DNA of 64,000 nucleotides, taken from NCBI GenBank assembly GCA_044229975.1, contig JBGARZ010000003.1, forward strand, positions 352,001-416,000, read 5' to 3'. The translations under genes and the position numbers were made by a program. Below, piece by piece: positions 1 through 64,000 of this stretch (its first letter is position 1; each line of letters opens with the position of its first letter). The notes beneath the pieces are model-generated. The model saw only the letters and a list, made by a program, of their open reading frames with translations, did not search any database and was not told the origin of the DNA. Source of the stretch: Polyangiales bacterium. Lineage in GTDB: Bacteria > Myxococcota_A > Polyangia > Polyangiales > Ga0077539.

Positions 1-324
1 TGCGTTGCCGCAGTCGGTGCGCACCACCACCGCGGCGGCCGACTGCACGCACGCCACGGCCACGGCTTCGTTCACGCGCTCGTCCGTCGCGGCCTCGCCC
101 GCGAGGGTTCGCTCGCTGCCGGCCGCACGCAGCACCACCCCCGCGGCGCGGAGCGTCGAAGCATCGCCCGACCGTAGCGATGCGACGGCGTCGGTGACGC
201 GCGCGCAGTCCGCCGCGACCGCGATGGGTGCGATGGTCGTCGATGGGATGCGGGTCGTCGCGCACGCGACCGACAGCAGCGAGGCAACCAGCAGCGACCT
301 CGCGATGCCCCGGCGCTCAGCCAC
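1..324 (-). CDS. Putative lipoprotein, N-terminal part (runs off the window edge)
   Basis: Manual minus-strand translation from GTG at 324 (overlaps the upstream stop): MAERRGIARSLLVASLLSVACATTR..., a lipobox-like SVAC; frame stays open to position 1. Confidence 0.5.
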   Translation of the reverse strand, partial: MAERRGIARSLLVASLLSVACATTRIPSTTIAPIAVAADCARVTDAVASLRSGDASTLRAAGVVLRAAGSERTLAGEAATDERVNEAVAVACVQSAAAVVVRTDCGNA

Positions 325-688
325 GGCGGAGCAGCGCGATGGCCTCGGGCGAGGTGTTCTCCGCGGTCAATCGACGACCCGCGAGCGACGGCTCGGCGAG
401 CACGCCCCCGGCGGTCTCAAGCCCGCGCACCAGCGCCGGAACGTCCGCCGCCGTGAGCTGCCCGAGCAGCACGTCGTCGGGCATCACGGCCGCGGTGATG
501 CCGTGCTCGCAGTGGTCGATGCAGCTCGACGACATCACCCGCACGCGCGCCCCCTGCCCCGCGACGCGGGTCGCGCGCTTCAGCTCGTCGACGAGCGCTT
601 CGGAGCCGCGCGCCGCGCACGATCCGCGCGGGTGGTCGTCGGCGCGGCGGTTGGTACAGATCCACACGTGACGCTCTCGGAAGGGCAT
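317..688 (-). CDS. Thioredoxin-like [2Fe-2S] ferredoxin
   Basis: C-terminal 123 aa of ORF 317..1360 from ATG 688: HVWICTNRR...GSC...SSCIDHCEHG cysteine pattern. Confidence 0.8.
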   Translation of the reverse strand: MPFRERHVWICTNRRADDHPRGSCAARGSEALVDELKRATRVAGQGARVRVMSSSCIDHCEHGITAAVMPDDVLLGQLTAADVPALVRGLETAGGVLAEPSLAGRRLTAENTSPEAIALLRRG

Positions 689-740
689 GCGTGCGTTTAT
701 ACACACGCCCGGCGCGCGTCCGCGATACTGCCCGTCCGCC

Positions 741-1628
741 ATGCGAGTCCGCGTGAAGGCCCGCGCGCCCCGAAACCTCTCCACCCGCACGCCGGGAAAG
801 CGCGAGCTCGCCCGCTCCTTTGTCGCCCTCGCCCTGCGCGCCGACGTCGGCACCCTCGCCGCCAGCTTCGCCTTCAGCGCCGTCTTCGCCCTCGGCCCGC
901 TGCTCTCGCTCTCCCTCATCGGGCTCTCCACCCTCCGCAACGACACCTTCCGCGGCGGCCTCGATCGCTTCGCCCGTTCCATCGTCCCGAGCGTCTCGGC
1001 CCCCTTCCTCGACGCCGTCGCCGACCAGCTCCAACGGGCCAGCAACCCGCTCCTCCTCCTGGCCTCCATCCTCGGCCTCGTCTGGACCCTCTCGTCCGCC
1101 TCGGACGCCATCGTGTCCGCGCTCGAGACCATCGGCCGCCGCGACCCGCGCGCCTGGTGGCGCCGTCGCCTGCGCGCCATCCTCCTCGGGCTCGCCGTCG
1201 TCCTCGCGCTCATCGTCGCGGGCGTCGCCGTCAGCCTCGGCCCGCGCGTCTCGACCTTCCTCGGCCACGTCACGGGCCTGCCCTTCGTGATGGTGCAGCC
1301 CCTCACCTCGCGCTGGTTTCGGCTGCCCGTGGTGGCCGTCAGCTTCACCACCCTCTGCATGATCTACTACCGCCACGGCACCATCGACGCCCCGCCGCGG
1401 TACCTCAGCCTCATCGGCGCCATCTTCGGCGGCGTGCTCGCCACCGTCGCATCAGCCGTGCTCTCCGGGTGGTTCGCGCTGCTGCCCCGGCTCGGCGGCG
1501 GGTACGGCGCGGCCACGGCCTTCTTCGCGGTGCTCCTGTGGCTGTACGTGCTCGGGCTCTCGATCTGCCTGGGCGCGTGCCTCACCCACGTGCTGGGCTT
1601 CGTCCCACTGCACCCGCGGCGGCGGTGA
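741..1628 (+). CDS. YihY/virulence factor BrkB family membrane protein
   Basis: Multiple TM segments; LAASFAFSAVFALGP and YGAATAFFAVLLWLY motifs. Confidence 0.8.
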   Translation: MRVRVKARAPRNLSTRTPGKRELARSFVALALRADVGTLAASFAFSAVFALGPLLSLSLIGLSTLRNDTFRGGLDRFARSIVPSVSAPFLDAVADQLQRASNPLLLLASILGLVWTLSSASDAIVSALETIGRRDPRAWWRRRLRAILLGLAVVLALIVAGVAVSLGPRVSTFLGHVTGLPFVMVQPLTSRWFRLPVVAVSFTTLCMIYYRHGTIDAPPRYLSLIGAIFGGVLATVASAVLSGWFALLPRLGGGYGAATAFFAVLLWLYVLGLSICLGACLTHVLGFVPLHPRRR

Positions 1629-1632
1629 CCCG

Positions 1633-2853
1633 ATGCGCCCCGTCGCACTCCTCGGCGCCGCGCTCCTCGTCGGCTGCCCCGCCCCGAGCGCAGGTCCTCC
1701 CGGTCGACCGCGCGTCGAGCCGCCCGACGTCCCCGTCGTCGATGGAGGCAATCGTCGCTGCGCGCTGCGCTCCGACGCGCCGACGGAGGTCTCCCACGGC
1801 GCCGACCCGGGCCGACTGCGCGCCGCCTGGAACGGCGAGCACTGGGGCATCGTCTGGTCGGAGGTCATCGACGACGAGCCCTCGGTCTTCTTCGCGCGCG
1901 TCGACGCCGACGGCCAACGCCCGCGACCGCCGCTGCGGGTGAGCGAGCGCCGCACCCACGCCTCAGCCCCCGCCGTGTGCTGGAACCGCACCGCCTGGTC
2001 GGTGTTTTTCACGGGCGGCGTGCGCGAGGTCGGGGACATCTACCAGGCGCGCGTGACGAGCCGCGGGAGCGCCGTCGGTCGGCCCTGGCGCATGACCCGC
2101 GGCGCGCGCCTCGACCTCGACCCCGCGGTCGTCGCCACCGAGAGCGCCATCGGGCTCGCGTGGGTCGCGCAGGAGGACACCGGCCGCTGGACCCTCTACG
2201 GCGAGGTGCTCGATCGCTGGGACCGACCGAGCGCGCCGCCCGCCATCCTGCGCAACAGCTCCCTCGCGCTCGGCCCCACGGAGCTCCTCTGGACCGGTCA
2301 GGAGTGGGCCACCGCGTACGTCACCACCGGCGGCCGGGAGGTGTTCGGCGTCGAGCTCGCCCGCATGGACCGCATCGGCTTCCCCCACGGCAGCGTGCAG
2401 CGCGTCACCAGCGGCCGCATCGGCGACGTCAGCGCCGACCGCCGCTTCGCCATCGCCTGGAACGGCGAGCGCTACGGCGTCGCCTGGAGCGAGCTGCGCG
2501 ACGGCGAGCGCCAGCTCTTCTTCCGCTGGGTGAGCGCGCGCGGCAACCCCTTGAGCGAGCCGCGACACGTCGGCCTCGAACACGACACGGCCAGCTCCCC
2601 CACGCTCGTCTCCGTGGGCGACGGCGACCTCCTGCTCGCGTGGGAGTCCGAGCGCGAGGGCGACCGCCGCGTGGCCGTCTCGGTGCTCGACACCGACGGC
2701 GTCCCGCAACGCGAGCCCGTGACGTTGCGCGGGGTCGAGGGCACGGCGTCGGCCCCCGCGCTCGCGCCCTCAGCCGACGCGGTGGGCGTGGTGACCCGGT
2801 CGACGCGCGGCATCAGCTTCCACCGCGTCACCGTCGGTCGCTGCGTGCGCTGA
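1633..2853 (+). CDS. Lipoprotein with repeated W-N-G-x-x-[WY]-G-[IV]-x-W beta-strand units (propeller-like)
   Basis: Lipobox LLVGC; repeated units WNGEHWGIVW, WNGERYGVAW; similar to 32668..34074. Confidence 0.65.
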   Translation: MRPVALLGAALLVGCPAPSAGPPGRPRVEPPDVPVVDGGNRRCALRSDAPTEVSHGADPGRLRAAWNGEHWGIVWSEVIDDEPSVFFARVDADGQRPRPPLRVSERRTHASAPAVCWNRTAWSVFFTGGVREVGDIYQARVTSRGSAVGRPWRMTRGARLDLDPAVVATESAIGLAWVAQEDTGRWTLYGEVLDRWDRPSAPPAILRNSSLALGPTELLWTGQEWATAYVTTGGREVFGVELARMDRIGFPHGSVQRVTSGRIGDVSADRRFAIAWNGERYGVAWSELRDGERQLFFRWVSARGNPLSEPRHVGLEHDTASSPTLVSVGDGDLLLAWESEREGDRRVAVSVLDTDGVPQREPVTLRGVEGTASAPALAPSADAVGVVTRSTRGISFHRVTVGRCVR

Positions 2854-3804
2854 CGCGGCCGGGGGGCGGGCGTTCTCGCGCGCCAGCGGATGGGCACCGT
2901 CGTAGACCTTCATCAGGTGGTCCATGGAGACCTGGGTGTACCGCTGCGTGGTGGAGAGGCTCGCGTGGCCGAGGATCTCCTGGATGGCCCGCAGATCGGC
3001 GCCGCCGTCGAGCAGGTGCGTGGCGCACGCGTGCCGCAGCATGTGCGGGTGCACGGCGTTGGTCCCCGTCGCGACGGCGCCGTAGTCCTTCACCAGTAGC
3101 TGCACCTGCCTCACGCCCAGCCGCTTGCCGCTGCGACCGATGAAGATGGCCGCCGGGTCCTGCCATCCGGTGCGCACGTCGGTGAGCCCGGGCCGCGCCT
3201 CGCGCCACGCATCCAGCGCCGCGATGCACTGCTTCCCCAGCGGAACCACCCGCTCCTTGTTTCCCTTGCCCCGCACCCGCGCGGTCGACCCCTGGAGGTC
3301 GGCGAGGTCCATCCCCACGGCCTCGCTCACCCGCAGCCCGCTGCCGTAGAGCAGCTCGATGAGCGCCTGGTCGCGCTTCACCATCATCGCCTGCCGCGCC
3401 CCGTCGACCGCCTCGTCGCCGCCGACGGGCGCGTCCATCATCCGCCCCGCGTCGGTCACCGACATGGGCTTCTCCAGCCGGCGGCGCACCTTCGGGGCGA
3501 TGAGCCGCGCCGTCGGGTCGTCGCCGCGCCACCCCGTTCGCAGCGCGTGGCGGAAGAAGGTCTTCACCGCCGAGACGTTGCGCGCGAGCGTCGCCCCGAC
3601 GCGGGCCTTCGAGCGCTCGGCCAGCCATCCCCGCAGCAGCGCGAGGTCGATGCCATCGAGGTCGACGTCGGCCCCGCGGTGCAGCCGCGCGTAGGCCGAC
3701 AGGGCTTCGAGGTCGCGGCGGTAGTGCTCCACGGTCAACGGCGAGGCGCGGCGCTCGTGCGTCAACCACTCGCAAAACGACTCGATGCGCGCGACCAGGG
3801 CCAT
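2770..3804 (-). CDS. xerC: Tyrosine recombinase XerC
   Basis: From ATG 3804: ASPLTVEHYRRDL, LYGSGLRVSE, RGKGNKER, HPHMLRHACATHLL, ILGHASLSTTQRY (catalytic R-K-H-R-H-Y), YDGAHP. Confidence 0.85.
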   Translation of the reverse strand: MALVARIESFCEWLTHERRASPLTVEHYRRDLEALSAYARLHRGADVDLDGIDLALLRGWLAERSKARVGATLARNVSAVKTFFRHALRTGWRGDDPTARLIAPKVRRRLEKPMSVTDAGRMMDAPVGGDEAVDGARQAMMVKRDQALIELLYGSGLRVSEAVGMDLADLQGSTARVRGKGNKERVVPLGKQCIAALDAWREARPGLTDVRTGWQDPAAIFIGRSGKRLGVRQVQLLVKDYGAVATGTNAVHPHMLRHACATHLLDGGADLRAIQEILGHASLSTTQRYTQVSMDHLMKVYDGAHPLARENARPPAASAHAATDGDAVEADAARRPGHHAHRVG

Positions 3805-3913
3805 GGCGACCGCAAGCCTATGACATGCCCCCACCCGCGGTCGGAAACTCCTGTCGACCGCGCCGGAGATTCCCTCTCCACGCGCCGCGGGGTCGTGGGT
3901 GATACTCCCGCCC

Positions 3914-6361
3914 ATGGCGCTGTTTGGATCGAGCCGCTCTCCCCTCCAGAAGGTGAAGGAAGCGCAGTGGCGCACCGACGAGGAGAAGCTCGCCGCGCTC
4001 TCTGCGCTGCGCGAAGACCACTCCGTCAAGCCCGCGGAGCTCATCGTGCTCTTCTGGGTCGCCGACGTGACCGTGCGCCAGGCCGCCGCGTCCATCTACA
4101 TCGGGCGCGCCGACGCGAAGTCCGTCGCGCTGCTCTTCTCCGAGATGCAGTCCCAGCACGCCGCGGCCAAGACCTTCGCCCAGCGCGTCATCGCCCGGCT
4201 CTCCACGCAGCTCGTCGCCCCGGCCATCGAGGAGCTGCTCCGCGACCCCAACCCCATGCGCCAGCGCGTCGGCTGGGAGACCGCCCTCGAACTCCCCGCC
4301 CGCGAGCGCATGCCCTACGCCCGCCGCGCCCTCAAGGACGCCCCGTCCGCGATGCGCGTCACCGCCCTCCAACGCCTCGCCGCGGACCACGGGGCCGACG
4401 CCATCCTCGACGACCTCATGGCCCTCGCGCGCGACCCCGACGACCGCTTCCGCGAGCGCGTCATCGAGACGCTCGCCTCGCTGGAGAAGCCCCGCGCCGA
4501 CGTCACCGAGCTCATGCTCGAACGCTTCGCCCAGGACAACGCCTCCGTCCGCGCCCACGCGCTCAAGGCCATCCAGCTCGCGAGCCAGCGCGACCCCGCC
4601 GGGCTCCAGCCGCGGCTCTACAAGCTGCTCGCCGAAGGGGACGACGCCATCCGCCGCATCGCGGTCGACATCCTCTTCTCCACGGGGAAGCCCGAGGCCG
4701 TGCTGACGGAGATCCTCCAGCAGTCGCGCACCATGGTCGGCTGGCTGCGCACCCGCATCCTCAACACCCTCAAGACCTTCGGCGACGACGTACTTCGTCC
4801 CGCGGTGCACCTCCTCGACCACGCCGACGAGGAGGTTCGGATGCAGGCCCTCGTGCTCGCCGAGCACTTCGAAGACCCGCGCCTCGTCGGCCCCGTGGTG
4901 AAGCTCCTCGACGACCACGACTGGTGGCTCCGCATCACCGCCTGCGAGACCCTCGGCAAGCTCAAGGACGAGCGCGTCGTCCCGCATCTGGTGAAGGCCC
5001 TCGGCGACCCCGACACCCGCTGGGCCGCCATCGACGCGCTCGGCAGCATCGGCGGCGAAGGCGCCCTGCGCGCGCTCGTCGACCTGCTCAAGGACGAGCG
5101 GCCCGAGGTGCGCCTCGAAGTGCTGCGCGCCTGCGCGCGATCGAAGGACCCGCGCATGATCAAGCTCTTCCAACGCGTCATGGAGGGCGACGCCGACCAG
5201 GAGGTGCGGACGCGCGCGGCGGAGATGTTCCGCGAGGTGGGCGGGGTGGTGGGCCGCGAGCAGACCGCCGCCGTGAGCAGCGAGCGCATCGCGCAGCCGC
5301 TCGACAAGCTGCTGGCCCTCGGGCGCGAGCGCGGGGCCTCGGACATCCACGTCACCGTCGGCGAGCCGCCCTTCCTCCGGGTGGCGGGCGTCATCGAGCG
5401 CGTCGACTCTGCCGTCCTCGACGCCGCCGCGTGCGAGGCGCTCATCACCGCCATCATCGACCCGGTGCGCCGCAAGGCCCTCGACGCCGACGGCGAGGTC
5501 GACTTCTGCCACGCCGTCCACGGCGTCGGGCGCTACCGGGCCAACGCGTTTCGACAGCGCAAGGGGCTGTGCGCGTCGTTCCGTTGCATCCCCAACATCC
5601 CGCCGACCTTCGCCGACCTTCGGCTGCCAGGGCAGCTCACCGAGCTGCTCGACTACCACCAGGGGCTCATCCTCGTGACGGGCCCGGCGGGCGGCGGCAA
5701 GAGCACCACCCTCGCCGCCATCATCAACCTCATCAACGAGACCAAGAGCGACCACGTCATCACCCTCGAAGACCCCATCGAGTTCGTTCACCTCGCGAAG
5801 TCGTCACTGGTCAACCAGCGCGAGGTGGGCCGACACACCGGGAGCTTCGCCCGCGCCCTGCGCGCCGCCCTGCGCGAAGACCCCGACGTCATCATGGTCG
5901 GCGAGATGCGCGACGTGGAGACCATCCGCATGGCCATGACCGCCGCCGAAACCGGGCACCTCGTCATCGCCACGATGCACACGACGAGTGCGGTCGCGAC
6001 GGTCGATCGCCTCATCGAGAGCTTTCCCCCCGATGAGCAGGCGCAGGTGCGCATGGGCCTCTCCGAGAGCCTCAAATACGTCGTGTCCCAGAGCCTCGCG
6101 CCGCGCGCCGACGGCAAGGGGCGCGTCGCCGTCTACGAGGTGCTCAAGGGCACCATGAACGTGGGGACCATGATCCGCGACCAGAAGACCTACCAGCTCC
6201 CGAGCCTCATGCAGATCAACCGCAGCGCCGGGATGCAGACGCTCGATCAGAGCCTCGAAGACCTGCTCGACGCCGGGCTCATCACCGCGGAGTGGGCCTA
6301 CGGCCGCGCCGAGCGCAAGGAGCCCTTCGAGGCGCGCCTCTCGGCGGGAGCGTCGGCGTGA
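3914..6361 (+). CDS. HEAT-repeat / PilT-PilU family type IV pilus ATPase fusion
   Basis: About 445 aa of HEAT-like helical repeats, then ASDIH, Walker A GPAGGGKSTT, TLEDPIE, ALREDPDVIMVGEMRD, TMHT, GMQTLDQ. Confidence 0.85.
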   Translation: MALFGSSRSPLQKVKEAQWRTDEEKLAALSALREDHSVKPAELIVLFWVADVTVRQAAASIYIGRADAKSVALLFSEMQSQHAAAKTFAQRVIARLSTQLVAPAIEELLRDPNPMRQRVGWETALELPARERMPYARRALKDAPSAMRVTALQRLAADHGADAILDDLMALARDPDDRFRERVIETLASLEKPRADVTELMLERFAQDNASVRAHALKAIQLASQRDPAGLQPRLYKLLAEGDDAIRRIAVDILFSTGKPEAVLTEILQQSRTMVGWLRTRILNTLKTFGDDVLRPAVHLLDHADEEVRMQALVLAEHFEDPRLVGPVVKLLDDHDWWLRITACETLGKLKDERVVPHLVKALGDPDTRWAAIDALGSIGGEGALRALVDLLKDERPEVRLEVLRACARSKDPRMIKLFQRVMEGDADQEVRTRAAEMFREVGGVVGREQTAAVSSERIAQPLDKLLALGRERGASDIHVTVGEPPFLRVAGVIERVDSAVLDAAACEALITAIIDPVRRKALDADGEVDFCHAVHGVGRYRANAFRQRKGLCASFRCIPNIPPTFADLRLPGQLTELLDYHQGLILVTGPAGGGKSTTLAAIINLINETKSDHVITLEDPIEFVHLAKSSLVNQREVGRHTGSFARALRAALREDPDVIMVGEMRDVETIRMAMTAAETGHLVIATMHTTSAVATVDRLIESFPPDEQAQVRMGLSESLKYVVSQSLAPRADGKGRVAVYEVLKGTMNVGTMIRDQKTYQLPSLMQINRSAGMQTLDQSLEDLLDAGLITAEWAYGRAERKEPFEARLSAGASA

Positions 6362-8106
6362 GCAACGAGCGACGGCCGTCCCGCAAGCCCCCTGGTGCGC
6401 CCGTGCGCGAAGAGCGCGTCGGCGGCATCCGCGAAGAGCGCATCGGCCCCGTCGACGCCCGCGCCGAGCGTTCGTCCACGCGACCCGGCAAGCCGCCGTC
6501 CCTTCGACCGGGAGCGCCCCGCGAAGAGCGCTTCGGGGGCATCCGCGAGGAGCGTGTGGGCCCGCGCACCAACGCCCTCGCCGAGGAGATCGTCCGTCGC
6601 CCCGCCAAGACCATTCCGCCCGCGCGCCCGCCCGGTGAGGCCCCGCGACGCACCGGCAAGACCGTGCCCCCAGCGCGCCCGCCGGAGGAGTCCGTGGCCC
6701 GCCCGCGGAAGTCCGTGCGGCCCGGTGGGCAGCCGAAGCCGGTGCCCGCGCCGACGCTCCCCGCGCCGCCCGAGCACGATGTGGTGATCCCCGCGCGGCC
6801 GCTACTGCCGACGGGCGTTCTGCCCAACGCGATCTACGTCCAGAAGTCACCACTGAGCCCGCCGCGGATGCCCGGCGCCCCCATCGCGCAAGCGCCCGTC
6901 GCGCAGCGGCCCGCCACGCCCGCGCCGATGCCTGCGGTCGCGCCGGCGCCGGCTCCAGTCGCGCCCGCGGTGGTGGCGGTGAAGCCCGCGCTCTCCAACG
7001 TCGCGCCCGGCACGCCGGGACAGAACCGCATCGACCGCTTCCTCAAGCTGATGAACGACCGCGGCGCGAGCGACCTGCACCTGTCGGTGGGTCGTCCGCC
7101 CATCTTCCGCTTGAGCGGGCGCATGGAGCCCATCCGCTACCGGACGCTCGACCGTTCGGACTTCACGCAGCTCCTCGAGGCCATCACCCCGGCGCACCTG
7201 TGGGCGGAGTTCGTGGAGACCGGCGACGTGGACTTCGCGTACGAGATTCCCAACGTGTCGCGCTTCCGCGTCAACCTCTTCCGCCAGGAGCGCGGTGACG
7301 CCGCGGTGCTGCGGGTGATCCCCACGAAGCTGATGACGGTGGCGCAGCTCGGGTTGCCCGAGTCCATCCGCAAGATCGTCCACCTGCGCTCGGGTCTGGT
7401 GCTGGTGACGGGGCCGACGGGGTCGGGCAAGAGCACCACGCTCTCGGCCATCATCAACGAGATGAACGAGACCCGTCGCATGCACTTCGTCACCATCGAA
7501 GACCCGATCGAGTTCGTTCATCCCAACAAGAAGTCGCTGATGTCGCAGCGCGAGATCGGGCCGCACTCCAGGAGCTTCTCCACGGCCTTGCGCGCCGCCG
7601 TGCGCGAAGACCCCGACGCCATCCTCGTCGGCGAGATGCGCGACCTGGAGACCATCTCCATGGCCCTCGCGGCGGCCGAGACCGGCGTGCTGGTCTTCGG
7701 GACGCTCCACACCAACTCGGCGGCCAAGACCATCGACCGCGTGGTCAACGTGTTTCCGGCCGATCGTCAGCCGGGCGTTCGCGGGACGCTGGCATCCGTG
7801 CTGAAGGGCGTCGTGGCGCAGCAGCTCCTGCGCAAGAAGAAGGGCGGTCGCTGCGCGGCGGTGGAGATCCTGTTCGGGAGCAACGCGATGGCGTCGATGA
7901 TCCGCGACGGCAAGTCGAACCAGATCTCCGGGCTCATCAAGCTCGGCAAGAAGGACGGCATGATCGCCATGGACGACGCGCTCAAGGCCCTGGTGGACGA
8001 CGAGTCCATCGAGCCACTGGCGGGCCTGGAGAAGGCCATCGACAAGGACGACTTCCGCAAGTGGCTGAAGGAGCGGGGCATCGCGGCGCCGGACGACGCG
8101 CACTGA
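6358..8106 (+). CDS. pilT: PilT family ATPase with Pro/Arg-rich N-terminal extension
   Basis: GTG overlapping the upstream TGA; ASDLHL, GPTGSGKSTT, TIEDPIE, REDPDAILVGEMRD, GTLHTNSA. Confidence 0.8.
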   Translation: MSNERRPSRKPPGAPVREERVGGIREERIGPVDARAERSSTRPGKPPSLRPGAPREERFGGIREERVGPRTNALAEEIVRRPAKTIPPARPPGEAPRRTGKTVPPARPPEESVARPRKSVRPGGQPKPVPAPTLPAPPEHDVVIPARPLLPTGVLPNAIYVQKSPLSPPRMPGAPIAQAPVAQRPATPAPMPAVAPAPAPVAPAVVAVKPALSNVAPGTPGQNRIDRFLKLMNDRGASDLHLSVGRPPIFRLSGRMEPIRYRTLDRSDFTQLLEAITPAHLWAEFVETGDVDFAYEIPNVSRFRVNLFRQERGDAAVLRVIPTKLMTVAQLGLPESIRKIVHLRSGLVLVTGPTGSGKSTTLSAIINEMNETRRMHFVTIEDPIEFVHPNKKSLMSQREIGPHSRSFSTALRAAVREDPDAILVGEMRDLETISMALAAAETGVLVFGTLHTNSAAKTIDRVVNVFPADRQPGVRGTLASVLKGVVAQQLLRKKKGGRCAAVEILFGSNAMASMIRDGKSNQISGLIKLGKKDGMIAMDDALKALVDDESIEPLAGLEKAIDKDDFRKWLKERGIAAPDDAH

Positions 8107-8121
8107 GGGCGGCGGACGAGG

Positions 8122-9792
8122 TCACAGCGACTCGGCGCGCACGATCCCATCCTTGTTGAGCACCAGCCGCAGGTGGGCGAACTGCTCCGCCTCGACGCCC
8201 GTCGGACCGAGCTGCCGAACGCGCACCAGCACGTGCACGTGATAGACGCGGGGAAGGTCCTTCCCGTCGAACCAGCCGCGCGCGACGTCGAAGAAGGTGA
8301 CGTGATCGGTCGGGTCATCGAGGCGCGACAGGAAGTGCCGCACGTTGACCCGCAGGATGTCCCGGATGCGGTAGCCCTCGGGCAGCGCGCGCGCCCGGTC
8401 GCTGTCGACCTCCAGCCGCTTGCGGTAGTGGATCACCTCTTCGGGGTTGGCCCCGACCCGCTGCGGATCACGGTCGGTGCGGCGCGCGCTCACCTCCGCG
8501 GGCAAGGTCTCACGATCGACGAAGCGAACCGCCTCCGCGGTGCGCGCCCGCAAGTCACCGAGGCCCATCTCGCCGAGCGCCTGGCCGTGCACCACCGAGC
8601 TGTGATCGAACACCCGCGCACGGCGCAGCAGGTACTCGCCCGTGAGGGCCTTGATGCGGTCCTTCATCACGTAGGCGATGACCGCCGCGGAGAAGAGCAC
8701 GAAGCGCGTCTGCGTGGGCAGCCCCGCGATCTGCGTCGGCACCTGCGTCGCCAGCGCCCAGATGGCCGCGAGCGCCGCGCCCGTGGCCGCGATGGCGTTG
8801 CGGACGAAGGTGTCCGCGCGCGAGCCGCGGAGGTCGAGGTAGAGGGCCTGCTGGACGTTCTTCTTGAGGGCCGAGGCGCGCCAGGTGAAGTGCTCCCCGG
8901 CGGGTGACGCGCGGCGGGTGCGCGCGGCGGGTGCGTCGTCAGCCAGGGTCTGCCCCGCGAGCACGAGGTAGCCGTAGCGGGTGCGGTACTCGGCCTCGGC
9001 GCGGGCGAGCGCGCGCACCCGGAGCTGCACCCTCGCGACGAAGCCCGTCCCGTCGCGCGCCGACGTCGCGGCCTCGGCGAGCATGGCGAGTCGCTCTTCG
9101 AGGGCGAGGCTCATGTACTCGTCGGCCGTCCGCATCGCGAGCGGAACCGACTGGTGGCACAGCCGCTCGAAGGGCCACCAGCCCGCGCGCACCTCGCGGT
9201 ACCGCCGCAGCGCGTGGGAGACCCGCCCGAGCACCTCGTCGAGGAAGGCCTCCAGCTTCCCGTCGCCGTCCACCGCCGCGGGCGGTGCGTCGCTGGAGCG
9301 CGGGAGCATCGAGCTGCGACCCCGTCGCTCGACGCCGTCGCTGCGCAGGCGTCGCGCGAGGCGCTTCTCCCAGCGGCGGAGCTCGGACTTCATCGCCGAC
9401 ACGAAGAGGTGGGCGTAGAGCCGCGCGTGCACCTGCACCGGGCGCGTCGGCGTGCGTTCGGCGGCGCGCAGCCGGCGCAGCACGTCGGCGATCTGGAAGA
9501 GCGGCGAGGCGCGGTTGGTCTCGTCGGCGAGCTGCTCCAGCGGCAGCGGTCGGGCATCAACCCGCATGTACGCCGTGAAGTCCGAGTAGAACTCCTCCCG
9601 CGAATAGTTGGCCTTGTTGAGCCCGACGTTGCGGGGGACGAAGAAGTACGCGTCGACGTCGAAGCGCCAGCGCCCGACCTCCCCCACCGGGTAGTTGAAG
9701 CGCAGCTCGAACTGCAGCCGGTCGTGCACCTCGCCCTGCACGACGAGGCCCTTGCGCTCGCCGCGCTTCACCCGAGCGGCAGGCTCACCCAT
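8122..9792 (-). CDS. Hypothetical protein with two predicted TM helices
   Basis: Long protein-like ORF from ATG 9792; hydrophobic segments AIAATGAALAAIWALA and FVLFSAAVIAYVM. Confidence 0.65.
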   Translation of the reverse strand: MGEPAARVKRGERKGLVVQGEVHDRLQFELRFNYPVGEVGRWRFDVDAYFFVPRNVGLNKANYSREEFYSDFTAYMRVDARPLPLEQLADETNRASPLFQIADVLRRLRAAERTPTRPVQVHARLYAHLFVSAMKSELRRWEKRLARRLRSDGVERRGRSSMLPRSSDAPPAAVDGDGKLEAFLDEVLGRVSHALRRYREVRAGWWPFERLCHQSVPLAMRTADEYMSLALEERLAMLAEAATSARDGTGFVARVQLRVRALARAEAEYRTRYGYLVLAGQTLADDAPAARTRRASPAGEHFTWRASALKKNVQQALYLDLRGSRADTFVRNAIAATGAALAAIWALATQVPTQIAGLPTQTRFVLFSAAVIAYVMKDRIKALTGEYLLRRARVFDHSSVVHGQALGEMGLGDLRARTAEAVRFVDRETLPAEVSARRTDRDPQRVGANPEEVIHYRKRLEVDSDRARALPEGYRIRDILRVNVRHFLSRLDDPTDHVTFFDVARGWFDGKDLPRVYHVHVLVRVRQLGPTGVEAEQFAHLRLVLNKDGIVRAESL

Positions 9793-11318
9793 CGCTCCAC
9801 CTGATCTTCGTTGACCCGCTCGCCCGTCGTCCCGCCCATGGGGCCGAGCCACGACTCCATGTCCGCCGTCGGCGCCGCCACCTCGGCCGAGCCGCGAACG
9901 ATCACCCGCGCCGACCCTTCGCCCGCCGTCACCCGGATGCGCACCGTGGCAGCACCCAACCGCGCGTCGACCGCCCAGCCCAGCAGCGCCTCCAGCGCAC
10001 GCCGCGCGCGACCGTCGATCTCCACCACGGCCAGCGTGAGGTCGGCGCCGTTCACGTCGACGCGTACGCCCTCGGCGTCCAGGCGCGCGGCGATGCCCTG
10101 CTGCGCGGCGCGGACGAGCCCGCCGAGGGCCTGCACCCGCACGCCGTCCGGCTCTGGCGCGTTGACCGGGAGCAGCGCCTCGGCCGCCCGCGCGAGCTCG
10201 GAGTGGCTGTCACCGCGAAGGGCCTCAACGCAGCGCGCGAGCACGGCGCGGGTCGCCGCGAGGGTCTGCTCGGGCCCGCCATCGAGCACGATGAGGGCGG
10301 GGCAGCGTTCGCCGTCGGGGGCGTACGCGGCGATCCAGCGCACCCGCAGCGGGCCTTCGTCGAGCCATGACGGAGAGACGCTCACCTCGCGGGTGAAGCC
10401 GTCCTCGATGAGGCGATCGACGGCCTCTCGACACGGCGCGAGCTCGGGCAGCTCGGTGCAGCGCGACTGCTCGTCGTGGGGCCGCAGCGCGAGGAGGCGA
10501 CGCGCGACGGCGTTGGCGCGCACCGGGCGGCGCGCGGCGTCGTACAGGACGACCCCGACGGGGAGGTCGTCCATGACGGCGTAGAGGGTCGCGCGGTCGG
10601 CCCCCGAGGCGAGGAGCTTGCCGCGGAGCTGCGACGCGAGGTGCCCGAGCGCGGTGGACACCTCGCCGATCTCGTCGTCGCTGGGCTGCGGGAGCTCGGC
10701 CGCGAAGTCCCCTTCGGAGAACGACCGCGCCGCGAGCGCCATGTGCCGCAGCGGCTTGGACGCGACGAGCGCCGCGAGCAGGCTGAGCAGCGCGGCGACG
10801 GTGAGCGCGACGGCGCTGGTCTGTCGCATCACCGTACCCACGAGCACGGCCGCCGCGTCGACGGAGGACACCGGGCGGGAGAGACGAATCACCCCGCGCA
10901 CCGCGCCGCGGCCGGGGAAGCGCCGCGCCACGTAGAGCGTCACCTCGCCCGTGGTGGCCGAGCGGCGAACGCTCCACCCCTCGCCCACCGTGAAGGCTTC
11001 GCGCACCTCCTCGCGGTCGCCGTGGTTGCCGAGCGAGCCGTGTTGCGAGTCGCACACCACGCGCCCGCCCGGCTCGACGACGGTCATCCGCAGCGGGAGC
11101 GCCCCGCACAGGACGGCCACCTGATCGTCGAGGCGCTCGGGGGGCGCCGCGTCGAGGCGCGAGGTGAGGTGTTCGAGCTCGCGCTTCAGCTCGCCGTGGA
11201 CGACGTCGCGCTGCCGGCTGCGGAGGGAGGTCTGGAGATAGATGGCCGTCGGGACGAGCACGAGCCCGACGACCACGAGGTAGCTCAAGGCGAGCTTGAT
11301 GTGCAGCGGTACGCGCAC
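9768..11318 (-). CDS. PhoR-like membrane sensor (TM-periplasmic-TM-HAMP-PAS) with degenerate kinase core
   Basis: NHGDREEVREA..G.G...RRSATTG periplasmic motif, HAMP (PLRHM...DDEIGEV), PAS-like (LPVGVVLYD); no H-box, N-box or G-box recognisable. Confidence 0.7.
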   Translation of the reverse strand: MRVPLHIKLALSYLVVVGLVLVPTAIYLQTSLRSRQRDVVHGELKRELEHLTSRLDAAPPERLDDQVAVLCGALPLRMTVVEPGGRVVCDSQHGSLGNHGDREEVREAFTVGEGWSVRRSATTGEVTLYVARRFPGRGAVRGVIRLSRPVSSVDAAAVLVGTVMRQTSAVALTVAALLSLLAALVASKPLRHMALAARSFSEGDFAAELPQPSDDEIGEVSTALGHLASQLRGKLLASGADRATLYAVMDDLPVGVVLYDAARRPVRANAVARRLLALRPHDEQSRCTELPELAPCREAVDRLIEDGFTREVSVSPSWLDEGPLRVRWIAAYAPDGERCPALIVLDGGPEQTLAATRAVLARCVEALRGDSHSELARAAEALLPVNAPEPDGVRVQALGGLVRAAQQGIAARLDAEGVRVDVNGADLTLAVVEIDGRARRALEALLGWAVDARLGAATVRIRVTAGEGSARVIVRGSAEVAAPTADMESWLGPMGGTTGERVNEDQVERWVSLPLG

Positions 11319-11392
11319 GGCCCGCAGACCATACAGCGTTGGCGGGGGCGTTGCTGGCCATCGCGCGATGGTGGTATGCGCCCGTCTCGACC

Positions 11393-12358
11393 ATGCGACT
11401 CGCGACGCTTCGAGATGGTTCCCGTGATGGCGCGCTGATCGTGGTGATGCCGGACGGCAGGCACTACCGCCCGGCGCAGGCGGCCGCTCCCACGCTGCAG
11501 GCCGCCCTCGACCTTTGGGAGTCCGCCAGCGAGCGCCTCCAGGCCATCGCCCAGGGCGGCGACGAAGCGCTCCCGCTCGACCCCGCGCGCCTGCACTCGC
11601 CGCTGCCCCGCGCCTACGAGTGGATCGACGGCTCGGCCTACCTCAACCACGTCCGCCTCGTCCGCAAGGCGCGCAACGCCGAGCCCCCAGCCACACTGGA
11701 GACCGATCCGCTCATCTACCAGGGCGGCTCGGGGACCTTCCTCGGTCCGCGTGACGCGATGCCCTTGCGCGACCCGGCGTGGGGCCTCGACTTCGAGTCC
11801 GAGGTGGCCGTGGTGCTGGGCGACACCCCGATGGGGACGTCCGCCGCCGACGCGGCGAAGTACGTGCGGCTGGTGATGCTGGTCAACGATGTCACGCTGC
11901 GCAACCTCATCCCCGACGAGCTCGCGAAGGGCTTCGGGTTCTTCTGCTCCAAGCCCTCGACGGCGTTTTCGCCCTTCGCGCTGACGCCCGACGAGCTGGG
12001 CGACGCGTGGCAGGGCGGGCGCGTTCACCTGCGGTTGAAGACCGAGCTCGACGGCTCCGTTGTGGGCGACACCGACGCGGGCCCCGAGATGCACTTCTCC
12101 TTCTTCGATCTCATCGCCCACATCACGAAGTCCCGCGCGCTCACCGCCGGCACCATCCTCGGCAGCGGAACCGTCTCCAACGTCGACCGCGCTCGCGGCA
12201 TCTCCTGCCTCGCCGAGCGACGGATGCTGGAGATCATCGAGTCGGGCAAACCCGCGACGCCCTTCCTCAAGGCGGGGCAGACCGTTCGCATCAGCATGGC
12301 CGACGCCCACGGGCGCGACCTCTTCGGTGCCATCGAGCAGACGGTGGAGTCGGTATGA
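11393..12358 (+). CDS. Fumarylacetoacetate hydrolase family protein
   Basis: MRLATLRDGSRDG, PLPRAYEWIDGSAY, LDFESEVAV, LVNDVTLRNL, GTILGSGTVSN; sits with maiA and hmgA. Confidence 0.9.
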   Translation: MRLATLRDGSRDGALIVVMPDGRHYRPAQAAAPTLQAALDLWESASERLQAIAQGGDEALPLDPARLHSPLPRAYEWIDGSAYLNHVRLVRKARNAEPPATLETDPLIYQGGSGTFLGPRDAMPLRDPAWGLDFESEVAVVLGDTPMGTSAADAAKYVRLVMLVNDVTLRNLIPDELAKGFGFFCSKPSTAFSPFALTPDELGDAWQGGRVHLRLKTELDGSVVGDTDAGPEMHFSFFDLIAHITKSRALTAGTILGSGTVSNVDRARGISCLAERRMLEIIESGKPATPFLKAGQTVRISMADAHGRDLFGAIEQTVESV

Positions 12359-12999
12359 AGCTCTACAACTACTGGCGAAGCTCGGCCTCCTGGCGCGTTC
12401 GCTTCGCCCTCGCCTACAAGAACATCCCCTTCGAGTACGTCCCCGTCTCGCTGGTGAAGGACGGCGGCGAGCAGCACGGCGACGCCTACCGCGCGCTCAA
12501 CCCCATGGCACAGGTGCCCACCCTGGAGTGGGTCGAGGGCGGAGAGACGCTGCGCCTCGGGCAGTCGCTCGCGATCATCGAGTTCGTCGACGGGCGCTTC
12601 GGCGGGCCGAAGCTCCTGCCCGAGAGCCCCTTCGTGCGCGCGAAGGTCCGGCAGCTCGCCGAGATCGTCAACGCGGGCATCCAGCCGCTGCAGAACCTCG
12701 AAGTGCTCCGCTACGTGCGCGAAGACCTCAAGGGCGACAGCACCGCCTGGGCGCGGCACTTCGTCGGCCACGGCATCCGCGCGCTCGAAGCCGAGGCCGT
12801 GCACACCGCGAGCACCTATCTCGTCGGCGACGCCGTGACCCTCGCCGACTGCTGCCTCGTGCCGCAGCTCTACGCCTGCCGGCGCTTTGGCGTCGACGTG
12901 TCGGAGTGCCCGACGCTGCTGCGGGTCGAGGCCGCGCTCCACGCCCTCGACGCGTACAAGGTCTCGCGCCCCGAGGCGCAGCCCGACGCCCAACCGTAG
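12355..12999 (+). CDS. maiA: Maleylacetoacetate isomerase (GST zeta class)
   Basis: ATGA overlap with upstream gene; MKLYNYWRSSASWRVR, QVP, QSLAII, GIQPLQN. Confidence 0.92.
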   Translation: MKLYNYWRSSASWRVRFALAYKNIPFEYVPVSLVKDGGEQHGDAYRALNPMAQVPTLEWVEGGETLRLGQSLAIIEFVDGRFGGPKLLPESPFVRAKVRQLAEIVNAGIQPLQNLEVLRYVREDLKGDSTAWARHFVGHGIRALEAEAVHTASTYLVGDAVTLADCCLVPQLYACRRFGVDVSECPTLLRVEAALHALDAYKVSRPEAQPDAQP

Positions 13000-13036
13000 A
13001 CCCCTCCCACTCCCCCTTCGGAGAGCGACACCACCC

Positions 13037-14200
13037 ATGCTCGAACGCATCGTCCACGGAGAGGTTCCGGCGAAGCACCACATCGCGTCGCGCGGCCCCG
13101 ACGGCGCCCTGCGCCACGAGGAGTGCATCACCCGCGAGGGCTTCGACGGCCCGTACACCATCGCGTATCACCTCGACCGCCCGCACACGCACCGCCCCGT
13201 CGAGAGCGCCCACGGCTGGCCCGCGCCCGAGGCCGTCGCCCCCGCCGCCGCGCTCCGCAAGCGGCACTTCCTCACGCAGTCCATGACCCCGCGCCGCGGC
13301 CCCGCGGTCGACGCCCGCACGCCGCTGCTCTTCAACGACGACGTGGTGGTCTCGGCCGCCTTCCCCGACGCCGACGACCCGGTCTACGTCTCCAACGGCG
13401 ACGGCGACGACCTCATCTTCGTGCACGCGGGCGGCGGCGTCGTGCGCTCCATCCTCGGCGACCTGCCCTTCGGCCCCGACGACTACGTGTGCATCCCGCG
13501 GGGCATCCCGCATCGCATCATCCTCACGCCGGGCGTCGCGCAGCACTGGCTCGTCATCGAGTGCCGCGGTGGGCTTCATCTCCCGAAGCAGTGGCGCAAC
13601 GAGGTCGGCCAGCTCCGCATGGACGCGCCGTACTGCCACCGCGACTTCCGCCCGGTGAGCTTCCGCGGCCCGCTCGACGAGGGCATCCGCACGGTGCTCG
13701 TGAAGCGCATGGACCGCTTCCACGCCTTCGCGCTCGACCACTCGCCGCTCGACGTCGTCGGCTGGGACGGCTCGGTCTATCCCTTCGTCTTCCCCATCCT
13801 CAACTTCCAGCCCCGCGCGGGGCTCGTGCATTTGCCGCCCACATGGCACGGCACCTTCGCGGCGCGCGGCGCGCTCATCTGTTCGTTCGTCCCGCGCATG
13901 GTCGACTTCCACCCCGAGGCCATCCCCTGCCCGTACCCGCACAGCTCGGTCGACTGCGACGAGGTGCTCTTCTACGTGCGCGGCAACTTCACGTCGCGGC
14001 GGGGTGTCGGGCCCGGCAGCGTGTCGTACCATCCGCAGGGCATCGCCCACGGCCCCCACCCGGGCGCCTACGAGGGCAGCCTCGGATCACGCCAGACCAG
14101 CGAGCTCGCCGTGATGATCGACACCTTCAAGCCCCTGTCGGCGACGCCGTTCGCGGTGCCAGTGGAAGACCTTTCGTACCAGGGCAGCTTCATCGCATAG
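13037..14200 (+). CDS. hmgA: Homogentisate 1,2-dioxygenase
   Basis: REGF, NGDGDDLIF, SPLDVVGWDG, HLPPTWH, FVPR, PYPHSSVDCDE, HGP motifs. Confidence 0.9.
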   Translation: MLERIVHGEVPAKHHIASRGPDGALRHEECITREGFDGPYTIAYHLDRPHTHRPVESAHGWPAPEAVAPAAALRKRHFLTQSMTPRRGPAVDARTPLLFNDDVVVSAAFPDADDPVYVSNGDGDDLIFVHAGGGVVRSILGDLPFGPDDYVCIPRGIPHRIILTPGVAQHWLVIECRGGLHLPKQWRNEVGQLRMDAPYCHRDFRPVSFRGPLDEGIRTVLVKRMDRFHAFALDHSPLDVVGWDGSVYPFVFPILNFQPRAGLVHLPPTWHGTFAARGALICSFVPRMVDFHPEAIPCPYPHSSVDCDEVLFYVRGNFTSRRGVGPGSVSYHPQGIAHGPHPGAYEGSLGSRQTSELAVMIDTFKPLSATPFAVPVEDLSYQGSFIA

Positions 14201-14233
14201 ACTGCCCCTTCGACCGTCAGGAGCACCCGCAGG

Positions 14234-16336
14234 GTGGAATCCACCGCCAACCGAGGACAACGCATCGCCCAGCGCTTCGAGCTCGACGCCCTCCTCTCGG
14301 ACGTCGGCCTCGGTGAGTGCTGGAGCGCGCAGGATCTCCAGCGCCCCGACTCTCCGGCGCAGGTGGAGTTCTTGAGCGCGCCGACGGCGAGCGGCCCGGC
14401 GACGCGTGAAGCCTTCGAGGCGCACATCACGCGGCTGCGCCCGGTGAGCAACCCCGGCCTCCTCGGGGTCATCGCCGGCGCCGAGGTGGACGGTCGGTTG
14501 GTGGTGGTGACCGAGCGCCTCGAAGGCCGCTCGCTCTCCAACTGGATCGCCGGGCACAAGCAGGCGGGCACCCGACCGAGCTTCACGGTGGTGCAGCGCA
14601 TCTTCGACAAGGTGTGCAACGCGATGCAGTTCGCCCACGGGGTGTCGCCGCAGCCGGTGGTGCACCGCGCGCTCACCCCGCGCAGCATCCTCCTGCGTCG
14701 GATGAGCCCGGGGCAGCACCACGTGAAGGTCGGCGACTTCGGGCTCGCGCCGTTTTCGCCGGGCGCGCGCACCGGCACCATCGGCGCGTGGTGGGAGTAC
14801 CAGGCCCCCGAGCAGCACGGCGGCCGCTGGAACGAACCGCCCACCGCCGACGTCTTCGCCCTCGCGGTGGTGCTCACCGAGCTGCTCACCCTCTCCGCGC
14901 TGCCGCGCTCGGAGGGCCGCGAGACCTGGTGGCAGTACGTCAAGGAGAGCCGGGCCTCGGCCGCCGATCGCCTGCTGCAACTCCGGCAGGATGTTCCGCG
15001 CGCGGTGTGGGAGGCCATCGGGGCCGCGATGAAGCCGTCGCCCAAGGAGCGCACCGCGTCGGTGCAGCGCTTCCAGCGGGCCGTCCGCGACGCGTGGCAG
15101 GCCGCCGGCGAGTGGCAGACCACCGCGGGCACCGAGGCCGAACCACCGACTCCCACCAGCGTCTCGGACAACACCTCGCTCGTCCGCGCAGCGCCAGGGG
15201 CCTACGGCTCGGGCACCTCCATCGACGGCTGGCAGGCCCCCGAACGCCTCCAGGTTCCGCAATCGCCGACGCGACCCTCGATGCCCGACCCGGCGCCCGC
15301 GCGGTCGTCCGAGCCGCTGATGCACTACCCCGAGGCGCCCTTCGCGACGCCGGTCGATCCGCCCCAGTGGCAGCCCGCGCCCGCCAACGCCGCGCCCGCG
15401 CTACGTCAGGCCGTCTCCGAGTCGACGGAGATGATCGACCTCGCCCAGCACGGCGCCTTCACGCGCCCCTCCATCGATTCGCTGGTGCGGCAGGAGAGCA
15501 CCATGGCGCTCGACATCGCGTCGCTCGACCCGCGCTCGTTCGCGCACCCCGCCAACCAGTACGGCACCGTCGTCGAGGGACAGCACCCGTCGTCGATGCT
15601 CTTCGGTGACTCCTTCGAGGGTGGCTCCGACCTCGACCCGGGCGTCGGCACCCAGGTGATGTCCCAGCCCCTCGGCGGCGACACCGAGCCGCCTCCGCCC
15701 GACCCCTACGACGACGTCCCGCCGCCCGACGCGTCCAACACCACCCGCGCCATCGACACGGCCGAAGCCTTCGCGCAGCTCGATCGGCAGGCCGGTCGGC
15801 CCCCGGCCGCGGCCATGGCCACCATGAAGGCCCCCGTCTCGTCGCGCGGGTTCAAGCCCACCGCGCCGCGCCGCGACCCGGTCGACCCCGACCTCCTCGC
15901 GACCCGACCCATGCAGGCCATCCGCCCGGCGACCATGGCGCCCAACGGCTTCTTCCCTTCGGCCGTGCAGCCCGGCGGCGACCCGTCCGGTGACCCCTTT
16001 GCGCGCCCGTCGCTCTCGGGTGACCCCTTCGGCGGCGACCCCTTTCGCCCGGCCTCGTCGGTTCCGTCGCAGCCGCCCGTCGAACCCACCATGGCCATCC
16101 CCATCGAGGCCATGCTCGCCGGGTCGCAGCCCCCCTACGGTCGTCCGTCCAACCCGGGCGCGCCGATGCCCACAGCTTTCGCGATGGGCGCCCCGCCGCG
16201 CACGTCCGAGTCCCTCTCGTCGCCGAAGCCCGCGTCCACCATCGCAGGCCAGCCCGCCTGGATCATGATCGCCATCGGCCTGCTCATCATCGTGAGCGTC
16301 GGCGCGTCGGCCTTCCTGCTCTCGGGCGGTCGCTGA
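14234..16336 (+). CDS. Ser/Thr kinase-like protein (probable pseudokinase) with Pro-rich linker and C-terminal TM helix
   Basis: Hanks-type motifs VKVGDFG, YQAPEQ, ADVFAL present; HRD replaced by HRA, VAIK replaced by AQVE; C-terminal WIMIAIGLLIIVSVGASAFLL. Confidence 0.8.
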   Translation: MESTANRGQRIAQRFELDALLSDVGLGECWSAQDLQRPDSPAQVEFLSAPTASGPATREAFEAHITRLRPVSNPGLLGVIAGAEVDGRLVVVTERLEGRSLSNWIAGHKQAGTRPSFTVVQRIFDKVCNAMQFAHGVSPQPVVHRALTPRSILLRRMSPGQHHVKVGDFGLAPFSPGARTGTIGAWWEYQAPEQHGGRWNEPPTADVFALAVVLTELLTLSALPRSEGRETWWQYVKESRASAADRLLQLRQDVPRAVWEAIGAAMKPSPKERTASVQRFQRAVRDAWQAAGEWQTTAGTEAEPPTPTSVSDNTSLVRAAPGAYGSGTSIDGWQAPERLQVPQSPTRPSMPDPAPARSSEPLMHYPEAPFATPVDPPQWQPAPANAAPALRQAVSESTEMIDLAQHGAFTRPSIDSLVRQESTMALDIASLDPRSFAHPANQYGTVVEGQHPSSMLFGDSFEGGSDLDPGVGTQVMSQPLGGDTEPPPPDPYDDVPPPDASNTTRAIDTAEAFAQLDRQAGRPPAAAMATMKAPVSSRGFKPTAPRRDPVDPDLLATRPMQAIRPATMAPNGFFPSAVQPGGDPSGDPFARPSLSGDPFGGDPFRPASSVPSQPPVEPTMAIPIEAMLAGSQPPYGRPSNPGAPMPTAFAMGAPPRTSESLSSPKPASTIAGQPAWIMIAIGLLIIVSVGASAFLLSGGR

Positions 16337-16388
16337 CGCGCGGGGCGCATTGACGCCGCACCGGGCCCTGTGATGCCATCCGAGACCG

Positions 16389-16796
16389 ATGCCCCCAGCC
16401 GCTCGCCTTGGTGACAACCACGTCTGCCCGAAGGTCGAACCCGGCCCCGTCCCTCACGTCGGCGGCCCCATCCTCCCGGCGTGTGAGCCCACGGTGCTCA
16501 TCGGCAACAAGGCCGCCGCCCGCGTCGGCGACATGGCCCAGTGCAACGCGCCCCCCGACAGCATCAAGATGGGCGAGCCCACGGTGCTCATCAACAACAA
16601 GCAGGCCGCCCGCCTCGGTGACCCCACCAACCACGGCGGGGTGATCGTTCAGGGAGAGCCCACCGTGCTCATCGGGTCGGTCTCGCAGGGCGCCGTGCTC
16701 AAGGCCGCCGCGAAGGCCGGCGTGCCGTTCTGCGAAGAGTGCGAGAAGGCCAGGGCGCGCATGCGCAACTCCACGGCCACCGCCGCGGCCCACTGA
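16389..16796 (+). CDS. PAAR domain protein with C-terminal PFCEEC tail
   Basis: PPAARLGDNHVCP, AAARVGD, QAARLGD..HGG repeats. Confidence 0.92.
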   Translation: MPPAARLGDNHVCPKVEPGPVPHVGGPILPACEPTVLIGNKAAARVGDMAQCNAPPDSIKMGEPTVLINNKQAARLGDPTNHGGVIVQGEPTVLIGSVSQGAVLKAAAKAGVPFCEECEKARARMRNSTATAAAH

Positions 16797-16836
16797 GCGT
16801 CTGCCGAGCGCTCCCTCTCCTCCAACACCGCCCACC

Positions 16837-17397
16837 GTGTCCGAACGACCCGAGTTCACCGATCGCATCGAGCATGTACGGTGGGTGCTACAGCAGCACC
16901 CGGCGCCGATGTTCGCGCTCGTCGACGCGGCCCGCGACGACCTCGTGCTGCCGACGGTGCTCCAGTCGGGTCTGCTCCACCGCTCGCTCTACGAAGGCTG
17001 GCAGGGCGAAGGGCTGTCGGACGTGGCGCCCTACCTCGTCGAGGTCCGGTCAGGTGACCCCTTCCTCGACACGCTCCTCGAACGCGGCTGGGGCGATAGC
17101 TGGGGGACGTTCCTGTTTTCGACGGAGGACTTCTTCTCGCTGCGCCGCCACCTCCGGCGCTTCTTGAAGGTGCAGTCCGAGGACGGCAAGAAGCTCTTCT
17201 TCCGCTACTACGACCCGCGCGTGCTCCGCAGCTACCTCCCGACGTGCACCCCCGACGAGCTCGCCCACTTCATGGGCCCCATCTCCTGGTGGGTCACCGA
17301 GGGCCACCGCGGCGAGACCCTGCTGCGCTTCACCCGCGGCGACGACGGCGTGCGCTGCGACACCGAGCCGCTGCCCGAGCCGCCGCCCGACCGCTGA
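16837..17397 (+). CDS. DUF4123 T6SS effector adaptor/chaperone
   Basis: FALVDAAR, SLYEG, APYLVE, WG, HLRRFL, FFRYYDPRVL. Confidence 0.88.
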   Translation: MSERPEFTDRIEHVRWVLQQHPAPMFALVDAARDDLVLPTVLQSGLLHRSLYEGWQGEGLSDVAPYLVEVRSGDPFLDTLLERGWGDSWGTFLFSTEDFFSLRRHLRRFLKVQSEDGKKLFFRYYDPRVLRSYLPTCTPDELAHFMGPISWWVTEGHRGETLLRFTRGDDGVRCDTEPLPEPPPDR

Positions 17398-17426
17398 CCC
17401 TCCCTCCCCCTGCCACAAGGCGCGCC

Positions 17427-18332
17427 ATGATCCTCAACCTGACGATCCTCAACGGAACCCACGCGGGCCACGCGGTGCAGATCTCCGCCGGCACGCCTCG
17501 CACCTTCGGCCGCGCGGCGCAGTCCGACGTGGTGCTCCAGGACGTCTACCTGTCCGACGTGCACTTCGCCCTCTACTGCGACGAGCAGGGCGCTCGCGTG
17601 CGCGACCTCCAGTCCCACAACGGAACCTTCCTCAACAACGCCCAGGTCACCGACGCCACGCTCAACAGCGGCGACCGCATCTCGGCCGGGCAGACCCTGT
17701 TCGAGGTCGCCCTCACCAGCCACGTTCTGGAGGTCCCCCCGAGCGCCGGCACCGACACGGGCGAGATCACCGCCGAAGACCTCATGCGCGGGATGCAGAG
17801 CGCCCCGCACGACTGCGCCCGCTGGGCCCTGCACGCCGAGGAGGGCAACTACTTCGCGATCATCGACTGCGCGCGCGGGCCCGACCTCATCACGCTGGTC
17901 AACCGCATCGAGGAGGAGTTCTGCGCCGTCGACGAGACGCGCGAGCCCGACGACCTCGGCGAGACGGCGCCCTTCCTCGTCGCGCTCACCCCGGCGTCGG
18001 ACGGCCTCGCCGACGTCTTCGAGGAGACCTGGGGCAACGGGTCGGCGATCTTCCTGGTGAGCGATCGACCGTTCATCGAGATCTACCAGCACCTCATCTC
18101 GCTGGTGACCTGGGACGATCAGGCCCGCCTCAACTCGGCGCCCTTCTGGGACCCGGCGCGCCTCGCCGATCACCTCGCCCGCTGCACCCCGGAGCAGGTC
18201 GAGCACTTCTTCGCGCCGCTCACCTGCCTCCTCGCCGAGAGCAACGACCCCCGGGTGATGACCCGCTACGCCCGCTCCCCCGAAGGCGCCGTCACCGCGA
18301 CCCCCATCGCGATGACCCTCCAGAACGCGTAG
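17427..18332 (+). CDS. FHA domain - DUF4123 fusion protein
   Basis: N-terminal FHA (TFGR, LSDVHF, DLQSHNGTFLN, LNSGDRI); C-terminal FAIIDCAR, APFLVAL, WG, HL, FWDPARL. Confidence 0.82.
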   Translation: MILNLTILNGTHAGHAVQISAGTPRTFGRAAQSDVVLQDVYLSDVHFALYCDEQGARVRDLQSHNGTFLNNAQVTDATLNSGDRISAGQTLFEVALTSHVLEVPPSAGTDTGEITAEDLMRGMQSAPHDCARWALHAEEGNYFAIIDCARGPDLITLVNRIEEEFCAVDETREPDDLGETAPFLVALTPASDGLADVFEETWGNGSAIFLVSDRPFIEIYQHLISLVTWDDQARLNSAPFWDPARLADHLARCTPEQVEHFFAPLTCLLAESNDPRVMTRYARSPEGAVTATPIAMTLQNA

Positions 18333-18343
18333 CCCGCGCGACC

Positions 18344-19144
18344 TCAGCGCAGCCCGCGCAGGCTCCCCTCGAAGCGGCCCACCATGATCGGAAACCGCAC
18401 CGCCTTGCCCTCCTCGTCGGGCTCGGTGCGCACCACCCCGCGGCCGTCCTTCGCGACGCACTCCAGCATCCGTCCGCCCGCGACCAGTCGATAGTCGAAC
18501 TGCTCGGCCACCAGCGGCGCCATCGCAAACGTCGGCTCGGCGAACATCTCGGCCAGCGCGGCCTCCGCGGCACGCTGCCGATCGGCCAGCGCCACGTCGA
18601 AGGCGATGCACACCTCGCGGTGGGCGATCTCGTTGTGCGCCCAGAACCCCGGGAAGCTCTTGCGCGCCAGGGCGCCGTGCATCGACTGCACGTAGCGCGT
18701 GGCCTCCTGCAGGAGCGCGCCGTCCATCTGAAGCACCTCTGCCCGCTCCCACGCCCAGGGCCCGAGGACGTCCTCGAACACGTGGGTCGCCCGCACCACG
18801 CGCGGAAACTCCAACGCACCATCGGCGAGCGTCTCGCCGAAGCGGAAGAGCGAGACCGTGTCGGGCTCACCCGGCTGCGTCCCCGGCGGGCAGCGCGCGG
18901 CATGCACCTTCACCGCGACGCCATCGCCCGGCAGCGTGCGCTTCTCGGTGCGGGCCACCGACGGCGTGGAGCCCGGGTTGATCACCACCTCGAAGAGGTT
19001 CTCTCCGCGAATGAGAACGTGATCGACCTGATGCATTCCCCCGCCGGCCGCCGCGGGCACCCGGAAGATCGGGATGTCATTGACCCAGACCTCGACGTCA
19101 CAGCCCTCGACGTCGACGTCGAGCACCACCAATGAGCGCGCCAT
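18344..19144 (-). CDS. Hypothetical protein, candidate T6SS immunity or accessory protein
   Basis: 266-aa ORF directly downstream of the candidate effector in the vgrG operon; role inferred from position only. Confidence 0.6.
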   Translation of the reverse strand: MARSLVVLDVDVEGCDVEVWVNDIPIFRVPAAAGGGMHQVDHVLIRGENLFEVVINPGSTPSVARTEKRTLPGDGVAVKVHAARCPPGTQPGEPDTVSLFRFGETLADGALEFPRVVRATHVFEDVLGPWAWERAEVLQMDGALLQEATRYVQSMHGALARKSFPGFWAHNEIAHREVCIAFDVALADRQRAAEAALAEMFAEPTFAMAPLVAEQFDYRLVAGGRMLECVAKDGRGVVRTEPDEEGKAVRFPIMVGRFEGSLRGLR

Positions 19145-19166
19145 ATCGAATGAACCCTCTTTGGTC

Positions 19167-20837
19167 CTATCCAGGGAAGCGGAGCGGGCCGCCGATCTTG
19201 GTCTTCTGCATCACCATGTAATCGACGTCGGCGTCGATGAAGGAGACCACCACCGCCTTGCCCTTCAGGGTGATGCCCTTGAACTCGATCTTGCTCACCA
19301 TGATGCCGAGGCCCTGCTGGTCGAAGCCGACGTTGCCGTCCGTCTCGAAGCCGGTCTCCACGCCCGCCTTCAACGAGAGCACGCGATCATGGATGAGCAT
19401 CCCCTTCGCGTAGAGCGACGCCGGGATGTCGCTCTTGAAGCGAGCGTGCTTCCACTCTGCTTCCTTGATGGACTTGCGCTCGATGTCCTGAGACACCGTC
19501 AGGCTGCCGTCGATCTTTCCTTCGATGCCGGCCGTGAAGCCATAGCCCTTGATGGTCAGGTCGACGCCGAAGCCCACGCTGAAGGTCACCTTCACCAGCA
19601 CGAGGCGAACCGCGATGGAGTAGCCGAAGAACACCCGGTTATCGATCGACTCCTTGAAACCCCAGGTGGCCTTGAGCGAGCCCGTGAGCACCTCGACGCC
19701 GAAGGCCCAGTCCCAGCCCACCTTGGGCTTGTACTTCTTGATCGCGTCGTTCACGGCCGTGATGGCCGCGGCGATGTTGCGGAAGGTGTTGATCGCGGTG
19801 AGGATCCAGTCGAGACCCATCACCTTCACGTCGTTGCGCTTGAGCTCAACCTTGACGCGCGTTTCGATGTCCGTAGAGCCCTTGTCGTCAGGCCCCATGG
19901 TGCCCGGCGCGCGCGGGCCCACGGGCTTGTTCTCCGCCGTGCCCTTCCACTCCACCGTGCCGTTGTTGTTGGTGCGCGTGGCCGTCGCCGTCGCCGTGGT
20001 GTTCCGCAGGGCGACCGAGGCCGACCCGGTGGTGGTGACGACCCGGCCGCCGCCCGCCGTGTTGATGCCGTGCTTGATCGACGCGCTGAAGAACGACGGC
20101 GACGAGATCGACAGCTCCCACTGGTCATCGGGGTACGCCCGGATGACCGTGTGCTGTGAGCGCACCGCCGCGCCGACCTTGCGCCCGCCGCAGACCAGCG
20201 CCGAGATGCGATAGTCCTGATAGCCCCAGCGCACCGGCCAGATGTCGACGAAGCTGCCGACCTTGAGCCAGCCGATCTTCGCGTCGTCGGCCGCGCGCAC
20301 CTTGCGAAACACCGCCAGCGCGTGGGTCTTCTGTCCCTTGAACGTGGTCGCCTTCCCCAGCGGGTCGGTCAGCACCAGGTGCGGGTGCGTAAACTCCCCG
20401 CAGAACTGGTAGTCCTCTTCGATGACGATATCGAGATAGGTCTTGCGGGTATCCCGGGGGGAGCCCGCGGTCACCTCGATGATGGTCCCGGTGACGTAGG
20501 GGCTCGCCGTCTTGGTGCCCCGCGAATGGATCACGAAGGCCTGCGGCAGGAAGCGCTCCTTCGGCGGGGTCTCGTTGCCCACCCACGGCGCGTGCCCCTT
20601 GCCCACCTTGCGCTCGGTGAGCTTGAGGTCCTTCAGGTCACACAGGTTGACCTTGATCGGGAGCCCGCAGGGGAGCGTCCCCGTTCGCTGCGTGGGGCTC
20701 TGGCAGAGCCTCGCCTGCGCGTCCCGCTGGGCCGCCGCTCGTTGCGCCGCCGCCCGCTGCGCCGCCGCCCGCTGCGCCGCCCGCTGCTTCGCGAGGTCAG
20801 CCTCGGAAGGGCCGAAGAAATAGTCGTAGAGACCCAT
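19167..20837 (-). CDS. Candidate T6SS effector (beta-strand-rich C-terminal half)
   Basis: 556-aa Lys/Gly-rich ORF two genes downstream of vgrG, near DUF4123 adaptors; no recognised domain. Confidence 0.6.
   Translation of the reverse strand: MGLYDYFFGPSEADLAKQRAAQRAAAQRAAAQRAAAQRDAQARLCQSPTQRTGTLPCGLPIKVNLCDLKDLKLTERKVGKGHAPWVGNETPPKERFLPQAFVIHSRGTKTASPYVTGTIIEVTAGSPRDTRKTYLDIVIEEDYQFCGEFTHPHLVLTDPLGKATTFKGQKTHALAVFRKVRAADDAKIGWLKVGSFVDIWPVRWGYQDYRISALVCGGRKVGAAVRSQHTVIRAYPDDQWELSISSPSFFSASIKHGINTAGGGRVVTTTGSASVALRNTTATATATRTNNNGTVEWKGTAENKPVGPRAPGTMGPDDKGSTDIETRVKVELKRNDVKVMGLDWILTAINTFRNIAAAITAVNDAIKKYKPKVGWDWAFGVEVLTGSLKATWGFKESIDNRVFFGYSIAVRLVLVKVTFSVGFGVDLTIKGYGFTAGIEGKIDGSLTVSQDIERKSIKEAEWKHARFKSDIPASLYAKGMLIHDRVLSLKAGVETGFETDGNVGFDQQGLGIMVSKIEFKGITLKGKAVVVSFIDADVDYMVMQKTKIGGPLRFPG
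20727..20789 (-). repeat. 15-bp coding tandem repeat (QRAAA units)
   Basis: Plus-strand gccgccgcccgctgc-type units encode KQRAAQRAAAQRAAAQRAAAQR. Confidence 0.7.
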
Positions 20838-20847
20838 CGGACGCTCC

Positions 20848-21231
20848 TCACTCCTCGGTCGCGTCGAGCGCGCCGAGCATGTCCTCGCAGAGCGCCTCGA
20901 CGCGCTCCATCAACTGGTCGACCTTCATCCGCCCGTCGAGACCTTCGCTCGTCAGCGTGTCGTTGGCCCAAGGCAGGTTGGGGTCTTCGTCGAACTGGGG
21001 GTGCAACAGCAACATCACGTCGCAGTAGCGCCCCACGTCGTACTCCGTGTCGATCTCGTACCGCGCGCAGCGCTCCATGCCGTGGGCGACGAAGCGCTCC
21101 AGGCCCTCCTCGCCCATCGCCGCGCACTCCTCGGGCCACACCCGTCGGAGGTGCGCGGTGACGTTCTCCACGAAGGGGTCCATCGCCGCGCGGGCGAGGG
21201 CGTCCATCTGCGCGCTGCGAATGACCAGCAC
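20848..21231 (-). CDS. Small VgrG-associated protein, possible co-chaperone
   Basis: 127-aa acidic helical ORF between vgrG and the candidate effector (MLVIRSAQMDAL...FDEDPNLPW). Confidence 0.65.
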   Translation of the reverse strand: MLVIRSAQMDALARAAMDPFVENVTAHLRRVWPEECAAMGEEGLERFVAHGMERCARYEIDTEYDVGRYCDVMLLLHPQFDEDPNLPWANDTLTSEGLDGRMKVDQLMERVEALCEDMLGALDATEE

Positions 21232-21238
21232 GTCGATC

Positions 21239-23947
21239 TCAGTGCGGCAGGAACAGCCGGTCGACCTGCTTGCCGATCACGCTGTCGAGCTGCTTCACGG
21301 CCTGCGCCGCGAGCTTCGCCGCCTGCGGGGGCAGGCCACGCCGGTCGATCCACCCTTGCAGCACCTCGCGACCCGCCGTCACCGCCGGGCCCTTGAGGAA
21401 GGCCGCGACGTCCGCGCCGTTGCGCTGCTTCAGCACCGTCCAGAACGGGTCGCGCGCCATGCCCTGATCGAGCCCCACCGCGCGCAGCGTGCCCCACGTC
21501 GCCGCGGTGGTGGTCACGCCCTTCAGCTCCTTCACGAGCCCGGAGAGCAGCGGGCTGTTCTTCACCCGGGGGTTGTTCTCCAGGCCCTTGAAGGCCTGGC
21601 CGACGAGGCCCTTCACCCCTTCGGTGATGGCCTCTTCGCCCGCCTTGAGCGCCGCGTCCTTGATCACCCCGAAGTTGGGCTTGCGGCCTTCCTTCAGCGC
21701 TGAGGCGAGCTCGGTCACGGTGGTCTTCGCGAGCCCCTGGAGGCGCTCGGAGATCTTGTCCGGCACGCCCGCCTTCGCGAGCAGCTTCTTCAGCCCCGCG
21801 CTCGCCTGCTCGCCCAGCTTCGCGGGGTCGATGGCGTTCTTCAGCTTGGCCAGCAGACCCCCAGAGGTGCCCTGGAGGCTCACCGCGGCCGCGACGGCGG
21901 TCTCCTGCGGCGCGACGGTGTTGCTGTCCGTCTCGCCGCAATTGATCTTCACCAGCGCGCCGTTGATGTTCACCAGCGACCCGCCGATGACGTGAATGGT
22001 CGGCGAGTTGATGGTGATCTTGTTGGGCAGCAGCATGATGCTCGACTCGCCCACCTTGAAGCCCATGCTCGACTCGGCCGTGACCGCGAAGTGCGTGTCG
22101 ACCCGCAGCGACGCGCCCGCCCCGCCGTGCACCGCGATGGAGCTGTTGCCCTCCACGTCCAGCGAGTCGTTCTGCACGATGCTGGTGATGCGGTCCTTCT
22201 GGACGGTGACGTGCTCGATGCCCTGGATGGTCTTGGTGCGGTCGTGGCCCACCACCAGCGTCTGGTCGTGGCGCACCACCGAGTCCATGTCGCGCTGCGC
22301 GTGGATGAAGATCTGCTCGTTGTCCTTGAGGTCTTCGAAGCGCAGCTCGTTGAAGCCCGCGCCGCCCTTCGACGAGCTCGTCTTGATGGTGCTCTTGGTC
22401 TTCTCCGCGGGCAGCGGGTACGGCGTGTTGTTCTCGCCGTTGTAGACGCAGCCCGTGACGAGCGGGCGGTCGGGGTCACCTTCGAGGAAGGTCACCACCA
22501 CCTCCATCCCGATGCGCGGGATGAACATCGAGCCCCACGCCGCGCCCGCCCAGCTCTGCGCCACGCGCATCCAGCACGACGACTTGCTCCCGTTCTGCGA
22601 CGGGCCGCGCATCTCGGGGCGATCCCAGTGGAAGCGCACCAGGATGCGCCCATGGAAGTCCGTCGAGATCTCCTCGTCGTCCTCGCCCGGCGCCGCGATC
22701 ACGAGCGCCGTCTGCGGCCCGTGCACCAGCGGCCGCGGGGTGTCCCGCTCCGGCCGGATCGGGGTGTCCGACGCCACGCACTCGAAGCGGTTCCAGTAGC
22801 GGGTGGCCATCGCGGCGCCGGCGGTGTCCGCGACGCTCTCCCACTCCGGCTCGATGTTGCGCAGCAGCGCCTTCACGTGCTCGCTCGTGCGGATGTCGTC
22901 GGGGATGTCGCCCCAGGCCGCGACGTGGTGCTGCACCCCGAGGAGCACATAGTTGCGATCGAGCTCGGGCCGCTGGTGGCCGGTGATGGTGATGCCGCGG
23001 CCGGGCCAGAAGCCCGTCACCGAGCTGCGGCCGTGACCGACCTTGTTCTCCACCTGCGTCTCGTCGAAGCGCACGCGCGCCCGGCGCTGACCGTGGTGCG
23101 GGCGATAGACGTGCGCATCCTCGTCGTAGGCGCCGAGGGTGAAGCGCGCGGGGTAGTCGTAGACGGGACGGGCGCCGCCATCACCGGGGCTGCGCGGGCT
23201 CATGTCGAGCACGGCGCGCGGGTGCGTGAAGTCGAAGTCGCGCAAGAGCACCCCGGTGGTGCCAGTGCGACGGTGCCAGTCGAACCACATCACGGTCTCG
23301 GCGCCCGACGTGGCCGACCCGGCGCCATCGATGATGCTGATGGCCCCGCCATCCATCGTCGGAACGGCCTCCCACGGGTGCCCGTCCTCCACGAGCTGCC
23401 AGGTCTCCGAATCGCCGTCGTGCTTGAAGTAGAACGCGACGCCCTCCTCTTCGAGCAGTCGCTGCACGAAGTCGAGGTCGGTCTCGCGGTACTGGAGGCA
23501 GTTTTCGCGCGGCGGGAGCTGGTCGAGCGCGCCCTCGTAGGCCATCGCCCCGTCACCCTGGTAGACGCCCGCGTCCTTGAGCACCTCCTGGATGATCGTG
23601 ATGACGTTGACGTCCTGCCAGATGCGCGAGTTGACGCGCTTGGACAGCTTCCAGAGGTGCGGAACCACCACGATGCGGGCGAAGCGGTACATGCCCGTCG
23701 ACCCGAGGTCTTCGACGCGGCGCACGACGCCCTTCAGCGGGCGCGAGACCGAGCCGCGCTGGATGTCGAGGCTGACGTTGCGCTCGAAGAGTTCTTCGAC
23801 GTTGGCGCCCACGTTGCGGTTGGCGAGGATGAGCGAGGCCTCGTAGAGCCGCGACATCCCCTCGTCGATGAACACGTGCACCGGACGCCAACCGCCACCG
23901 GGGCCCTCGAAAACAAGCTCAACCTCGGCGCGCGGCGCTTCGCTCAT
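21239..23947 (-). CDS. vgrG: Type VI secretion spike protein VgrG (TssI) with C-terminal extension
   Basis: QYRETDLDFVQRLLEEEG, DFDFTHP, GPQTALV, GRILVRFHWD, SCWMRVAQSWAG, IPRIGMEVVVTFLEGDPDRP, NELRFED, IHAQRDM. Confidence 0.95.
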   Translation of the reverse strand: MSEAPRAEVELVFEGPGGGWRPVHVFIDEGMSRLYEASLILANRNVGANVEELFERNVSLDIQRGSVSRPLKGVVRRVEDLGSTGMYRFARIVVVPHLWKLSKRVNSRIWQDVNVITIIQEVLKDAGVYQGDGAMAYEGALDQLPPRENCLQYRETDLDFVQRLLEEEGVAFYFKHDGDSETWQLVEDGHPWEAVPTMDGGAISIIDGAGSATSGAETVMWFDWHRRTGTTGVLLRDFDFTHPRAVLDMSPRSPGDGGARPVYDYPARFTLGAYDEDAHVYRPHHGQRRARVRFDETQVENKVGHGRSSVTGFWPGRGITITGHQRPELDRNYVLLGVQHHVAAWGDIPDDIRTSEHVKALLRNIEPEWESVADTAGAAMATRYWNRFECVASDTPIRPERDTPRPLVHGPQTALVIAAPGEDDEEISTDFHGRILVRFHWDRPEMRGPSQNGSKSSCWMRVAQSWAGAAWGSMFIPRIGMEVVVTFLEGDPDRPLVTGCVYNGENNTPYPLPAEKTKSTIKTSSSKGGAGFNELRFEDLKDNEQIFIHAQRDMDSVVRHDQTLVVGHDRTKTIQGIEHVTVQKDRITSIVQNDSLDVEGNSSIAVHGGAGASLRVDTHFAVTAESSMGFKVGESSIMLLPNKITINSPTIHVIGGSLVNINGALVKINCGETDSNTVAPQETAVAAAVSLQGTSGGLLAKLKNAIDPAKLGEQASAGLKKLLAKAGVPDKISERLQGLAKTTVTELASALKEGRKPNFGVIKDAALKAGEEAITEGVKGLVGQAFKGLENNPRVKNSPLLSGLVKELKGVTTTAATWGTLRAVGLDQGMARDPFWTVLKQRNGADVAAFLKGPAVTAGREVLQGWIDRRGLPPQAAKLAAQAVKQLDSVIGKQVDRLFLPH

Positions 23948-24127
23948 GTGTCACTCCAGATGGGGCGGTGCTTGAATGCCGCAGGCGTCCCGACGCATCC
24001 GGGGCGGCGCTCTACGACGGCGGCGCCGACGATACACCGAAGGCCCCGACTCGGGGATAGGGTCCACGCGCCAGCCCGTCCCTGCTGGCATGTGTCACCG
24101 AGACTCATCCAATCTCCCGCGAGCAAC

Positions 24128-25093
24128 GTGTTCGACCTCACCCACCCTCCCCCCGTCTCGATCGGAGCCTCGGCGCTCCGGGTGCCTTCCCTCGGCGTCG
24201 GCGCGTGGTCGTGGGGAGACGTTCGGTACTGGGGCTACGGCCAGCGACACACCTCACGCGACGTGGTCGATGCGTTCATGGCCTCGGTCGAGGCGGGCGT
24301 GACGCTCTTCGACACGGCGGAGGTCTACGGACACGGCGCCTCGGAGCAGGTGCTCGGATGGCTCGTCCGCAAGTCCAAGGCCCCGGTGGTGCTCGCGACG
24401 AAGTTCGCGCCGCTCCGCGGGCGTGGTGGTGCGAAGGCGCTGCGACCCGCGCTGGCGGGGAGCCTGCGACGGATGGGCGTCGCGAAGGTCGACCTCTATC
24501 AGGTGCACTGGGCGGACTTCGAAGAGGCGTCCATCGACGACCTCATGGCGGCGCTCGCGGACGTCGTGGATGAGGGGCTCGTGACGGCCGTCGGCGTGAG
24601 CAACTTCAGCGCGAGCGAGATGCGTCGCGCGCACGCGGCGCTCGCGCGGCGCGGCGTGTCGTTGGCGAGCAATCAGGTGCGGTACAACCTGCTGCACCGC
24701 GCGCCGGAGACCGACGGGGTGCTCGATGCGTGTCGCGAGCTGGGCGCGTCACTGCTGGCGTACAGCCCGTTGGAGCAGGGCGTGTTGCTCGGGTCGTACG
24801 CGGTCGGACAAGCGCCCGATGGGCCGAGGGGAAAGTCGCCGTGGTTCGCGGACAAGCACCTCGCAGCGGCCGCGCCGGTGGTGGCGTTGCTGCGAGAGAT
24901 CGGGCGCGCGGAGGGCGAGCGACCCGTGGAGCAGGTGGCGCTCAACTGGCTGCGCGCGAAGGCGGGCGTGATTCCGTTGGCGGGTGCGCGAACGGGCGAG
25001 CAGGCGGCGCGCAATGCAGGGGCGTTGGGGTGGATGATGAGCGAGGCGTCGGTCGCGCGGCTCGACGAGGCGACGACGGGGTTTCGCTCGTGA
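24128..25093 (+). CDS. Aldo/keto reductase
   Basis: From GTG 24128 in ORF 21992..25093: LGVGAWSWGD, FDTAEVYG, ATKF, DLYQVHW, GVSNFS, NQVRYNLLHR, AYSPL. Confidence 0.9.
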   Translation: MFDLTHPPPVSIGASALRVPSLGVGAWSWGDVRYWGYGQRHTSRDVVDAFMASVEAGVTLFDTAEVYGHGASEQVLGWLVRKSKAPVVLATKFAPLRGRGGAKALRPALAGSLRRMGVAKVDLYQVHWADFEEASIDDLMAALADVVDEGLVTAVGVSNFSASEMRRAHAALARRGVSLASNQVRYNLLHRAPETDGVLDACRELGASLLAYSPLEQGVLLGSYAVGQAPDGPRGKSPWFADKHLAAAAPVVALLREIGRAEGERPVEQVALNWLRAKAGVIPLAGARTGEQAARNAGALGWMMSEASVARLDEATTGFRS

Positions 25094-25097
25094 TGGG

Positions 25098-25955
25098 TCA
25101 ATCCATCGCGTGGAGGGTCTTCAGCTCGGAGACGGGGAAGCGGTAGTCCGTGCGGCAGTAGTCGCACTGGATCTCGAGGTCCTTGCCCTCGGCGATCATC
25201 TCTTCGAGGTCCTTCGCGGGGAGCGTGCGGAGCGTCGTGCGGAGCTTCTCCCAGTCGCAGCGGCACTGGTACTTCACGTCGCTGTGCCCGGTGACGCCAT
25301 AGGGCATCAGGTAGAGCACCTCGGCGAGCAGCGTCTCCGGCGTCATCGCGGGGTCTTGCAGCATCGTTCCCACTGGAGGGAAGTGCTCCAGCCGCGCGGT
25401 CATCACCGCGAGCTGCGCCTCGGCCAGCTCGGGTAGCAACTGCACCAGATAGCCGCCCGCCGCGACGACCTCGTCGCCGTCCATCACCGTCGCCACCGCG
25501 ATGGCCGACTGCACCTGCTCGGACTCCAACAGGTAGGCCATCAGCGACGCCGACACGCCGCCTTCGCCCGTCACGCGCACGACGCCCTTCTGCGCGCCAC
25601 CGCGCGGCAGCGAGCGCATCACCTGGAGCACCGACCCGTCACCCAGCACCAGCGATCCGCCCGGCGTGCGCTGCACCAGTCCGCGGACGCCCCCGTCGGG
25701 ATGCGAGTCGGCCACCAGCGAGTCGCGGCCCTTGGCCGACTGCAGGATGCACTGCACCCGCAGGTCGGGCGCCATCGTCTCGCGCACCAGGATGGCCCCG
25801 GTCACGATCTCGCCCAGCCAGCGGGCCGCCTCGCCCTTCGCCTTCTGCGCGGCCACCACCGCGCGGACCGTGTCCGTCGTCCGCAGCGCCACCACCCGGA
25901 AGGAGCCGTCGTCGGTGATGGCGCGCACCGCGGCGTCTCGTCGTTCTTGTTCCAT
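25098..25955 (-). CDS. hslO: Hsp33 redox-regulated chaperone
   Basis: YLLESEQV, AAGGYLVQLLP, C-terminal zinc motif CRC...CDYC. Confidence 0.9.
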   Translation of the reverse strand: MEQERRDAAVRAITDDGSFRVVALRTTDTVRAVVAAQKAKGEAARWLGEIVTGAILVRETMAPDLRVQCILQSAKGRDSLVADSHPDGGVRGLVQRTPGGSLVLGDGSVLQVMRSLPRGGAQKGVVRVTGEGGVSASLMAYLLESEQVQSAIAVATVMDGDEVVAAGGYLVQLLPELAEAQLAVMTARLEHFPPVGTMLQDPAMTPETLLAEVLYLMPYGVTGHSDVKYQCRCDWEKLRTTLRTLPAKDLEEMIAEGKDLEIQCDYCRTDYRFPVSELKTLHAMD

Positions 25956-26033
25956 GGCGGGCGTATGTAGCATCGCCGCCGCCGTGGGAAGGGGGACGGT
26001 AGGCGGGCGCGATGACCTCGGCAGGAGCGGTCG

Positions 26034-28703
26034 TCACGGAAAGCCCGCGATGGCCGTCGGCACGAGGATGGAGCGCATCGGGCCGCCCAACCGTCCGTCC
26101 TCGTTGGCGCCCCAGCGCACGACCTCGCCGCCCGCGCGCCGCGCGCCCGAACCTGCGAATCCCGCGACGACCCACGCCGCATCGGTCAGCCCCGCGACGG
26201 TCACCGGCCGCGGTGAGTTCACCGTCATGCCGTTGCCCAGGGCACCTCCGTTGCTGCCCCAGCAGACGACAGCGCCCGACGCGCGACGGGCGCACGAGTG
26301 ATAGGCCCCGGCGCTGACCTGCACCGCGTCGGAGAGGTCGACCACCGGCGCGGGTGTCGGCGAGCTGGCCCCGGCGCTGCCGCGTCCGAGCTGGCCCAGG
26401 TCGTTCGCGCCCCAGCAGACGACGGTGCCCGATGCGCGGCGGGCGCACGAGTGGAAGATGCCCGCCGAGACCTCCACCGCGTCGGTCAACCCCACGACGG
26501 CCACCGGAACCAATGAATTCATGGTGGAGCCGTTGCCGAGCTGACCGGCGTCGTTGGCGCCCCAGCAGACCACCGCGCCCGAGAGGAGACGGGCGCACGC
26601 GTGACGGAGGCCCGCCGCGATCTGCGTGACGGCGCCAAGGTCCGCAACCAGAACGGGTGTGGAGGTGTTGGCGAGGGAGTTGTTCCCGAGCTGCCCGTGC
26701 GTGTTGACGCCCCAGCAGGACACGGTGCCCGCCTCGCGCAGCGCGCAGGTGAAGTCCGTCCCGGCGGCGACCCCGACCGCGTCACCGAGGCCGAGCACGG
26801 TCACCGCAACCGTCGATCGCGCGCCCGTGGTGCCATCACCGAGTCCTCCGTAGGTGTTGCGGCCCCAGCACGCGACAGCCCCGCCGACGCGCACCGTGCA
26901 GGTGTGCTCGTAGCTCGCGCTCAACTGCGCGGCGTCGCTCAGGCCCTGCACGGGCACCGGCGTGAGCGAACCCATCTGCGTTCCGTCGCCGAGCTGTCCG
27001 GAGTAGTTGTTGCCCCAGCAGGAGACCGCCCCCGTCGCGTGGCGGGCGCAGCCGTGCGCGTAGGCCAGCGCGATGTCGGCGCCTGCGGGTCCGCCGCAGA
27101 CGTACGCGCGGCAGGCGACCCCGGCCGGGCACGCGTTGCCGCATCGACCACACGCTGTCGGACTCCGGAGGTCCGTCTCGCAGCCGTTGGCGGCGTCGCT
27201 GTCGCAGTCGCCGTAGCCCGCCTCGCAGGTCCCGACGGAGCACGCGCCTGCGGCGCAGACAGCGGTCGCGTGAGGGAGCGCACACGCCCGGCCGCACGCG
27301 CCGCAGTGGGCGGCGTTCGTCGTGAGCGCGACCTCGCAGCCGTTGGCGGCGCTGCCGTCGCAGTTGCCGTAGCCCGTGCTGCACATCGCGATCGCACATG
27401 CTCCCGCGACGCAGATGGAGTTCGCGTTGGCGACCTCCGGGCAGGCCGTGGCCACGACGTCCTGCCCGCTGGCGATGCAGACCGCCAGCCGCAGGCCGCG
27501 ACATCCGTTGACCGACCCGGGGACGCACACCCACGGTGTGCACACGCCCGTCGCGTCGACGCAGGAGCTCATCGCGGCGCAGGGCGTGGCGGCGTACCCG
27601 AGGCCATCGACGTTGCACTGGCGCTGGGCGTCGACGCCGACGCACGAGCGGGTCGATGGCGTGCAGACGTGGTCGAGGCACGCGCCCGCCGAGCAGGTCT
27701 GTCGCGCACTGCAGGGCGTGGTGGTGTGGCCGAAGCCGTCGCTGTTGCAGACGCGCGCGACGTTGCCGTCGCAGCTCAGCGCGCCGGGCACGCAGGTCCA
27801 GCCGGCGCACATGTTGGCGGTGGGGTCGCAGCCGCTCATCGACGGGCACGGCGTCGGGTCGGCGTAGGCGAGGCCGTCGGGGGCACAGCGATGGACGGCG
27901 GTTGTGCCCGAGCAGCGTAGGACGCCGGGCGGGCAGACCTGGGGGAGACAGGCGCCGTCGCGACAGCTCTGGGTGGGGGCGCACGGCGTGGCGGAGTAGG
28001 TGAGGCCGTCGGGGGCGCAGGTCTCGACGAGGGTGAAGCTCGACGCGGCGCAACGGAGGGAGCCTGGGGTGCAGACGCGGGGGAGGCAGGCGCCGTCGCG
28101 GCAGCTCTGGGTAGGCGCGCAAGGGGTGGCGGCGTAGGCGGTGCCGCGGGCGTCGCAGGTCTCGCGAGCGCCGAGGGCGGTGCAACGAGCAGTGGCGGGG
28201 ACGCACTCGCGGGGAACGCAGCGCATGTCGGCGCGACAGAACTGGGTGAGCGGGTCGCAGTCGGCGTCAGAGCGGCAGCCCGCGGGCGCGTCGGGCGGGG
28301 TGTCCGTCGTCGAGGCGGTGGCATCAGTCGCGGTGGCATCCGCTGTCGCGGTGGCGTCGACCACCACTGGCGTGTCTGCCGGCACGGTTGCGTCGATCGG
28401 CGCGTCGATCGGCACGGCAACATCGACAACGGCCATGGCGTCTATTGACGCCTCGACGACTACTGCAACATCGACGGCGCCCGTTGCATCCACGGACGCG
28501 TCGACCACTACGGCTGTATCGACGGCGACGATTGCGTCCGTCGTCATCGCGACGTCGGTGTCCGCGTTGTGCTCGGGCGCGTCGGCGATCGAAACGTCCG
28601 TGCCCGCATCAGTGGCCGACGATGGGCCGCAACCGACCACCGCGGAGATCAGCAGAAGGTGAGCGGGAGAGGTCCAGCGTGCCGACGGCATCGGTCGATT
28701 CAT
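26034..28703 (-). CDS. Cys-rich lipoprotein with C-terminal RCC1-like repeats
   Basis: Lipobox AVVGC; D/A/V/T-rich linker; Cys repeats (CDGSAANGCE, HCGACGRAC); about 7 H.C......V.CWG.N..GQLG units. Start could be GTG 28715. Confidence 0.85.
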   Translation of the reverse strand: MNRPMPSARWTSPAHLLLISAVVGCGPSSATDAGTDVSIADAPEHNADTDVAMTTDAIVAVDTAVVVDASVDATGAVDVAVVVEASIDAMAVVDVAVPIDAPIDATVPADTPVVVDATATADATATDATASTTDTPPDAPAGCRSDADCDPLTQFCRADMRCVPRECVPATARCTALGARETCDARGTAYAATPCAPTQSCRDGACLPRVCTPGSLRCAASSFTLVETCAPDGLTYSATPCAPTQSCRDGACLPQVCPPGVLRCSGTTAVHRCAPDGLAYADPTPCPSMSGCDPTANMCAGWTCVPGALSCDGNVARVCNSDGFGHTTTPCSARQTCSAGACLDHVCTPSTRSCVGVDAQRQCNVDGLGYAATPCAAMSSCVDATGVCTPWVCVPGSVNGCRGLRLAVCIASGQDVVATACPEVANANSICVAGACAIAMCSTGYGNCDGSAANGCEVALTTNAAHCGACGRACALPHATAVCAAGACSVGTCEAGYGDCDSDAANGCETDLRSPTACGRCGNACPAGVACRAYVCGGPAGADIALAYAHGCARHATGAVSCWGNNYSGQLGDGTQMGSLTPVPVQGLSDAAQLSASYEHTCTVRVGGAVACWGRNTYGGLGDGTTGARSTVAVTVLGLGDAVGVAAGTDFTCALREAGTVSCWGVNTHGQLGNNSLANTSTPVLVADLGAVTQIAAGLRHACARLLSGAVVCWGANDAGQLGNGSTMNSLVPVAVVGLTDAVEVSAGIFHSCARRASGTVVCWGANDLGQLGRGSAGASSPTPAPVVDLSDAVQVSAGAYHSCARRASGAVVCWGSNGGALGNGMTVNSPRPVTVAGLTDAAWVVAGFAGSGARRAGGEVVRWGANEDGRLGGPMRSILVPTAIAGFP

Positions 28704-28800
28704 ATCGCTTCTCACCGTCCCTGTGGTGGCGCTCGCCCGTCACCCGTTCGCCCGCGTCGTACCCCGGCACACCGCTCACCTTCATTGTGCGCGCACGCCG

Positions 28801-29235
28801 CTACCAAGAAGCGCAGTACGGGCCACGACACGTCTCTGCGATACTGCTCCTTTCGCCGATGCCAGGACATGCGGCCCGCCACGACTCATACATGGCATCA
28901 AGTTCTTGCGTCCAACGGTGCCTCTCCTGTCGAGTCGAGTGCCGCCGAGGCGCCAGTCCCCACTCGACAAAGCGCCGCCGTCCATGGACAGATGTGACGT
29001 AATATTCTCGATCAGGAGTGCTGTCTGCGCAAATGAACCCTTGCCCTTCAGCCCGACAGGCCATCGGGCTGGGTATCCGTCGTTTCTCCAAGTCGTGCAC
29101 GACACATTGGTCGTCGAACGACGCAGATACCGGCACTCTGCGAACGAGGCCATCTACTGCGTAGCCGGAGCCGCAAGCCAACGCCATCGCGGCGATCACC
29201 GACGCAAAGCAGATGCCACGCAAGCGATTAGTCAT
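28801..29235 (-). CDS. Putative lipoprotein immunity protein of the Rhs toxin tip
   Basis: ATG overlaps the Rhs stop (ATGA); lower GC; signal/lipobox MTNRLRGICFASVIAAMALAC. Confidence 0.65.
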   Translation of the reverse strand: MTNRLRGICFASVIAAMALACGSGYAVDGLVRRVPVSASFDDQCVVHDLEKRRIPSPMACRAEGQGFICADSTPDREYYVTSVHGRRRFVEWGLAPRRHSTRQERHRWTQELDAMYESWRAACPGIGERSSIAETCRGPYCASW

Positions 29236-30990
29236 CTTGGACACGAAATAGTAAAAGGACGGGGATTGACTATATCGCTGTACGGCCCTCTCTCCATGAA
29301 GTTCCACCGTGACAAGGGATCTCCACCTGGAAGGTCTTGGTCTCGGTTGCCAGGATTCACCCGATCCTGCACCGTCGAAATAAGCAGAGAGCTCCCCTGC
29401 CCGAGCAAACTCGCTGGTCCGAAAAACCAGCCCAGCAGTTGAGACTGCACGATGTGCTGATGCTCATGCTTGAGCAAGAGATAGGATGGATCCTCCCCCC
29501 GGATGAAGACCACGTTTCCGATCGTGTATGCCTGCTGGTTCCCGGAGGGAACGCCACTATTGTAGACATATATTGCGTAATCCGAGTATCCGCGACTCTC
29601 TTCCTCAGACCAGGGCTGAACGTCGACGTATGAATTCGGGCTATCACTATCGATCACGTGCCATACCAAATAAGCCCACAGGTTTGTGGGGCCCTCCCAG
29701 ATCGCATCCAAGTGACCTCCCCACATTTCACGCTCCTCACCAGCATGCAGACCCGTACGATCGACCGCGTTAACCGGGTCCCCCGCCACATATGCGTACA
29801 GATTCCGCCCATCGACCGCATCCCGCTCCCCCAGTGGATCCCTGGTGAGCCACTGCCGCAGCCGCGGCGAGTACACCCGTGCCGGCGCGAACACCAACCC
29901 CGTCGGCCGATGCACCACATGCCCGGTGAAGCCCATGTGCGTGTCGTACACCCCGAGCCCGCTGCCGGGCGCCGTCACCGTCTGCTCTCCCCACACCCCA
30001 TAGCGGTACGTCCGCACCCGATCGCCAGCGAGCGTCAGCCCCATCACGCTGCCGCGCACATCGCGCATCATCGCCAGGTGCTCGCCCCCCTGGTCGATCC
30101 CGTCCGCCCGGTAGACCCGCTCGATGGGCGTCTCCCCCGACTCCTCGATGCGCTCGCTCCGCAGCGTCCAGCCCCGCCACCGCAGCGTCACCGTCTGCGC
30201 GCCCTCCACCATCGACGTGAGCCGCCCGGTCGCGTCATAGCCGAAGGTCCAGCTCGCGCTGTCCGACACCCGCGTCACGCCCGTCAGCCGATCGCGCACG
30301 TCCCAAGCATAGGTGTACTCCCCGTCGCCCGTCACCCGACCGCGCGCGTCGTGCGTCAGCGTGTGCGTCGGTGACGCGCTCGGCCCCATCGCCCGCGTCA
30401 GCAGCCGGTCGCTCACCGAGAACGTCCGCCCCTCGATGACGTTCCACCCCCAGCCGCTTCCCCAGTCCTGATAGCGGTCGATGAGCGTCGTGTTGCCCCA
30501 CGCGTCGTAGTAGCTCCAGTTGCCGCTCTCCTGCACGTACGTTCCCGCGCCGTTGTTGACGTACTCCGAGTGAAACGACACCCGCCGCGCCGCGTTGTAG
30601 TAGGTGTACCGCCAGAGCACGTCGTCCCGCTCCGAGTTCACCCGTCCGTCGGCCGTGAACTCCAGCTCCGTCAGGCCCTGCCGCTGACTCGTCGTCGCGT
30701 TGAGCGTGCGCGCTCGCCACATCCGCAGGTCGTCTGACGTCGACTGGTAGAGGAAGTCCTGCACGCAGTTGGTGCGCGGCAGCGCCGCGAGCGACGGGCG
30801 GCGGGTCGTCGCCCCCGAACCGAAGGTGTAGCTGAGCACCGTCGCTGGGGGCGACGTCGCGTTGTTGACGAGGCCCGTCAGCCGGTCCGCCGAGTCGTAC
30901 TGGTAGGTCAGCGTCTCGCCGTCGTGCGTCACCGACGCGGCCCGACCGAGCACGTCGTGGGTAAACGACGCCGTGTCGGAGTCCGTCAGC
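29232..30990 (-). pseudogene. 5'-truncated (orphan) Rhs repeat protein with HExxH toxin tip
   Basis: YD repeats (YQYDSADRL, YAWDVRDRL, YDATGRL), core GFTGH...ARVYSP...WLTRDP...NLYAYVAGDPVNAVDRTG; in-frame stop just upstream (~31006), no N-terminal delivery domain. Confidence 0.85.
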
Positions 30991-31320
30991 GGTGGGCTCC
31001 TGCCCTACCGCCACCACCACACGGCTGTGCGCGATGTTGGGCAGCATCCAATGCTGCTCGCGCGCACCCGTCAATGGGAGAGCGTCATGTGCACCGTTGG
31101 GCGCAGCTCCGTTGACCCTTGAGGAGCAGGACCATGTGCTCAATGCCACAAAGGACAAAAGCACGACTGTGGCCAGCGACCCGAGCGACCGCACCATCAA
31201 CGACCTCCACCCCCTAAAGGGTCTGATGAGCGTCCCTTGTCCACCCATGACCCCGACGCCGTCAATAGCGTTCGGATGAGTTCGTCGTGACGAAGCACCT
31301 TTCGCAGAATGCCGGAATTC
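30991..31320 (-). pseudogene. Remnant of an earlier toxin C-terminus plus truncated lipoprotein immunity gene
   Basis: Lower GC; ORF end ...SDPLGGGGR* with TGATG overlap into GGAGG-preceded MVRSLGSLATVVLLSFVALSTWSC..., which meets the Rhs sequence out of frame near 30990. Confidence 0.5.
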
Positions 31321-31322
31321 CA

Positions 31323-31394
31323 CCCGTCGTCATTCCCATGACAGCGTCCACTGTCATTCCATTGACGATTACCGACAGGGTTCCGTCCGTCGTT
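31323..31394. repeat. Degenerate 24-bp direct repeats carrying GTCA-N6-TGAC palindromes, upstream of 31460
   Basis: GTCATTCC at 31329 and 31353; TTCC again at 31381; TGACAG-N6-CTGTCA between the first two copies. Confidence 0.5.
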
Positions 31395-31459
31395 TCTTCT
31401 TCCTTCCATCGCACGACTCCGGCATGGGTGTTCGCTCACCCTTCGAGGAGGTTTCACCG

Positions 31460-32122
31460 ATGCGTCTTCCGCCCACTGGTTCTTCGTATACCGTCGTGGC
31501 TCGCTACGGTCGCTATGTCACCCGCCGACTTCGCCGGGCGGGCCGCGCCGACCTCGCCGAGAGCGCCGAGCGCGCGACGATCGCCGTTCGCGACACGGGG
31601 CGCGCGTGGGAAGACGCCGACGACCCGATCCAGGCGGCGCTCGCCGACCGCGACGCGGCCGACGACGACCTCGACGACGCCACCAACGAGTTCCGCGCCG
31701 GCCTCGCCGGGCGCAGCAAGGACGCCGAGAAGGAGGCGCCGTACACCCTCATCTTCACCAAGGGCGTCGGGTACTTCACGGCCGCGCCCGTCGACGAAAA
31801 CGTCCAGCGCTACGACGAGCTCACGGCGCGCGTGGTCGACGCGCTCCCCGCCACCGACCCCGCGCGCAAGACCCTCGTGACGGCCCTCAACAAGGGCGTT
31901 CCGGCGCTGAAGGCCGCCGAAGAGGCGCTGGGCGCCGCGGAGACCGCGGAGGGCATCGCGGGCACGAAGGCCCGGTCGGCGATTCGGGCCTTCGAGCGGG
32001 TGATGGAGAAGACCTACGGCGCGCTGGTGAGCGAACTCGGGAAGGCGGCAGCCGAGCGGTTCTTCCCGAAGACCCGTGTGGTGAAGGAAAAGGCTGCGCC
32101 GGATCCGAAGCCCGTCGCTTAG
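31460..32122 (+). CDS. Hypothetical all-helical protein
   Basis: Strong RBS GAGGAGG at 31445; 220 aa, Ala/Asp/Glu-rich, high-GC3 codon usage. Confidence 0.8.
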   Translation: MRLPPTGSSYTVVARYGRYVTRRLRRAGRADLAESAERATIAVRDTGRAWEDADDPIQAALADRDAADDDLDDATNEFRAGLAGRSKDAEKEAPYTLIFTKGVGYFTAAPVDENVQRYDELTARVVDALPATDPARKTLVTALNKGVPALKAAEEALGAAETAEGIAGTKARSAIRAFERVMEKTYGALVSELGKAAAERFFPKTRVVKEKAAPDPKPVA

Positions 32123-32300
32123 CGGGTTCGAAGCGCCGCGCCGGGGGGGCGGAGCGGCGCTTCGAAAGGTCGAAAGACTGCGCCGGTGGGGAGAAGCGCG
32201 GTTTCGATGGCGCAAAAGGGAGCGCCGAGGCTCCGGGGCGGCGTTTCAAAAGATCGAAGACGCTCGACGGGGGCACGGCGCGGTCTTTCGACGCTCGATC
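32119..32300. repeat. Degenerate 42-bp tandem repeat; first unit includes a 13-bp perfect hairpin
   Basis: TTCGA/TTCAA at 32161, 32203, 32245, 32287; TTCGAAGCGCCGC...GCGGCGCTTCGAA at 32127-32166. Confidence 0.6.
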
Positions 32301-32303
32301 CAT

Positions 32304-32473
32304 CGCAGAACTTCGCGTGGTGGCAGCCCCCGGGGCCTACGCCGCGGCGTTAGCGCGGCGCGCAAACGATCACCTCTCCGGTCCTCGTCCGTCCGACCGG
32401 AGAGGTCGTGGTCGCGCGCCGCGCTAACGCCGCGGCGTAGGCCCCGGGGACTGCCACCACGCGAAGCTCTGCG
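32304..32473. repeat. 170-bp near-perfect inverted repeat (REP-doublet/MITE-like or structured RNA)
   Basis: 60-bp arms with 2 mismatches, plus inner 12-bp stem ACCTCTCCGGTC/GACCGGAGAGGT. Confidence 0.9.
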
Positions 32474-32667
32474 GTCACGGAGATCGGACGAGACCTCGTC
32501 CGGACGTCGGCGACTGCGGGCGTGGGCGGTCGCGTCCCGCCGGGTAAGGCCGCTCACCGCAGGCGTCGCCGTCGCTCCCGGAGTGGCGCGCCGCCCTCCC
32601 CATCCGGGCCCGATGGTACTAAGCCTGCGCCTGCGCCTCGCGACATCCCACCAGGAGCACAGAGCCC

Positions 32668-34074
32668 ATGCGTCGACCCGATTCCATCGTTGGCCTCACC
32701 CTCCACCTCGCCCGCCAGCGCTTCGGCGCCGCCGCCCTCCGCCGCGCCGCCCTCGCCGCTGGCGCCCTCACCCTCGGCGCCGCCACCTTCGTCGCGACCC
32801 GCCCCGCTGCACCCGTCGCGCGTGCCACCACCGCGCACGCTCGCCGCGCCCACCTCTGGACCGTCGGCCAGTGCGCCCGCTCTCAGCAGGTCTGCGTCGC
32901 CGACACCATGTGCGCCACCGGCGACCGCTGCGTCGACCCGCTGCACCTCGATGCGCGCCTGCAACAGCGCGTCGACACCCATGACGAGGCCCTTCACATC
33001 TATCCGCACGTCGTCCCCGATGGCGACGGCTACGGCGTCGCCTGGACCGCCATCAGCGACGAAGAGGCCGACATCTGGTTCGCGCGCCTCGACGCCGAGG
33101 GCAAGCGCCGCGGCCCCGCGGTGCAGCTCACGCGCGGCGGCTCGGTGCGCCTGCGCCCGCGCGTCGCCCGCGGCCCCGCCGGGTGGGCCGTCGGCTGGAT
33201 CGACGTGAGCGACGACGGCCTCTCCAGCTACCTCCTCCGCCTCGACACCGAAGGCCGCCCGCAAGGCACGCCCGCCCGCGTCGGCAGCGGCGACCTCAAC
33301 CTGCTCTCCGAGGTCGTCGCCAGCGGCGGTCAGTACGGCGTCGCGTACCTGTCGGCGAGCGCGTCCAACCAGATGAGCGTTCACCTCGCGCGCGTCGGCC
33401 AGGACGGTGCGGCCATCGGCGCGCCGCTCACCATCGCCGCCAACCAGCTCGTGCTCGGCACCGTCGGCCTCGCCGCCGCCAACGAGCGCTGGTTCGTCGG
33501 CTGGAACCACTTCGTCCCCCGCGACGAGCGCGCCGAGACCTTCGCCGCCGTCGTCAACGGCACCACCGTCGCGACGCCCGTCCGCCTCGACGCCCACGCG
33601 GGCCGCAACGGCAGCGTCGCGCTCGACTGGTCCAACGGTCAGGTCGGCGCCGTCTGGGAGGACACCTTCGAGGAGACGGACGACGACTCCTTCCGCAACG
33701 GCCTCGTCTTCGGCGGCCTCTCCAACGCCACCACTGCCATCCCCCGCAAGGCGGTCACCGATCGCCGCGGCATCGTCTTCCAGCCCACGCTGTCGGGCGC
33801 CGGGGCGCAGCACGGTCTCGTCTTCACCCGCCTCGACGACGACACGCCGACGGTGCAGTTCGGCCGGCTCAACCCGCAGGGCGCGGTGGTCGGCGCCCTC
33901 GGGCAGCTCAACAGTCGCACCTCCCTCGCCGCCCTCGGCGCGCTCGCGTTCAACGGCCGCAACTTCGCCGCCGCCTGGACGCAGATCGACCGCGACGGCG
34001 TGACCCTCCGCTTCGCCCGCCTCGACGCCAACGGCCGCCGCATCGGCGCCGAAGTGCCCATCTCGCCGCGCTGA
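32668..34074 (+). CDS. Secreted/membrane-anchored protein with repeated G-x-x-[YF]-[GA]-V-A-W units
   Basis: AGGAG RBS; N-terminal hydrophobic segment and short Cys motif; repeats like those in 1633..2853. Confidence 0.7.
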   Translation: MRRPDSIVGLTLHLARQRFGAAALRRAALAAGALTLGAATFVATRPAAPVARATTAHARRAHLWTVGQCARSQQVCVADTMCATGDRCVDPLHLDARLQQRVDTHDEALHIYPHVVPDGDGYGVAWTAISDEEADIWFARLDAEGKRRGPAVQLTRGGSVRLRPRVARGPAGWAVGWIDVSDDGLSSYLLRLDTEGRPQGTPARVGSGDLNLLSEVVASGGQYGVAYLSASASNQMSVHLARVGQDGAAIGAPLTIAANQLVLGTVGLAAANERWFVGWNHFVPRDERAETFAAVVNGTTVATPVRLDAHAGRNGSVALDWSNGQVGAVWEDTFEETDDDSFRNGLVFGGLSNATTAIPRKAVTDRRGIVFQPTLSGAGAQHGLVFTRLDDDTPTVQFGRLNPQGAVVGALGQLNSRTSLAALGALAFNGRNFAAAWTQIDRDGVTLRFARLDANGRRIGAEVPISPR

Positions 34075-34278
34075 CGGACTCTCCTTCACCGACCAGATAC
34101 AGGGGTTCAACCCACTGTGGGGCTGGGGTTCGCGCGTTGGCGCTCCCCCGCAATCCCTCTTCCCGTAGTAGCGTCCGCGCACGCCACCGGAGCCGACGGC
34201 CTGCCGCCGCCGCGCTCTCCGGTGCGCCGTTGTCTCCCACTCACCCAACGTCACCCCTCGCAGGAGCACACTCCTCCC

Positions 34279-37200
34279 ATGGCCCGTACAACGGTACCCC
34301 GCTCACCCTGGCGCTCGCTCGCGGTGCTCTGTCTCGCCGCACTCTCCGTCGGTGGAATGGACTGCGCGCAAGAGCGCTCCCCCATCGACCGAACCCGCGA
34401 AAACGCTCTGCCCAAGACGTTCTTCGTCGGCGCGAACTACACCGACCAGGGCGACGACCCGGAGTTCTACGCGAACAACTTCGTCGTCGACGGCAACGCC
34501 GACAACTCCATGATGCCCGTCGGAACCTACGACGACGTCGACCGCATCCGCTGGGAGATCCAGGAGGACTTCCTCCTCGCCCGCAAGGCGTACGAGTACA
34601 TCGAGGGCAGCGACGGACGCGCCCCGGATGTGCGCCGCACGCCCCACGGAATCATCGTCGCGGCGTACCGCATCGAGAGCCACTTCGACATCCGCCGCGG
34701 GTACAACCCCACCACCGGCGAAGAGCTCAACGTCGTCGAGGAGAACGTCTCCGACCGCCGCTGGCACGAGCGCGACAACATCCGCGTCGACTGGTCACGC
34801 AACCTGGTCAACAACCCCGACTGGTCGTGGGTCTGGTACGGCTCGGTCTTCGGTGAGCTGTCGTTTGCCCCCGTCGCGTGGACCGAGACCAACCCCGCCT
34901 CGCCCGACGCCAACAACTTCTGCGAGATGAACGCCGGCATGGTGCGCGGCCCCGACGGCTCCTGCGTCGCCGCCACCAACCCCCGCAATCACCCCGGCGG
35001 CTACCTCGACATCACCTCCAAGTGGCTGGTCAACCCGGAGAACTCCAACCTCTTCGAAGAGCCCATCCCGACCTGCCTCATCGCCAACTTCTTCGCCAAC
35101 GGGCCGGTCTACTCCTGCGCGCAGCAGGAGACCGTCATCCGCACGTCGTTCCGCCGCGTGGAGGACCACGACTTCGAGCCGCTCGAGCTCACCCGCGCCC
35201 CCTACGACCTCGTCGGCGGGCCGCGCGCCGAGCGCAACGGCTACGACCCCGGCTACGGCCTCGTCGACCGCAACTTCCACCGCTTCGCGATGATCCACAA
35301 CCTGTGGCAGCAGTCGCACCTCTCGCCCTCCGTCGCGTGTGACGCCAACACCGACGCCGACAACAACGGCACCGCCGACGCCTGCCAGTCGGCCAACAGC
35401 CGCGGCTCGCAGTGCGACGTCATCAACCACCGCTGCACCATCCCCTACCGCGATCGCACCGTTCGCCCGATCGCCTACTACACCAACACCATCATGCCGC
35501 CGGAGATGCAGGACCACGTCGTGATCCCCGGCCCCGATGGCAACGACACCTACCGCCTGCCCACGGCGGCCGAGGTCTCCAGCCGCTCGTACGTTCGCGG
35601 CGCCTCGGAGGACATCGTCGACTCCTGGAACCGCGCCATCATGGCCTCGGTCGCCAACGCCCGCGAGGTCGAGTGCCGCCGCACCGGCGGTGAGCGCGCG
35701 ACCTGCCACGCGCAGTTCTTCGACAACGCGGAAGAGCCGCAGGGCGACGGCGCCTGGCTCGCCGAGCGCCCGAAGGCCAGCAACGGCCCCGCCGTGGTCA
35801 TCTGCCACAACCCGGTGCGCGCCGACGACTCCACCGCGTGCCGCGAGGTCGGCTACTCCGCGCGCCTCGGCGACGTGCGCTTCAACCACCTCACGTACAT
35901 CCCGGGCCGCAACCGCGCGCCCTTCGGCGGCATCGCCCACTGGGGCTACGACCCCCTCACCGGCGAGGTCGTCTCCAACGGCGGAACCAACATGGGCCGC
36001 TCGGTGGAGTTCGCCGCCGCCCAGCAGCGCGACTACATCCTCCTCGCCCTCGGCGAGCTCGACGTCGCCGACTTCGTCAACGGCGCCGCCGCCCAGCGCT
36101 TCACCACGCAGGTGCGCAACCCCGCGAGCCAGCCGCGCACCCGCTTCAGCGACCGCGAGCTCGACGCCCGCGTCCGCGGCGTCAACGGCGCCAGCGCCGC
36201 CCGCGACCTCGGGCTCACCGTCGCCGCGCAGTCCACGGGCGCGCGTGGCCTCGCCCTGCACGACCAGCAGCTCCTCGACACGTCGTCGCCCGTCGGCGAC
36301 GTGAGCCGCACCGAGACCCGCGTCGAGACGGCCCAGGCCGCCCTGCGCAACACCTCCGTCGAGGCCGACATGGTCGACGAGGGCTGGCTCGCCAACCTCG
36401 GCTTCGATCCGCACTCGCGCCGCACGCAGTCGCTGCTCGACCAGACCTCGCCGCTCCGCCGCATGGACCCCGAGCGCGCCGAGGCCACCTGGAACACCCT
36501 GCTCCAGCGCCTCGAACACCGCGGCTTCTGCTTCCAGGACATGGGCGCGCCGCCGATGATCGGCAGCGTCGACCTCCAGGGCGTGGCCCGCTACTTCGCG
36601 CGCAAGTACGCGAGCAACACGCCCGCCGAGCGCTCGCGCCGCATCTACAACGACCTGCGCATCGAGGCCTACAAGGGCATCGCGCTGCACGAGGTCGGGC
36701 ACTCGCTCGGGCTCTACCACCTGCCCTCGTCGAGCTACGACTCGATGAACTACAACCCGCAGTACTGGCAGCTCCGCACCCGCAACGGCGCGGCCACCCA
36801 GACCTGCACGCCGGTGTGCACCTTCAACAGCTGCACCAACACCCGCAACGCCGACCAGAACAACGACAACTGCATGGGTCCGCGCTACCTCGACCCGGCC
36901 TCGGACGAGGAGCTCGGCCTCGCGGCGGGCAGCGAACCCCACGCGGGCATCGACTACTTCGGCAACACGTCGGTGATGGAATACCAGTGGGAGCGCTTCG
37001 ACGAGACCGTCGGCATCGGCTCCTACGACCACTACGCGATGGGCATCCTCTACGGTCGCGTGATCGAGACGATGGACTCGGACACCACCCGCGGCGGCAT
37101 CCCCGTCTCGGAGCAGGACCGCTTCTCCGCCCGCCTGCGCTCGCAGCTCTCGGACCTCGACCAGATCCAGTACTCCGACCCCGTGCTCGGTGAGACCGGC

Positions 37201-38832
37201 GTGCTGCCGATCCACTACACCGAGCTCGCGCGTCAGCTGAACATCTTCAGCCCGTCGCAGTGCCGCGACGCCACGCCCGAAGAGCGCGCCCGTTATGCGT
37301 GGCGCCTCGTCGACGGGAAGATCTGCCGCCTGCACCCGCGCGACCACGCCGCGATGGGCGACTTCGAGTCGGGCCCGACCTCGTCGACCTCGACCCGCGA
37401 CGCGCCCTCGTGGCGCACCGTCGAGACCGCGCGCACGGGCGGCAACCACCTCCGCTGGGGCTACCGCGTCGCCTGGGACATCGGCACCGGCTACCCCCAC
37501 ATCAACTACTTCGACCAGGGCGCCGACATCTACGAGGTGACCCAGTCGATGATCCGCAAGTACGAGCTGACCTACCCGTCGCTCTACTTCCGTCGCAACC
37601 AGCGCGAGTACTCGCAGTGGGGCATCCCCGCGTACCTCGCGCGCAACATCTTCCGCCGCCTGCGCGGCTACCACTGGAGCGTCGCGCGCGACTCGGCCTA
37701 CTACTCGTCGGCCTTCAGCGACGCGCTCTATCAGCGCATCTCACGCGACGACAACTGGCTCCGTCCGCTGCTCGTCTCGGGCACCGAGATCTTCGACTTC
37801 TTCGCGAAGGTCATCCTCCGCCCCGAGGCCGGCGTGTACGAGCCCATGGCCGATCAGCTCCGCGGGCGACGACCCATCTTCGACGCGGCGGAGGAGGGCA
37901 GCGACATGACGCCGCAGTTCGAGGTGGGCCTCGTCGACGGCCGCTTCATCGGCGAGGAGTACGACAACTCCACCGGCGGGTCGTGGGACTACCACTCGTA
38001 CCTGATCCACGCGGGCTCGTACCCGGAGAAGCCCCTCGCGGCCATCATGATGACCGACACGCGACCGACGTTCTCGTCGATCTCGCGCGGGCTGTACCTC
38101 GACGGGCGCGAGTTCCAGGTGAACTTCCGCACCGACATGCCGCAGGCGTTTGACCGACTGCTCGGCGGTGTTCTCGCCGAGGACTGGGACACCGTCGCGA
38201 TGCACGTCCCCACGGTGTCGGGCGGCGGAACCTCCGGGCTCCCCGCCCTCCAGCCCGCGGTGCTCCCGCTCTGGACGGTGGGCACCAACGTGCTGCCGCA
38301 GCAGCCCACGCGCCCCGCCGGATCGCAGCTCCTCTTCCCCAACATCGGGTACCGCCAGCAGCTCCCGATGGTGGTGTGGTCGATGCTGTTCTCGTCGCTC
38401 AACAGCAACCTCGACACCATCCACCGCACGCGCATCTGGTCGGAGGGCGGCCCCGAGCAGATCGACGTCGCCGAGGCCGAGCGCATCCGCTTCCGCAACC
38501 CGGAGTCGGGCATCACCTACGTCGCGCGCCGCTACGGCAACGACCAGGTCGACGGCGAGACCATCGACCGCGGCATCTCGTCGCGGATGATCGCCCACGC
38601 CAACGAGCTGCTCATCGACACCTACCAGGTGCGCGTCGACGCGACGCTCCAGCCCATCTACGCCGCCGACGGCTCGGTCGAGGTCGTCTACGACGCCCGC
38701 AACCAGCTCGTCCCGGCGCAGTCCGACCCGCGTCGGCAGACCACGGCGGTGACCCGCTTCCGCAACTACGTCGGCCTCATCGACTCCACCCGCTACGCCT
38801 CGCGGCTGCTCGGGTACGGAACCCTCCGCTGA
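34279..38832 (+). CDS. Large lipoprotein zinc metalloprotease (Met-zincin type)
   Basis: Signal peptide ending GGMDC; HEVGHSLGLYH (HExxHxxGxxH) and Met-turn-like TSVMEY; about 1517 aa. Confidence 0.85.
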   Translation: MARTTVPRSPWRSLAVLCLAALSVGGMDCAQERSPIDRTRENALPKTFFVGANYTDQGDDPEFYANNFVVDGNADNSMMPVGTYDDVDRIRWEIQEDFLLARKAYEYIEGSDGRAPDVRRTPHGIIVAAYRIESHFDIRRGYNPTTGEELNVVEENVSDRRWHERDNIRVDWSRNLVNNPDWSWVWYGSVFGELSFAPVAWTETNPASPDANNFCEMNAGMVRGPDGSCVAATNPRNHPGGYLDITSKWLVNPENSNLFEEPIPTCLIANFFANGPVYSCAQQETVIRTSFRRVEDHDFEPLELTRAPYDLVGGPRAERNGYDPGYGLVDRNFHRFAMIHNLWQQSHLSPSVACDANTDADNNGTADACQSANSRGSQCDVINHRCTIPYRDRTVRPIAYYTNTIMPPEMQDHVVIPGPDGNDTYRLPTAAEVSSRSYVRGASEDIVDSWNRAIMASVANAREVECRRTGGERATCHAQFFDNAEEPQGDGAWLAERPKASNGPAVVICHNPVRADDSTACREVGYSARLGDVRFNHLTYIPGRNRAPFGGIAHWGYDPLTGEVVSNGGTNMGRSVEFAAAQQRDYILLALGELDVADFVNGAAAQRFTTQVRNPASQPRTRFSDRELDARVRGVNGASAARDLGLTVAAQSTGARGLALHDQQLLDTSSPVGDVSRTETRVETAQAALRNTSVEADMVDEGWLANLGFDPHSRRTQSLLDQTSPLRRMDPERAEATWNTLLQRLEHRGFCFQDMGAPPMIGSVDLQGVARYFARKYASNTPAERSRRIYNDLRIEAYKGIALHEVGHSLGLYHLPSSSYDSMNYNPQYWQLRTRNGAATQTCTPVCTFNSCTNTRNADQNNDNCMGPRYLDPASDEELGLAAGSEPHAGIDYFGNTSVMEYQWERFDETVGIGSYDHYAMGILYGRVIETMDSDTTRGGIPVSEQDRFSARLRSQLSDLDQIQYSDPVLGETGVLPIHYTELARQLNIFSPSQCRDATPEERARYAWRLVDGKICRLHPRDHAAMGDFESGPTSSTSTRDAPSWRTVETARTGGNHLRWGYRVAWDIGTGYPHINYFDQGADIYEVTQSMIRKYELTYPSLYFRRNQREYSQWGIPAYLARNIFRRLRGYHWSVARDSAYYSSAFSDALYQRISRDDNWLRPLLVSGTEIFDFFAKVILRPEAGVYEPMADQLRGRRPIFDAAEEGSDMTPQFEVGLVDGRFIGEEYDNSTGGSWDYHSYLIHAGSYPEKPLAAIMMTDTRPTFSSISRGLYLDGREFQVNFRTDMPQAFDRLLGGVLAEDWDTVAMHVPTVSGGGTSGLPALQPAVLPLWTVGTNVLPQQPTRPAGSQLLFPNIGYRQQLPMVVWSMLFSSLNSNLDTIHRTRIWSEGGPEQIDVAEAERIRFRNPESGITYVARRYGNDQVDGETIDRGISSRMIAHANELLIDTYQVRVDATLQPIYAADGSVEVVYDARNQLVPAQSDPRRQTTAVTRFRNYVGLIDSTRYASRLLGYGTLR

Positions 38833-38873
38833 CCGCTGCCTCCGCATCGCCGCCGGGATAGACTCCGTCGGCG

Positions 38874-39776
38874 ATGACTCCTCCTGGCGCTCGACGCCGC
38901 TCCGCCCTCCTCCTCACCCTCTGCCTCGGCGCCGGCTGCATCTTCAGCTCGCGCCGCGCCGCGTCCGTCGACGGCGCCGAAAGCGGCCCACGGTGGATCG
39001 CCCTCCACGGCCGCGCCCAGGCCGACGGTGGCGCCCCCGCGCCGAGCGCCCCCACCACGGTCGACCGCGCCAGTCTCCCGCGCTGCCCCGACGGCTCGGT
39101 GTACATCCCGGGTGGTCGCTTCGAGATGGGCAGCGCCGAGGGACAGGGCGCGCCCGACGAGCACCCGCAGCACACGGTGCTGCTGCGCGGGTACTGCCTC
39201 GATCGCACCGAGGTGGTCGTCGACGCGTACACCCGCTGCGTGCGCGCGGGCGCCTGCACCCGCCCGGTGGCGACGACGCTGCCGCAGGGCGACCAGCCGG
39301 TGTCGGGCGTCGACTGGCACCAGTCGGAGAGCTTCTGCCGCTTCGTGGGAGGCCGCCTGCCGACCGAGGCCGAGTGGGAGTTTGCCGCGCGCGGGACCGA
39401 CGGCCGCCGCTACCCCTGGGGCAACGAAGACCCGAGCTCGTGCACCACGCTCGACTGGACCAACGGGACGGAGAGCTGCGGAGGCGTTGGCCCGAGCGCG
39501 GCGGGGTCGCACCCGACGGGGGCATCGCCGTATGGCGTTCTCGACATGGCGGGCAACGTCTGGGAGTGGACCTCGGACTGGTACAGCCGCCAGTACGAAG
39601 CGGGCCTGCAAGAGAACCCCACCGGACCGTTGGAGGGATCAGCGCGCGTGACCCGCGGGGGCGGCTTCAACAACGACCAGGTCGAGCGCCTGCGCACGAC
39701 CTTCCGCGAAGGGCAGCACCCCAACTTCCACGACTACGACCTGGGCGTTCGCTGCGCCTACGATCCGAGCTCATAG
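38874..39776 (+). CDS. Formylglycine-generating enzyme (SUMF1/FGE-sulfatase) domain lipoprotein
   Basis: IPGGRFEMGS, DEHPQHTV, RLPTEAEWEFAARG, DMAGNVWEWTSDWY, LGVRCA. Confidence 0.88.
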   Translation: MTPPGARRRSALLLTLCLGAGCIFSSRRAASVDGAESGPRWIALHGRAQADGGAPAPSAPTTVDRASLPRCPDGSVYIPGGRFEMGSAEGQGAPDEHPQHTVLLRGYCLDRTEVVVDAYTRCVRAGACTRPVATTLPQGDQPVSGVDWHQSESFCRFVGGRLPTEAEWEFAARGTDGRRYPWGNEDPSSCTTLDWTNGTESCGGVGPSAAGSHPTGASPYGVLDMAGNVWEWTSDWYSRQYEAGLQENPTGPLEGSARVTRGGGFNNDQVERLRTTFREGQHPNFHDYDLGVRCAYDPSS

Positions 39777-39790
39777 CGGGCACGGCGCGG

Positions 39791-40816
39791 ATGGTTCGCC
39801 CGGTCGACAACCCGCCCAACCCGTGGAGCACCACGGAGGTCGAGTACCTCGAAGAAGCGCCGCCCGCTCGGCTCGAACTCTTCGAAGAGACCGCCCGCTC
39901 CATCGTGTCGGGCAACGACAGCCCGGACATCCCGTTCATGTGGAGCGTCAACCCGTACCGCGGGTGCATCCACGCCTGCGCCTACTGCTACGCGCGACCG
40001 TCGCACCAGTACCTCGGCTTCGGCGCGGGCACCGACTTCGACCGCAAGATCGTGGTGAAGACCAACGCCCCCGAGCTGCTCAAGGCGACCTTCGATCGCC
40101 GCTCGTGGAAGGGCGAGATGATCTCGTTTTCGGGCAACACCGACTGCTACCAGCCCATCGAGTCGAACTACGAGCTCACCCGCCGCTGCCTCGAAGTCGC
40201 CCTGGAGTACCGCAACCCGATCGCCATCATCACCAAGAGCGCGCTGGTGCAGCGAGACGCGGCGCTGCTCGCGGCGCTGTCGAAGGTGGCGCAGGTGCGG
40301 GTGTTCGTGAGCTGCTCGTTTGCGGACGAAGCGCAGGCCCGCGCGATGGAGCCGTGGGCCGCGTCGGTGGCGCGGCGCATGGCGACGCTGAGGGTGCTGT
40401 CGGACGCGGGCGTGGCGTGCGGCGTGGCGGTGGCGCCGGTGATCCCCGGGCTCAACGACGACCAGGTGGCGCGGGTGCTGACCGTGGCGCACGCGAACGG
40501 GGCGCGGCGGGCGTTCATGCAGATGCTGCGGTTGCCGGCGGAGGTGGGGCCGGTGTTCGAGGCGCGGCTGGCGGAGGCCTTTCCCGATCGGGCGAAGCGG
40601 GTCGAGCACGCGGTGGTGGAGCTGCGTCGCGGCAAGAAGAACGACCCGCGCTTCGGCGAGCGCATGCGCGGCAGCGGCCCGCGCTGGGATGCGATCGTGG
40701 CGCTCTTCAACGCCCAGTGCCGACGGCTCGGGATGAACGACGAGGACCTTCTGCCTCCGGAGGGGCCGAGCACCTTCAGGCGACCGACGCGACAGGGCAG
40801 CCTGTTTGGCGACTGA
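39791..40816 (+). CDS. Radical SAM protein, PA0069/Rv2578c-like
   Basis: SPDIPF..SVNPYRGCIHACAYCYAR (CxxxCxxC), NTDCYQP, ITKS. Confidence 0.88.
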   Translation: MVRPVDNPPNPWSTTEVEYLEEAPPARLELFEETARSIVSGNDSPDIPFMWSVNPYRGCIHACAYCYARPSHQYLGFGAGTDFDRKIVVKTNAPELLKATFDRRSWKGEMISFSGNTDCYQPIESNYELTRRCLEVALEYRNPIAIITKSALVQRDAALLAALSKVAQVRVFVSCSFADEAQARAMEPWAASVARRMATLRVLSDAGVACGVAVAPVIPGLNDDQVARVLTVAHANGARRAFMQMLRLPAEVGPVFEARLAEAFPDRAKRVEHAVVELRRGKKNDPRFGERMRGSGPRWDAIVALFNAQCRRLGMNDEDLLPPEGPSTFRRPTRQGSLFGD

Positions 40817-40860
40817 TCGGCGACCTTCTCGCTGCTGAAACCGCGCGGTAGGTTGCGCGG

Positions 40861-42147
40861 GTGAGAGTCGTTTCGAGAGCACCACTGCTCGCGCTGCTGG
40901 TCGCGATGGCGTGCTCTTCCCTCCCGACGGTCACGCCCGACGACCCTGAGCGCACCTGTGTGGCGACGCCCGGCCGGGCGTGGTGCGCGATGCAGTGCGT
41001 GACGCTCGCTGACGACGCGGCCCACTGCGGCGCCTGCGGCCACGCCTGCACCGACGGAACCGTGTGCGACGACGGTCGCTGCACGCGGCGCTTCGTCGAC
41101 CTGTCGTCGTCGTTCAATCACACGTGCGCGGTGGAGGTCGGCGGCGCGGTGTGGTGCTGGGGCGCCAACGAGGTCGGGCAGGCGGGCAACGGCGACCAGG
41201 CGCTCGCGCTCACCCGCGCCGCGCGGGCGGTGGGCATCACGGCGTCGCGGGTCTTCGCGGGCTTCACCCACGCCTGCGCGCGCACCACCGACGGAACGCT
41301 CCGCTGCTGGGGCGCCAACCCCCACAACGAGCTCGGCGACGGCGCGCCGGCGGCGCAGCGATTGGAGTCGGTGGTCGCCCGCGACGTGACGAACACCGCG
41401 ACCATGGCCGTGGGCGCAGCGTTTTCGTGCGCGGCGGACGAGGGCGGCGAGGCGCTGTGCTGGGGTTCGAACGAGTGGGGTGGCCTGGGCGACGGGCGCT
41501 CGGGGCGAAGGCAACCGGTCGCGCCCGTGGGGCTCGCGGGCATCACGGCGATGGGCGCGGGTTGGGGCCACGTCTGCGCACTGACGAACGAAGGGTCGGT
41601 GTGGTGCTGGGGCAGCCGCGGGTTCGCGCAGACCGGCGACGGGCGGATGGCGCCCATCACGGCGGTGGCGGTGGTTCCGGTGCCGACCATCGCGGAGGGC
41701 ATCGTGTCGCTGTCGGTGGGCAACACCGTCGCGTGCGCGCGGGCCAACGACGACCGCATCTGGTGCTGGGGCGACAACGCCCTGGGCTCGTCGGGCGACG
41801 GAACCACCGAGCGACGCTGGGCGCCCGCGGTCGTTCCTGGTCTGGAGGCGACGTCCCTCTGGGGCGGCTTCGCGACGTACTTCGCGCGACGCCGCGACGG
41901 CGTGCTGGTCGGTTGGGGCAAGAACGACGAGGGCGCGCTCGGCGTCGCCGGTGGCAACCAGCTGGTGCCCGTGACGGTGTTGGGTGAGCTCGCACCGCGG
42001 GTCGAGCGCATCGCCGCGGGTCAGACGCACGCGTGCGCGCTGCTGACGGATCAGACGGTGCGCTGCTGGGGCGGCAACAGGTTTGGCCAGGTGGGCAACG
42101 GCGCGACGGGCGCCCCGGTGCTGACGCCGACCGAGCCGACCTGGTGA
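40861..42147 (+). CDS. RCC1-repeat lipoprotein
   Basis: Lipobox VAMAC; HCGACGHAC; repeated CWG.N...G.G units. Confidence 0.85.
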   Translation: MRVVSRAPLLALLVAMACSSLPTVTPDDPERTCVATPGRAWCAMQCVTLADDAAHCGACGHACTDGTVCDDGRCTRRFVDLSSSFNHTCAVEVGGAVWCWGANEVGQAGNGDQALALTRAARAVGITASRVFAGFTHACARTTDGTLRCWGANPHNELGDGAPAAQRLESVVARDVTNTATMAVGAAFSCAADEGGEALCWGSNEWGGLGDGRSGRRQPVAPVGLAGITAMGAGWGHVCALTNEGSVWCWGSRGFAQTGDGRMAPITAVAVVPVPTIAEGIVSLSVGNTVACARANDDRIWCWGDNALGSSGDGTTERRWAPAVVPGLEATSLWGGFATYFARRRDGVLVGWGKNDEGALGVAGGNQLVPVTVLGELAPRVERIAAGQTHACALLTDQTVRCWGGNRFGQVGNGATGAPVLTPTEPTW

Positions 42148-42156
42148 CGTCGGCCG

Positions 42157-42410
42157 CTACCAGCGCGGCGACTGCGGCGTGAGCACCCGCGCCCCGAGCG
42201 CGCCGTCGCCGATCTGCCCTCGCACGTTGCTGCCCCAGCAGCGCACCGTCTGGTCACTCAGCAGCGCGCACCAGCGTCCGCGCATCGTCGGCGATGACCC
42301 GCGCAAAGTTCTCGCCCCAGCAGCGAGCGCGCCCTTCGGCGACGATCACACACGTGTGCGACCAGCCGGTGGCGACCGGTGTTCGATCGGTCTCTTTGAC
42401 GATGGCTTCA
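42157..42410 (-). pseudogene. Internally deleted fragment of an RCC1-repeat paralogue
   Basis: Minus strand reads ATGWSHTCVIVAEGRARCWGEN..., then in another frame CALLSDQTVRCWGSNVRGQIGDGALGARVLTPQSPRW*, matching the C-terminus of 40861..42147. Confidence 0.7.
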
Positions 42411-42421
42411 CGACACCGGAG

Positions 42422-42478
42422 CAGTCTTCACAGACTGAAGGCCCGCAGGGCCTTCCCGGGCAATGCCGTGGCCTTCAG
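42422..42478. terminator. Hairpins downstream of the AI-2E gene, possible terminator
   Basis: CAGTCT-TCAC-AGACTG and GAAGGCCC-GCA-GGGCCTTC stems; no clear U-tract. Confidence 0.3.
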
Positions 42479-42505
42479 GACGCGGAAGCGGGCGTAGCGC
42501 ACCGC

Positions 42506-43570
42506 CTAACCCTTCGGCGCCGCTGGCACGCGCGACAGGCGCATCATCCCGCTGAGGCGCGCCTCGTCCTCCTGCTCGCGCTCGGCGTCGCGCCAGCTCT
42601 CGCGCACCTTCGCCGCCACGTAGAGCGACGGGAAGGAGAGAAACAACCCGACGAGCCCGAAGAGGTGCTCGAAGAGGATGAGCGACGTGATGATGACGAA
42701 GCCCGGCAGCTTCACGTGCTGCGCCGTCAGCCGTGGTGAGAGGTAGTAGCTCTCGATCTTGTGGAGGATGAAGGTGCTCGCGAAGAAGACGCCGACGCCC
42801 ATCATCCCCTTGTGCGTGTACGCGAGGATCGCCATCACGACCCCCGACACCACGCCCCCCACCACCGGGATGAGCCCCATCACGAACAAGAACACCATCA
42901 ACGCCGGGATGCTCGGGAAGCGCATGAGCAGCAGCACGGGCAGCGTGAGCAGCGTGTTGACCAGCGCGACGATGACCTGGAGCTTCGCCGTGATGGCGAT
43001 GGCGTCACACAGGTAGCTGAAGTAGCGCATGAGGATGCGCGCGGGAGAGTCCTCGTCGAGCGACGAGCGCCAGTGCCCGAGCTCCTGACTCTCGATGAGA
43101 AACACCACGGACAGGATGAGCCCGATGACGACGTACACGGCGCTCTTCCCGACCGAGCCGAGGAAGCCCATCACGTCGCCCGCGTAGTGCTGCGCCCGCT
43201 CCAGGCCCTGCGTGGCGTGCTCGTTGACGGTGTGCTCCCAGCCGCGGTGGTGCAGCCATTCGCGCAGGTGGTGAAACTGCCCCGCGAGCTCGGCGCGGAG
43301 CTGCGGCACCGCGGGCACGACGCGCGTGTAGCCCATCACGCCGAGCAGCGTGAGCACGCCGAGCGCCACCACGATCTGCCCGATGACGGCCGCGGCGATG
43401 GGCACGCGGAAGCGGTCGTTGAGCCACCGGGCGCCCGTCCCCAGCGCGCGCTCGAAGAGCACGAAGAACACCAGCAGGATCGCCAGGTGCCGGAACAGGT
43501 ACAGGATGGTGAGGAACAGCCCGAGGACGAAGATCCGCCGCACGTTGCGGTCGGTGAACACCATTCGCAT
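42506..43570 (-). CDS. AI-2E family transporter
   Basis: Multi-TM; LQVIVALVNTLLT, GLIPVVG, HKIESYYLSPRL, GLVGLFLSFP. Confidence 0.85.
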   Translation of the reverse strand: MRMVFTDRNVRRIFVLGLFLTILYLFRHLAILLVFFVLFERALGTGARWLNDRFRVPIAAAVIGQIVVALGVLTLLGVMGYTRVVPAVPQLRAELAGQFHHLREWLHHRGWEHTVNEHATQGLERAQHYAGDVMGFLGSVGKSAVYVVIGLILSVVFLIESQELGHWRSSLDEDSPARILMRYFSYLCDAIAITAKLQVIVALVNTLLTLPVLLLMRFPSIPALMVFLFVMGLIPVVGGVVSGVVMAILAYTHKGMMGVGVFFASTFILHKIESYYLSPRLTAQHVKLPGFVIITSLILFEHLFGLVGLFLSFPSLYVAAKVRESWRDAEREQEDEARLSGMMRLSRVPAAPKG

Positions 43571-43609
43571 CACGGCCGGGGACGTTACACCCCAACACGC
43601 TCGAACAGA

Positions 43610-44340
<731 letters not shown>

Positions 44341-44344
<4 letters not shown>

Positions 44345-46011
44345 GAGAACCGAAGCCCCTCCACGGGTCGGAGCCGACCCGCGAGCACCGCCGGGAAGGT
44401 CGCTGCCAACAGGCAGATTCCCACCGAGGTCACAAACACCAGGCTGTAGTCGGCCGGCGCGATGAGCACCGGCAGGCGGTCGATGTAATAGACCTCGGGG
44501 TCGAGCGGAATCCCGACGTGCTTCATCACCATGGCCGAGAGCACCGCCGCGCTCGTGCCGAGCAGCGCCCCCACCACCCCGATGAGGCCGCCCACCGACA
44601 AGAACACCCGCGTGATGAACCCGTCGCTCGCCCCCATGGCCTTGAGCACGGCGATCTCGCGCCCCTTCTCGGTCACCAGCAGAAGAAGCGTGGCGACGAT
44701 GCTGAAGCTCGCGACGACGATGGCCACGGTGAGCAGCAGCCAGATGAGGAGCTTCTCCAGCTTGAGGGCGCGGAAGAGGTTCTGGTTGAGCTTCTTCCAG
44801 TCGCGCACGCGGAGGTGGACGGGGTCCGCCCCGGGCGTCACGGCGGGCACCACGACGGCGCGCGCGGCGGGCGCCACGGCGGCCAGGACGCGGTCGGACT
44901 GGTCGACGTCGTGGAGCCGCACCTCGATGGCCGTGATGGCGCCCTCCTCGTGGCGGAAGAACTCGCGCGCCTCGGGCAGCAGCACGTACGCATACTTGGT
45001 GTCGTACTCGTACATGCCCGAGTAGAAGACCCCGGCGACGCGGAAGAGCCTCGTGCGGGGCATGCGACCGAAGGGCCCGTTGGAGCCGAAGGGCGACACC
45101 ACCCGCACCTCGTCGCCCGCCGTGAGGTGGAGGTTGGTCGCGAGCTCGCGGCCCACGATGATGTTGGGCATCGCGACGGTGGTCACGCTCGGCGAGAGCG
45201 GAGAGCTCGGGTCGCGGAAGCCGACGACACCGTCGAGGCGCGTGCGGGGCGTCTCGCGCTCGCCGCGGCCCGCGATGGGCTGCCGGTCTTCGGCGCGCAG
45301 GTGGTTGGGGAGCAGCGGGTCGCTCAGATACTCCAGGCGACCGCGGATGAGCCCGCGGCGCAGCGCCTCGGCCGAGCCGCGCTCGTTGGGGTCGATGCCG
45401 CGGAGGATCACCCCCGACAGGTTGGTCTGCGAGGTGACCATCACCTCACCCTGGATGAGCGTCGTCGCGGAGCTCACCTCGGGCTGCTGGCGGATGGTGC
45501 GGAGCAGCGGTTCCCAGTTCTTGAAGCCGCCGCGTTCGAGGTCGATCACGACGTGGGGGTTGTTGCCGAGGATCTTGTGCTTCAGGTCGTTGCCGAAGCC
45601 GCCCATGATCGAGATGGTCATGCAGAGCGCGAACGACCCGAGGCCCACGCCCAGGAAGGCCAGGAACGAGATGACCGTGAGGAAGCCGCTCTTGCGCGCG
45701 CGGAGCTGCCGCACGGCCACCATGAGCTCGGCGGCGAAGTGTTCGAGCCGGTCGAACATCCTGGGCATCCAGATGAGCGTGGAGAGGAAGTACGCCTCCA
45801 GCACGGACACCAGCACTCCGACGCGCATCGCCACGAACGAGAGCGACGGCGACGCGTGGGCGCCCGTCGGCTCCATGCGCGCGGCGCCCTTGAGGAACAC
45901 CACCGACAGCGCCACGCACAGGACCATCCACCCGGCGTAGAGCCAGCGCTTGCGCGACTCCGAGCGCTGGAGGCGCGCCAACGCCCAGAGGAAGATCAGG
46001 TCAACGGCCAT
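44341..46011 (-). CDS. Lipoprotein-releasing ABC transporter permease LolC/E
   Basis: [60 protein letters not shown]. Confidence 0.88.
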
Positions 46012-47611
46012 CGGCCTCGGGGCGCAGCAGCGGGAAGAGCACCACGTCGCGGATGCTCTTCTGTCCCGTGAGCAGCATCACGAGGCGATCGACGCCGAGG
46101 CCGAAGCCCGCCGTCGGCGGCATGCCGTGGGAGAGCGCGCGGATGTAGTCGTCGTCGAAGTCCATGGCCTCATCGTCGCCCCGCGCCCGGTTGTCGAGCT
46201 GCCCCTTGAAGCGCTCGGCCTGGTCATCGGGGTCGTTGAGCTCGCTAAACGCGTTGGCCAGCTCCCTCCCATCCACGAAGAGTTCGAATCGGTCGGTGAA
46301 GGTCACCGGGTAGTCCGGGGCGTACTCCGCGGCCTGCTTGTCCGCGTCCTTCTTGCGCGCCAGCGGCGACACATCGAACGGATAGTCGATAATGAAGACC
46401 GGCACGCTCTGCCCGCCGTCGTCGGTGCGGTAGTCGTCGACGAGCGACCCTTCGGCGAAGAGCTCGAACATCGCGAAGAGCAGCTCGCCCGCCGTCGTGC
46501 ACTTGTTGAGATACTCGCGGTGCTCACGTTGGAGCGGTGTGGCGAGAACGGCCGAGCGGGTCGTCCCCCACCTCGCGAGCCCGGCGCCCGCGCCCCACGC
46601 CTCGACGAGCTCGGGGTGGCGCAATGACAGGGCGTGCGTGACGGCGTCGAGCATCCGAACGCGACGCCAAGGGCGCGCGAGGGAGAAGCCGCGGCCGTGG
46701 GTGAAGCGCGGGAGCTTCGCGCCGAGGCGGGCGTCGACGTGGGTGACGAGCTCTTCGGTCTCGTCCATGAGCACCCGGTACGTCGCGTACGCCTGGTAGA
46801 ACTCCAGGATGGTGAACTCCGGGTTGTGCCGCGTGGAGAGGCCCTCGTTGCGCCACACGCGGCCGATCTCGTAGACGCGCTCCAGGCCGCCGACGATGAG
46901 CCGCTTCAGGTAGAGCTCGGGGGCGACGCGGAGGTACAGGTCGAGGTCGAGCGCGTTGTGGTGCGTGGTGAAGGGCTTGGCCGTCGCCCCGCCGCGGACG
47001 GCGTTGAGCGTCGGGGTCTCCACCTCGATGAAGTCGCGGTCGTCGAGCCACTCGCGCAGCGCCTTCACGATGAGCGAGCGCGCGCGAAACACCTCGTTGA
47101 CCTCGGGGTAGTTGGCGATGAGGTCGGTGTACCGCTGGCGGTACCGGGTCTCGACCTCGCTGATACCGAACCACTCGCTCGGGATGGGCGTGAAGCTCTT
47201 GGTGAGCGGGCGCAGCGAGCGCGCGAGCACCGACAGCTCCAGCAGCCGCGTTCGCATCGCGGGACCCTCGACGAGGATGATGTCGCCGAGGTCGATCTCC
47301 TTGAGGAGGGAGAAGTCCTCGCCCAGGTCGCGCGCCGAGCAGAAGAGCTGGATCTCCCCGGAGCCATCGCGCAGCTTGATGAACACCAGCTTGCCCGTGT
47401 CGCGCAGGGCGACCACGCGGCCGGCGACGCGGTAGCTCTTCGCGTCGGGCTCGGCGTTGAACGCGGCGGTCTGCGCGGCGTGGGCCTCGCGGATGCTCGC
47501 GGTCGAATCGAGGGGCCCAGGGTCGTTGCCGAAGGGCATGTGACCGCGGGCGCGCCAGGCTTCGGCCTTCGCGCGCCGCACGGATTCGAGGGTGTTGGTC
47601 GTGTCGCTCAT
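46001..47611 (-). CDS. lysS: Lysine--tRNA ligase (class II)
   Basis: [78 protein letters not shown]. Confidence 0.97.
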
Positions 47612-47648
47612 CGGGAGGGAGGGGCTTTATACAGACCCTCGCCCCAAC

Positions 47649-47683
47649 GGTCACGCGCCGCGCTGACGCTGCGGCGTAGGCCC
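47649..47683. repeat. REP-like dispersed repeat, copy of the hairpin arm at 32410-32444
   Basis: GGTCACGCGCCGCGCTGACGCTGCGGCGTAGGCCC vs GGTCGCGCGCCGCGCTAACGCCGCGGCGTAGGCCC (32/35 identical). Confidence 0.75.
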
Positions 47684-47716
47684 GACCTCGCAGCGGTCAG
47701 GCCCGCCGGTCGATCG

Positions 47717-48833
47717 CTAGGCGTTGGCGGTCTTCTGCTTCATCGCGCCGAGGAGCGACGACTCGATGAAGGGGTCGAGGTCGCCGTCGAGCACCGCCGA
47801 GATGTTGCTCGTCTCGTGCTCGCTGCGGAGGTCCTTCACGAGCTGGTACGGCGCCATCACGTAGTTGCGCACCTGGTGCCCGAACGCGATGTCCGACTTG
47901 TTGGACTCGAACTTCCCCTTGAAGGCGTCTTCGCGGATCTGCTTCTCCCGCGCGTACAGCTTGCCCTTCAGGGTCTTGAGCGCGATGCGGCGGTTTTCGT
48001 GCTGCGAGCGCTCGCTCTGGCACTTCACCACGATGCCGGTGGCCTTGTGCGTGAGGCGCACGGCCGTCTCGACCTTGTTGACGTTCTGCCCGCCTTTGCC
48101 GCCCGAGCGGAAGGTGTCGGTCTCGTAGTCGCCGTCCTTCAGCTCGATCTCGAACTCCTCGTCGAGGTCGGGCGTCACGGCCACCGCCGCGAAGGCCGTC
48201 TGCCGCCGCGCGTTGCCGTCGAAGGGCGAGATGCGCACCAGGCGATGAACCCCGTTTTCGTGCTTCAGATACCCGAAGGCGTTGACCCCCGTGACCTGAA
48301 ACGAAACGCTCTTCAGGCCCGCTTCTTCGCCTTCGGTCTCGTCGAGGAGCTTCACCGTGAAGCCGCGCCCCTCCGCCCACCGGCCGTACATCCGGAAGAG
48401 CATCTGGCACCAGTCCATGGCGTCGACGCCGCCCGCGCCGGCGTTGATCTCGACGATGGCGTCGACCTTGTCCTCGGGCTCGGCCAGCATCTGGTCGAGC
48501 TCCATCTTGTGGGTGCGCTCGTCGATCTTCGCGGCGGCCACGGCCACCTCGGCGCCGACGCTCTCGTCGTTCTCCGCCGCGGCCATCTCCAGCAGCTCGG
48601 AGGCGTCGCTCACCTCGCGCTGGAGCGCCTCCACCCGCTGCACCATCGCCTCCTTGTCGGAGCGCTCCTTCAGGAGCTTCTGGCTGTCTGGGCGGTTCCA
48701 GAAGTCCGGGTTGGCGCTCTCGGCATCGATCTCTTCCACGCGCTTCTTCAGCCGTGGAAGGTCAAAGATGCCTCCCGAGGTTCTCTGCCCGGCGGGCGAG
48801 ATCCTCTAACTGGTTTCGGGTGTCGCTGATCAT
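47717..48833 (-). CDS. prfB: Peptide chain release factor 2, with programmed +1 frameshift
   Basis: ORF1 [23 protein letters not shown] (48833-48762), then +1 frame; [11 protein letters not shown] (SPF), [10 protein letters not shown] (GGQ). Confidence 0.96.
48761..48776 (-). promoter_or_regulatory. prfB autoregulatory frameshift site
   Basis: Minus strand GGGAGG CAT CTT TGA C: internal Shine-Dalgarno plus the CTT-TGA-C slippery site. Confidence 0.93.
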
Positions 48834-48908
48834 GGCGGCGGAGGCTCTACCTCCGCCCGCCGACGGGGTCAACGAAACCTGCGCGACCGGGTTATCGTCC
48901 CCGCCATC

Positions 48909-50589
48909 ATGGAACCCTCCGTCGACGTTCTGGTCATCGGCGCCGGCCCCACCGGCCTCACGCTCGCGAGCGAGCTCCTGCACCGCGGCCTCACGGTGCG
49001 CGTCGTCGACCAGACCGAGACGCCTGCGCCCTGGTCGCGCGCCATCGGCGTGCACGCGCGCTCGCTGGAGATCCTGCGCGAGATGGGCGTCGCCGACGCG
49101 CTCATCGCCCGCGGCCAGAAGCTCCACGGCGCGACCCTCTGGTCGGGCGGCGAGACCCTCGCGCGCCTCGACTTCGCCGAGCTCGACACGGCGTATCCCT
49201 TCCTCCTCGCGGTGCCACAACCCGACACCGAAGCGGTGCTCCACGACCTCCTGGTCGCGCGTGGCGGCAAGGTCGAGCGGGGTGTCTCGTTGCGCTCCTT
49301 CCGCCAGGACGGGTGCGGCGTCACGGCCATCATCGCGAAGGGCGATGAGACCGAGACCGTGCGCGCTGCGTGGATGGTCGGCTGCGACGGCGCACACAGC
49401 ACCGTCCGCAAGGGACTCGACCTCGCCTTCGAGGGCGACACCTACGAAGACCGCTTCCTGCTCGCCGACGTGAAGGTGGCCTGGGACACCCGCGACGACC
49501 GCATCTCCACGTACTTCTCCGACGACGGCCTCGTGGCGTGCTTCCCCCTCCCCGGCGGTCGCTGGCGGCTCATCCTGACCGCGACCGCGGGCGACGACTC
49601 CACCGCGACCCCGACGCTCGATGAGCTCCAGACCCTCTTCGCGCGGCGCAGCGGCAGCGGCGGTGCGCTCTCCGACCTCGCGTGGGCGGCCCGCTTCCGC
49701 ATCCATTGTCGGCAGGTGACCAGCTACCGTGACGACCGCGTCTTCGTGGCTGGCGACGCGGCCCACATCCACAGCCCCGTCGGCGGCCAGGGGATGAACA
49801 CCGGCATCCAGGACGCCCACAACCTCGCGTGGAAGCTGGCGGCCGTGCACCGCGGCGTCGCCCGCGATCGCCTGCTCGCCAGCTACCACGACGAGCGCCA
49901 CGCGGTGGGTCGCAGCGTGCTGCGCGGCACCGACGTCGCCACCAAGGTGGGCACGCTCAAGGCGCCTGCGGCGCGTGCGATGCGTGATCAGGTGGCGCGG
50001 ATGCTTACCAGCCTGGAGGTGATCCAGCACCGCGTGGCGCGCGAGGTGGCGGAGCTCACGGTGGCCTACGAAAACAGCGCGATCGTGGGAGAGCACTCGC
50101 AGGGCATCCTCCAGGGTCGCATCGGCACCGCGTCCGGCGCGGAGACGCCGACGGTGTCGTCCATCCGGCAGTTCGATGGCGCCGCGAGGGCGGGGCAGCG
50201 CGCGCCCGATGGCCGCGTGACCCGCGCGGGCGAGTCGGGCACGCGCCGCCTCCTCGACGTCATCGACCATCGCCGATGGAACCTCCTGCTCTTCGACGGT
50301 CGCAGCGAGAGCGCCGAGGGCTACGCGCGCTTCGCCGCCATCGCCGGCGCCGTCCGCGGTCGCTACGGCGAGGCGGTGGACGTCACCGTGGTCACGCCCA
50401 GCGCGACGCGGCCCGCGGAGGTTCCCGAGGGCATCGCGGTGCTGCTCGACCCCGACCACGAGCTGGAACGGGCCTACGGCGCCACCACCGAGTGCATGTA
50501 CCTGCTGCGGCCCGACCTCTACGTGGGCTACCGCTCGCAGCCCGCCGACGAGGCCCGCGTGCTGGCGTACCTCCGCCCGCTGCTGCGGG

Positions 50590-50618
<29 letters not shown>
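48909..50618 (+). CDS. FAD-dependent monooxygenase (PheA/TfdB-like)
   Basis: GAGPTG, GCDGAHSTVRK, AGDAAHIHSPVGGQGMNTGIQDAHNLAWKL, LLRPD. Confidence 0.9.
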
Positions 50619-51975
<1,357 letters not shown>

Positions 51976-52069
51976 GGGTCGGCAGAATACGCCGATCAGC
52001 GAAAACGGGTCTAGCGCGGTGTCAAAAGAGTGGCGGTGGGTCGACGAGCCCCCGGAGAGTCGGTGCGGA

Positions 52070-52573
52070 TCACGCGTCTTCCATCGGACGCGCGTTGCCC
52101 TTGAGCGCGTTGAGCAGCGCCTCGGCCTCGAAGCGGTCTTCGGCCGACGGTCGCCCCTTCACGAACCTCTCCAGGTACGCGATGGCCACCGCCTTGCGGC
52201 CCGTCTCGGCGTTGGCCACGCCCAGCAGGTGCAGCGTGTCGTCGTCGTTGGGGCTGATCTCCAGCGCGCGGTCGCCCGCGTCGATGGCCTCCTCGAAGCG
52301 GCCCAGTTCGTACAGGCACCACCCGCGATAGACGTGCGCCCCGAGGTGCTGCGGGTCGCGGTGCACCGCCTCGGAAAACGCCGCCAGCGCCGCGCCCGCC
52401 TTCTCGCGCCGCATCAGCGCGAGGCCCAGGTAGTAGTGCGCGTGCACGTTGCCCTCGTCGGCCAGCAGCACCTCGCGCAGCCCGCGCAGCGCGCCGTCCA
52501 CGTCGTCTTCGTGGAGAAGCTCGATCGACTCCTCGACGGCCGCCCAGCGTGCCTCATCGGTCCGTTGCACCAT
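52070..52573 (-). CDS. Tetratricopeptide repeat protein
   Basis: AHYYLGLAL, AHVYRGWCLYELGRFEEA, TLHLLGVA. Confidence 0.8.
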   Translation of the reverse strand: MVQRTDEARWAAVEESIELLHEDDVDGALRGLREVLLADEGNVHAHYYLGLALMRREKAGAALAAFSEAVHRDPQHLGAHVYRGWCLYELGRFEEAIDAGDRALEISPNDDDTLHLLGVANAETGRKAVAIAYLERFVKGRPSAEDRFEAEALLNALKGNARPMEDA

Positions 52574-52586
52574 CCCTCGTCTCCTC

Positions 52587-53987
52587 TCAGCTCTTGCGCT
52601 CATCGTCGTCGTCGGCCTGCGCCTCGCCCAGCCACCGTTGGATGGTGCGGCGGTCGACCCCGAGCAGCCGGGCCGTGCGCTTCTTGTTGTTGCCCGTGCG
52701 CTCCAGCACCCGGTGCACGTAGGCCATGGTCAGCTCGTCGAGGGTCATCTCGCGCTCGGCCGCGGTCGTCAGGAAGTCCGGCGCCGCGGGGTGCGCGAGC
52801 GACGCCGGCAGATCGTCGGGCGAGACCCACTCCTCGCGGGCCAGGGCCACCGCGCGCTCCACGGCGTTCTCGAGCTCGCGCACGTTTCCGGGCCAGTGAT
52901 AGGCCTCCATCATCCGCAGGGCCGCGCCCGAGAAGCCCCGCAGCGAGCGGCCCGACCGCGCCGCCACCCGCCGCAGGAAGTGCTCCGCCAGCGGCACCAC
53001 GTCCTCGGGCCGATCGCGCAACGGCGGAACCCCGATGTCGATCACCGCGAGCCGGTAGAAGAGGTCGGCCCGGAAGCGCCCGTCGGCCACCGCCTTGCGC
53101 AGGTCGTGGTGCGTCGCGGTGACCACCCGCGCGTCGAAGCGCTCCAGCTTCGTCCCTCCAACGGGACGCACCTCGCGCTCGGCCAGCGCCCGCAGGAGCT
53201 TCGTCTGGAGCGACAGCGGCAGGTCACCGATCTCATCGAGGAAGACCGTTCCGCCCTGCGCCTCGCGCAATAGACCGGGTCGGTCGACCTTGGCGTCGGT
53301 GAAGGCGCCGCGCACCACGCCGAAGAGCTCGCTCTCCAGCAGCGTGTCGGGAATCGCCGCGCAGTTGATCGGGACGAAGGGACCCGCCGACCGCCGGCTC
53401 TCGGCGTGCAGCGCCCGCGCGATGAGCTCCTTGCCGCAGCCGCTCGGCCCCGTGACGAGCACGTTGGCCAGCGTGTCCGCCACGCGCTTCACCAGGTCGG
53501 AGATCTCCGCGAGCGCGTTGCTGCGACCGACCATTCCGCCGACGAGAAAGCGCGCCTCGCCCACCTCGCTGCGCAGCCGACGCACCTCCGAGCGCAGCGC
53601 CGTGGCCTCCAGCGCGCGGTCGACCGCCACGCGCAGCGTCTGCGGCTCGAAGGGCTTGGTCACGAAGTCGTAGGCGCCCAGGCGCAGCGCGCGCACCGCC
53701 GTCTCGATGCTGCCGAAGGCCGTGATGGCGATGACCGACACCCGCGGGTCGAAGGCGCGCACCCGCTCGATGAGCTCGAAGCCGTCCATGCCGACCATGT
53801 TCATGTCGGTGACCACGAGGTCGGGCGCGCGCTCCTCCACCGCCGCCAGCGCCGACGCGCCGTCGTTGAACACCGTCACCTGATGCCCGGCCGCCGTGAG
53901 CAGCTCTTGCAGGAAGGCCGCGAGGTCGGCGTCGTCGTCGACCACGAAGAGGCGCCCGCGCGGGGGCTTCGGCACCGGGTTGGGCAT
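52587..53987 (-). CDS. Sigma-54-dependent response regulator (NtrC family)
   Basis: Receiver VVDDD/TDMNM/KPF; GPSGCGKE, ESELFG, GAFTDA, LDEIGD, WPGNVRELEN; C-terminal Fis-type HTH. Confidence 0.93.
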   Translation of the reverse strand: MPNPVPKPPRGRLFVVDDDADLAAFLQELLTAAGHQVTVFNDGASALAAVEERAPDLVVTDMNMVGMDGFELIERVRAFDPRVSVIAITAFGSIETAVRALRLGAYDFVTKPFEPQTLRVAVDRALEATALRSEVRRLRSEVGEARFLVGGMVGRSNALAEISDLVKRVADTLANVLVTGPSGCGKELIARALHAESRRSAGPFVPINCAAIPDTLLESELFGVVRGAFTDAKVDRPGLLREAQGGTVFLDEIGDLPLSLQTKLLRALAEREVRPVGGTKLERFDARVVTATHHDLRKAVADGRFRADLFYRLAVIDIGVPPLRDRPEDVVPLAEHFLRRVAARSGRSLRGFSGAALRMMEAYHWPGNVRELENAVERAVALAREEWVSPDDLPASLAHPAAPDFLTTAAEREMTLDELTMAYVHRVLERTGNNKKRTARLLGVDRRTIQRWLGEAQADDDDERKS

Positions 53988-53998
53988 GTCAGTGTTCC

Positions 53999-55477
53999 TT
54001 AGGTGGTGACGTGGGAGGGCACGTCGTCGGTCGCGGGCAACCATACCGTGAACAGCGCCCCGGGCAGGTCGCTCGACGCGTCGCCCTGGTCGACCACCAC
54101 GCGCCCACCGAGCGCCTTCACGATGCCTGCGACGACCGCGAGCCCGAGGCCCGTCCCGCCCTCCCCCAGGCGCGTGGAGAAGAACGGATCGAACACCTTG
54201 CCGCGCACGGCCTCGGCGACGCCGGGCCCCGCGTCCTGCACCACGGCCGTCACGCCCGCGTCCGCGCGTCGCACCGCCACGTGTAGCCTTCCCCCCGCGG
54301 GCTGCGCCTGCACCCCATTGAGGCAGAGGTTGAAGAGCACCTGAAACACCTGGTCGCGCGGCGCCCCGACCATGAACCGCCCACCCTCCGGGACGTCCAC
54401 CGTCGCCCGCACCTTCGCGCGACGGCACTCCTGCCCGAGAAACCCGACGACCTCCTTGGCCACCGCGCCGAGGTCGCACTGCGCCACCACGCCCGTCGGC
54501 GTCGGCCGCGTCAGCGAGAGAAACTGCGACATCACCCGCGCGATGCGCTCGCTCTGCGTCGCGATGCTCTGCAAGCTCGCCCGCAGGTCGTCGGGAATGT
54601 CCTCGCGCTCCGCCGCCACGCGCGCCCTCCCGAGGATCACGTTGAGCGGCGACCCGATCTCATGGGCCAGCGTCGCCGCCACCTGGCCGGCCACCGCGAG
54701 CATCTGCGCGCGGTGCAGCTCGACCTCCACCTTCGCCCGCGCGGCCTCCTCGCCCGCGAGGCTCTCCTGCGCGCCCTTGAGCGACCGCGTCAGCGCGTTG
54801 AAGGCATCACCCAGCCGCCGCAGCTCGTCCCTCTCGGCCGTCACCACGGTCTCCAGGTCGCCGCCCGCGACCCGCGTCACGCCGTCGACGAAGCGCTCGA
54901 CGGGCTCGGTCATCGAGCGCGCGATACGCGCCGCGAGCAGCGCCAGCACCGCCGTGAGCACGCCCGCCACGGTGGCGAGCTGGAGTCCCCACGCGCGCAG
55001 CGCGGCGCGCAGGTAGCCGAGGTCGCGCATCACCACCATCGCCCCGATGGGCGTCGCCTGCGACGACCGCACCAGCTCCACCCTCACCAGGATCTCCTGG
55101 CCTCCGAGCACCCGCGTCTGCTGCCGGTCGGTGCGCGCGCGAAAGGCCTCGCGCACCATCTGGCGGAGGGCCAGACGTTGCTGGTTGGCGACCCGCGAGC
55201 CACCGAGCCACTGCCCGTCCGTGTCGTAGATGCCCACTCCGAGCACACCCGTGTCGTGCGTGAGGCGCTCGGCGAGCGCCCGCAGCTCCGACATCGAGAC
55301 GTCCACCGGGAGCGCCGTCATCGCCTCGCCCAGCAGCGTGGCCGTCTCGCGCACCTCGGCCTCGACCTCGACGAGCATCTCCTGCCGGTGGAAGCGCGCT
55401 CCGAGCACGCCGTACACGCCCAGGCACACCACCACGGGGGCGGTGAGCATGAGCCAGTAGCGGTCGACGAGGCGCAT
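53999..55477 (-). CDS. HAMP-domain sensor histidine kinase
   Basis: LAHEIGSPLN, QVLFNLCLNG, DAGPG, FDPFFSTR, GTGLGL. Confidence 0.92.
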   Translation of the reverse strand: MRLVDRYWLMLTAPVVVCLGVYGVLGARFHRQEMLVEVEAEVRETATLLGEAMTALPVDVSMSELRALAERLTHDTGVLGVGIYDTDGQWLGGSRVANQQRLALRQMVREAFRARTDRQQTRVLGGQEILVRVELVRSSQATPIGAMVVMRDLGYLRAALRAWGLQLATVAGVLTAVLALLAARIARSMTEPVERFVDGVTRVAGGDLETVVTAERDELRRLGDAFNALTRSLKGAQESLAGEEAARAKVEVELHRAQMLAVAGQVAATLAHEIGSPLNVILGRARVAAEREDIPDDLRASLQSIATQSERIARVMSQFLSLTRPTPTGVVAQCDLGAVAKEVVGFLGQECRRAKVRATVDVPEGGRFMVGAPRDQVFQVLFNLCLNGVQAQPAGGRLHVAVRRADAGVTAVVQDAGPGVAEAVRGKVFDPFFSTRLGEGGTGLGLAVVAGIVKALGGRVVVDQGDASSDLPGALFTVWLPATDDVPSHVTT

Positions 55478-55526
55478 CGGGTGGTCGCCGTCGTAGCAGA
55501 GACGCGGCCCCGGTGGGGTGCGACGG

Positions 55527-57080
55527 TCAGCGGTGGACGCGGAGCACGTAGCGGAGGCGCACCTGGCTCTCCTTGTAGAGCAGGTACTCCGACTGGGTGA
55601 AGGTGCTCTTGGCGTATTGCGACTGCTTGATGGGCTTGCCCTGCGGGACGACGATCTTCTTGCCGTCGATGGTGATGGTGATGTCGTCCTTGGGGTCGGG
55701 CTCGGTGTGGCCGCGGGCGACGATGCAGTCGAAGCCCTTGGGCGCTTCCTTGAGCGACGAGTCGTCGCGCACGATGGTGTGCTCCTTCCCGAGCGCCGCC
55801 TCCGCCAGGAACATCACGCCCGTGCTGCCGGCCCAGCCCACGTAGTTGACGGACTTGCCGTTCTCCGAGGCGAGGTAGATGCCCTTGCCGACGCGTCCGC
55901 CCGAGTGCGGCATGATGCGCAGGCCCGACCCGAGGATGGCGGCCACCACGGCGACGTTGGTGCCGTGCCAGAGCAGCTTGCGCTCGCCGATGGTGTCGTG
56001 GGCCTTGAACCGGTCGCCCTCACCGTGGCGGTTGAGGCGAAACACATCCACCAGCTTGAGGTTGTAGTAGCTGGCCCCGGTGGCCTGCATGTACTTGAGG
56101 ATCCAGGCGTACTCGTCCGAGGTCGGGTCGATGTACTCGAGGTCGGCCTTGATCTTCTTGTAGTTCTCGTCGGCGGGGTGGGGCACCGCCTCGGGCTCGG
56201 GCCCGGCCGCGGCGGCCTGCTCCATGCTCAACGCGATCTCGATGTCGTTGAGCACGTTGAGCATCTCCACCTTCTTGTGGAGCAGCTCCGGGGTGTTGAT
56301 GGGCGGCGGAATCCGTCGGCCGAAGCTGTGCGGGATGAGCGTGTAGAACTTCGACGAGACCGTGTTGATGAGGTTGGCGTTGTTGGCGTTGATCGCCTGC
56401 TCCAACTCTTCGAGGACGTCGTAGCCCTTCTTCACCTGCGACTTGGAGATCTGCCCGAGGGGCATCTTCTTCACGTCGATGTCGAAGGACGCCATCGCGC
56501 CCTTGAACATGTCCTGGTCGAAGATGAGCTGCATGAAGTTCTGGACGGACTGGTGCAGCGCGCTCGGGAGGAGCTTCTTGGTCACCTTCGGCTGAAGCGA
56601 CGCAGCCGCCTTGTCGATGGCCTTGAGCTTCTCCTCGACCTCGGCGGCCTTCGCGGTGTCGGCCGAGCGCTCGATCTCGATGAGCGCGTACTTGCCCGCC
56701 TTGGCGACGAAGTTCTTGCGGTTCGCCCAGGCGTTGCCGGACTTGTCCTTGAACTTCGACTCGAAGTCCGAGATGGCGCTCGCCGCCGCCGGGTACGGCC
56801 CCTTGAGCGCCGTCTGCCCGACCTCGCCCACGCGCCCCCAGCGGTTCCACGCGTAGAACTTCCCGCCCGACTCCAGCACCTGGATCACATAGAACTTGTT
56901 GTTGTTGGCGCCGATGTTCGTCTGGTTGAGCATGGCGTCGTAGTCCTCGTGGACCGTCGCCTTGCTCTTCAGGGGGCAGTTGTCATCGACCGGGATGTTG
57001 ACCGCTCCTGCCGCGGGCGCGGCCGGGGTCGCAGCCGCCGCAGGGGTCGCCGTCGTCGTCGTCGTCTTCGCCTTCGCCAT
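55527..57080 (-). CDS. PARP3-like ADP-ribosyltransferase (WGR + PARP regulatory + PARP catalytic domains)
   Basis: WGR: LNQTNIGANNNKFYVIQ...WGRVG...FKDKSGNAW; regulatory: KMPLGQISK, FYTLIPHSFG; catalytic: LLWHGT, GKGIYLA, SEYLLY (H-Y-E). Confidence 0.92.
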   Translation of the reverse strand: MAKAKTTTTTATPAAAATPAAPAAGAVNIPVDDNCPLKSKATVHEDYDAMLNQTNIGANNNKFYVIQVLESGGKFYAWNRWGRVGEVGQTALKGPYPAAASAISDFESKFKDKSGNAWANRKNFVAKAGKYALIEIERSADTAKAAEVEEKLKAIDKAAASLQPKVTKKLLPSALHQSVQNFMQLIFDQDMFKGAMASFDIDVKKMPLGQISKSQVKKGYDVLEELEQAINANNANLINTVSSKFYTLIPHSFGRRIPPPINTPELLHKKVEMLNVLNDIEIALSMEQAAAAGPEPEAVPHPADENYKKIKADLEYIDPTSDEYAWILKYMQATGASYYNLKLVDVFRLNRHGEGDRFKAHDTIGERKLLWHGTNVAVVAAILGSGLRIMPHSGGRVGKGIYLASENGKSVNYVGWAGSTGVMFLAEAALGKEHTIVRDDSSLKEAPKGFDCIVARGHTEPDPKDDITITIDGKKIVVPQGKPIKQSQYAKSTFTQSEYLLYKESQVRLRYVLRVHR

Positions 57081-57168
57081 GGCCTCGCCTTTCACTCCGG
57101 CGCGGTCCGTCCACCGCGCACCATTGGGCGTCGGGTTGTACATCCTCCCGCGCCCCGAACGGAACCCG

Positions 57169-58641
57169 CTATGTGCGCGGCCCTCGGCCGCCGACACGCC
57201 ACACCGCGACGAGCCCGACGGAGAGCGCCACCGCCGCCGCCCACCACAGGCCCTTGCCCTGTGACGCAGGCGCCGGGGTCGTCGGAGCCGCCGCCGCGCG
57301 CGCTGTCCCCGCATCCGCGGGCGCCTCTTCGATGGACGGGATGTCGTGCCCCACGGGCGTCGGCGCAGGCGCCGCTGGAGGCGTCGCCGCCGGGCCAGTC
57401 GTATCGACGCCCTCGCAGGTGTGGGCGCAGCGCGCGACGCCACCATCGGGCTGCTGCACGGTGCCGCAGCGATCGTCGGCCAGGCCCCACCGCGCGAGGC
57501 CGCCCGGCGCCGCGAGGTCGACCTGTCGGTTGCCGCACAGGGTGTTGGAGCGCAGCGCCGCCGTCACGCACCGAGCGCCCCGCGCGTATCCGACCCGCGC
57601 CGCCGCACGGCAGTCCTGCGCGAACGACACCACCTGGGCCTGGCTGTTGACCTGTCGGTCGATGGCGAGCTCACGTTCGCCCTCGCGGCGCTTCCACACC
57701 TGGCCCGTCGCGGGACAGGCATAGTTGGGAACGCACCCCGGAATCCCGAGCGCTCCCATCACGTCAGGCCCGCAGTGCCGCAGGTACGCGTCGAAGCGCA
57801 CCTGCGCGGGGCTCCCCTCGGCGCCCGACGGTCGCGCCTCGATGACCGCACCCTGCCTGCGCTCGTCGGCGAGCCAGCTCTCGTGCACGAGGCACCCGCC
57901 GCACCCCGACGAGTAGAGCATCAGCGTCCCGGCGGCGACGCCCGCGGGCGGCGGCGTGCACGAGCAGTCGTCCCACGGCCCGCCCTGCGCGCCGGCCCCC
58001 GTCGCGCGAACGTCCCCGAGCAGCACACCCTGGTCGTTGCCCGACACCGTGTTGCCGATGAACACCGGCATCGCATCGCACGCCGCCACGCCGACACCGC
58101 CGCCCGTGATGTCCGACCGGACGATCACCACACCGGGGTTGGTGATGCCCGACGGCGCCGCGCAGCGACCCGCCTCGTCGGCGCCCAGCGAGACGCCCAC
58201 GCGGTTGCGCGAGAGTGACGCGCGCACGACGCGGAGGTTGCTCGACGCCTCGGCCCGGATGCCGGTTCGGGCGTCGTTGACCACGTCGGCGAAGAGCGTC
58301 GCGCCGCGGGCGTTGGCTACGCGAATGCCGACGCCGCCCTCCTGCACATGGACGTTGCGGACGAGCACGTCGTCGGCCGCCACCTCGACGCCCACGGCCG
58401 CACCACGCAGCGTGTGCCGCATCCCATCGAAGGTCGCGCCCCGGCCCGTGATGCGAATGCAGGTGGTCGCGCGGGTCGCGTCGATGTCGCCGGCGAGCAC
58501 GGCGCTCGCCCCCGCCGTCGCCAGGGCCGTCGTGCACGACTCGCAGGAGTCACACTGCCCACCCGGAACCTGCGCGCCCGCCATCGCGGGCATCGTCGCG
58601 AGCGCGAGGAGGGTGGCGATGAATGCGAGGTGGGCGTTCAT
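57169..58641 (-). CDS. Secreted right-handed beta-helix (NosD/pectin-lyase-like) protein with C-terminal TM anchor
   Basis: Signal peptide; TCIRITG.GATFDG..HTLRG, repeated G[VI].[VL] strands with N ladders; ATG overlaps the purD stop. Confidence 0.7.
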   Translation of the reverse strand: MNAHLAFIATLLALATMPAMAGAQVPGGQCDSCESCTTALATAGASAVLAGDIDATRATTCIRITGRGATFDGMRHTLRGAAVGVEVAADDVLVRNVHVQEGGVGIRVANARGATLFADVVNDARTGIRAEASSNLRVVRASLSRNRVGVSLGADEAGRCAAPSGITNPGVVIVRSDITGGGVGVAACDAMPVFIGNTVSGNDQGVLLGDVRATGAGAQGGPWDDCSCTPPPAGVAAGTLMLYSSGCGGCLVHESWLADERRQGAVIEARPSGAEGSPAQVRFDAYLRHCGPDVMGALGIPGCVPNYACPATGQVWKRREGERELAIDRQVNSQAQVVSFAQDCRAAARVGYARGARCVTAALRSNTLCGNRQVDLAAPGGLARWGLADDRCGTVQQPDGGVARCAHTCEGVDTTGPAATPPAAPAPTPVGHDIPSIEEAPADAGTARAAAAPTTPAPASQGKGLWWAAAVALSVGLVAVWRVGGRGPRT

Positions 58642-59900
58642 GAGGGCTCCCAGGTTCCGACATCGCGGCGGTAGCGACCGCGGGGCCAGTCGATGGTGGC
58701 GACGGCGGCGTAGGCACGGCGCGCGGCCTCGGCGAGCGACGGCGCGAGCGCGACCACGTTGAGCACGCGGCCACCCGACGAGCGCAGCACCCCGGCGTCG
58801 TCGTGAGCGGTCCCGGCGTGGAAGACCTCGACGCCGAGCGCCTTCGCACGCTCGATGCCGCTGATGCGGTCGCCCGTCACGGGTCGGTCGGGGTAGCCCG
58901 GCGCGGTCATCACCACGCAGACCGCGCTGCCCGGTCGCGGCGGCCGCGGGGTCTGTGCAACGGCTCCGCCCGCCACGCCGACGATGGCGTCGAGGAGCCC
59001 TTGCCCCTGAGCCATCATCAACGCCTGACACTCGGGGTCACCGAAGCGCGCGTTGTATTCGAGCAGCATCGGTCCGTCCTTGGTGAGCATCACGCCCGCG
59101 TAGAGCACGCCGCGAAAGGGGCACCCCTCGGACTTCATCGCGTCGACGGTGGGGCCGACGATGGTCGCCATGATCTGCTCGATCAGCGCGGGCGTTTCCA
59201 GCGGGTGCGGGGTGATGGCGCCCATGCCCCCGGTGTTGGGTCCGGTGTTGCCGTCGCCGACGCGCTTGTAGTCCATGGCCGTCGCGTAGAAGCGCGCCGT
59301 GTCGCCGTCGGAGAGCGCGAAGAGGCTCATCTCGGGCCCCACGAGGAAGTCTTCGATCACCACGCTGCGCCCCGCCTCGCCGAAGCGCCCGGCGCGGAGC
59401 GCGTCGTCCACGGCCGCGAGCGCGTCGTCCACGGTCTCGGCGACGGTGACCCCCTTGCCCGCGGCGAGCCCGTCGGCCTTCACCACGACGGGTGCGCCGT
59501 GCGCTCGCACGAAGGCGCTCGCCTCATCGGCGTCGGTGAAGCGACGGTAGGCCGCCGTCGGGATGCCGTACTTCGCGCACAGGTCCTTCAAGAAGCCCTT
59601 GGAGCCCTCCAGGCGGGCGGCCGCCGCGCTCGGGCCGAACACCGGGATACCCAGTGCGGTAAGCCGATCGGCGAGCCCCGCGACGAGCGGCGCCTCGGGG
59701 CCCACCACGACGAGCGACATGCCCTTCGCGAGCGCGACGAGTCCGTCGACGTCGGTCGCCGCGACGGCGACGCAGCGCGCGACCTCGGCGATGCCCGGGT
59801 TGCCCGGCGCCACCACCAGCTCCTGCACCCGCGAGTCCCTGGAGAGCGCCCACGCGAGGGCATGCTCCCGACCACCACCACCGACCAGCAGTACTCTCAC
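58638..59900 (-). CDS. purD: Phosphoribosylamine--glycine ligase
   Basis: GGGGREHAL, VGPEAPL, LEGSK, KADGLAAGKGV, GPNTGGMGA, EYNARFGDPE, GGRVL. Confidence 0.97.
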   Translation of the reverse strand: MRVLLVGGGGREHALAWALSRDSRVQELVVAPGNPGIAEVARCVAVAATDVDGLVALAKGMSLVVVGPEAPLVAGLADRLTALGIPVFGPSAAAARLEGSKGFLKDLCAKYGIPTAAYRRFTDADEASAFVRAHGAPVVVKADGLAAGKGVTVAETVDDALAAVDDALRAGRFGEAGRSVVIEDFLVGPEMSLFALSDGDTARFYATAMDYKRVGDGNTGPNTGGMGAITPHPLETPALIEQIMATIVGPTVDAMKSEGCPFRGVLYAGVMLTKDGPMLLEYNARFGDPECQALMMAQGQGLLDAIVGVAGGAVAQTPRPPRPGSAVCVVMTAPGYPDRPVTGDRISGIERAKALGVEVFHAGTAHDDAGVLRSSGGRVLNVVALAPSLAEAARRAYAAVATIDWPRGRYRRDVGTWEPS

Positions 59901-59988
59901 GGGCCCTCGTTACCACTCTCCCCGCCGCGCGAGAACCGCAGTCTCGCTTGCGACCGCGCGACGACGCGCGCCATCATCGCCCCACCCC

Positions 59989-60366
59989 GTGCGGAACCGA
60001 CCGTCCCCGCTCCCCTTCTGGCTCCTCGCGCTCGCGGCCCTGCTGTTCGTCGCGCCCACCGCGCGCGCGACGCCGCTGCCGCCCACCGTCGCGCTCCTGG
60101 CGCAGCACACCGGCGGCAGCTTCGGGGGCTCCAACTGGGGTGGTGGTTCATCGAGCAGCTCGTCGTCGAGTTCGTCGTCGTCCGGCTCCTACTCCGGCGG
60201 CGGCTCTTCGTCGTCGGGCGGTTCGTCCTCCAACGACGCCGGAGCCATCTGGGCTCTCCTTGAACTCGTCATCTGGTGCTTCTCGGTGAGCCCCGTCCTC
60301 GGCTTCGCCGTGCTCGGTGTCGGCCTCGCCTTCCTGCTGTTCGTCCGCCTCACGAAGAACCGATGA
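59989..60366 (+). CDS. Small membrane protein with Gly/Ser-rich linker
   Basis: Signal-like N-terminus, GGSFGGSNWGGGSSSS..., C-terminal TM; stop overlaps the next ATG. Confidence 0.55.
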   Translation: MRNRPSPLPFWLLALAALLFVAPTARATPLPPTVALLAQHTGGSFGGSNWGGGSSSSSSSSSSSSGSYSGGGSSSSGGSSSNDAGAIWALLELVIWCFSVSPVLGFAVLGVGLAFLLFVRLTKNR

Positions 60367-60788
60367 CCTCCACCGCTCCCACCACCGCGCCCCATGAGTT
60401 CGACGCTGCCGACGACGCGGTCTTCCTCGCGCTCGCCGCCTCGGCCTCGCGGGTCGGTCTCGCCGGGTACGCTCTCGGCGCGACCCTCCTCGTCGCCGGT
60501 GTGTGTAGCCTCGTGCGACCACCCCCGCACCTCCCGCCCCACGCCGCGCCCGTCATCGCCGCCATCACCCTCCTCGGCGCCGTGCCCGCCGCGCTCTCGG
60601 CCCGTCAGCTCCGCGCGGCCGCCGAAAGTCTTCGCGCCGTGGCCCTCACCGCGGGCGATGACGTCGCCCACCTCATGGCCGCCGTCGACAGCCTCAAGCG
60701 CGCCTTCACCGCGCTCGTCGCCATGCTCGCGATCGACGCCGCGGGGCTCGCGGTCGTGGTCGCGGTGATGTTCCCGAGGGGAGGCTGA
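60363..60788 (+). CDS. Hypothetical membrane protein (paralogue of the next gene)
   Basis: HEFDAADDAVF... and AAESLRAVALTAGDDVAHLMAAVDSL. Confidence 0.7.
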   Translation: MTSTAPTTAPHEFDAADDAVFLALAASASRVGLAGYALGATLLVAGVCSLVRPPPHLPPHAAPVIAAITLLGAVPAALSARQLRAAAESLRAVALTAGDDVAHLMAAVDSLKRAFTALVAMLAIDAAGLAVVVAVMFPRGG

Positions 60789-60792
60789 GCCG

Positions 60793-61191
60793 ATGGCGTC
60801 GCACGAGTTCACCGCCGACGAGAACCGCTCCCTCGCCGCCCTCGCCCAGCGCCTCCGCTGGACCACCGCGCTGCTCTCGCTCCTCTCCCTGCTCGTCGTC
60901 GCGCTCTCGGGTCAGGCCTTCCACTCGCTCTGGTGGGCCGGTCGCGCGGGCGCCCGCTTCGGCATCCTCGGCGTCGCGGGCCTCACGCTCGCCATGGTGC
61001 TCGGTGTGCTCGCCCGCTGGATCCACCGCGCCGCCCGCTCCTTCGGCGCCGTCGTCGACACCGCGGGCGCCGACGTCGACCACGCCATGACCGCGGTGCG
61101 CGCCCTCCGCGCGTCCCTCCGCGTGCTCGAAGCCGCCGCCGTCGCGATCCTCGCGCTCACCCTCCTCGCCGCCATCGCCCATCTTCGCTGA
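60793..61191 (+). CDS. Hypothetical membrane protein (paralogue of the previous gene)
   Basis: HEFTADENRSL... and AARSFGAVVDTAGADVDHAMTAVRAL; GGAGG RBS. Confidence 0.7.
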   Translation: MASHEFTADENRSLAALAQRLRWTTALLSLLSLLVVALSGQAFHSLWWAGRAGARFGILGVAGLTLAMVLGVLARWIHRAARSFGAVVDTAGADVDHAMTAVRALRASLRVLEAAAVAILALTLLAAIAHLR

Positions 61192-61225
61192 CAACCATCG
61201 ACCTCGGCGCGCGTACACTCGCGCC

Positions 61226-62686
61226 GTGCGATCCCACCACTGCCTCGCCGCGCTCTCGCTCCTCCTCGGCTGCGCCCACACCCTCCAGATCCCCCGACCA
61301 CCCGCGTCCGGTCCCGGCGCCCCGCTCCCGCCTCTCCCTCCGGCGTCCATCGAGCTCCCGCTCCAGGCCGACATCCGCGGAACCCTCCACTCCCTCGACG
61401 CCCTGGTCCCCGCGACCTTCGACACCCAGGGGCGCTTCCAGATGATCGGCCCGTCGCCCGTCGGCATCCGCTACCGCGTGCAGCGCTCGCCCTTCCGCTT
61501 CGAGCCCCGCGGCGGTTCGATGCACGTCGAGTCCACGCTCGAAGTCACCGCCGAAGCCTGCCTCGGCGCCCCGCTCGGTCTGCCCATCCCCTTCCTCCCG
61601 AGCTGCCAGGTCGTCGCCTCCTGCGGCATCAACGAGGCCCCTCGCCGCATCGTCGTGAGCGCCGACACCACCATCCGCCTCGACCCCTCGTGGCGCATCG
61701 TGTCCGAGACCGTCCCCGCCGCGCCCGTGTTTCGCGACCGCTGCGAGCTCACCATGCTCCGCGTCGACGTGACCACCTTCGTCGCCGGTCTCGTCTCGCA
61801 GCAGGTCACCGCCGCCACGCAGCGCATGGACGCCACCGTTCGTTCGCACGGCGACCTCAGCGACCGCGCCCGCGACCTCTGGATCAACCTCGGCGCCCCG
61901 ATGGAACTCGGCGAGGGCTTCTGGCTCACCCTCTCCCCGCAGCGCGTCTTCGCGTCGCCCTTCGCGCTCACGGCCGAGACCGCGACCACCCGCGTCGGCA
62001 TCGTCGCGCAGCCCTCTGTCACCTCGGGCCCGCGCCCGACCCCTTCCGCGACGCCGCTCCCATCGCTCGATGCCTCGTCCTCCACCACCCAGGGCGACCG
62101 CTTCTCCCTCACCCTCGACGCGACGGTCACCTTCGCCGAGACCACCGAGCTCGTCGCCCAGGAGTTTCGCGGCCGCACCGTGGAACTCGACGGCCACCAC
62201 GCCCTCGTCCGCGAGGTGCGCGTTCGAGGCAACGGCGGCGCGCTGCTCTTCGAGCTCGACATCACCTTCCAGGACGGCGCCTTCGACGGAACCCCCGCCA
62301 CCCTCTACCTCGCGGGCCTGCCCGACTACGACGCCGCCCGCGAGGCCCTCGTCGTGCGCGAGCTCGACTACACCATGGAGACCCGCAACACCCTCCTCCA
62401 AGCGGGCGAGTGGCTGCTCCGCGGATCACTCCGCGACGGCCTCGCCCGCCGCGCGTCCTTCCCCTTGGGCGACCGGTTGCGTCGCCTGCGCGACAACGCC
62501 CAGCGTGCGCTCACCCGTCCCCTCGGCGCGGGTTCCCAGCTCCGCGGCGAGCTCTCGGCGCTGCGTCCCATCGGCGCCTACGTGAGCGACGCGGGCGTCA
62601 TCGTGCGCGTCCAGACCGACGGCCGCGCCGAGGTCACGCAAGACCTCACCACCCTCGACCTCAGCGGTCAGGGCCTGGTGCGCTGA
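61226..62686 (+). CDS. Lipoprotein, DUF4403-like
   Basis: Lipobox LLLGC; LW..LGAPMEL.EGFWLTLSP and LYLAGLPDYD....L.V.ELDY patterns resemble DUF4403 (recalled, not searched). Confidence 0.65.
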   Translation: MRSHHCLAALSLLLGCAHTLQIPRPPASGPGAPLPPLPPASIELPLQADIRGTLHSLDALVPATFDTQGRFQMIGPSPVGIRYRVQRSPFRFEPRGGSMHVESTLEVTAEACLGAPLGLPIPFLPSCQVVASCGINEAPRRIVVSADTTIRLDPSWRIVSETVPAAPVFRDRCELTMLRVDVTTFVAGLVSQQVTAATQRMDATVRSHGDLSDRARDLWINLGAPMELGEGFWLTLSPQRVFASPFALTAETATTRVGIVAQPSVTSGPRPTPSATPLPSLDASSSTTQGDRFSLTLDATVTFAETTELVAQEFRGRTVELDGHHALVREVRVRGNGGALLFELDITFQDGAFDGTPATLYLAGLPDYDAAREALVVRELDYTMETRNTLLQAGEWLLRGSLRDGLARRASFPLGDRLRRLRDNAQRALTRPLGAGSQLRGELSALRPIGAYVSDAGVIVRVQTDGRAEVTQDLTTLDLSGQGLVR

Positions 62687-63155
62687 CCCGGTCGGCGCCC
62701 CACGCCGCCGCCGCCGCGCAGATCAACGCCACCAGCACCGCCCGCCCCGGCGCGACGCGCGGCTCCGTCGCGCTCCACGCGATGACGATGGCCGACCCCA
62801 CCGCCGCAGGCGCCAGCGGCCACCGACGCACCGGCGCCGACCCCGCGTCTTGCAGCGCGACGAGCATCGCCACGGCGGGCCAGAGTTCGCGGCCGTCGAT
62901 GTACCAGCCGAGCGTGAGCGCCATCGGAACCGCCAGCCGCACCCCCGCGCGCAGCACCGTGAGCGCCGCCTCGACGCGCGGCATCGACGGCGGTTGCAGG
63001 GCGGATACGAGGGACACCGCACCGAGCAGCAGGCAGAAGTCGCGCAGCCACGTGCCGCTCATCACGAACATCTCCCCGAGGTCGCGCACCAGGTACGCCG
63101 TCACGGCCGCGCCGACGGCGCCGAGGAGAAACCCGATGCGATCGCCGATGGACAC
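62661..63155 (-). CDS. Hypothetical membrane protein
   Basis: C-terminal 164 aa of ORF 62661..63887 from GTG; several hydrophobic helices. Confidence 0.55.
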   Translation of the reverse strand: MSIGDRIGFLLGAVGAAVTAYLVRDLGEMFVMSGTWLRDFCLLLGAVSLVSALQPPSMPRVEAALTVLRAGVRLAVPMALTLGWYIDGRELWPAVAMLVALQDAGSAPVRRWPLAPAAVGSAIVIAWSATEPRVAPGRAVLVALICAAAAAWGADRVSAPGPDR

Positions 63156-63233
63156 GTCACCGGGTTGATACACCGAAGAGCCCGCACGGTGCCTTGACCC
63201 CGTGCGCGAGGCGCCCGTACCGTCCGCCCCAAC

Positions 63234-64000
63234 GTGGTCGCGGCGATTGTCTCGGTGGGTTCGGAAATCACTCGTGGCGAGGTCGCCGACAGCAACGCCG
63301 ACTGGCTCGCGGCGCGGATGTCTTCGCTGGGCTTCGAGGTGCGCGAGCGCGCCTGCGTGGCCGACGACCGTGCGCTGCTCGCGGCCACCATCGCGCGGCT
63401 CGGTCAGAGCGCCAGCGTGGTGGTGGTGACCGGCGGCCTCGGCCCGACGGGCGACGACGTCACCATCGACGCCGTGGCCGACGCGCTCGGGGTGCCTCGG
63501 GTCGTCGACGAGTCCCTGGAGGACGTCTCGCAGCGACCGGGTTCGCAGCCCGTCGACCCGCGCTCGCTGGAGCTTCCGTCGGGCGCCGTGTGGCTGGGCC
63601 GCACCATCCGCGAGCGGGCCTTCGCGGTGCGCGTGGGCGAGGCGCAAGGGGTGTTTCTGCCAGGCGATCCGGCGAGCATGGAGCGGGTCTTCGAGGCGTC
63701 GGCGCTGCGGCACATCATCGCCCTCGCGAAGCCGCGCGATGCCCGCGCGCACCTGCGCACCTACGGTCTCAGCGAGGCCGAGCTCGATGCCCGGGTGCGC
63801 GACCTCGCGACCGGGCGGGTGTCCTTCGGCTTCCGCGCGCACGCCCCCGAGGTGACGCTGACGGTGCGTGCGACCGGGGAAGATCACACCGACGCGACCG
63901 AGCGCCTCGGCCGGGTGGTGGGCGAGGTGCGCGGGCGGCTCGGGGCGGTGGTGTTTGGCGACGACGAGCAGACCTACGCCGCCTGCGTGGGGCGCGCGTT
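63234..64000 (+). CDS. cinA: CinA-like competence/damage-inducible protein (molybdopterin-binding domain), runs off the window edge
   Basis: Manual translation: AIVSVGSEITRGEVADSNADWL, VADD, VVTGGLGPTGDDVT, FLPGDP, LRTYGLSEAEL. Confidence 0.8.
   Translation, partial: MVAAIVSVGSEITRGEVADSNADWLAARMSSLGFEVRERACVADDRALLAATIARLGQSASVVVVTGGLGPTGDDVTIDAVADALGVPRVVDESLEDVSQRPGSQPVDPRSLELPSGAVWLGRTIRERAFAVRVGEAQGVFLPGDPASMERVFEASALRHIIALAKPRDARAHLRTYGLSEAELDARVRDLATGRVSFGFRAHAPEVTLTVRATGEDHTDATERLGRVVGEVRGRLGAVVFGDDEQTYAACVGRA

What the first reader, a model, noticed from the sequence alone, without database searches (positions are those of the whole stretch)
14234..23947. Orphan T6SS spike island in two convergent halves, with signalling components built in
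Seen: plus strand pseudokinase-PAAR-DUF4123-FHA/DUF4123 converges on minus strand vgrG-127 aa protein-556 aa protein-266 aa protein; no sheath, baseplate or hcp genes are in the window. Established: DUF4123 adaptors load effectors onto VgrG/PAAR tails and usually lie directly upstream of their effector; in P. aeruginosa a PAAR-TecT-coTecT-TseT-TsiT set uses a PAAR tail and a small co-chaperone. Inference: the same parts are split here over two facing transcription units and joined by a kinase-like protein and an FHA domain, suggesting regulated effector loading.
Basis: partly seen in the sequence, partly recalled or inferred. Interest (0 to 1): 0.7.

Follow-up and report, generated by a model that had tools for sequence, protein, structure and literature searches.

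The report
Split-adaptor toxin-loading locus in myxobacteria

Summary
All eight genes are real and as described, and the genome carries a full T6SS gene set elsewhere. The locus is an orphan spike/effector island that likely works like P. aeruginosa PAAR4–TecT–co-TecT–TseT–TsiT. The 186-aa DUF4123 is an N-lobe-only adaptor, and the PAAR tail (PFCEEC) always precedes such a gene. The 127-aa protein belongs to a large family with no Pfam match (9,583 clusters). It co-occurs with DUF4123 in 31 of 31 family genomes, directly follows it in a paralogous operon ahead of a pesticin-like toxin, and is fused to 556-aa homologues in Betaproteobacteria. It is the likely effector-binding second lobe. The 556-aa and 266-aa proteins are the likely effector and immunity. 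Convergence is only one of several layouts (exact in 6 of 21 genomes; halves apart in 5), so it is not a design feature. The kinase is catalytically dead by motif and loosely linked. The FHA-fused second DUF4123 is conserved across five genera and usually keeps its phosphothreonine-binding residues, but its ligand is unknown. Verdict: new variant of a known kind.

The parts
14234..16336 (+). Membrane-anchored Ser/Thr pseudokinase (N-terminal kinase fold, Pro-rich linker, C-terminal hydrophobic helix at about aa 677-697); loosely linked, also follows the hmgA gene by 33 bp
   Evidence: Pfam Pkinase; HRA for HRD and E for K, in a 25-member all-dead clade with FastTree support 0.993; hydropathy 2.6; linkage
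16389..16796 (+). PAAR spike tip with a C-terminal tail 'AAxxGVPFCEEC' (two cysteines), the likely docking site for the DUF4123
   Evidence: PF05488; tail gene directly upstream of a DUF4123 gene in 20 of 20 loci printed and 2 of 2 own-genome cases; tail profile in 30 of 46 outside loci, on VgrG, PAAR or other proteins
16837..17397 (+). DUF4123 adaptor consisting of the conserved N-lobe only (TecT-like)
   Evidence: PF13503 aa 26-143, 117 bits; 186 aa against 245-308 aa for six full-length DUF4123 proteins from plasmids
17427..18332 (+). FHA domain fused to a second, divergent, acidic DUF4123 (pI 4.4; the basic RRHLRRF and RYYDPR motifs are replaced)
   Evidence: FHA Arg 16/16, Ser 13/16, His 16/16, Asn 10/16 (read from alignment); strong hits only in the own family among 251 sampled genomes
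18344..19144 (-). 266-aa protein without a hydrophobic signal or membrane segment, predicted beta-sandwich plus NTF2-like domain; likely immunity protein or partner of the 556-aa protein
   Evidence: AF2 pLDDT 89.9; best VIA Z 8.1, rmsd 3.1 over 101 residues to an NTF2 domain; follows 556-family genes or domains in the window family, Rubrivivax and three giant proteins
19167..20837 (-). 556-aa candidate effector: N-terminal helix and TLPC motif, Ig-like domain (about aa 60-245), C-terminal amphipathic beta-rich region
   Evidence: no Pfam, PDB or Atlas match; model pLDDT 59; beta amphipathicity z 3.8-5.3 in 18 of 18 homologues; same slot holds a Pesticin-domain gene in the paralogous operon
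20848..21231 (-). 127-aa acidic protein of a large unnamed family; likely the separately encoded effector-binding lobe (co-adaptor) of the DUF4123
21239..23947 (-). VgrG spike with a conserved basic, amphipathic helical C-terminal extension of about 210 aa and no known family
   Evidence: TIGR03361 476 bits; tail alignment of 13; no Pfam or PDB match; pI 10.1; helical moment z 2.9

Best explanation
This is an orphan T6SS spike island whose DUF4123 adaptor is likely split into two genes: the 186-aa N-lobe would grip the cysteine-pair tail of PAAR, the 127-aa protein would act as the missing second lobe and hold the 556-aa candidate toxin, and the 266-aa protein would protect the producer. Shown: the genes, their domains, a complete core T6SS gene set elsewhere in the genome, and genome-wide co-occurrence of the parts. 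Inferred: (1) PAAR tail to DUF4123 binding, from invariant adjacency and the published N-lobe mechanism; (2) the 127-aa protein bridging adaptor and cargo, probably through an N-terminal V/L-x-P-C segment of the cargo; (3) the loaded PAAR capping the co-located VgrG, fired by the core machine in trans; (4) the 556-aa protein damaging a target membrane with its amphipathic beta strands (low confidence). The acidic FHA-DUF4123 most likely is a second adaptor facing the basic VgrG tail (by charge and position only). The pseudokinase is at most an accessory scaffold. The convergent order is one outcome of gene shuffling in a family whose T6SS genes are scattered anyway.
For: Core genes: tssE,J,K,L,M,tagF,tssA,B,C,H together on contig C39, tssF,G on C11, three orphan hcp. 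The 127-aa family and DUF4123 are both present in 22 and both absent in 9 of 31 family genomes; TssC is in those 22 plus one. A paralogous operon in another genus is collinear: PAAR-DUF4123-127aa-Pesticin toxin-second DUF4123, facing vgrG. Outside the family, 28 of 46 DUF4123 loci carry a 127-family gene within 8 kb, against 5 matches in the 10-Mb own genome. Rubrivivax and relatives fuse the domain to a 556-like protein between vgrG and a 266-like gene (hhalign 94% and 91%). One protein fuses DUF4123 to two copies of it. It aligns end to end, weakly, with the small gene of a PAAR-DUF4123-X-Tox-REase-5-Imm52 locus (12.7 bits, shuffle maximum 5.3). Its divergence tracks the 556- and 266-aa proteins more than the DUF4123 (partial r 0.68, 0.78, 0.37; 13 related genomes). 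15 of 32 genes downstream of a 127-family gene have PC in the first 80 residues against 3.8% background (pattern chosen after seeing it, kin not independent). Complex prediction DUF4123 + 127-aa: weak support, score 0.52, best control 0.00, runs agree in at least 72% of contacts, partner pLDDT at least 81; 116 of 157 solved and 2 of 215 mismatched pairs reached the mark, but only 18 solved pairs and both mismatches did so at 0.60 or under. PMC11582642 (Discussion read) describes TecT/co-TecT as a split DUF4123 and a conserved cysteine pair in the docking motif.
Against: No binding or toxicity is measured. The 127-aa profile matched 0 of 6 C-lobes of full-length DUF4123 proteins. The co-TecT-like match falls to 7.7 bits with a deeper profile (shuffle maximum 4.1) and hhalign gives only 63%. 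The DUF4123 fusion is one singleton sequence on one contig. In genus g2 several loci keep the 127- and 266-aa genes without the 556-aa gene, and five g2 loci have a 556-like gene with no 266-like neighbour; a stand-alone 266-like paralogue is widely kept, which is unusual for a simple immunity gene. A membrane-attacking toxin would often have a membrane or exported immunity protein, and the 266-aa protein has no hydrophobic segment. The 556-aa model is poor in the C-terminal half.
Confidence: 0.68

Rival explanations
1. Phospho-gated loading: the FHA domain holds the second DUF4123 on a phosphothreonine partner, and the membrane pseudokinase acts as scaffold or allosteric switch, so that cargo is loaded only on a signal.
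For: FHA binding residues are kept in most of 16 orthologues. The FHA fusion is kept in five genera, in three genomes the first DUF4123 also carries an FHA, and FHA-DUF4123 fusions occur in 6 of 46 outside loci. The kinase belongs to a dead clade whose members flank spike genes at the window, at two other own loci and at the g2 paralogue. Kinases are direct neighbours of own spike genes 4 times in 31 against 0.83 expected (p 0.009). The core cluster has tagF and an orphan tagH-like gene exists.
Against: The kinase cannot be the writer by motif. The neighbour excess vanishes at two or more genes' distance (p 0.08-0.35). Of 10 clade members fetched by kinase similarity, 1 was next to a spike gene, 7 were not and 2 were uninformative. 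The paralogous operon has the second DUF4123 without FHA. The kinase stays behind hmgA while genes insert between it and PAAR.
Confidence: 0.2
2. The 556- and 266-aa proteins are not toxin and immunity but structural or co-secreted accessory parts of this spike (a co-effector pair), and the actual toxins are the PAAR or VgrG extensions and other cargo genes scattered behind 127-family genes.
For: The 266 family is in 23 and the 556 family in 20 of 31 genomes, with uncoupled copies. PAAR orthologues carry CHAP-like or VgrG3-like lysozyme domains after the tail. The VgrG has its own conserved 210-aa extension.
Against: The slot after the 127-aa gene holds a recognisable toxin domain in the paralogue. 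The 556-aa protein diverges faster than the adaptors (61-69% against 76-92% in congeners). 556-like domains end giant proteins that are followed by 266-like genes, the polymorphic-toxin pattern.
Confidence: 0.17
3. The two halves are independent islands that merely landed next to each other.
For: They are unlinked in 5 of 21 genomes examined.
Against: They are adjacent in some order in 16 of 21, co-occur in all genomes that have either, and are collinear in the paralogue. The minus half has no adaptor and the plus half has no cargo.
Confidence: 0.07

Closest known systems
P. aeruginosa PAAR4-TecT-co-TecT-TseT-TsiT (Burkinshaw 2018; not read, known here through the Discussion of PMC11582642 and passages of PMC7376260)
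   Same: PAAR with a C-terminal extension, N-lobe-only DUF4123, a small separate protein before the effector, then effector and a downstream gene. Weak end-to-end similarity of the 127-aa family to the small gene of a homologous Janthinobacterium locus.
   Different: The effector is not Tox-REase-5 and the downstream gene not Imm52. There is a second, FHA-fused DUF4123 and a dedicated long-tailed VgrG. The parts are on two strands or two loci.
Bilobed DUF4123 (Tap/TEC) adaptors, PMC11582642 (passages and Discussion read)
   Same: Conserved N-lobe; docking motif with a cysteine pair on the spike protein encoded just upstream.
   Different: No C-lobe in the same chain; the tail is on PAAR here; the 127-aa profile did not match six full-length C-lobes.
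FHA-DUF4123 fusions, PMC7714669 (passages read)
   Same: FHA is reported as the commonest extra domain of DUF4123 proteins (1.1%), mechanism undetermined.
   Different: Here the fusion is a divergent acidic second copy in tandem with a canonical DUF4123; the passages read do not describe that. Supplements were not read.
Threonine phosphorylation pathway PpkA-Fha1/TagH-PppA (passages of PMC13584744)
   Same: A membrane-anchored kinase fold and an FHA protein near T6SS genes.
   Different: The kinase lacks catalytic residues, the FHA protein is not TagH (17.8 bits against cut-off 120), and no phosphatase gene was seen in the locus.
MIX/FIX-type stand-alone or fused targeting domains, PMC10673891 (passages read)
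   Same: The 127-aa domain occurs alone, doubled, or fused to the N-terminus of a candidate effector in vgrG loci.
   Different: No Pfam or NCBIfam match; it could not be tested against the CDD models that paper used.

Membership tests
Orphan (auxiliary) T6SS vgrG/PAAR island | VgrG with hub, OB and trimerisation domains | tested here: met
   TIGR03361 476 bits over cut-off 186; PF05954, PF04717, PF22178
Orphan (auxiliary) T6SS vgrG/PAAR island | PAAR tip gene | tested here: met
   PF05488 88.8 bits
Orphan (auxiliary) T6SS vgrG/PAAR island | Core T6SS genes absent from the locus but present in the genome | tested here: met
   tssA,B,C,E,H,J,K,L,M on C39; tssF,G on C11 outside the window; three hcp
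Orphan (auxiliary) T6SS vgrG/PAAR island | Effector-immunity pair | tested here: inconclusive
   Position and pairing fit; no family match; uncoupled copies exist
Split DUF4123 adaptor (TecT/co-TecT type) | DUF4123 protein with N-lobe only | tested here: met
   186 aa, domain aa 26-143, against 245-308 aa full-length forms
Split DUF4123 adaptor (TecT/co-TecT type) | PAAR C-terminal extension directly upstream of the adaptor gene | tested here: met
   PFCEEC tail, 20 of 20 loci printed
Split DUF4123 adaptor (TecT/co-TecT type) | Separate small co-adaptor homologous to co-TecT | tested here: inconclusive
   12.7 and 7.7 bits, above shuffles; hhalign 63%; compared with a positional homologue, not PA3906 itself
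Split DUF4123 adaptor (TecT/co-TecT type) | Physical adaptor-co-adaptor-effector complex | not testable with these tools
   Only a prediction with weak support for the adaptor pair (0.52, best control 0.00)
TseT/TsiT effector family | Tox-REase-5 effector with Imm52 | tested here: not met
   No Pfam match for the 556- or 266-aa protein
PpkA-Fha1-PppA pathway | Catalytically intact kinase | tested here: not met
   HRA for HRD, E for K
PpkA-Fha1-PppA pathway | TagH/Fha1 protein | tested here: not met
   TIGR03354 17.8 bits, cut-off 120; a TagH-like gene lies at another own vgrG locus
Extracellular contractile injection system | Phage-type sheath gene in the genome | tested here: inconclusive
   PF04984 not found in a 93%-complete assembly; one family tested
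Beta pore-forming toxins (MACPF, gasdermin) | Shared fold of the pore-forming domain | tested here: inconclusive
   Best VIA Z 7.3, rmsd 6.0 over 90 residues, on a low-confidence part of the model

The most novel reading that the evidence does not exclude
The 127-aa protein defines a very large, unnamed family of free-standing second lobes that read a short N-terminal cysteine tag on unrelated cargo and plug it into N-lobe-only DUF4123 adaptors in trans, so one spike loads toxins encoded all over the genome. In this myxobacterial family a second, FHA-fused adaptor puts that loading step under phosphothreonine control, and the resident cargo is a new beta-type membrane toxin.
Probability: 0.22. 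Interest if true: 0.75.

Novelty: new variant of a known kind. Interest (0 to 1): 0.47.

Why it matters
If the 127-aa family is the free second lobe of DUF4123 adaptors, a domain with over 9,500 sequence clusters and no Pfam name becomes a new marker for finding T6SS effectors, including cargo far from vgrG genes, and the single studied co-TecT case becomes a general rule. The locus also offers a direct test of whether effector loading, not only machine assembly, can be regulated through an FHA domain, and a candidate toxin family shared by myxobacteria and Betaproteobacteria.

Tried and rejected
A word-index search for longer relatives of the 127-aa protein found none; the profile search did. 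Sequence searches of the PDB with the 127-, 556-, 266-aa and VgrG-tail alignments and the DUF4123 protein gave nothing significant. Foldseek gave no hit at E 0.001 for either model. The Atlas gave only unnamed clusters for the 127-aa protein and nothing usable for the 556-aa protein. A plasmid search with a doubled 127-family protein found no match. The promoter and terminator scan was at chance level. GC content shows only a mild dip over the 556-aa gene (0.63 against about 0.71), so recent acquisition of the whole island was not supported. The idea that the 127-aa protein matches C-lobes of ordinary full-length DUF4123 proteins failed for 6 of 6. The idea that convergence is conserved failed. 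Earlier scan notes had nothing relevant. In one search the automated check of the FHA Asn picked the wrong NGT; the count 10 of 16 was read by eye. In one search the script stopped after 20 loci. TseMt (passages of PMC13520059) is a helical colicin-like toxin and not a match. Seven literature searches listed no paper on this family or this locus by title or abstract start; subscription papers and supplements were not seen.

Full report
Observation. All eight ORFs exist at the stated place, with tight spacing inside each unit and 11 bp between the facing stops. The window is C11:352001-416000 of a 10.0-Mb, 93%-complete genome. The closest relatives carry Polyangiales or Myxococcales labels in their record titles.

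The machine in trans. TssC lies on C39 in a cluster tssE-J-K-L-M-tagF-tssA-B-C-H, tssF and tssG with a second Clp-type gene on C11 about 250 kb from the island, and three hcp genes stand alone. More than ten vgrG-like genes are scattered. A phage-type sheath was not found. So T6SS genes are dispersed throughout this genome, and an orphan island is the norm here.

Co-occurrence. In 31 genomes of the family, DUF4123 and the 127-aa family are both present in 22 and both absent in 9. TssC is in those 22 and one more. The 556 family is in 20 and the 266 family in 23. Kin are not independent: the pattern is five genera with and five without.

Gene order. I examined 21 of the 22 positive genomes; one fragmented genome was not fetched. 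The exact convergent layout with vgrG is in 6. It is consistent up to a contig end in 2 and present without vgrG in 1. In 7 the parts are adjacent but rearranged: the 127-aa unit diverges from PAAR, with the 556-aa gene and a converging vgrG or without both. In 5 the halves are apart. A paralogous locus in genus g2 is collinear: pseudokinase, PAAR, DUF4123, 127-family, a 360-370-aa Pesticin-domain gene, a second DUF4123 without FHA, facing a long-tailed vgrG. Convergence is therefore one state of a shuffled set, while the set itself persists.

The docking tail. The PAAR ends in AAKAGVPFCEEC. Genes with this motif sit directly upstream of a DUF4123 gene in 20 of 20 loci printed and in both own-genome cases, one of which is not a PAAR. 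Outside the family it is in 30 of 46 DUF4123 loci, on VgrG, PAAR or other proteins. PMC11582642 (passages and Discussion read) shows that the DUF4123 N-lobe binds a C-terminal spike motif with a conserved cysteine pair, that the C-lobe binds the effector, and that TecT and co-TecT are the two lobes as separate genes. In several relatives a CHAP-like or VgrG3-like lysozyme domain follows the tail.

The 127-aa protein. It has no Pfam or NCBIfam match, yet 9,583 clusters at 50% identity match its profile; 138 of the best 150 are tandem doubles. One of the 150 is DUF4123 fused to two copies, a singleton on one contig. In Rubrivivax and relatives the domain is fused to a 556-like protein between vgrG and a 266-like gene (hhalign 94% and 91%), and in that fusion it takes the place of the N-terminal helix and TLPC segment. 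It lies within 8 kb of DUF4123 in 28 of 46 outside loci. It aligns weakly but end to end with the 114-aa gene of a Janthinobacterium PAAR-DUF4123-X-Tox-REase-5-Imm52 locus, and not with six full-length C-lobes. Its divergence follows the 556- and 266-aa proteins more than the DUF4123. Genes behind 127-family genes are diverse, mostly unannotated, and 15 of 32 carry PC in the first 80 residues against 3.8% background (post hoc pattern). The complex prediction with the DUF4123 gave weak support: 0.52 against a best control of 0.00, runs agreeing in at least 72% of contacts, partner pLDDT at least 81; at 0.60 or under only 18 of 157 solved complexes and both passing mismatches of 215 reached the mark.

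Cargo and partner. The 556-aa protein has 13 close relatives in the word-index search and no family or fold match. The model is usable only for an Ig-like domain; the C-terminal part is beta-rich at low confidence. That part has strong alternating hydrophobicity in 18 of 18 homologues (z 3.8-5.3; rank 56 of 4,201 own proteins), which fits a membrane-inserting sheet but also any one-sided beta sheet. The 266-aa model is confident, a beta-sandwich plus NTF2-like domain. It follows 556-like genes across phyla and 556-like ends of giant proteins. Against a plain toxin-immunity reading, the two are uncoupled in genus g2 and a lone 266-like paralogue is widely kept.

Signalling parts. The FHA keeps Arg in 16 of 16, Ser in 13, His in 16 and Asn in 10 (by eye). 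Its DUF4123 has lost the basic motifs and is acidic, while the VgrG tail is basic; a pairing of the two rests on charge and position only. This second type gave strong hits only in the own family among 251 sampled genomes. FHA-DUF4123 fusions as such are on record (PMC7714669). The kinase is dead by motif and falls in a 25-member clade that all lack the catalytic Asp (support 0.993; 106 sequences, own kinases above 125 bits plus three added because they neighbour spike genes). Two of the four own members that entered by score flank spike loci, as does one of the added ones. Of 10 members fetched by kinase similarity, 1 is beside a spike gene, 7 are not and 2 are uninformative; two further top hits lie beside PAAR or vgrG by coordinates but were not in the tree. 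At the island itself the kinase is directly upstream of PAAR in 5 genomes, separated by inserted genes in 4, 47 kb away in one, and not beside it in most others. The link is more than chance but not obligatory.

Verdict. An orphan T6SS spike island that most likely loads its cargo through a split DUF4123 adaptor (0.68). It works like PAAR4-TecT-co-TecT but is not a member of the TseT family. New here are the large unnamed co-adaptor candidate, the tandem FHA-fused second adaptor and an unclassified cargo. Regulated loading stays a minority reading (0.2).

Noticed in passing
window 55527-57143 (-): A 538-aa protein with WGR, PARP regulatory and PARP catalytic domains, all over Pfam cut-offs: a eukaryote-like poly(ADP-ribose) polymerase architecture in a bacterium.
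   Followed up: no
window 29232-30953 (-): RHS-repeat gene in the lowest-GC kilobase of the window (0.59), about 5 kb from vgrG; it may be a truncated polymorphic toxin.
   Followed up: no
window 11339-14200 (+): fahA-maiA-hmgA homogentisate genes run into the pseudokinase with a 33-bp gap; this junction is kept in two genera.
   Followed up: partly
G000:C38:534030-535665 (L005): A 338-aa protein with two repeats (FIX-like by recall, no library match) ending in the PFCEEC tail, followed by the genome's third DUF4123 and facing a 1489-aa gene; kept in congeners.
   Followed up: partly
G000:C23:97305-98100, C33:225870-228915, C11:665890: Three more 127-family genes far from any vgrG, each directly ahead of a large unannotated gene: candidate cargo loaded in trans.
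   Followed up: partly
G000:C20:456397-465734 (L012): A second convergent island: vgrG-AHH nuclease-Imm11 facing DUF6484-DUF2169-ketoacyl-synthase-like-Tox-PAAR-like, flanked by a pseudokinase of the same dead clade.
   Followed up: partly
L027, L028, L030, L033, L035, L036, L037, L038: PAAR orthologues carry CHAP-like or VgrG3-like lysozyme domains after an internal PFCEEC motif.
   Followed up: partly
L080:11321-13639, L185:3797-7249: Genes behind 127-family genes with protein-arginine deiminase and weak subtilase domains: unusual candidate cargo.
   Followed up: no
window 3914-8106 (+): Two tandem T2SSE-family ATPase genes, the first with HEAT repeats.
   Followed up: no

Follow-up and report, generated by a model that had tools for sequence, protein, structure and literature searches.

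Signalling through PARP1, PARP2 and PARP3 is regarded as a eukaryotic invention built on chromatin, and the PARPs found in bacteria as scattered orphans. In a 64,000-nucleotide stretch of a Polyangiales genome (the window), an earlier note, made from the sequence alone, described a complete eukaryote-like PARP of the PARP3 type. The locus raises the question of whether a eukaryotic PARP subfamily is resident in a bacterium, where the gene came from and what it does there.

Bacterial PARPs are known. Gain from eukaryotes has been proposed for 28 three-domain bacterial PARPs (PMC4245714), 72 bacterial PARPs have been catalogued (PMC5966428) and the group has been reviewed (PMC8120803). HaPARP of Herpetosiphon aurantiacus and CdPARP of Clostridioides difficile CD160 make polymer (PMC4245714, PMC5966428, PMC8120803). 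In the accessible text of the same three papers no PARP of a bacterium is placed in the PARP3 or the PARP4 subfamily, and our literature search, with subscription journals mostly outside its coverage, returned no paper on a PARP3-type bacterial clade, which is apparently undescribed. The window protein resembles HaPARP, CdPARP and the PMC5966428 set in being a three-domain H-Y-E enzyme of a bacterium with erasers in the same genome, a likeness that for HaPARP and CdPARP is by description only. The top matches listed in our search include neither of these by name, nor any of the entries for Enhygromyxa, Sandaracinus and Plesiocystis. Plasmid PARPs of Table S1 organisms (Paenibacillus polymyxa SC2, Jeotgalibacillus, Pseudomonas Leaf58; PMC5966428) are only 22–25% identical to the window protein, which in FastTree trees lies far from bacterial PARP types C and D.

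Domains and likeness to PARP3

The gene occupies 55527..57080 on the reverse strand and encodes 517 aa; the ORF, Pfam and structure matches identify it as a PARP3-type (clade 1H) ADP-ribosyltransferase. An Ala/Thr/Lys-rich N-terminal tail of ~28 aa, modelled with low confidence, precedes three domains, all on the reverse strand: WGR (aa 47–124, 56709..56942; Pfam WGR, E 2e-22), the autoinhibitory helical domain (aa 173–307, 56160..56564; Pfam PARP_reg, E 5e-42) and the ART catalytic domain (aa 321–515, 55536..56120; Pfam PARP, E 1e-47). The triad is encoded on the same strand by codons 55965–55967 (H372), 55875–55877 (Y402) and 55587–55589 (E498), and G373, K409, S410 and Y413 provide the G, K, S and Y of the nicotinamide site. 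The protein has the features of clade 1, the DNA-dependent PARPs: WGR, helical and ART domains, the H-Y-E triad and the nicotinamide-site residues. The domain order, triad and motifs (LLWHGT, GKGIYLA, QSEY) given in the earlier note are borne out. No specific NCBIfam family was matched. A 639-aa longer reading from ATG 57446 was rejected, since it runs into the gene upstream; what 6/6 aligned genus sequences conserve is the start at 57080 with its GGAG-containing leader.

Comparison with solved structures placed the protein with PARP3. The catalytic part scored 392 bits against human PARP3, ~226 against PARP1 and 164–172 against PARP2 catalytic fragments; the score against PARP4 was 64 bits, so the protein is not of the PARP4 family. 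The WGR domain alone gave the same ranking (PARP3 116 bits, PARP2 81, PARP1 40). With an AlphaFold model built from a 46-sequence alignment (pLDDT 80.2), a structure search ranked five PARP3 entries first, at 51–52% identity compared with 36% for the PARP1 catalytic domain. The D-loop (aa 389–397, IMPHSGGRV; 55890..55916, reverse strand) is of the short PARP3 type, with a four-residue gap relative to PARP1 and none relative to PARP3 in the alignment to solved structures, and is identical in 46/46 aligned bacterial sequences. R396 and Q496 stand where PARP1 has Met and Tyr, positions that we take to be the acceptor site and PARP3-like. Human PARP3 (ARTD3, clade 1H) and the window protein thus share the WGR–helical–ART order, a short N-tail, the short D-loop, the H-Y-E triad and a catalytic domain 51–52% identical, and the assignment to PARP3 rather than PARP1/2 that had been made from motif resemblance is confirmed by scores, model and tree alike.

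The likeness extends to regulatory residues. In the alignment, WGR residues Y64, W81 and R83 correspond to Y83, W101 and R103 of human PARP3, K130-Y131 just C-terminal of WGR to K149-Y150, helical-domain L223 and L274 to L233 and L286, and H372 and E498 to H384 and E514. Y64, W81, R83, Y131, L223, L274, H372, Y402 and E498 are invariant in 46/46 aligned bacterial sequences, as are G373, K409, S410 and Y413. The DNA-dependent activity of human PARP3 is lost in W101A and R103A, its Y150 has been modelled close to the 5′ phosphate (PARP1 has Phe there) and L233A/L286A raise its DNA-independent activity (PMC4081085, PMC4992063). Judged by alignment, the window protein has the WGR and helical residues needed for break activation and autoinhibition in human PARP3.

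The locus and its bacterial host

The window sits in a 686-kb contig of a 10.0-Mb genome of 71% GC. This genome is a bin, 93% complete and 3% contaminated, which is the one circumstance that would favour an assembly chimera or eukaryotic contamination; such an origin of the gene is scarcely credible. The contig is long, and the gene has no introns and host-like codons (GC3 0.967 against a genome median of 0.923; among 3701 long ORFs it ranks at the 98.6th percentile for codon adaptation). The arrangement purD, beta-helix gene, PARP, histidine kinase, sigma54 response regulator, TPR, Ser/Thr kinase repeats in 4/4 long genome loci and in two long metagenome contigs that may be the same species as some of these loci. 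A 9.9-kb contig of a relative, from an independent run, spans 52500–60000 unbroken, and more than 120 bacterial-type relatives were found. Conserved gene order and the independent spanning contig rule out a contaminant or chimera, and the earlier view of a real, high-GC3 bacterial gene holds.

The beta-helix gene upstream (57172..58641, same reverse strand) and the kinase and regulator genes downstream (52587..55477, reverse strand) are syntenic in the genus, the former serving as context only; outside the genus the neighbours differ. Across 6/6 loci the PARP is 89–92% identical (dN 0.04–0.07), compared with ~70% for purD and 74–77% for the kinase, and only prfB (89–91%) is comparably conserved. 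A eukaryotic subfamily is kept here under strong purifying selection across a bacterial family. The gene is nevertheless dispensable: it has been deleted in one genome of the family (G008) and was not found in another (G006). G008 retains the kinase/regulator pair, so the two-component system is probably independent of the PARP, and a functional tie between them is unsupported on this ground and because the neighbours change outside the genus.

About 55 bp before the start, a TGTACAA motif (57135..57142, reverse strand) is kept in 6/6 genus sequences and is possibly a −10-like promoter element; a sigma70 consensus scan upstream of the gene returned no promoters. We examined SOS control by eye and rejected it: no LexA-box-like motif is evident before the PARP gene, though a shared GTTCAG-type motif, which we take to be the SOS (LexA) box, precedes lexA and one recA. 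Contigs of relatives carrying the PARP were present in RNA libraries of 4/4 studies. As evidence of expression this is weak: the runs had been selected with the PARP stretch, and contigs do not prove transcription. As all sequencing-run shares were ≤0.17, no habitat was assigned.

Distribution and origin

A protein search scored 7994 candidates and gave 1733 matches. The best 120 of these are all at least 62% identical, and the organisms named among them are myxobacteria/deltaproteobacteria or planctomycetes; close relatives occur in Myxococcaceae, Myxococcales, Deltaproteobacteria and Polyangiales. Rarity had been stressed at the outset, a description that does not fit the family, where 19/31 genomes carry an orthologue (one partial). 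Elsewhere, orthologues were found in 3/401 genomes of an even phylum sample (all three within the family), in 6/135 genomes of the order of a Kofleriaceae genome and in 1/301 genomes of the class of a Pirellulaceae genome, the one being that genome itself. By these counts and the trees below, the gene is patchily spread outside the family and has moved between phyla. One carrier, Paraliomyxa miuraensis, is cultured; it is described as hard to culture (PMC9960870). Carriage by mobile elements or phages was considered and rejected. IMG/VR held no relatives, by protein query or by the 46-sequence alignment, and among phage (5 records) and plasmid (18 records) sequences only distant or partial matches appeared, none of PARP3 type.

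The PARP3-like family is broad in eukaryotes, spanning amoebozoans, fungi, green algae and animals. A search of 50%-identity representatives returned a wide PARP3-like set with WWE, BRCT, SAP or zinc-finger N-termini (62 of 150 scanned), and the 20 PARP3-like proteins looked up include, among those named, sequences of a green alga, an amoebozoan, a chytrid, a millipede, an amphipod and a clam. Human PARP3 belongs to clade 1H, which is found in all five supergroups then sequenced (PMC2964712).

We built FastTree trees of 229 and 160 rows, and a careful tree (IQ-TREE, LG+C20 PMSF) of 71 rows drawn from the 160: 15 bacterial, 44 PARP3-like and 12 PARP1/2-like. Named animal PARP3s were included, and human PARP3 itself was not a row. 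In the 71-row tree the bacterial PARP3-type proteins form one clade (100/96), which groups with PARP3 apart from PARP1/2 (100/100 and 100/99) and is nested in the PARP3 family below nodes of 100/100, 100/99, 96/96 and 96/87. The last of these four joins the bacteria with two long-branched eukaryotic rows, their nearest eukaryotes. Inside the bacterial clade the first branches are myxobacterial, with planctomycetes nested. Patristic distances average 0.91 among the bacteria and 2.58 among the eukaryotes. Two of the three earliest-branching PARP3-family rows keep PADR1 and BRCT-type domains, one of them also a PARP zinc finger; the PARP3 family therefore arose from a PARP1-like eukaryotic gene.

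Placing all 44 eukaryotic rows together with the bacteria outside lowered lnL by 62 and was rejected (p-AU 0.0059), and eukaryote monophyly occurred in 0/200 bootstrap trees. On a poorer quick tree the bacteria-outside position was not rejected (p 0.102); AU tests on the careful tree, which is better by 24.5 lnL, supersede those on the quick tree. A grouping of the bacteria with six animal rows, chosen after seeing a tree (two source-named, four judged by likeness), was rejected on the careful tree (p-AU 0.029; quick tree p 0.44). The special closeness to animal PARP3 that had been suggested from motif resemblance is lost with this result and with the eukaryote-wide range of the family. An old eukaryote-to-bacterium transfer, the donor probably a non-animal, is the simplest reading of these trees.

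Of the two origins put forward in the earlier note, such a transfer stands as the best reading, and a bacterial sister lineage survives only in a weak form. In that form the bacterial clade would be the sister of the core eukaryotic PARP3s and equally old, having received the gene from a stem eukaryote or given this form to the eukaryotic ancestor. We consider this unlikely. It can draw on the test in which the bacteria are sister to the 41 core eukaryotic rows (lnL 16 lower, p 0.167, not rejected), on the myxobacterial deepest branches with planctomycetes nested, on the presence of PARP3 in all five supergroups (PMC2964712) and on the report of Myxococcota and Planctomycetota as gene donors to LECA (PMC13468126). 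The best tree, however, places the bacteria two supported nodes inside the core; eukaryote-type sequences make up the branch below the core as well as the PARP1/2 outgroup, so that a bacterial donor needs two transfers. Bacterial diversity is also shallow and patchy, and a second bacterial PARP (type B, below) is likewise nested in a eukaryotic family, PARP4, by FastTree only. On present trees the transfer may date from around LECA and may have run either way. Such a date is of interest because of the reported donor role of the two phyla (PMC13468126), and the clade is well suited to testing in which direction genes flowed between Myxococcota and early eukaryotes. After the favoured eukaryote-to-bacterium transfer, the gene would have spread laterally among myxobacteria and into planctomycetes.

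Partner enzymes and predicted role

The window's genome encodes two further WGR–helical–ART PARPs besides the PARP3-type gene (type A). Type B (contig C38, 252555–254000), followed by a macrodomain gene, has PARP4 as its best solved match (150 bits, where PARP1/2 reach ~100), and FastTree nests it within the eukaryotic PARP4 family; unlike that family it has neither VIT nor vWA. The vault PARP/PARP4 family (clade 5) bears on this partner and not on the window protein. Type C (contig C24) is distant from all solved PARPs; it was not found in IMG/VR, and phages yielded only ~22–25% matches. Among the 31 family genomes, 16 have all three PARPs, five have two, one has one and nine have none, and five of the six partial-set genomes are only 64–90% complete. 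One species with two PARPs is on record (PMC4245714), whereas three per genome is the family rule here. Of types A and C, G008 retains no more than 5′ remnants, located at syntenic sites that are unlinked; a search for type B in it found none. Types A and C are unlinked in the window's family. In the Kofleriaceae order, type C lies directly behind the PARP3-type gene in 6/6 carriers, and likewise in six metagenome loci, with a spacing of 0–6 bp where measured; planctomycete PARP3-type loci have no adjoining type C.

The earlier note had seen no PARG or macrodomain eraser in the window. This is correct, as none of the genome-wide eraser matches falls in the 64 kb, but the genome holds erasers elsewhere: six macrodomain, four ARH and one NADAR protein over the cut-off, one partial bacterial-type PARG (PF10021, profile positions 85–146 only) and one PARG-like protein that is divergent and carries QDE instead of QEE. 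Across the 31 family genomes, PF05028 PARG occurs in 18/22 PARP carriers and 0/9 non-carriers. The canonical two-domain PARG is part of this set in five other genera of the family and is absent from the window's genome and genus. Two other candidate partners were rejected: bacterial-type PARG (PF10021) is present in 7/9 PARP-less genomes and does not track the PARPs, and the vault protein MVP is also present in 7/9 and was not found in 8/8 other members of the genus.

The PARP3-type gene is part of a co-inherited, partly eukaryote-derived ADP-ribosylation toolkit, in which its gains and losses are shared by a second PARP of eukaryotic descent and by a eukaryote-type PARG. The pattern stands for few independent events, two or three losses, because the genomes are related and 7/9 non-carriers belong to four genera, perhaps a single lineage. 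A bolder version would have a eukaryote-style ADP-ribose network for breaks (a PARP3-type sensor, PARP4-type and type-C writers and canonical PARG) gained and lost as a unit, with a PARP3 lineage of LECA age that is sister, and possible donor, to the core eukaryotic PARP3s; this seems to us distinctly unlikely.

Taken together, we think it rather probable that the gene is a strongly conserved bacterial resident belonging to the eukaryotic PARP3 family, that a myxobacterium, as seems likely, obtained it in a single event from a microbial eukaryote other than an animal, and that its product is, as predicted, a DNA-break-activated mono-ADP-ribosyltransferase. By analogy with human PARP3, WGR would bind a 5′-phosphorylated nick or end, and this binding would loosen the helical domain and let NAD+ enter. 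The acceptor of one ADP-ribose could then be the enzyme, acidic residues in proteins close by or a terminal DNA phosphate (PMC10789625, PMC5725667), and the genome's own macrodomain, PARG or ARH enzymes would take the group off again. The window protein probably serves to mark or protect DNA breaks routinely, alongside the PARP4-family and type-C PARPs, as suggested by the stable locus, the strong conservation, the five longer proteins (two from named Acidobacteriota) in which an ATP-dependent DNA ligase is fused to the sister type B, and the lack of a PADLOC match. Human PARP3 modifies histone H2B; the window protein differs from it in having a bacterial host and in not grouping with animal sequences. 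No Ku gene was found in the window's genome (93% complete), so Ku end-joining like that of human PARP3 is not evident. The clade makes testable the purpose of break ADP-ribosylation in bacteria and the action of PARP3 without nucleosomes or Ku.

The earlier note had also suggested anti-phage use of NAD+. A conflict enzyme of this kind would sense phage or prey DNA ends and drain NAD+ or block the ends, and the patchy distribution, the movement between phyla, the capping of DNA ends with ADP-ribose by human PARP3 (PMC5725667) and the occurrence of unrelated three-domain PARPs on megaplasmids and phages are consistent with it. DarTG, which ADP-ribosylates DNA against phages, is likewise a bacterial H-Y-E-class transferase, and the window protein could modify DNA too; unlike DarTG it has WGR and helical regulatory domains, no adjacent antitoxin and no PADLOC match (0 families). 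The locus, moreover, is fixed among housekeeping and signalling genes, the PARP is its slowest-evolving gene with only prfB comparable, a mono-transferase would be a weak NAD+ sink, and searches of the viral, phage and plasmid collections yielded no PARP3-type gene. A defence role is improbable on this evidence, and the anti-phage suggestion loses ground to break marking.

The product is a further point of choice. A PARP3-like sequence might still make poly(ADP-ribose), or mainly prime or activate type C, whose polymer the co-occurring PARG would remove; we regard this as doubtful. The intact H-Y-E triad, the canonical two-domain PARG in the family and the position of type C directly behind the gene in the 6/6 Kofleriaceae-order carriers and six metagenome loci agree with such a scheme, as does the reported ability of the human PARP3 regulatory part to act in trans and activate catalytic domains that make polymer (bioRxiv 10.64898/2026.10.17.759577). 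Against it, the window's genus lacks canonical PARG, types A and C are unlinked in the family and the planctomycete loci have no type C beside the PARP3-type gene. Mono- rather than poly-ADP-ribosylation is suggested by the short D-loop (PMC8150716) together with the PARP3-like R396 and Q496 at the presumed acceptor site. Human PARP3, for its part, makes mono-ADP-ribose only (PMC10789625), and PARG also clears mono-ADP-ribose from DNA ends (PMC5725667).

Further bacterial PARP types

Besides the PARP3-type gene in the window, the genome carries two PARP genes of other types. The type-B gene, which encodes a PARP4-family protein with WGR, helical and ART domains, lies together with its downstream neighbours on contig C38 (252555-259067; locus L011), and the gene that follows it encodes a macrodomain protein, a candidate ADP-ribose eraser. 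Type B was found in 20 of the 31 family genomes and in 10 of 301 genomes of the planctomycete class. In five proteins (P0328-P0332) an ATP-dependent DNA ligase is fused ahead of the type-B PARP; two of these five are named as Acidobacteriota/Thermoanaerobaculia. After the macrodomain gene, the C38 interval holds three more reading frames, judged by eye: one for a repeat-like protein of 844 aa, one for a product of 562 aa that has a SWIM-like motif at its end, and one similar to the start of a reverse transcriptase.

The type-C gene is located on contig C24 (120816-122372; L012), and no solved PARP is close to this type. Further type-C loci were collected (L009, L058, L060, L061, L062, L069, L089 and L146-L150). 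Within the window's family, the type-C and PARP3-type genes occupy separate, unlinked sites; in genomes of the Kofleriaceae order, the type-C gene stands immediately 3' of the PARP3-type gene. The same order contains a fourth bacterial type, D (L154, L156, L162). In the relative G008, two unlinked PARP genes have been cut down to 5' remnants (C30, L028; C17, L185).

PARG and macrodomain proteins

Canonical PARG, comprising PARG_cat_N and PARG_cat_C with a QEE motif, is present in five genera of the window's family (for example, L164:988-2253 and L169:982-2220). A divergent PARG-like protein, in which QDE replaces QEE, is encoded on C13 of the window's genome (142585-143631; L045). It occurs in 13 of the 31 family genomes, with one copy partial, and all 13 carry PARP. 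On C23, a C-terminal macrodomain is fused onto a Ser/Thr kinase-like protein (L034:1384-2886).

Other genes of the window and genome

At this locus, the gene at window positions 57172-58641 evolves fastest (60-65%); its product is a Cys-rich beta-helix protein whose N-terminus resembles a signal peptide and whose C-terminus is hydrophobic. A Ser/Thr kinase gene (50590-51975) encodes a C-terminal cyclic-nucleotide-binding domain. The genome has two recA genes (C11:417212 and C36:65314), one of which sits shortly past the end of the window; a GTTCAG-type motif is visible ahead of this recA copy and ahead of lexA. A major vault protein homologue (C36:316246-316578) was found in none of the eight other genus members searched and in 21 of the 31 family genomes.
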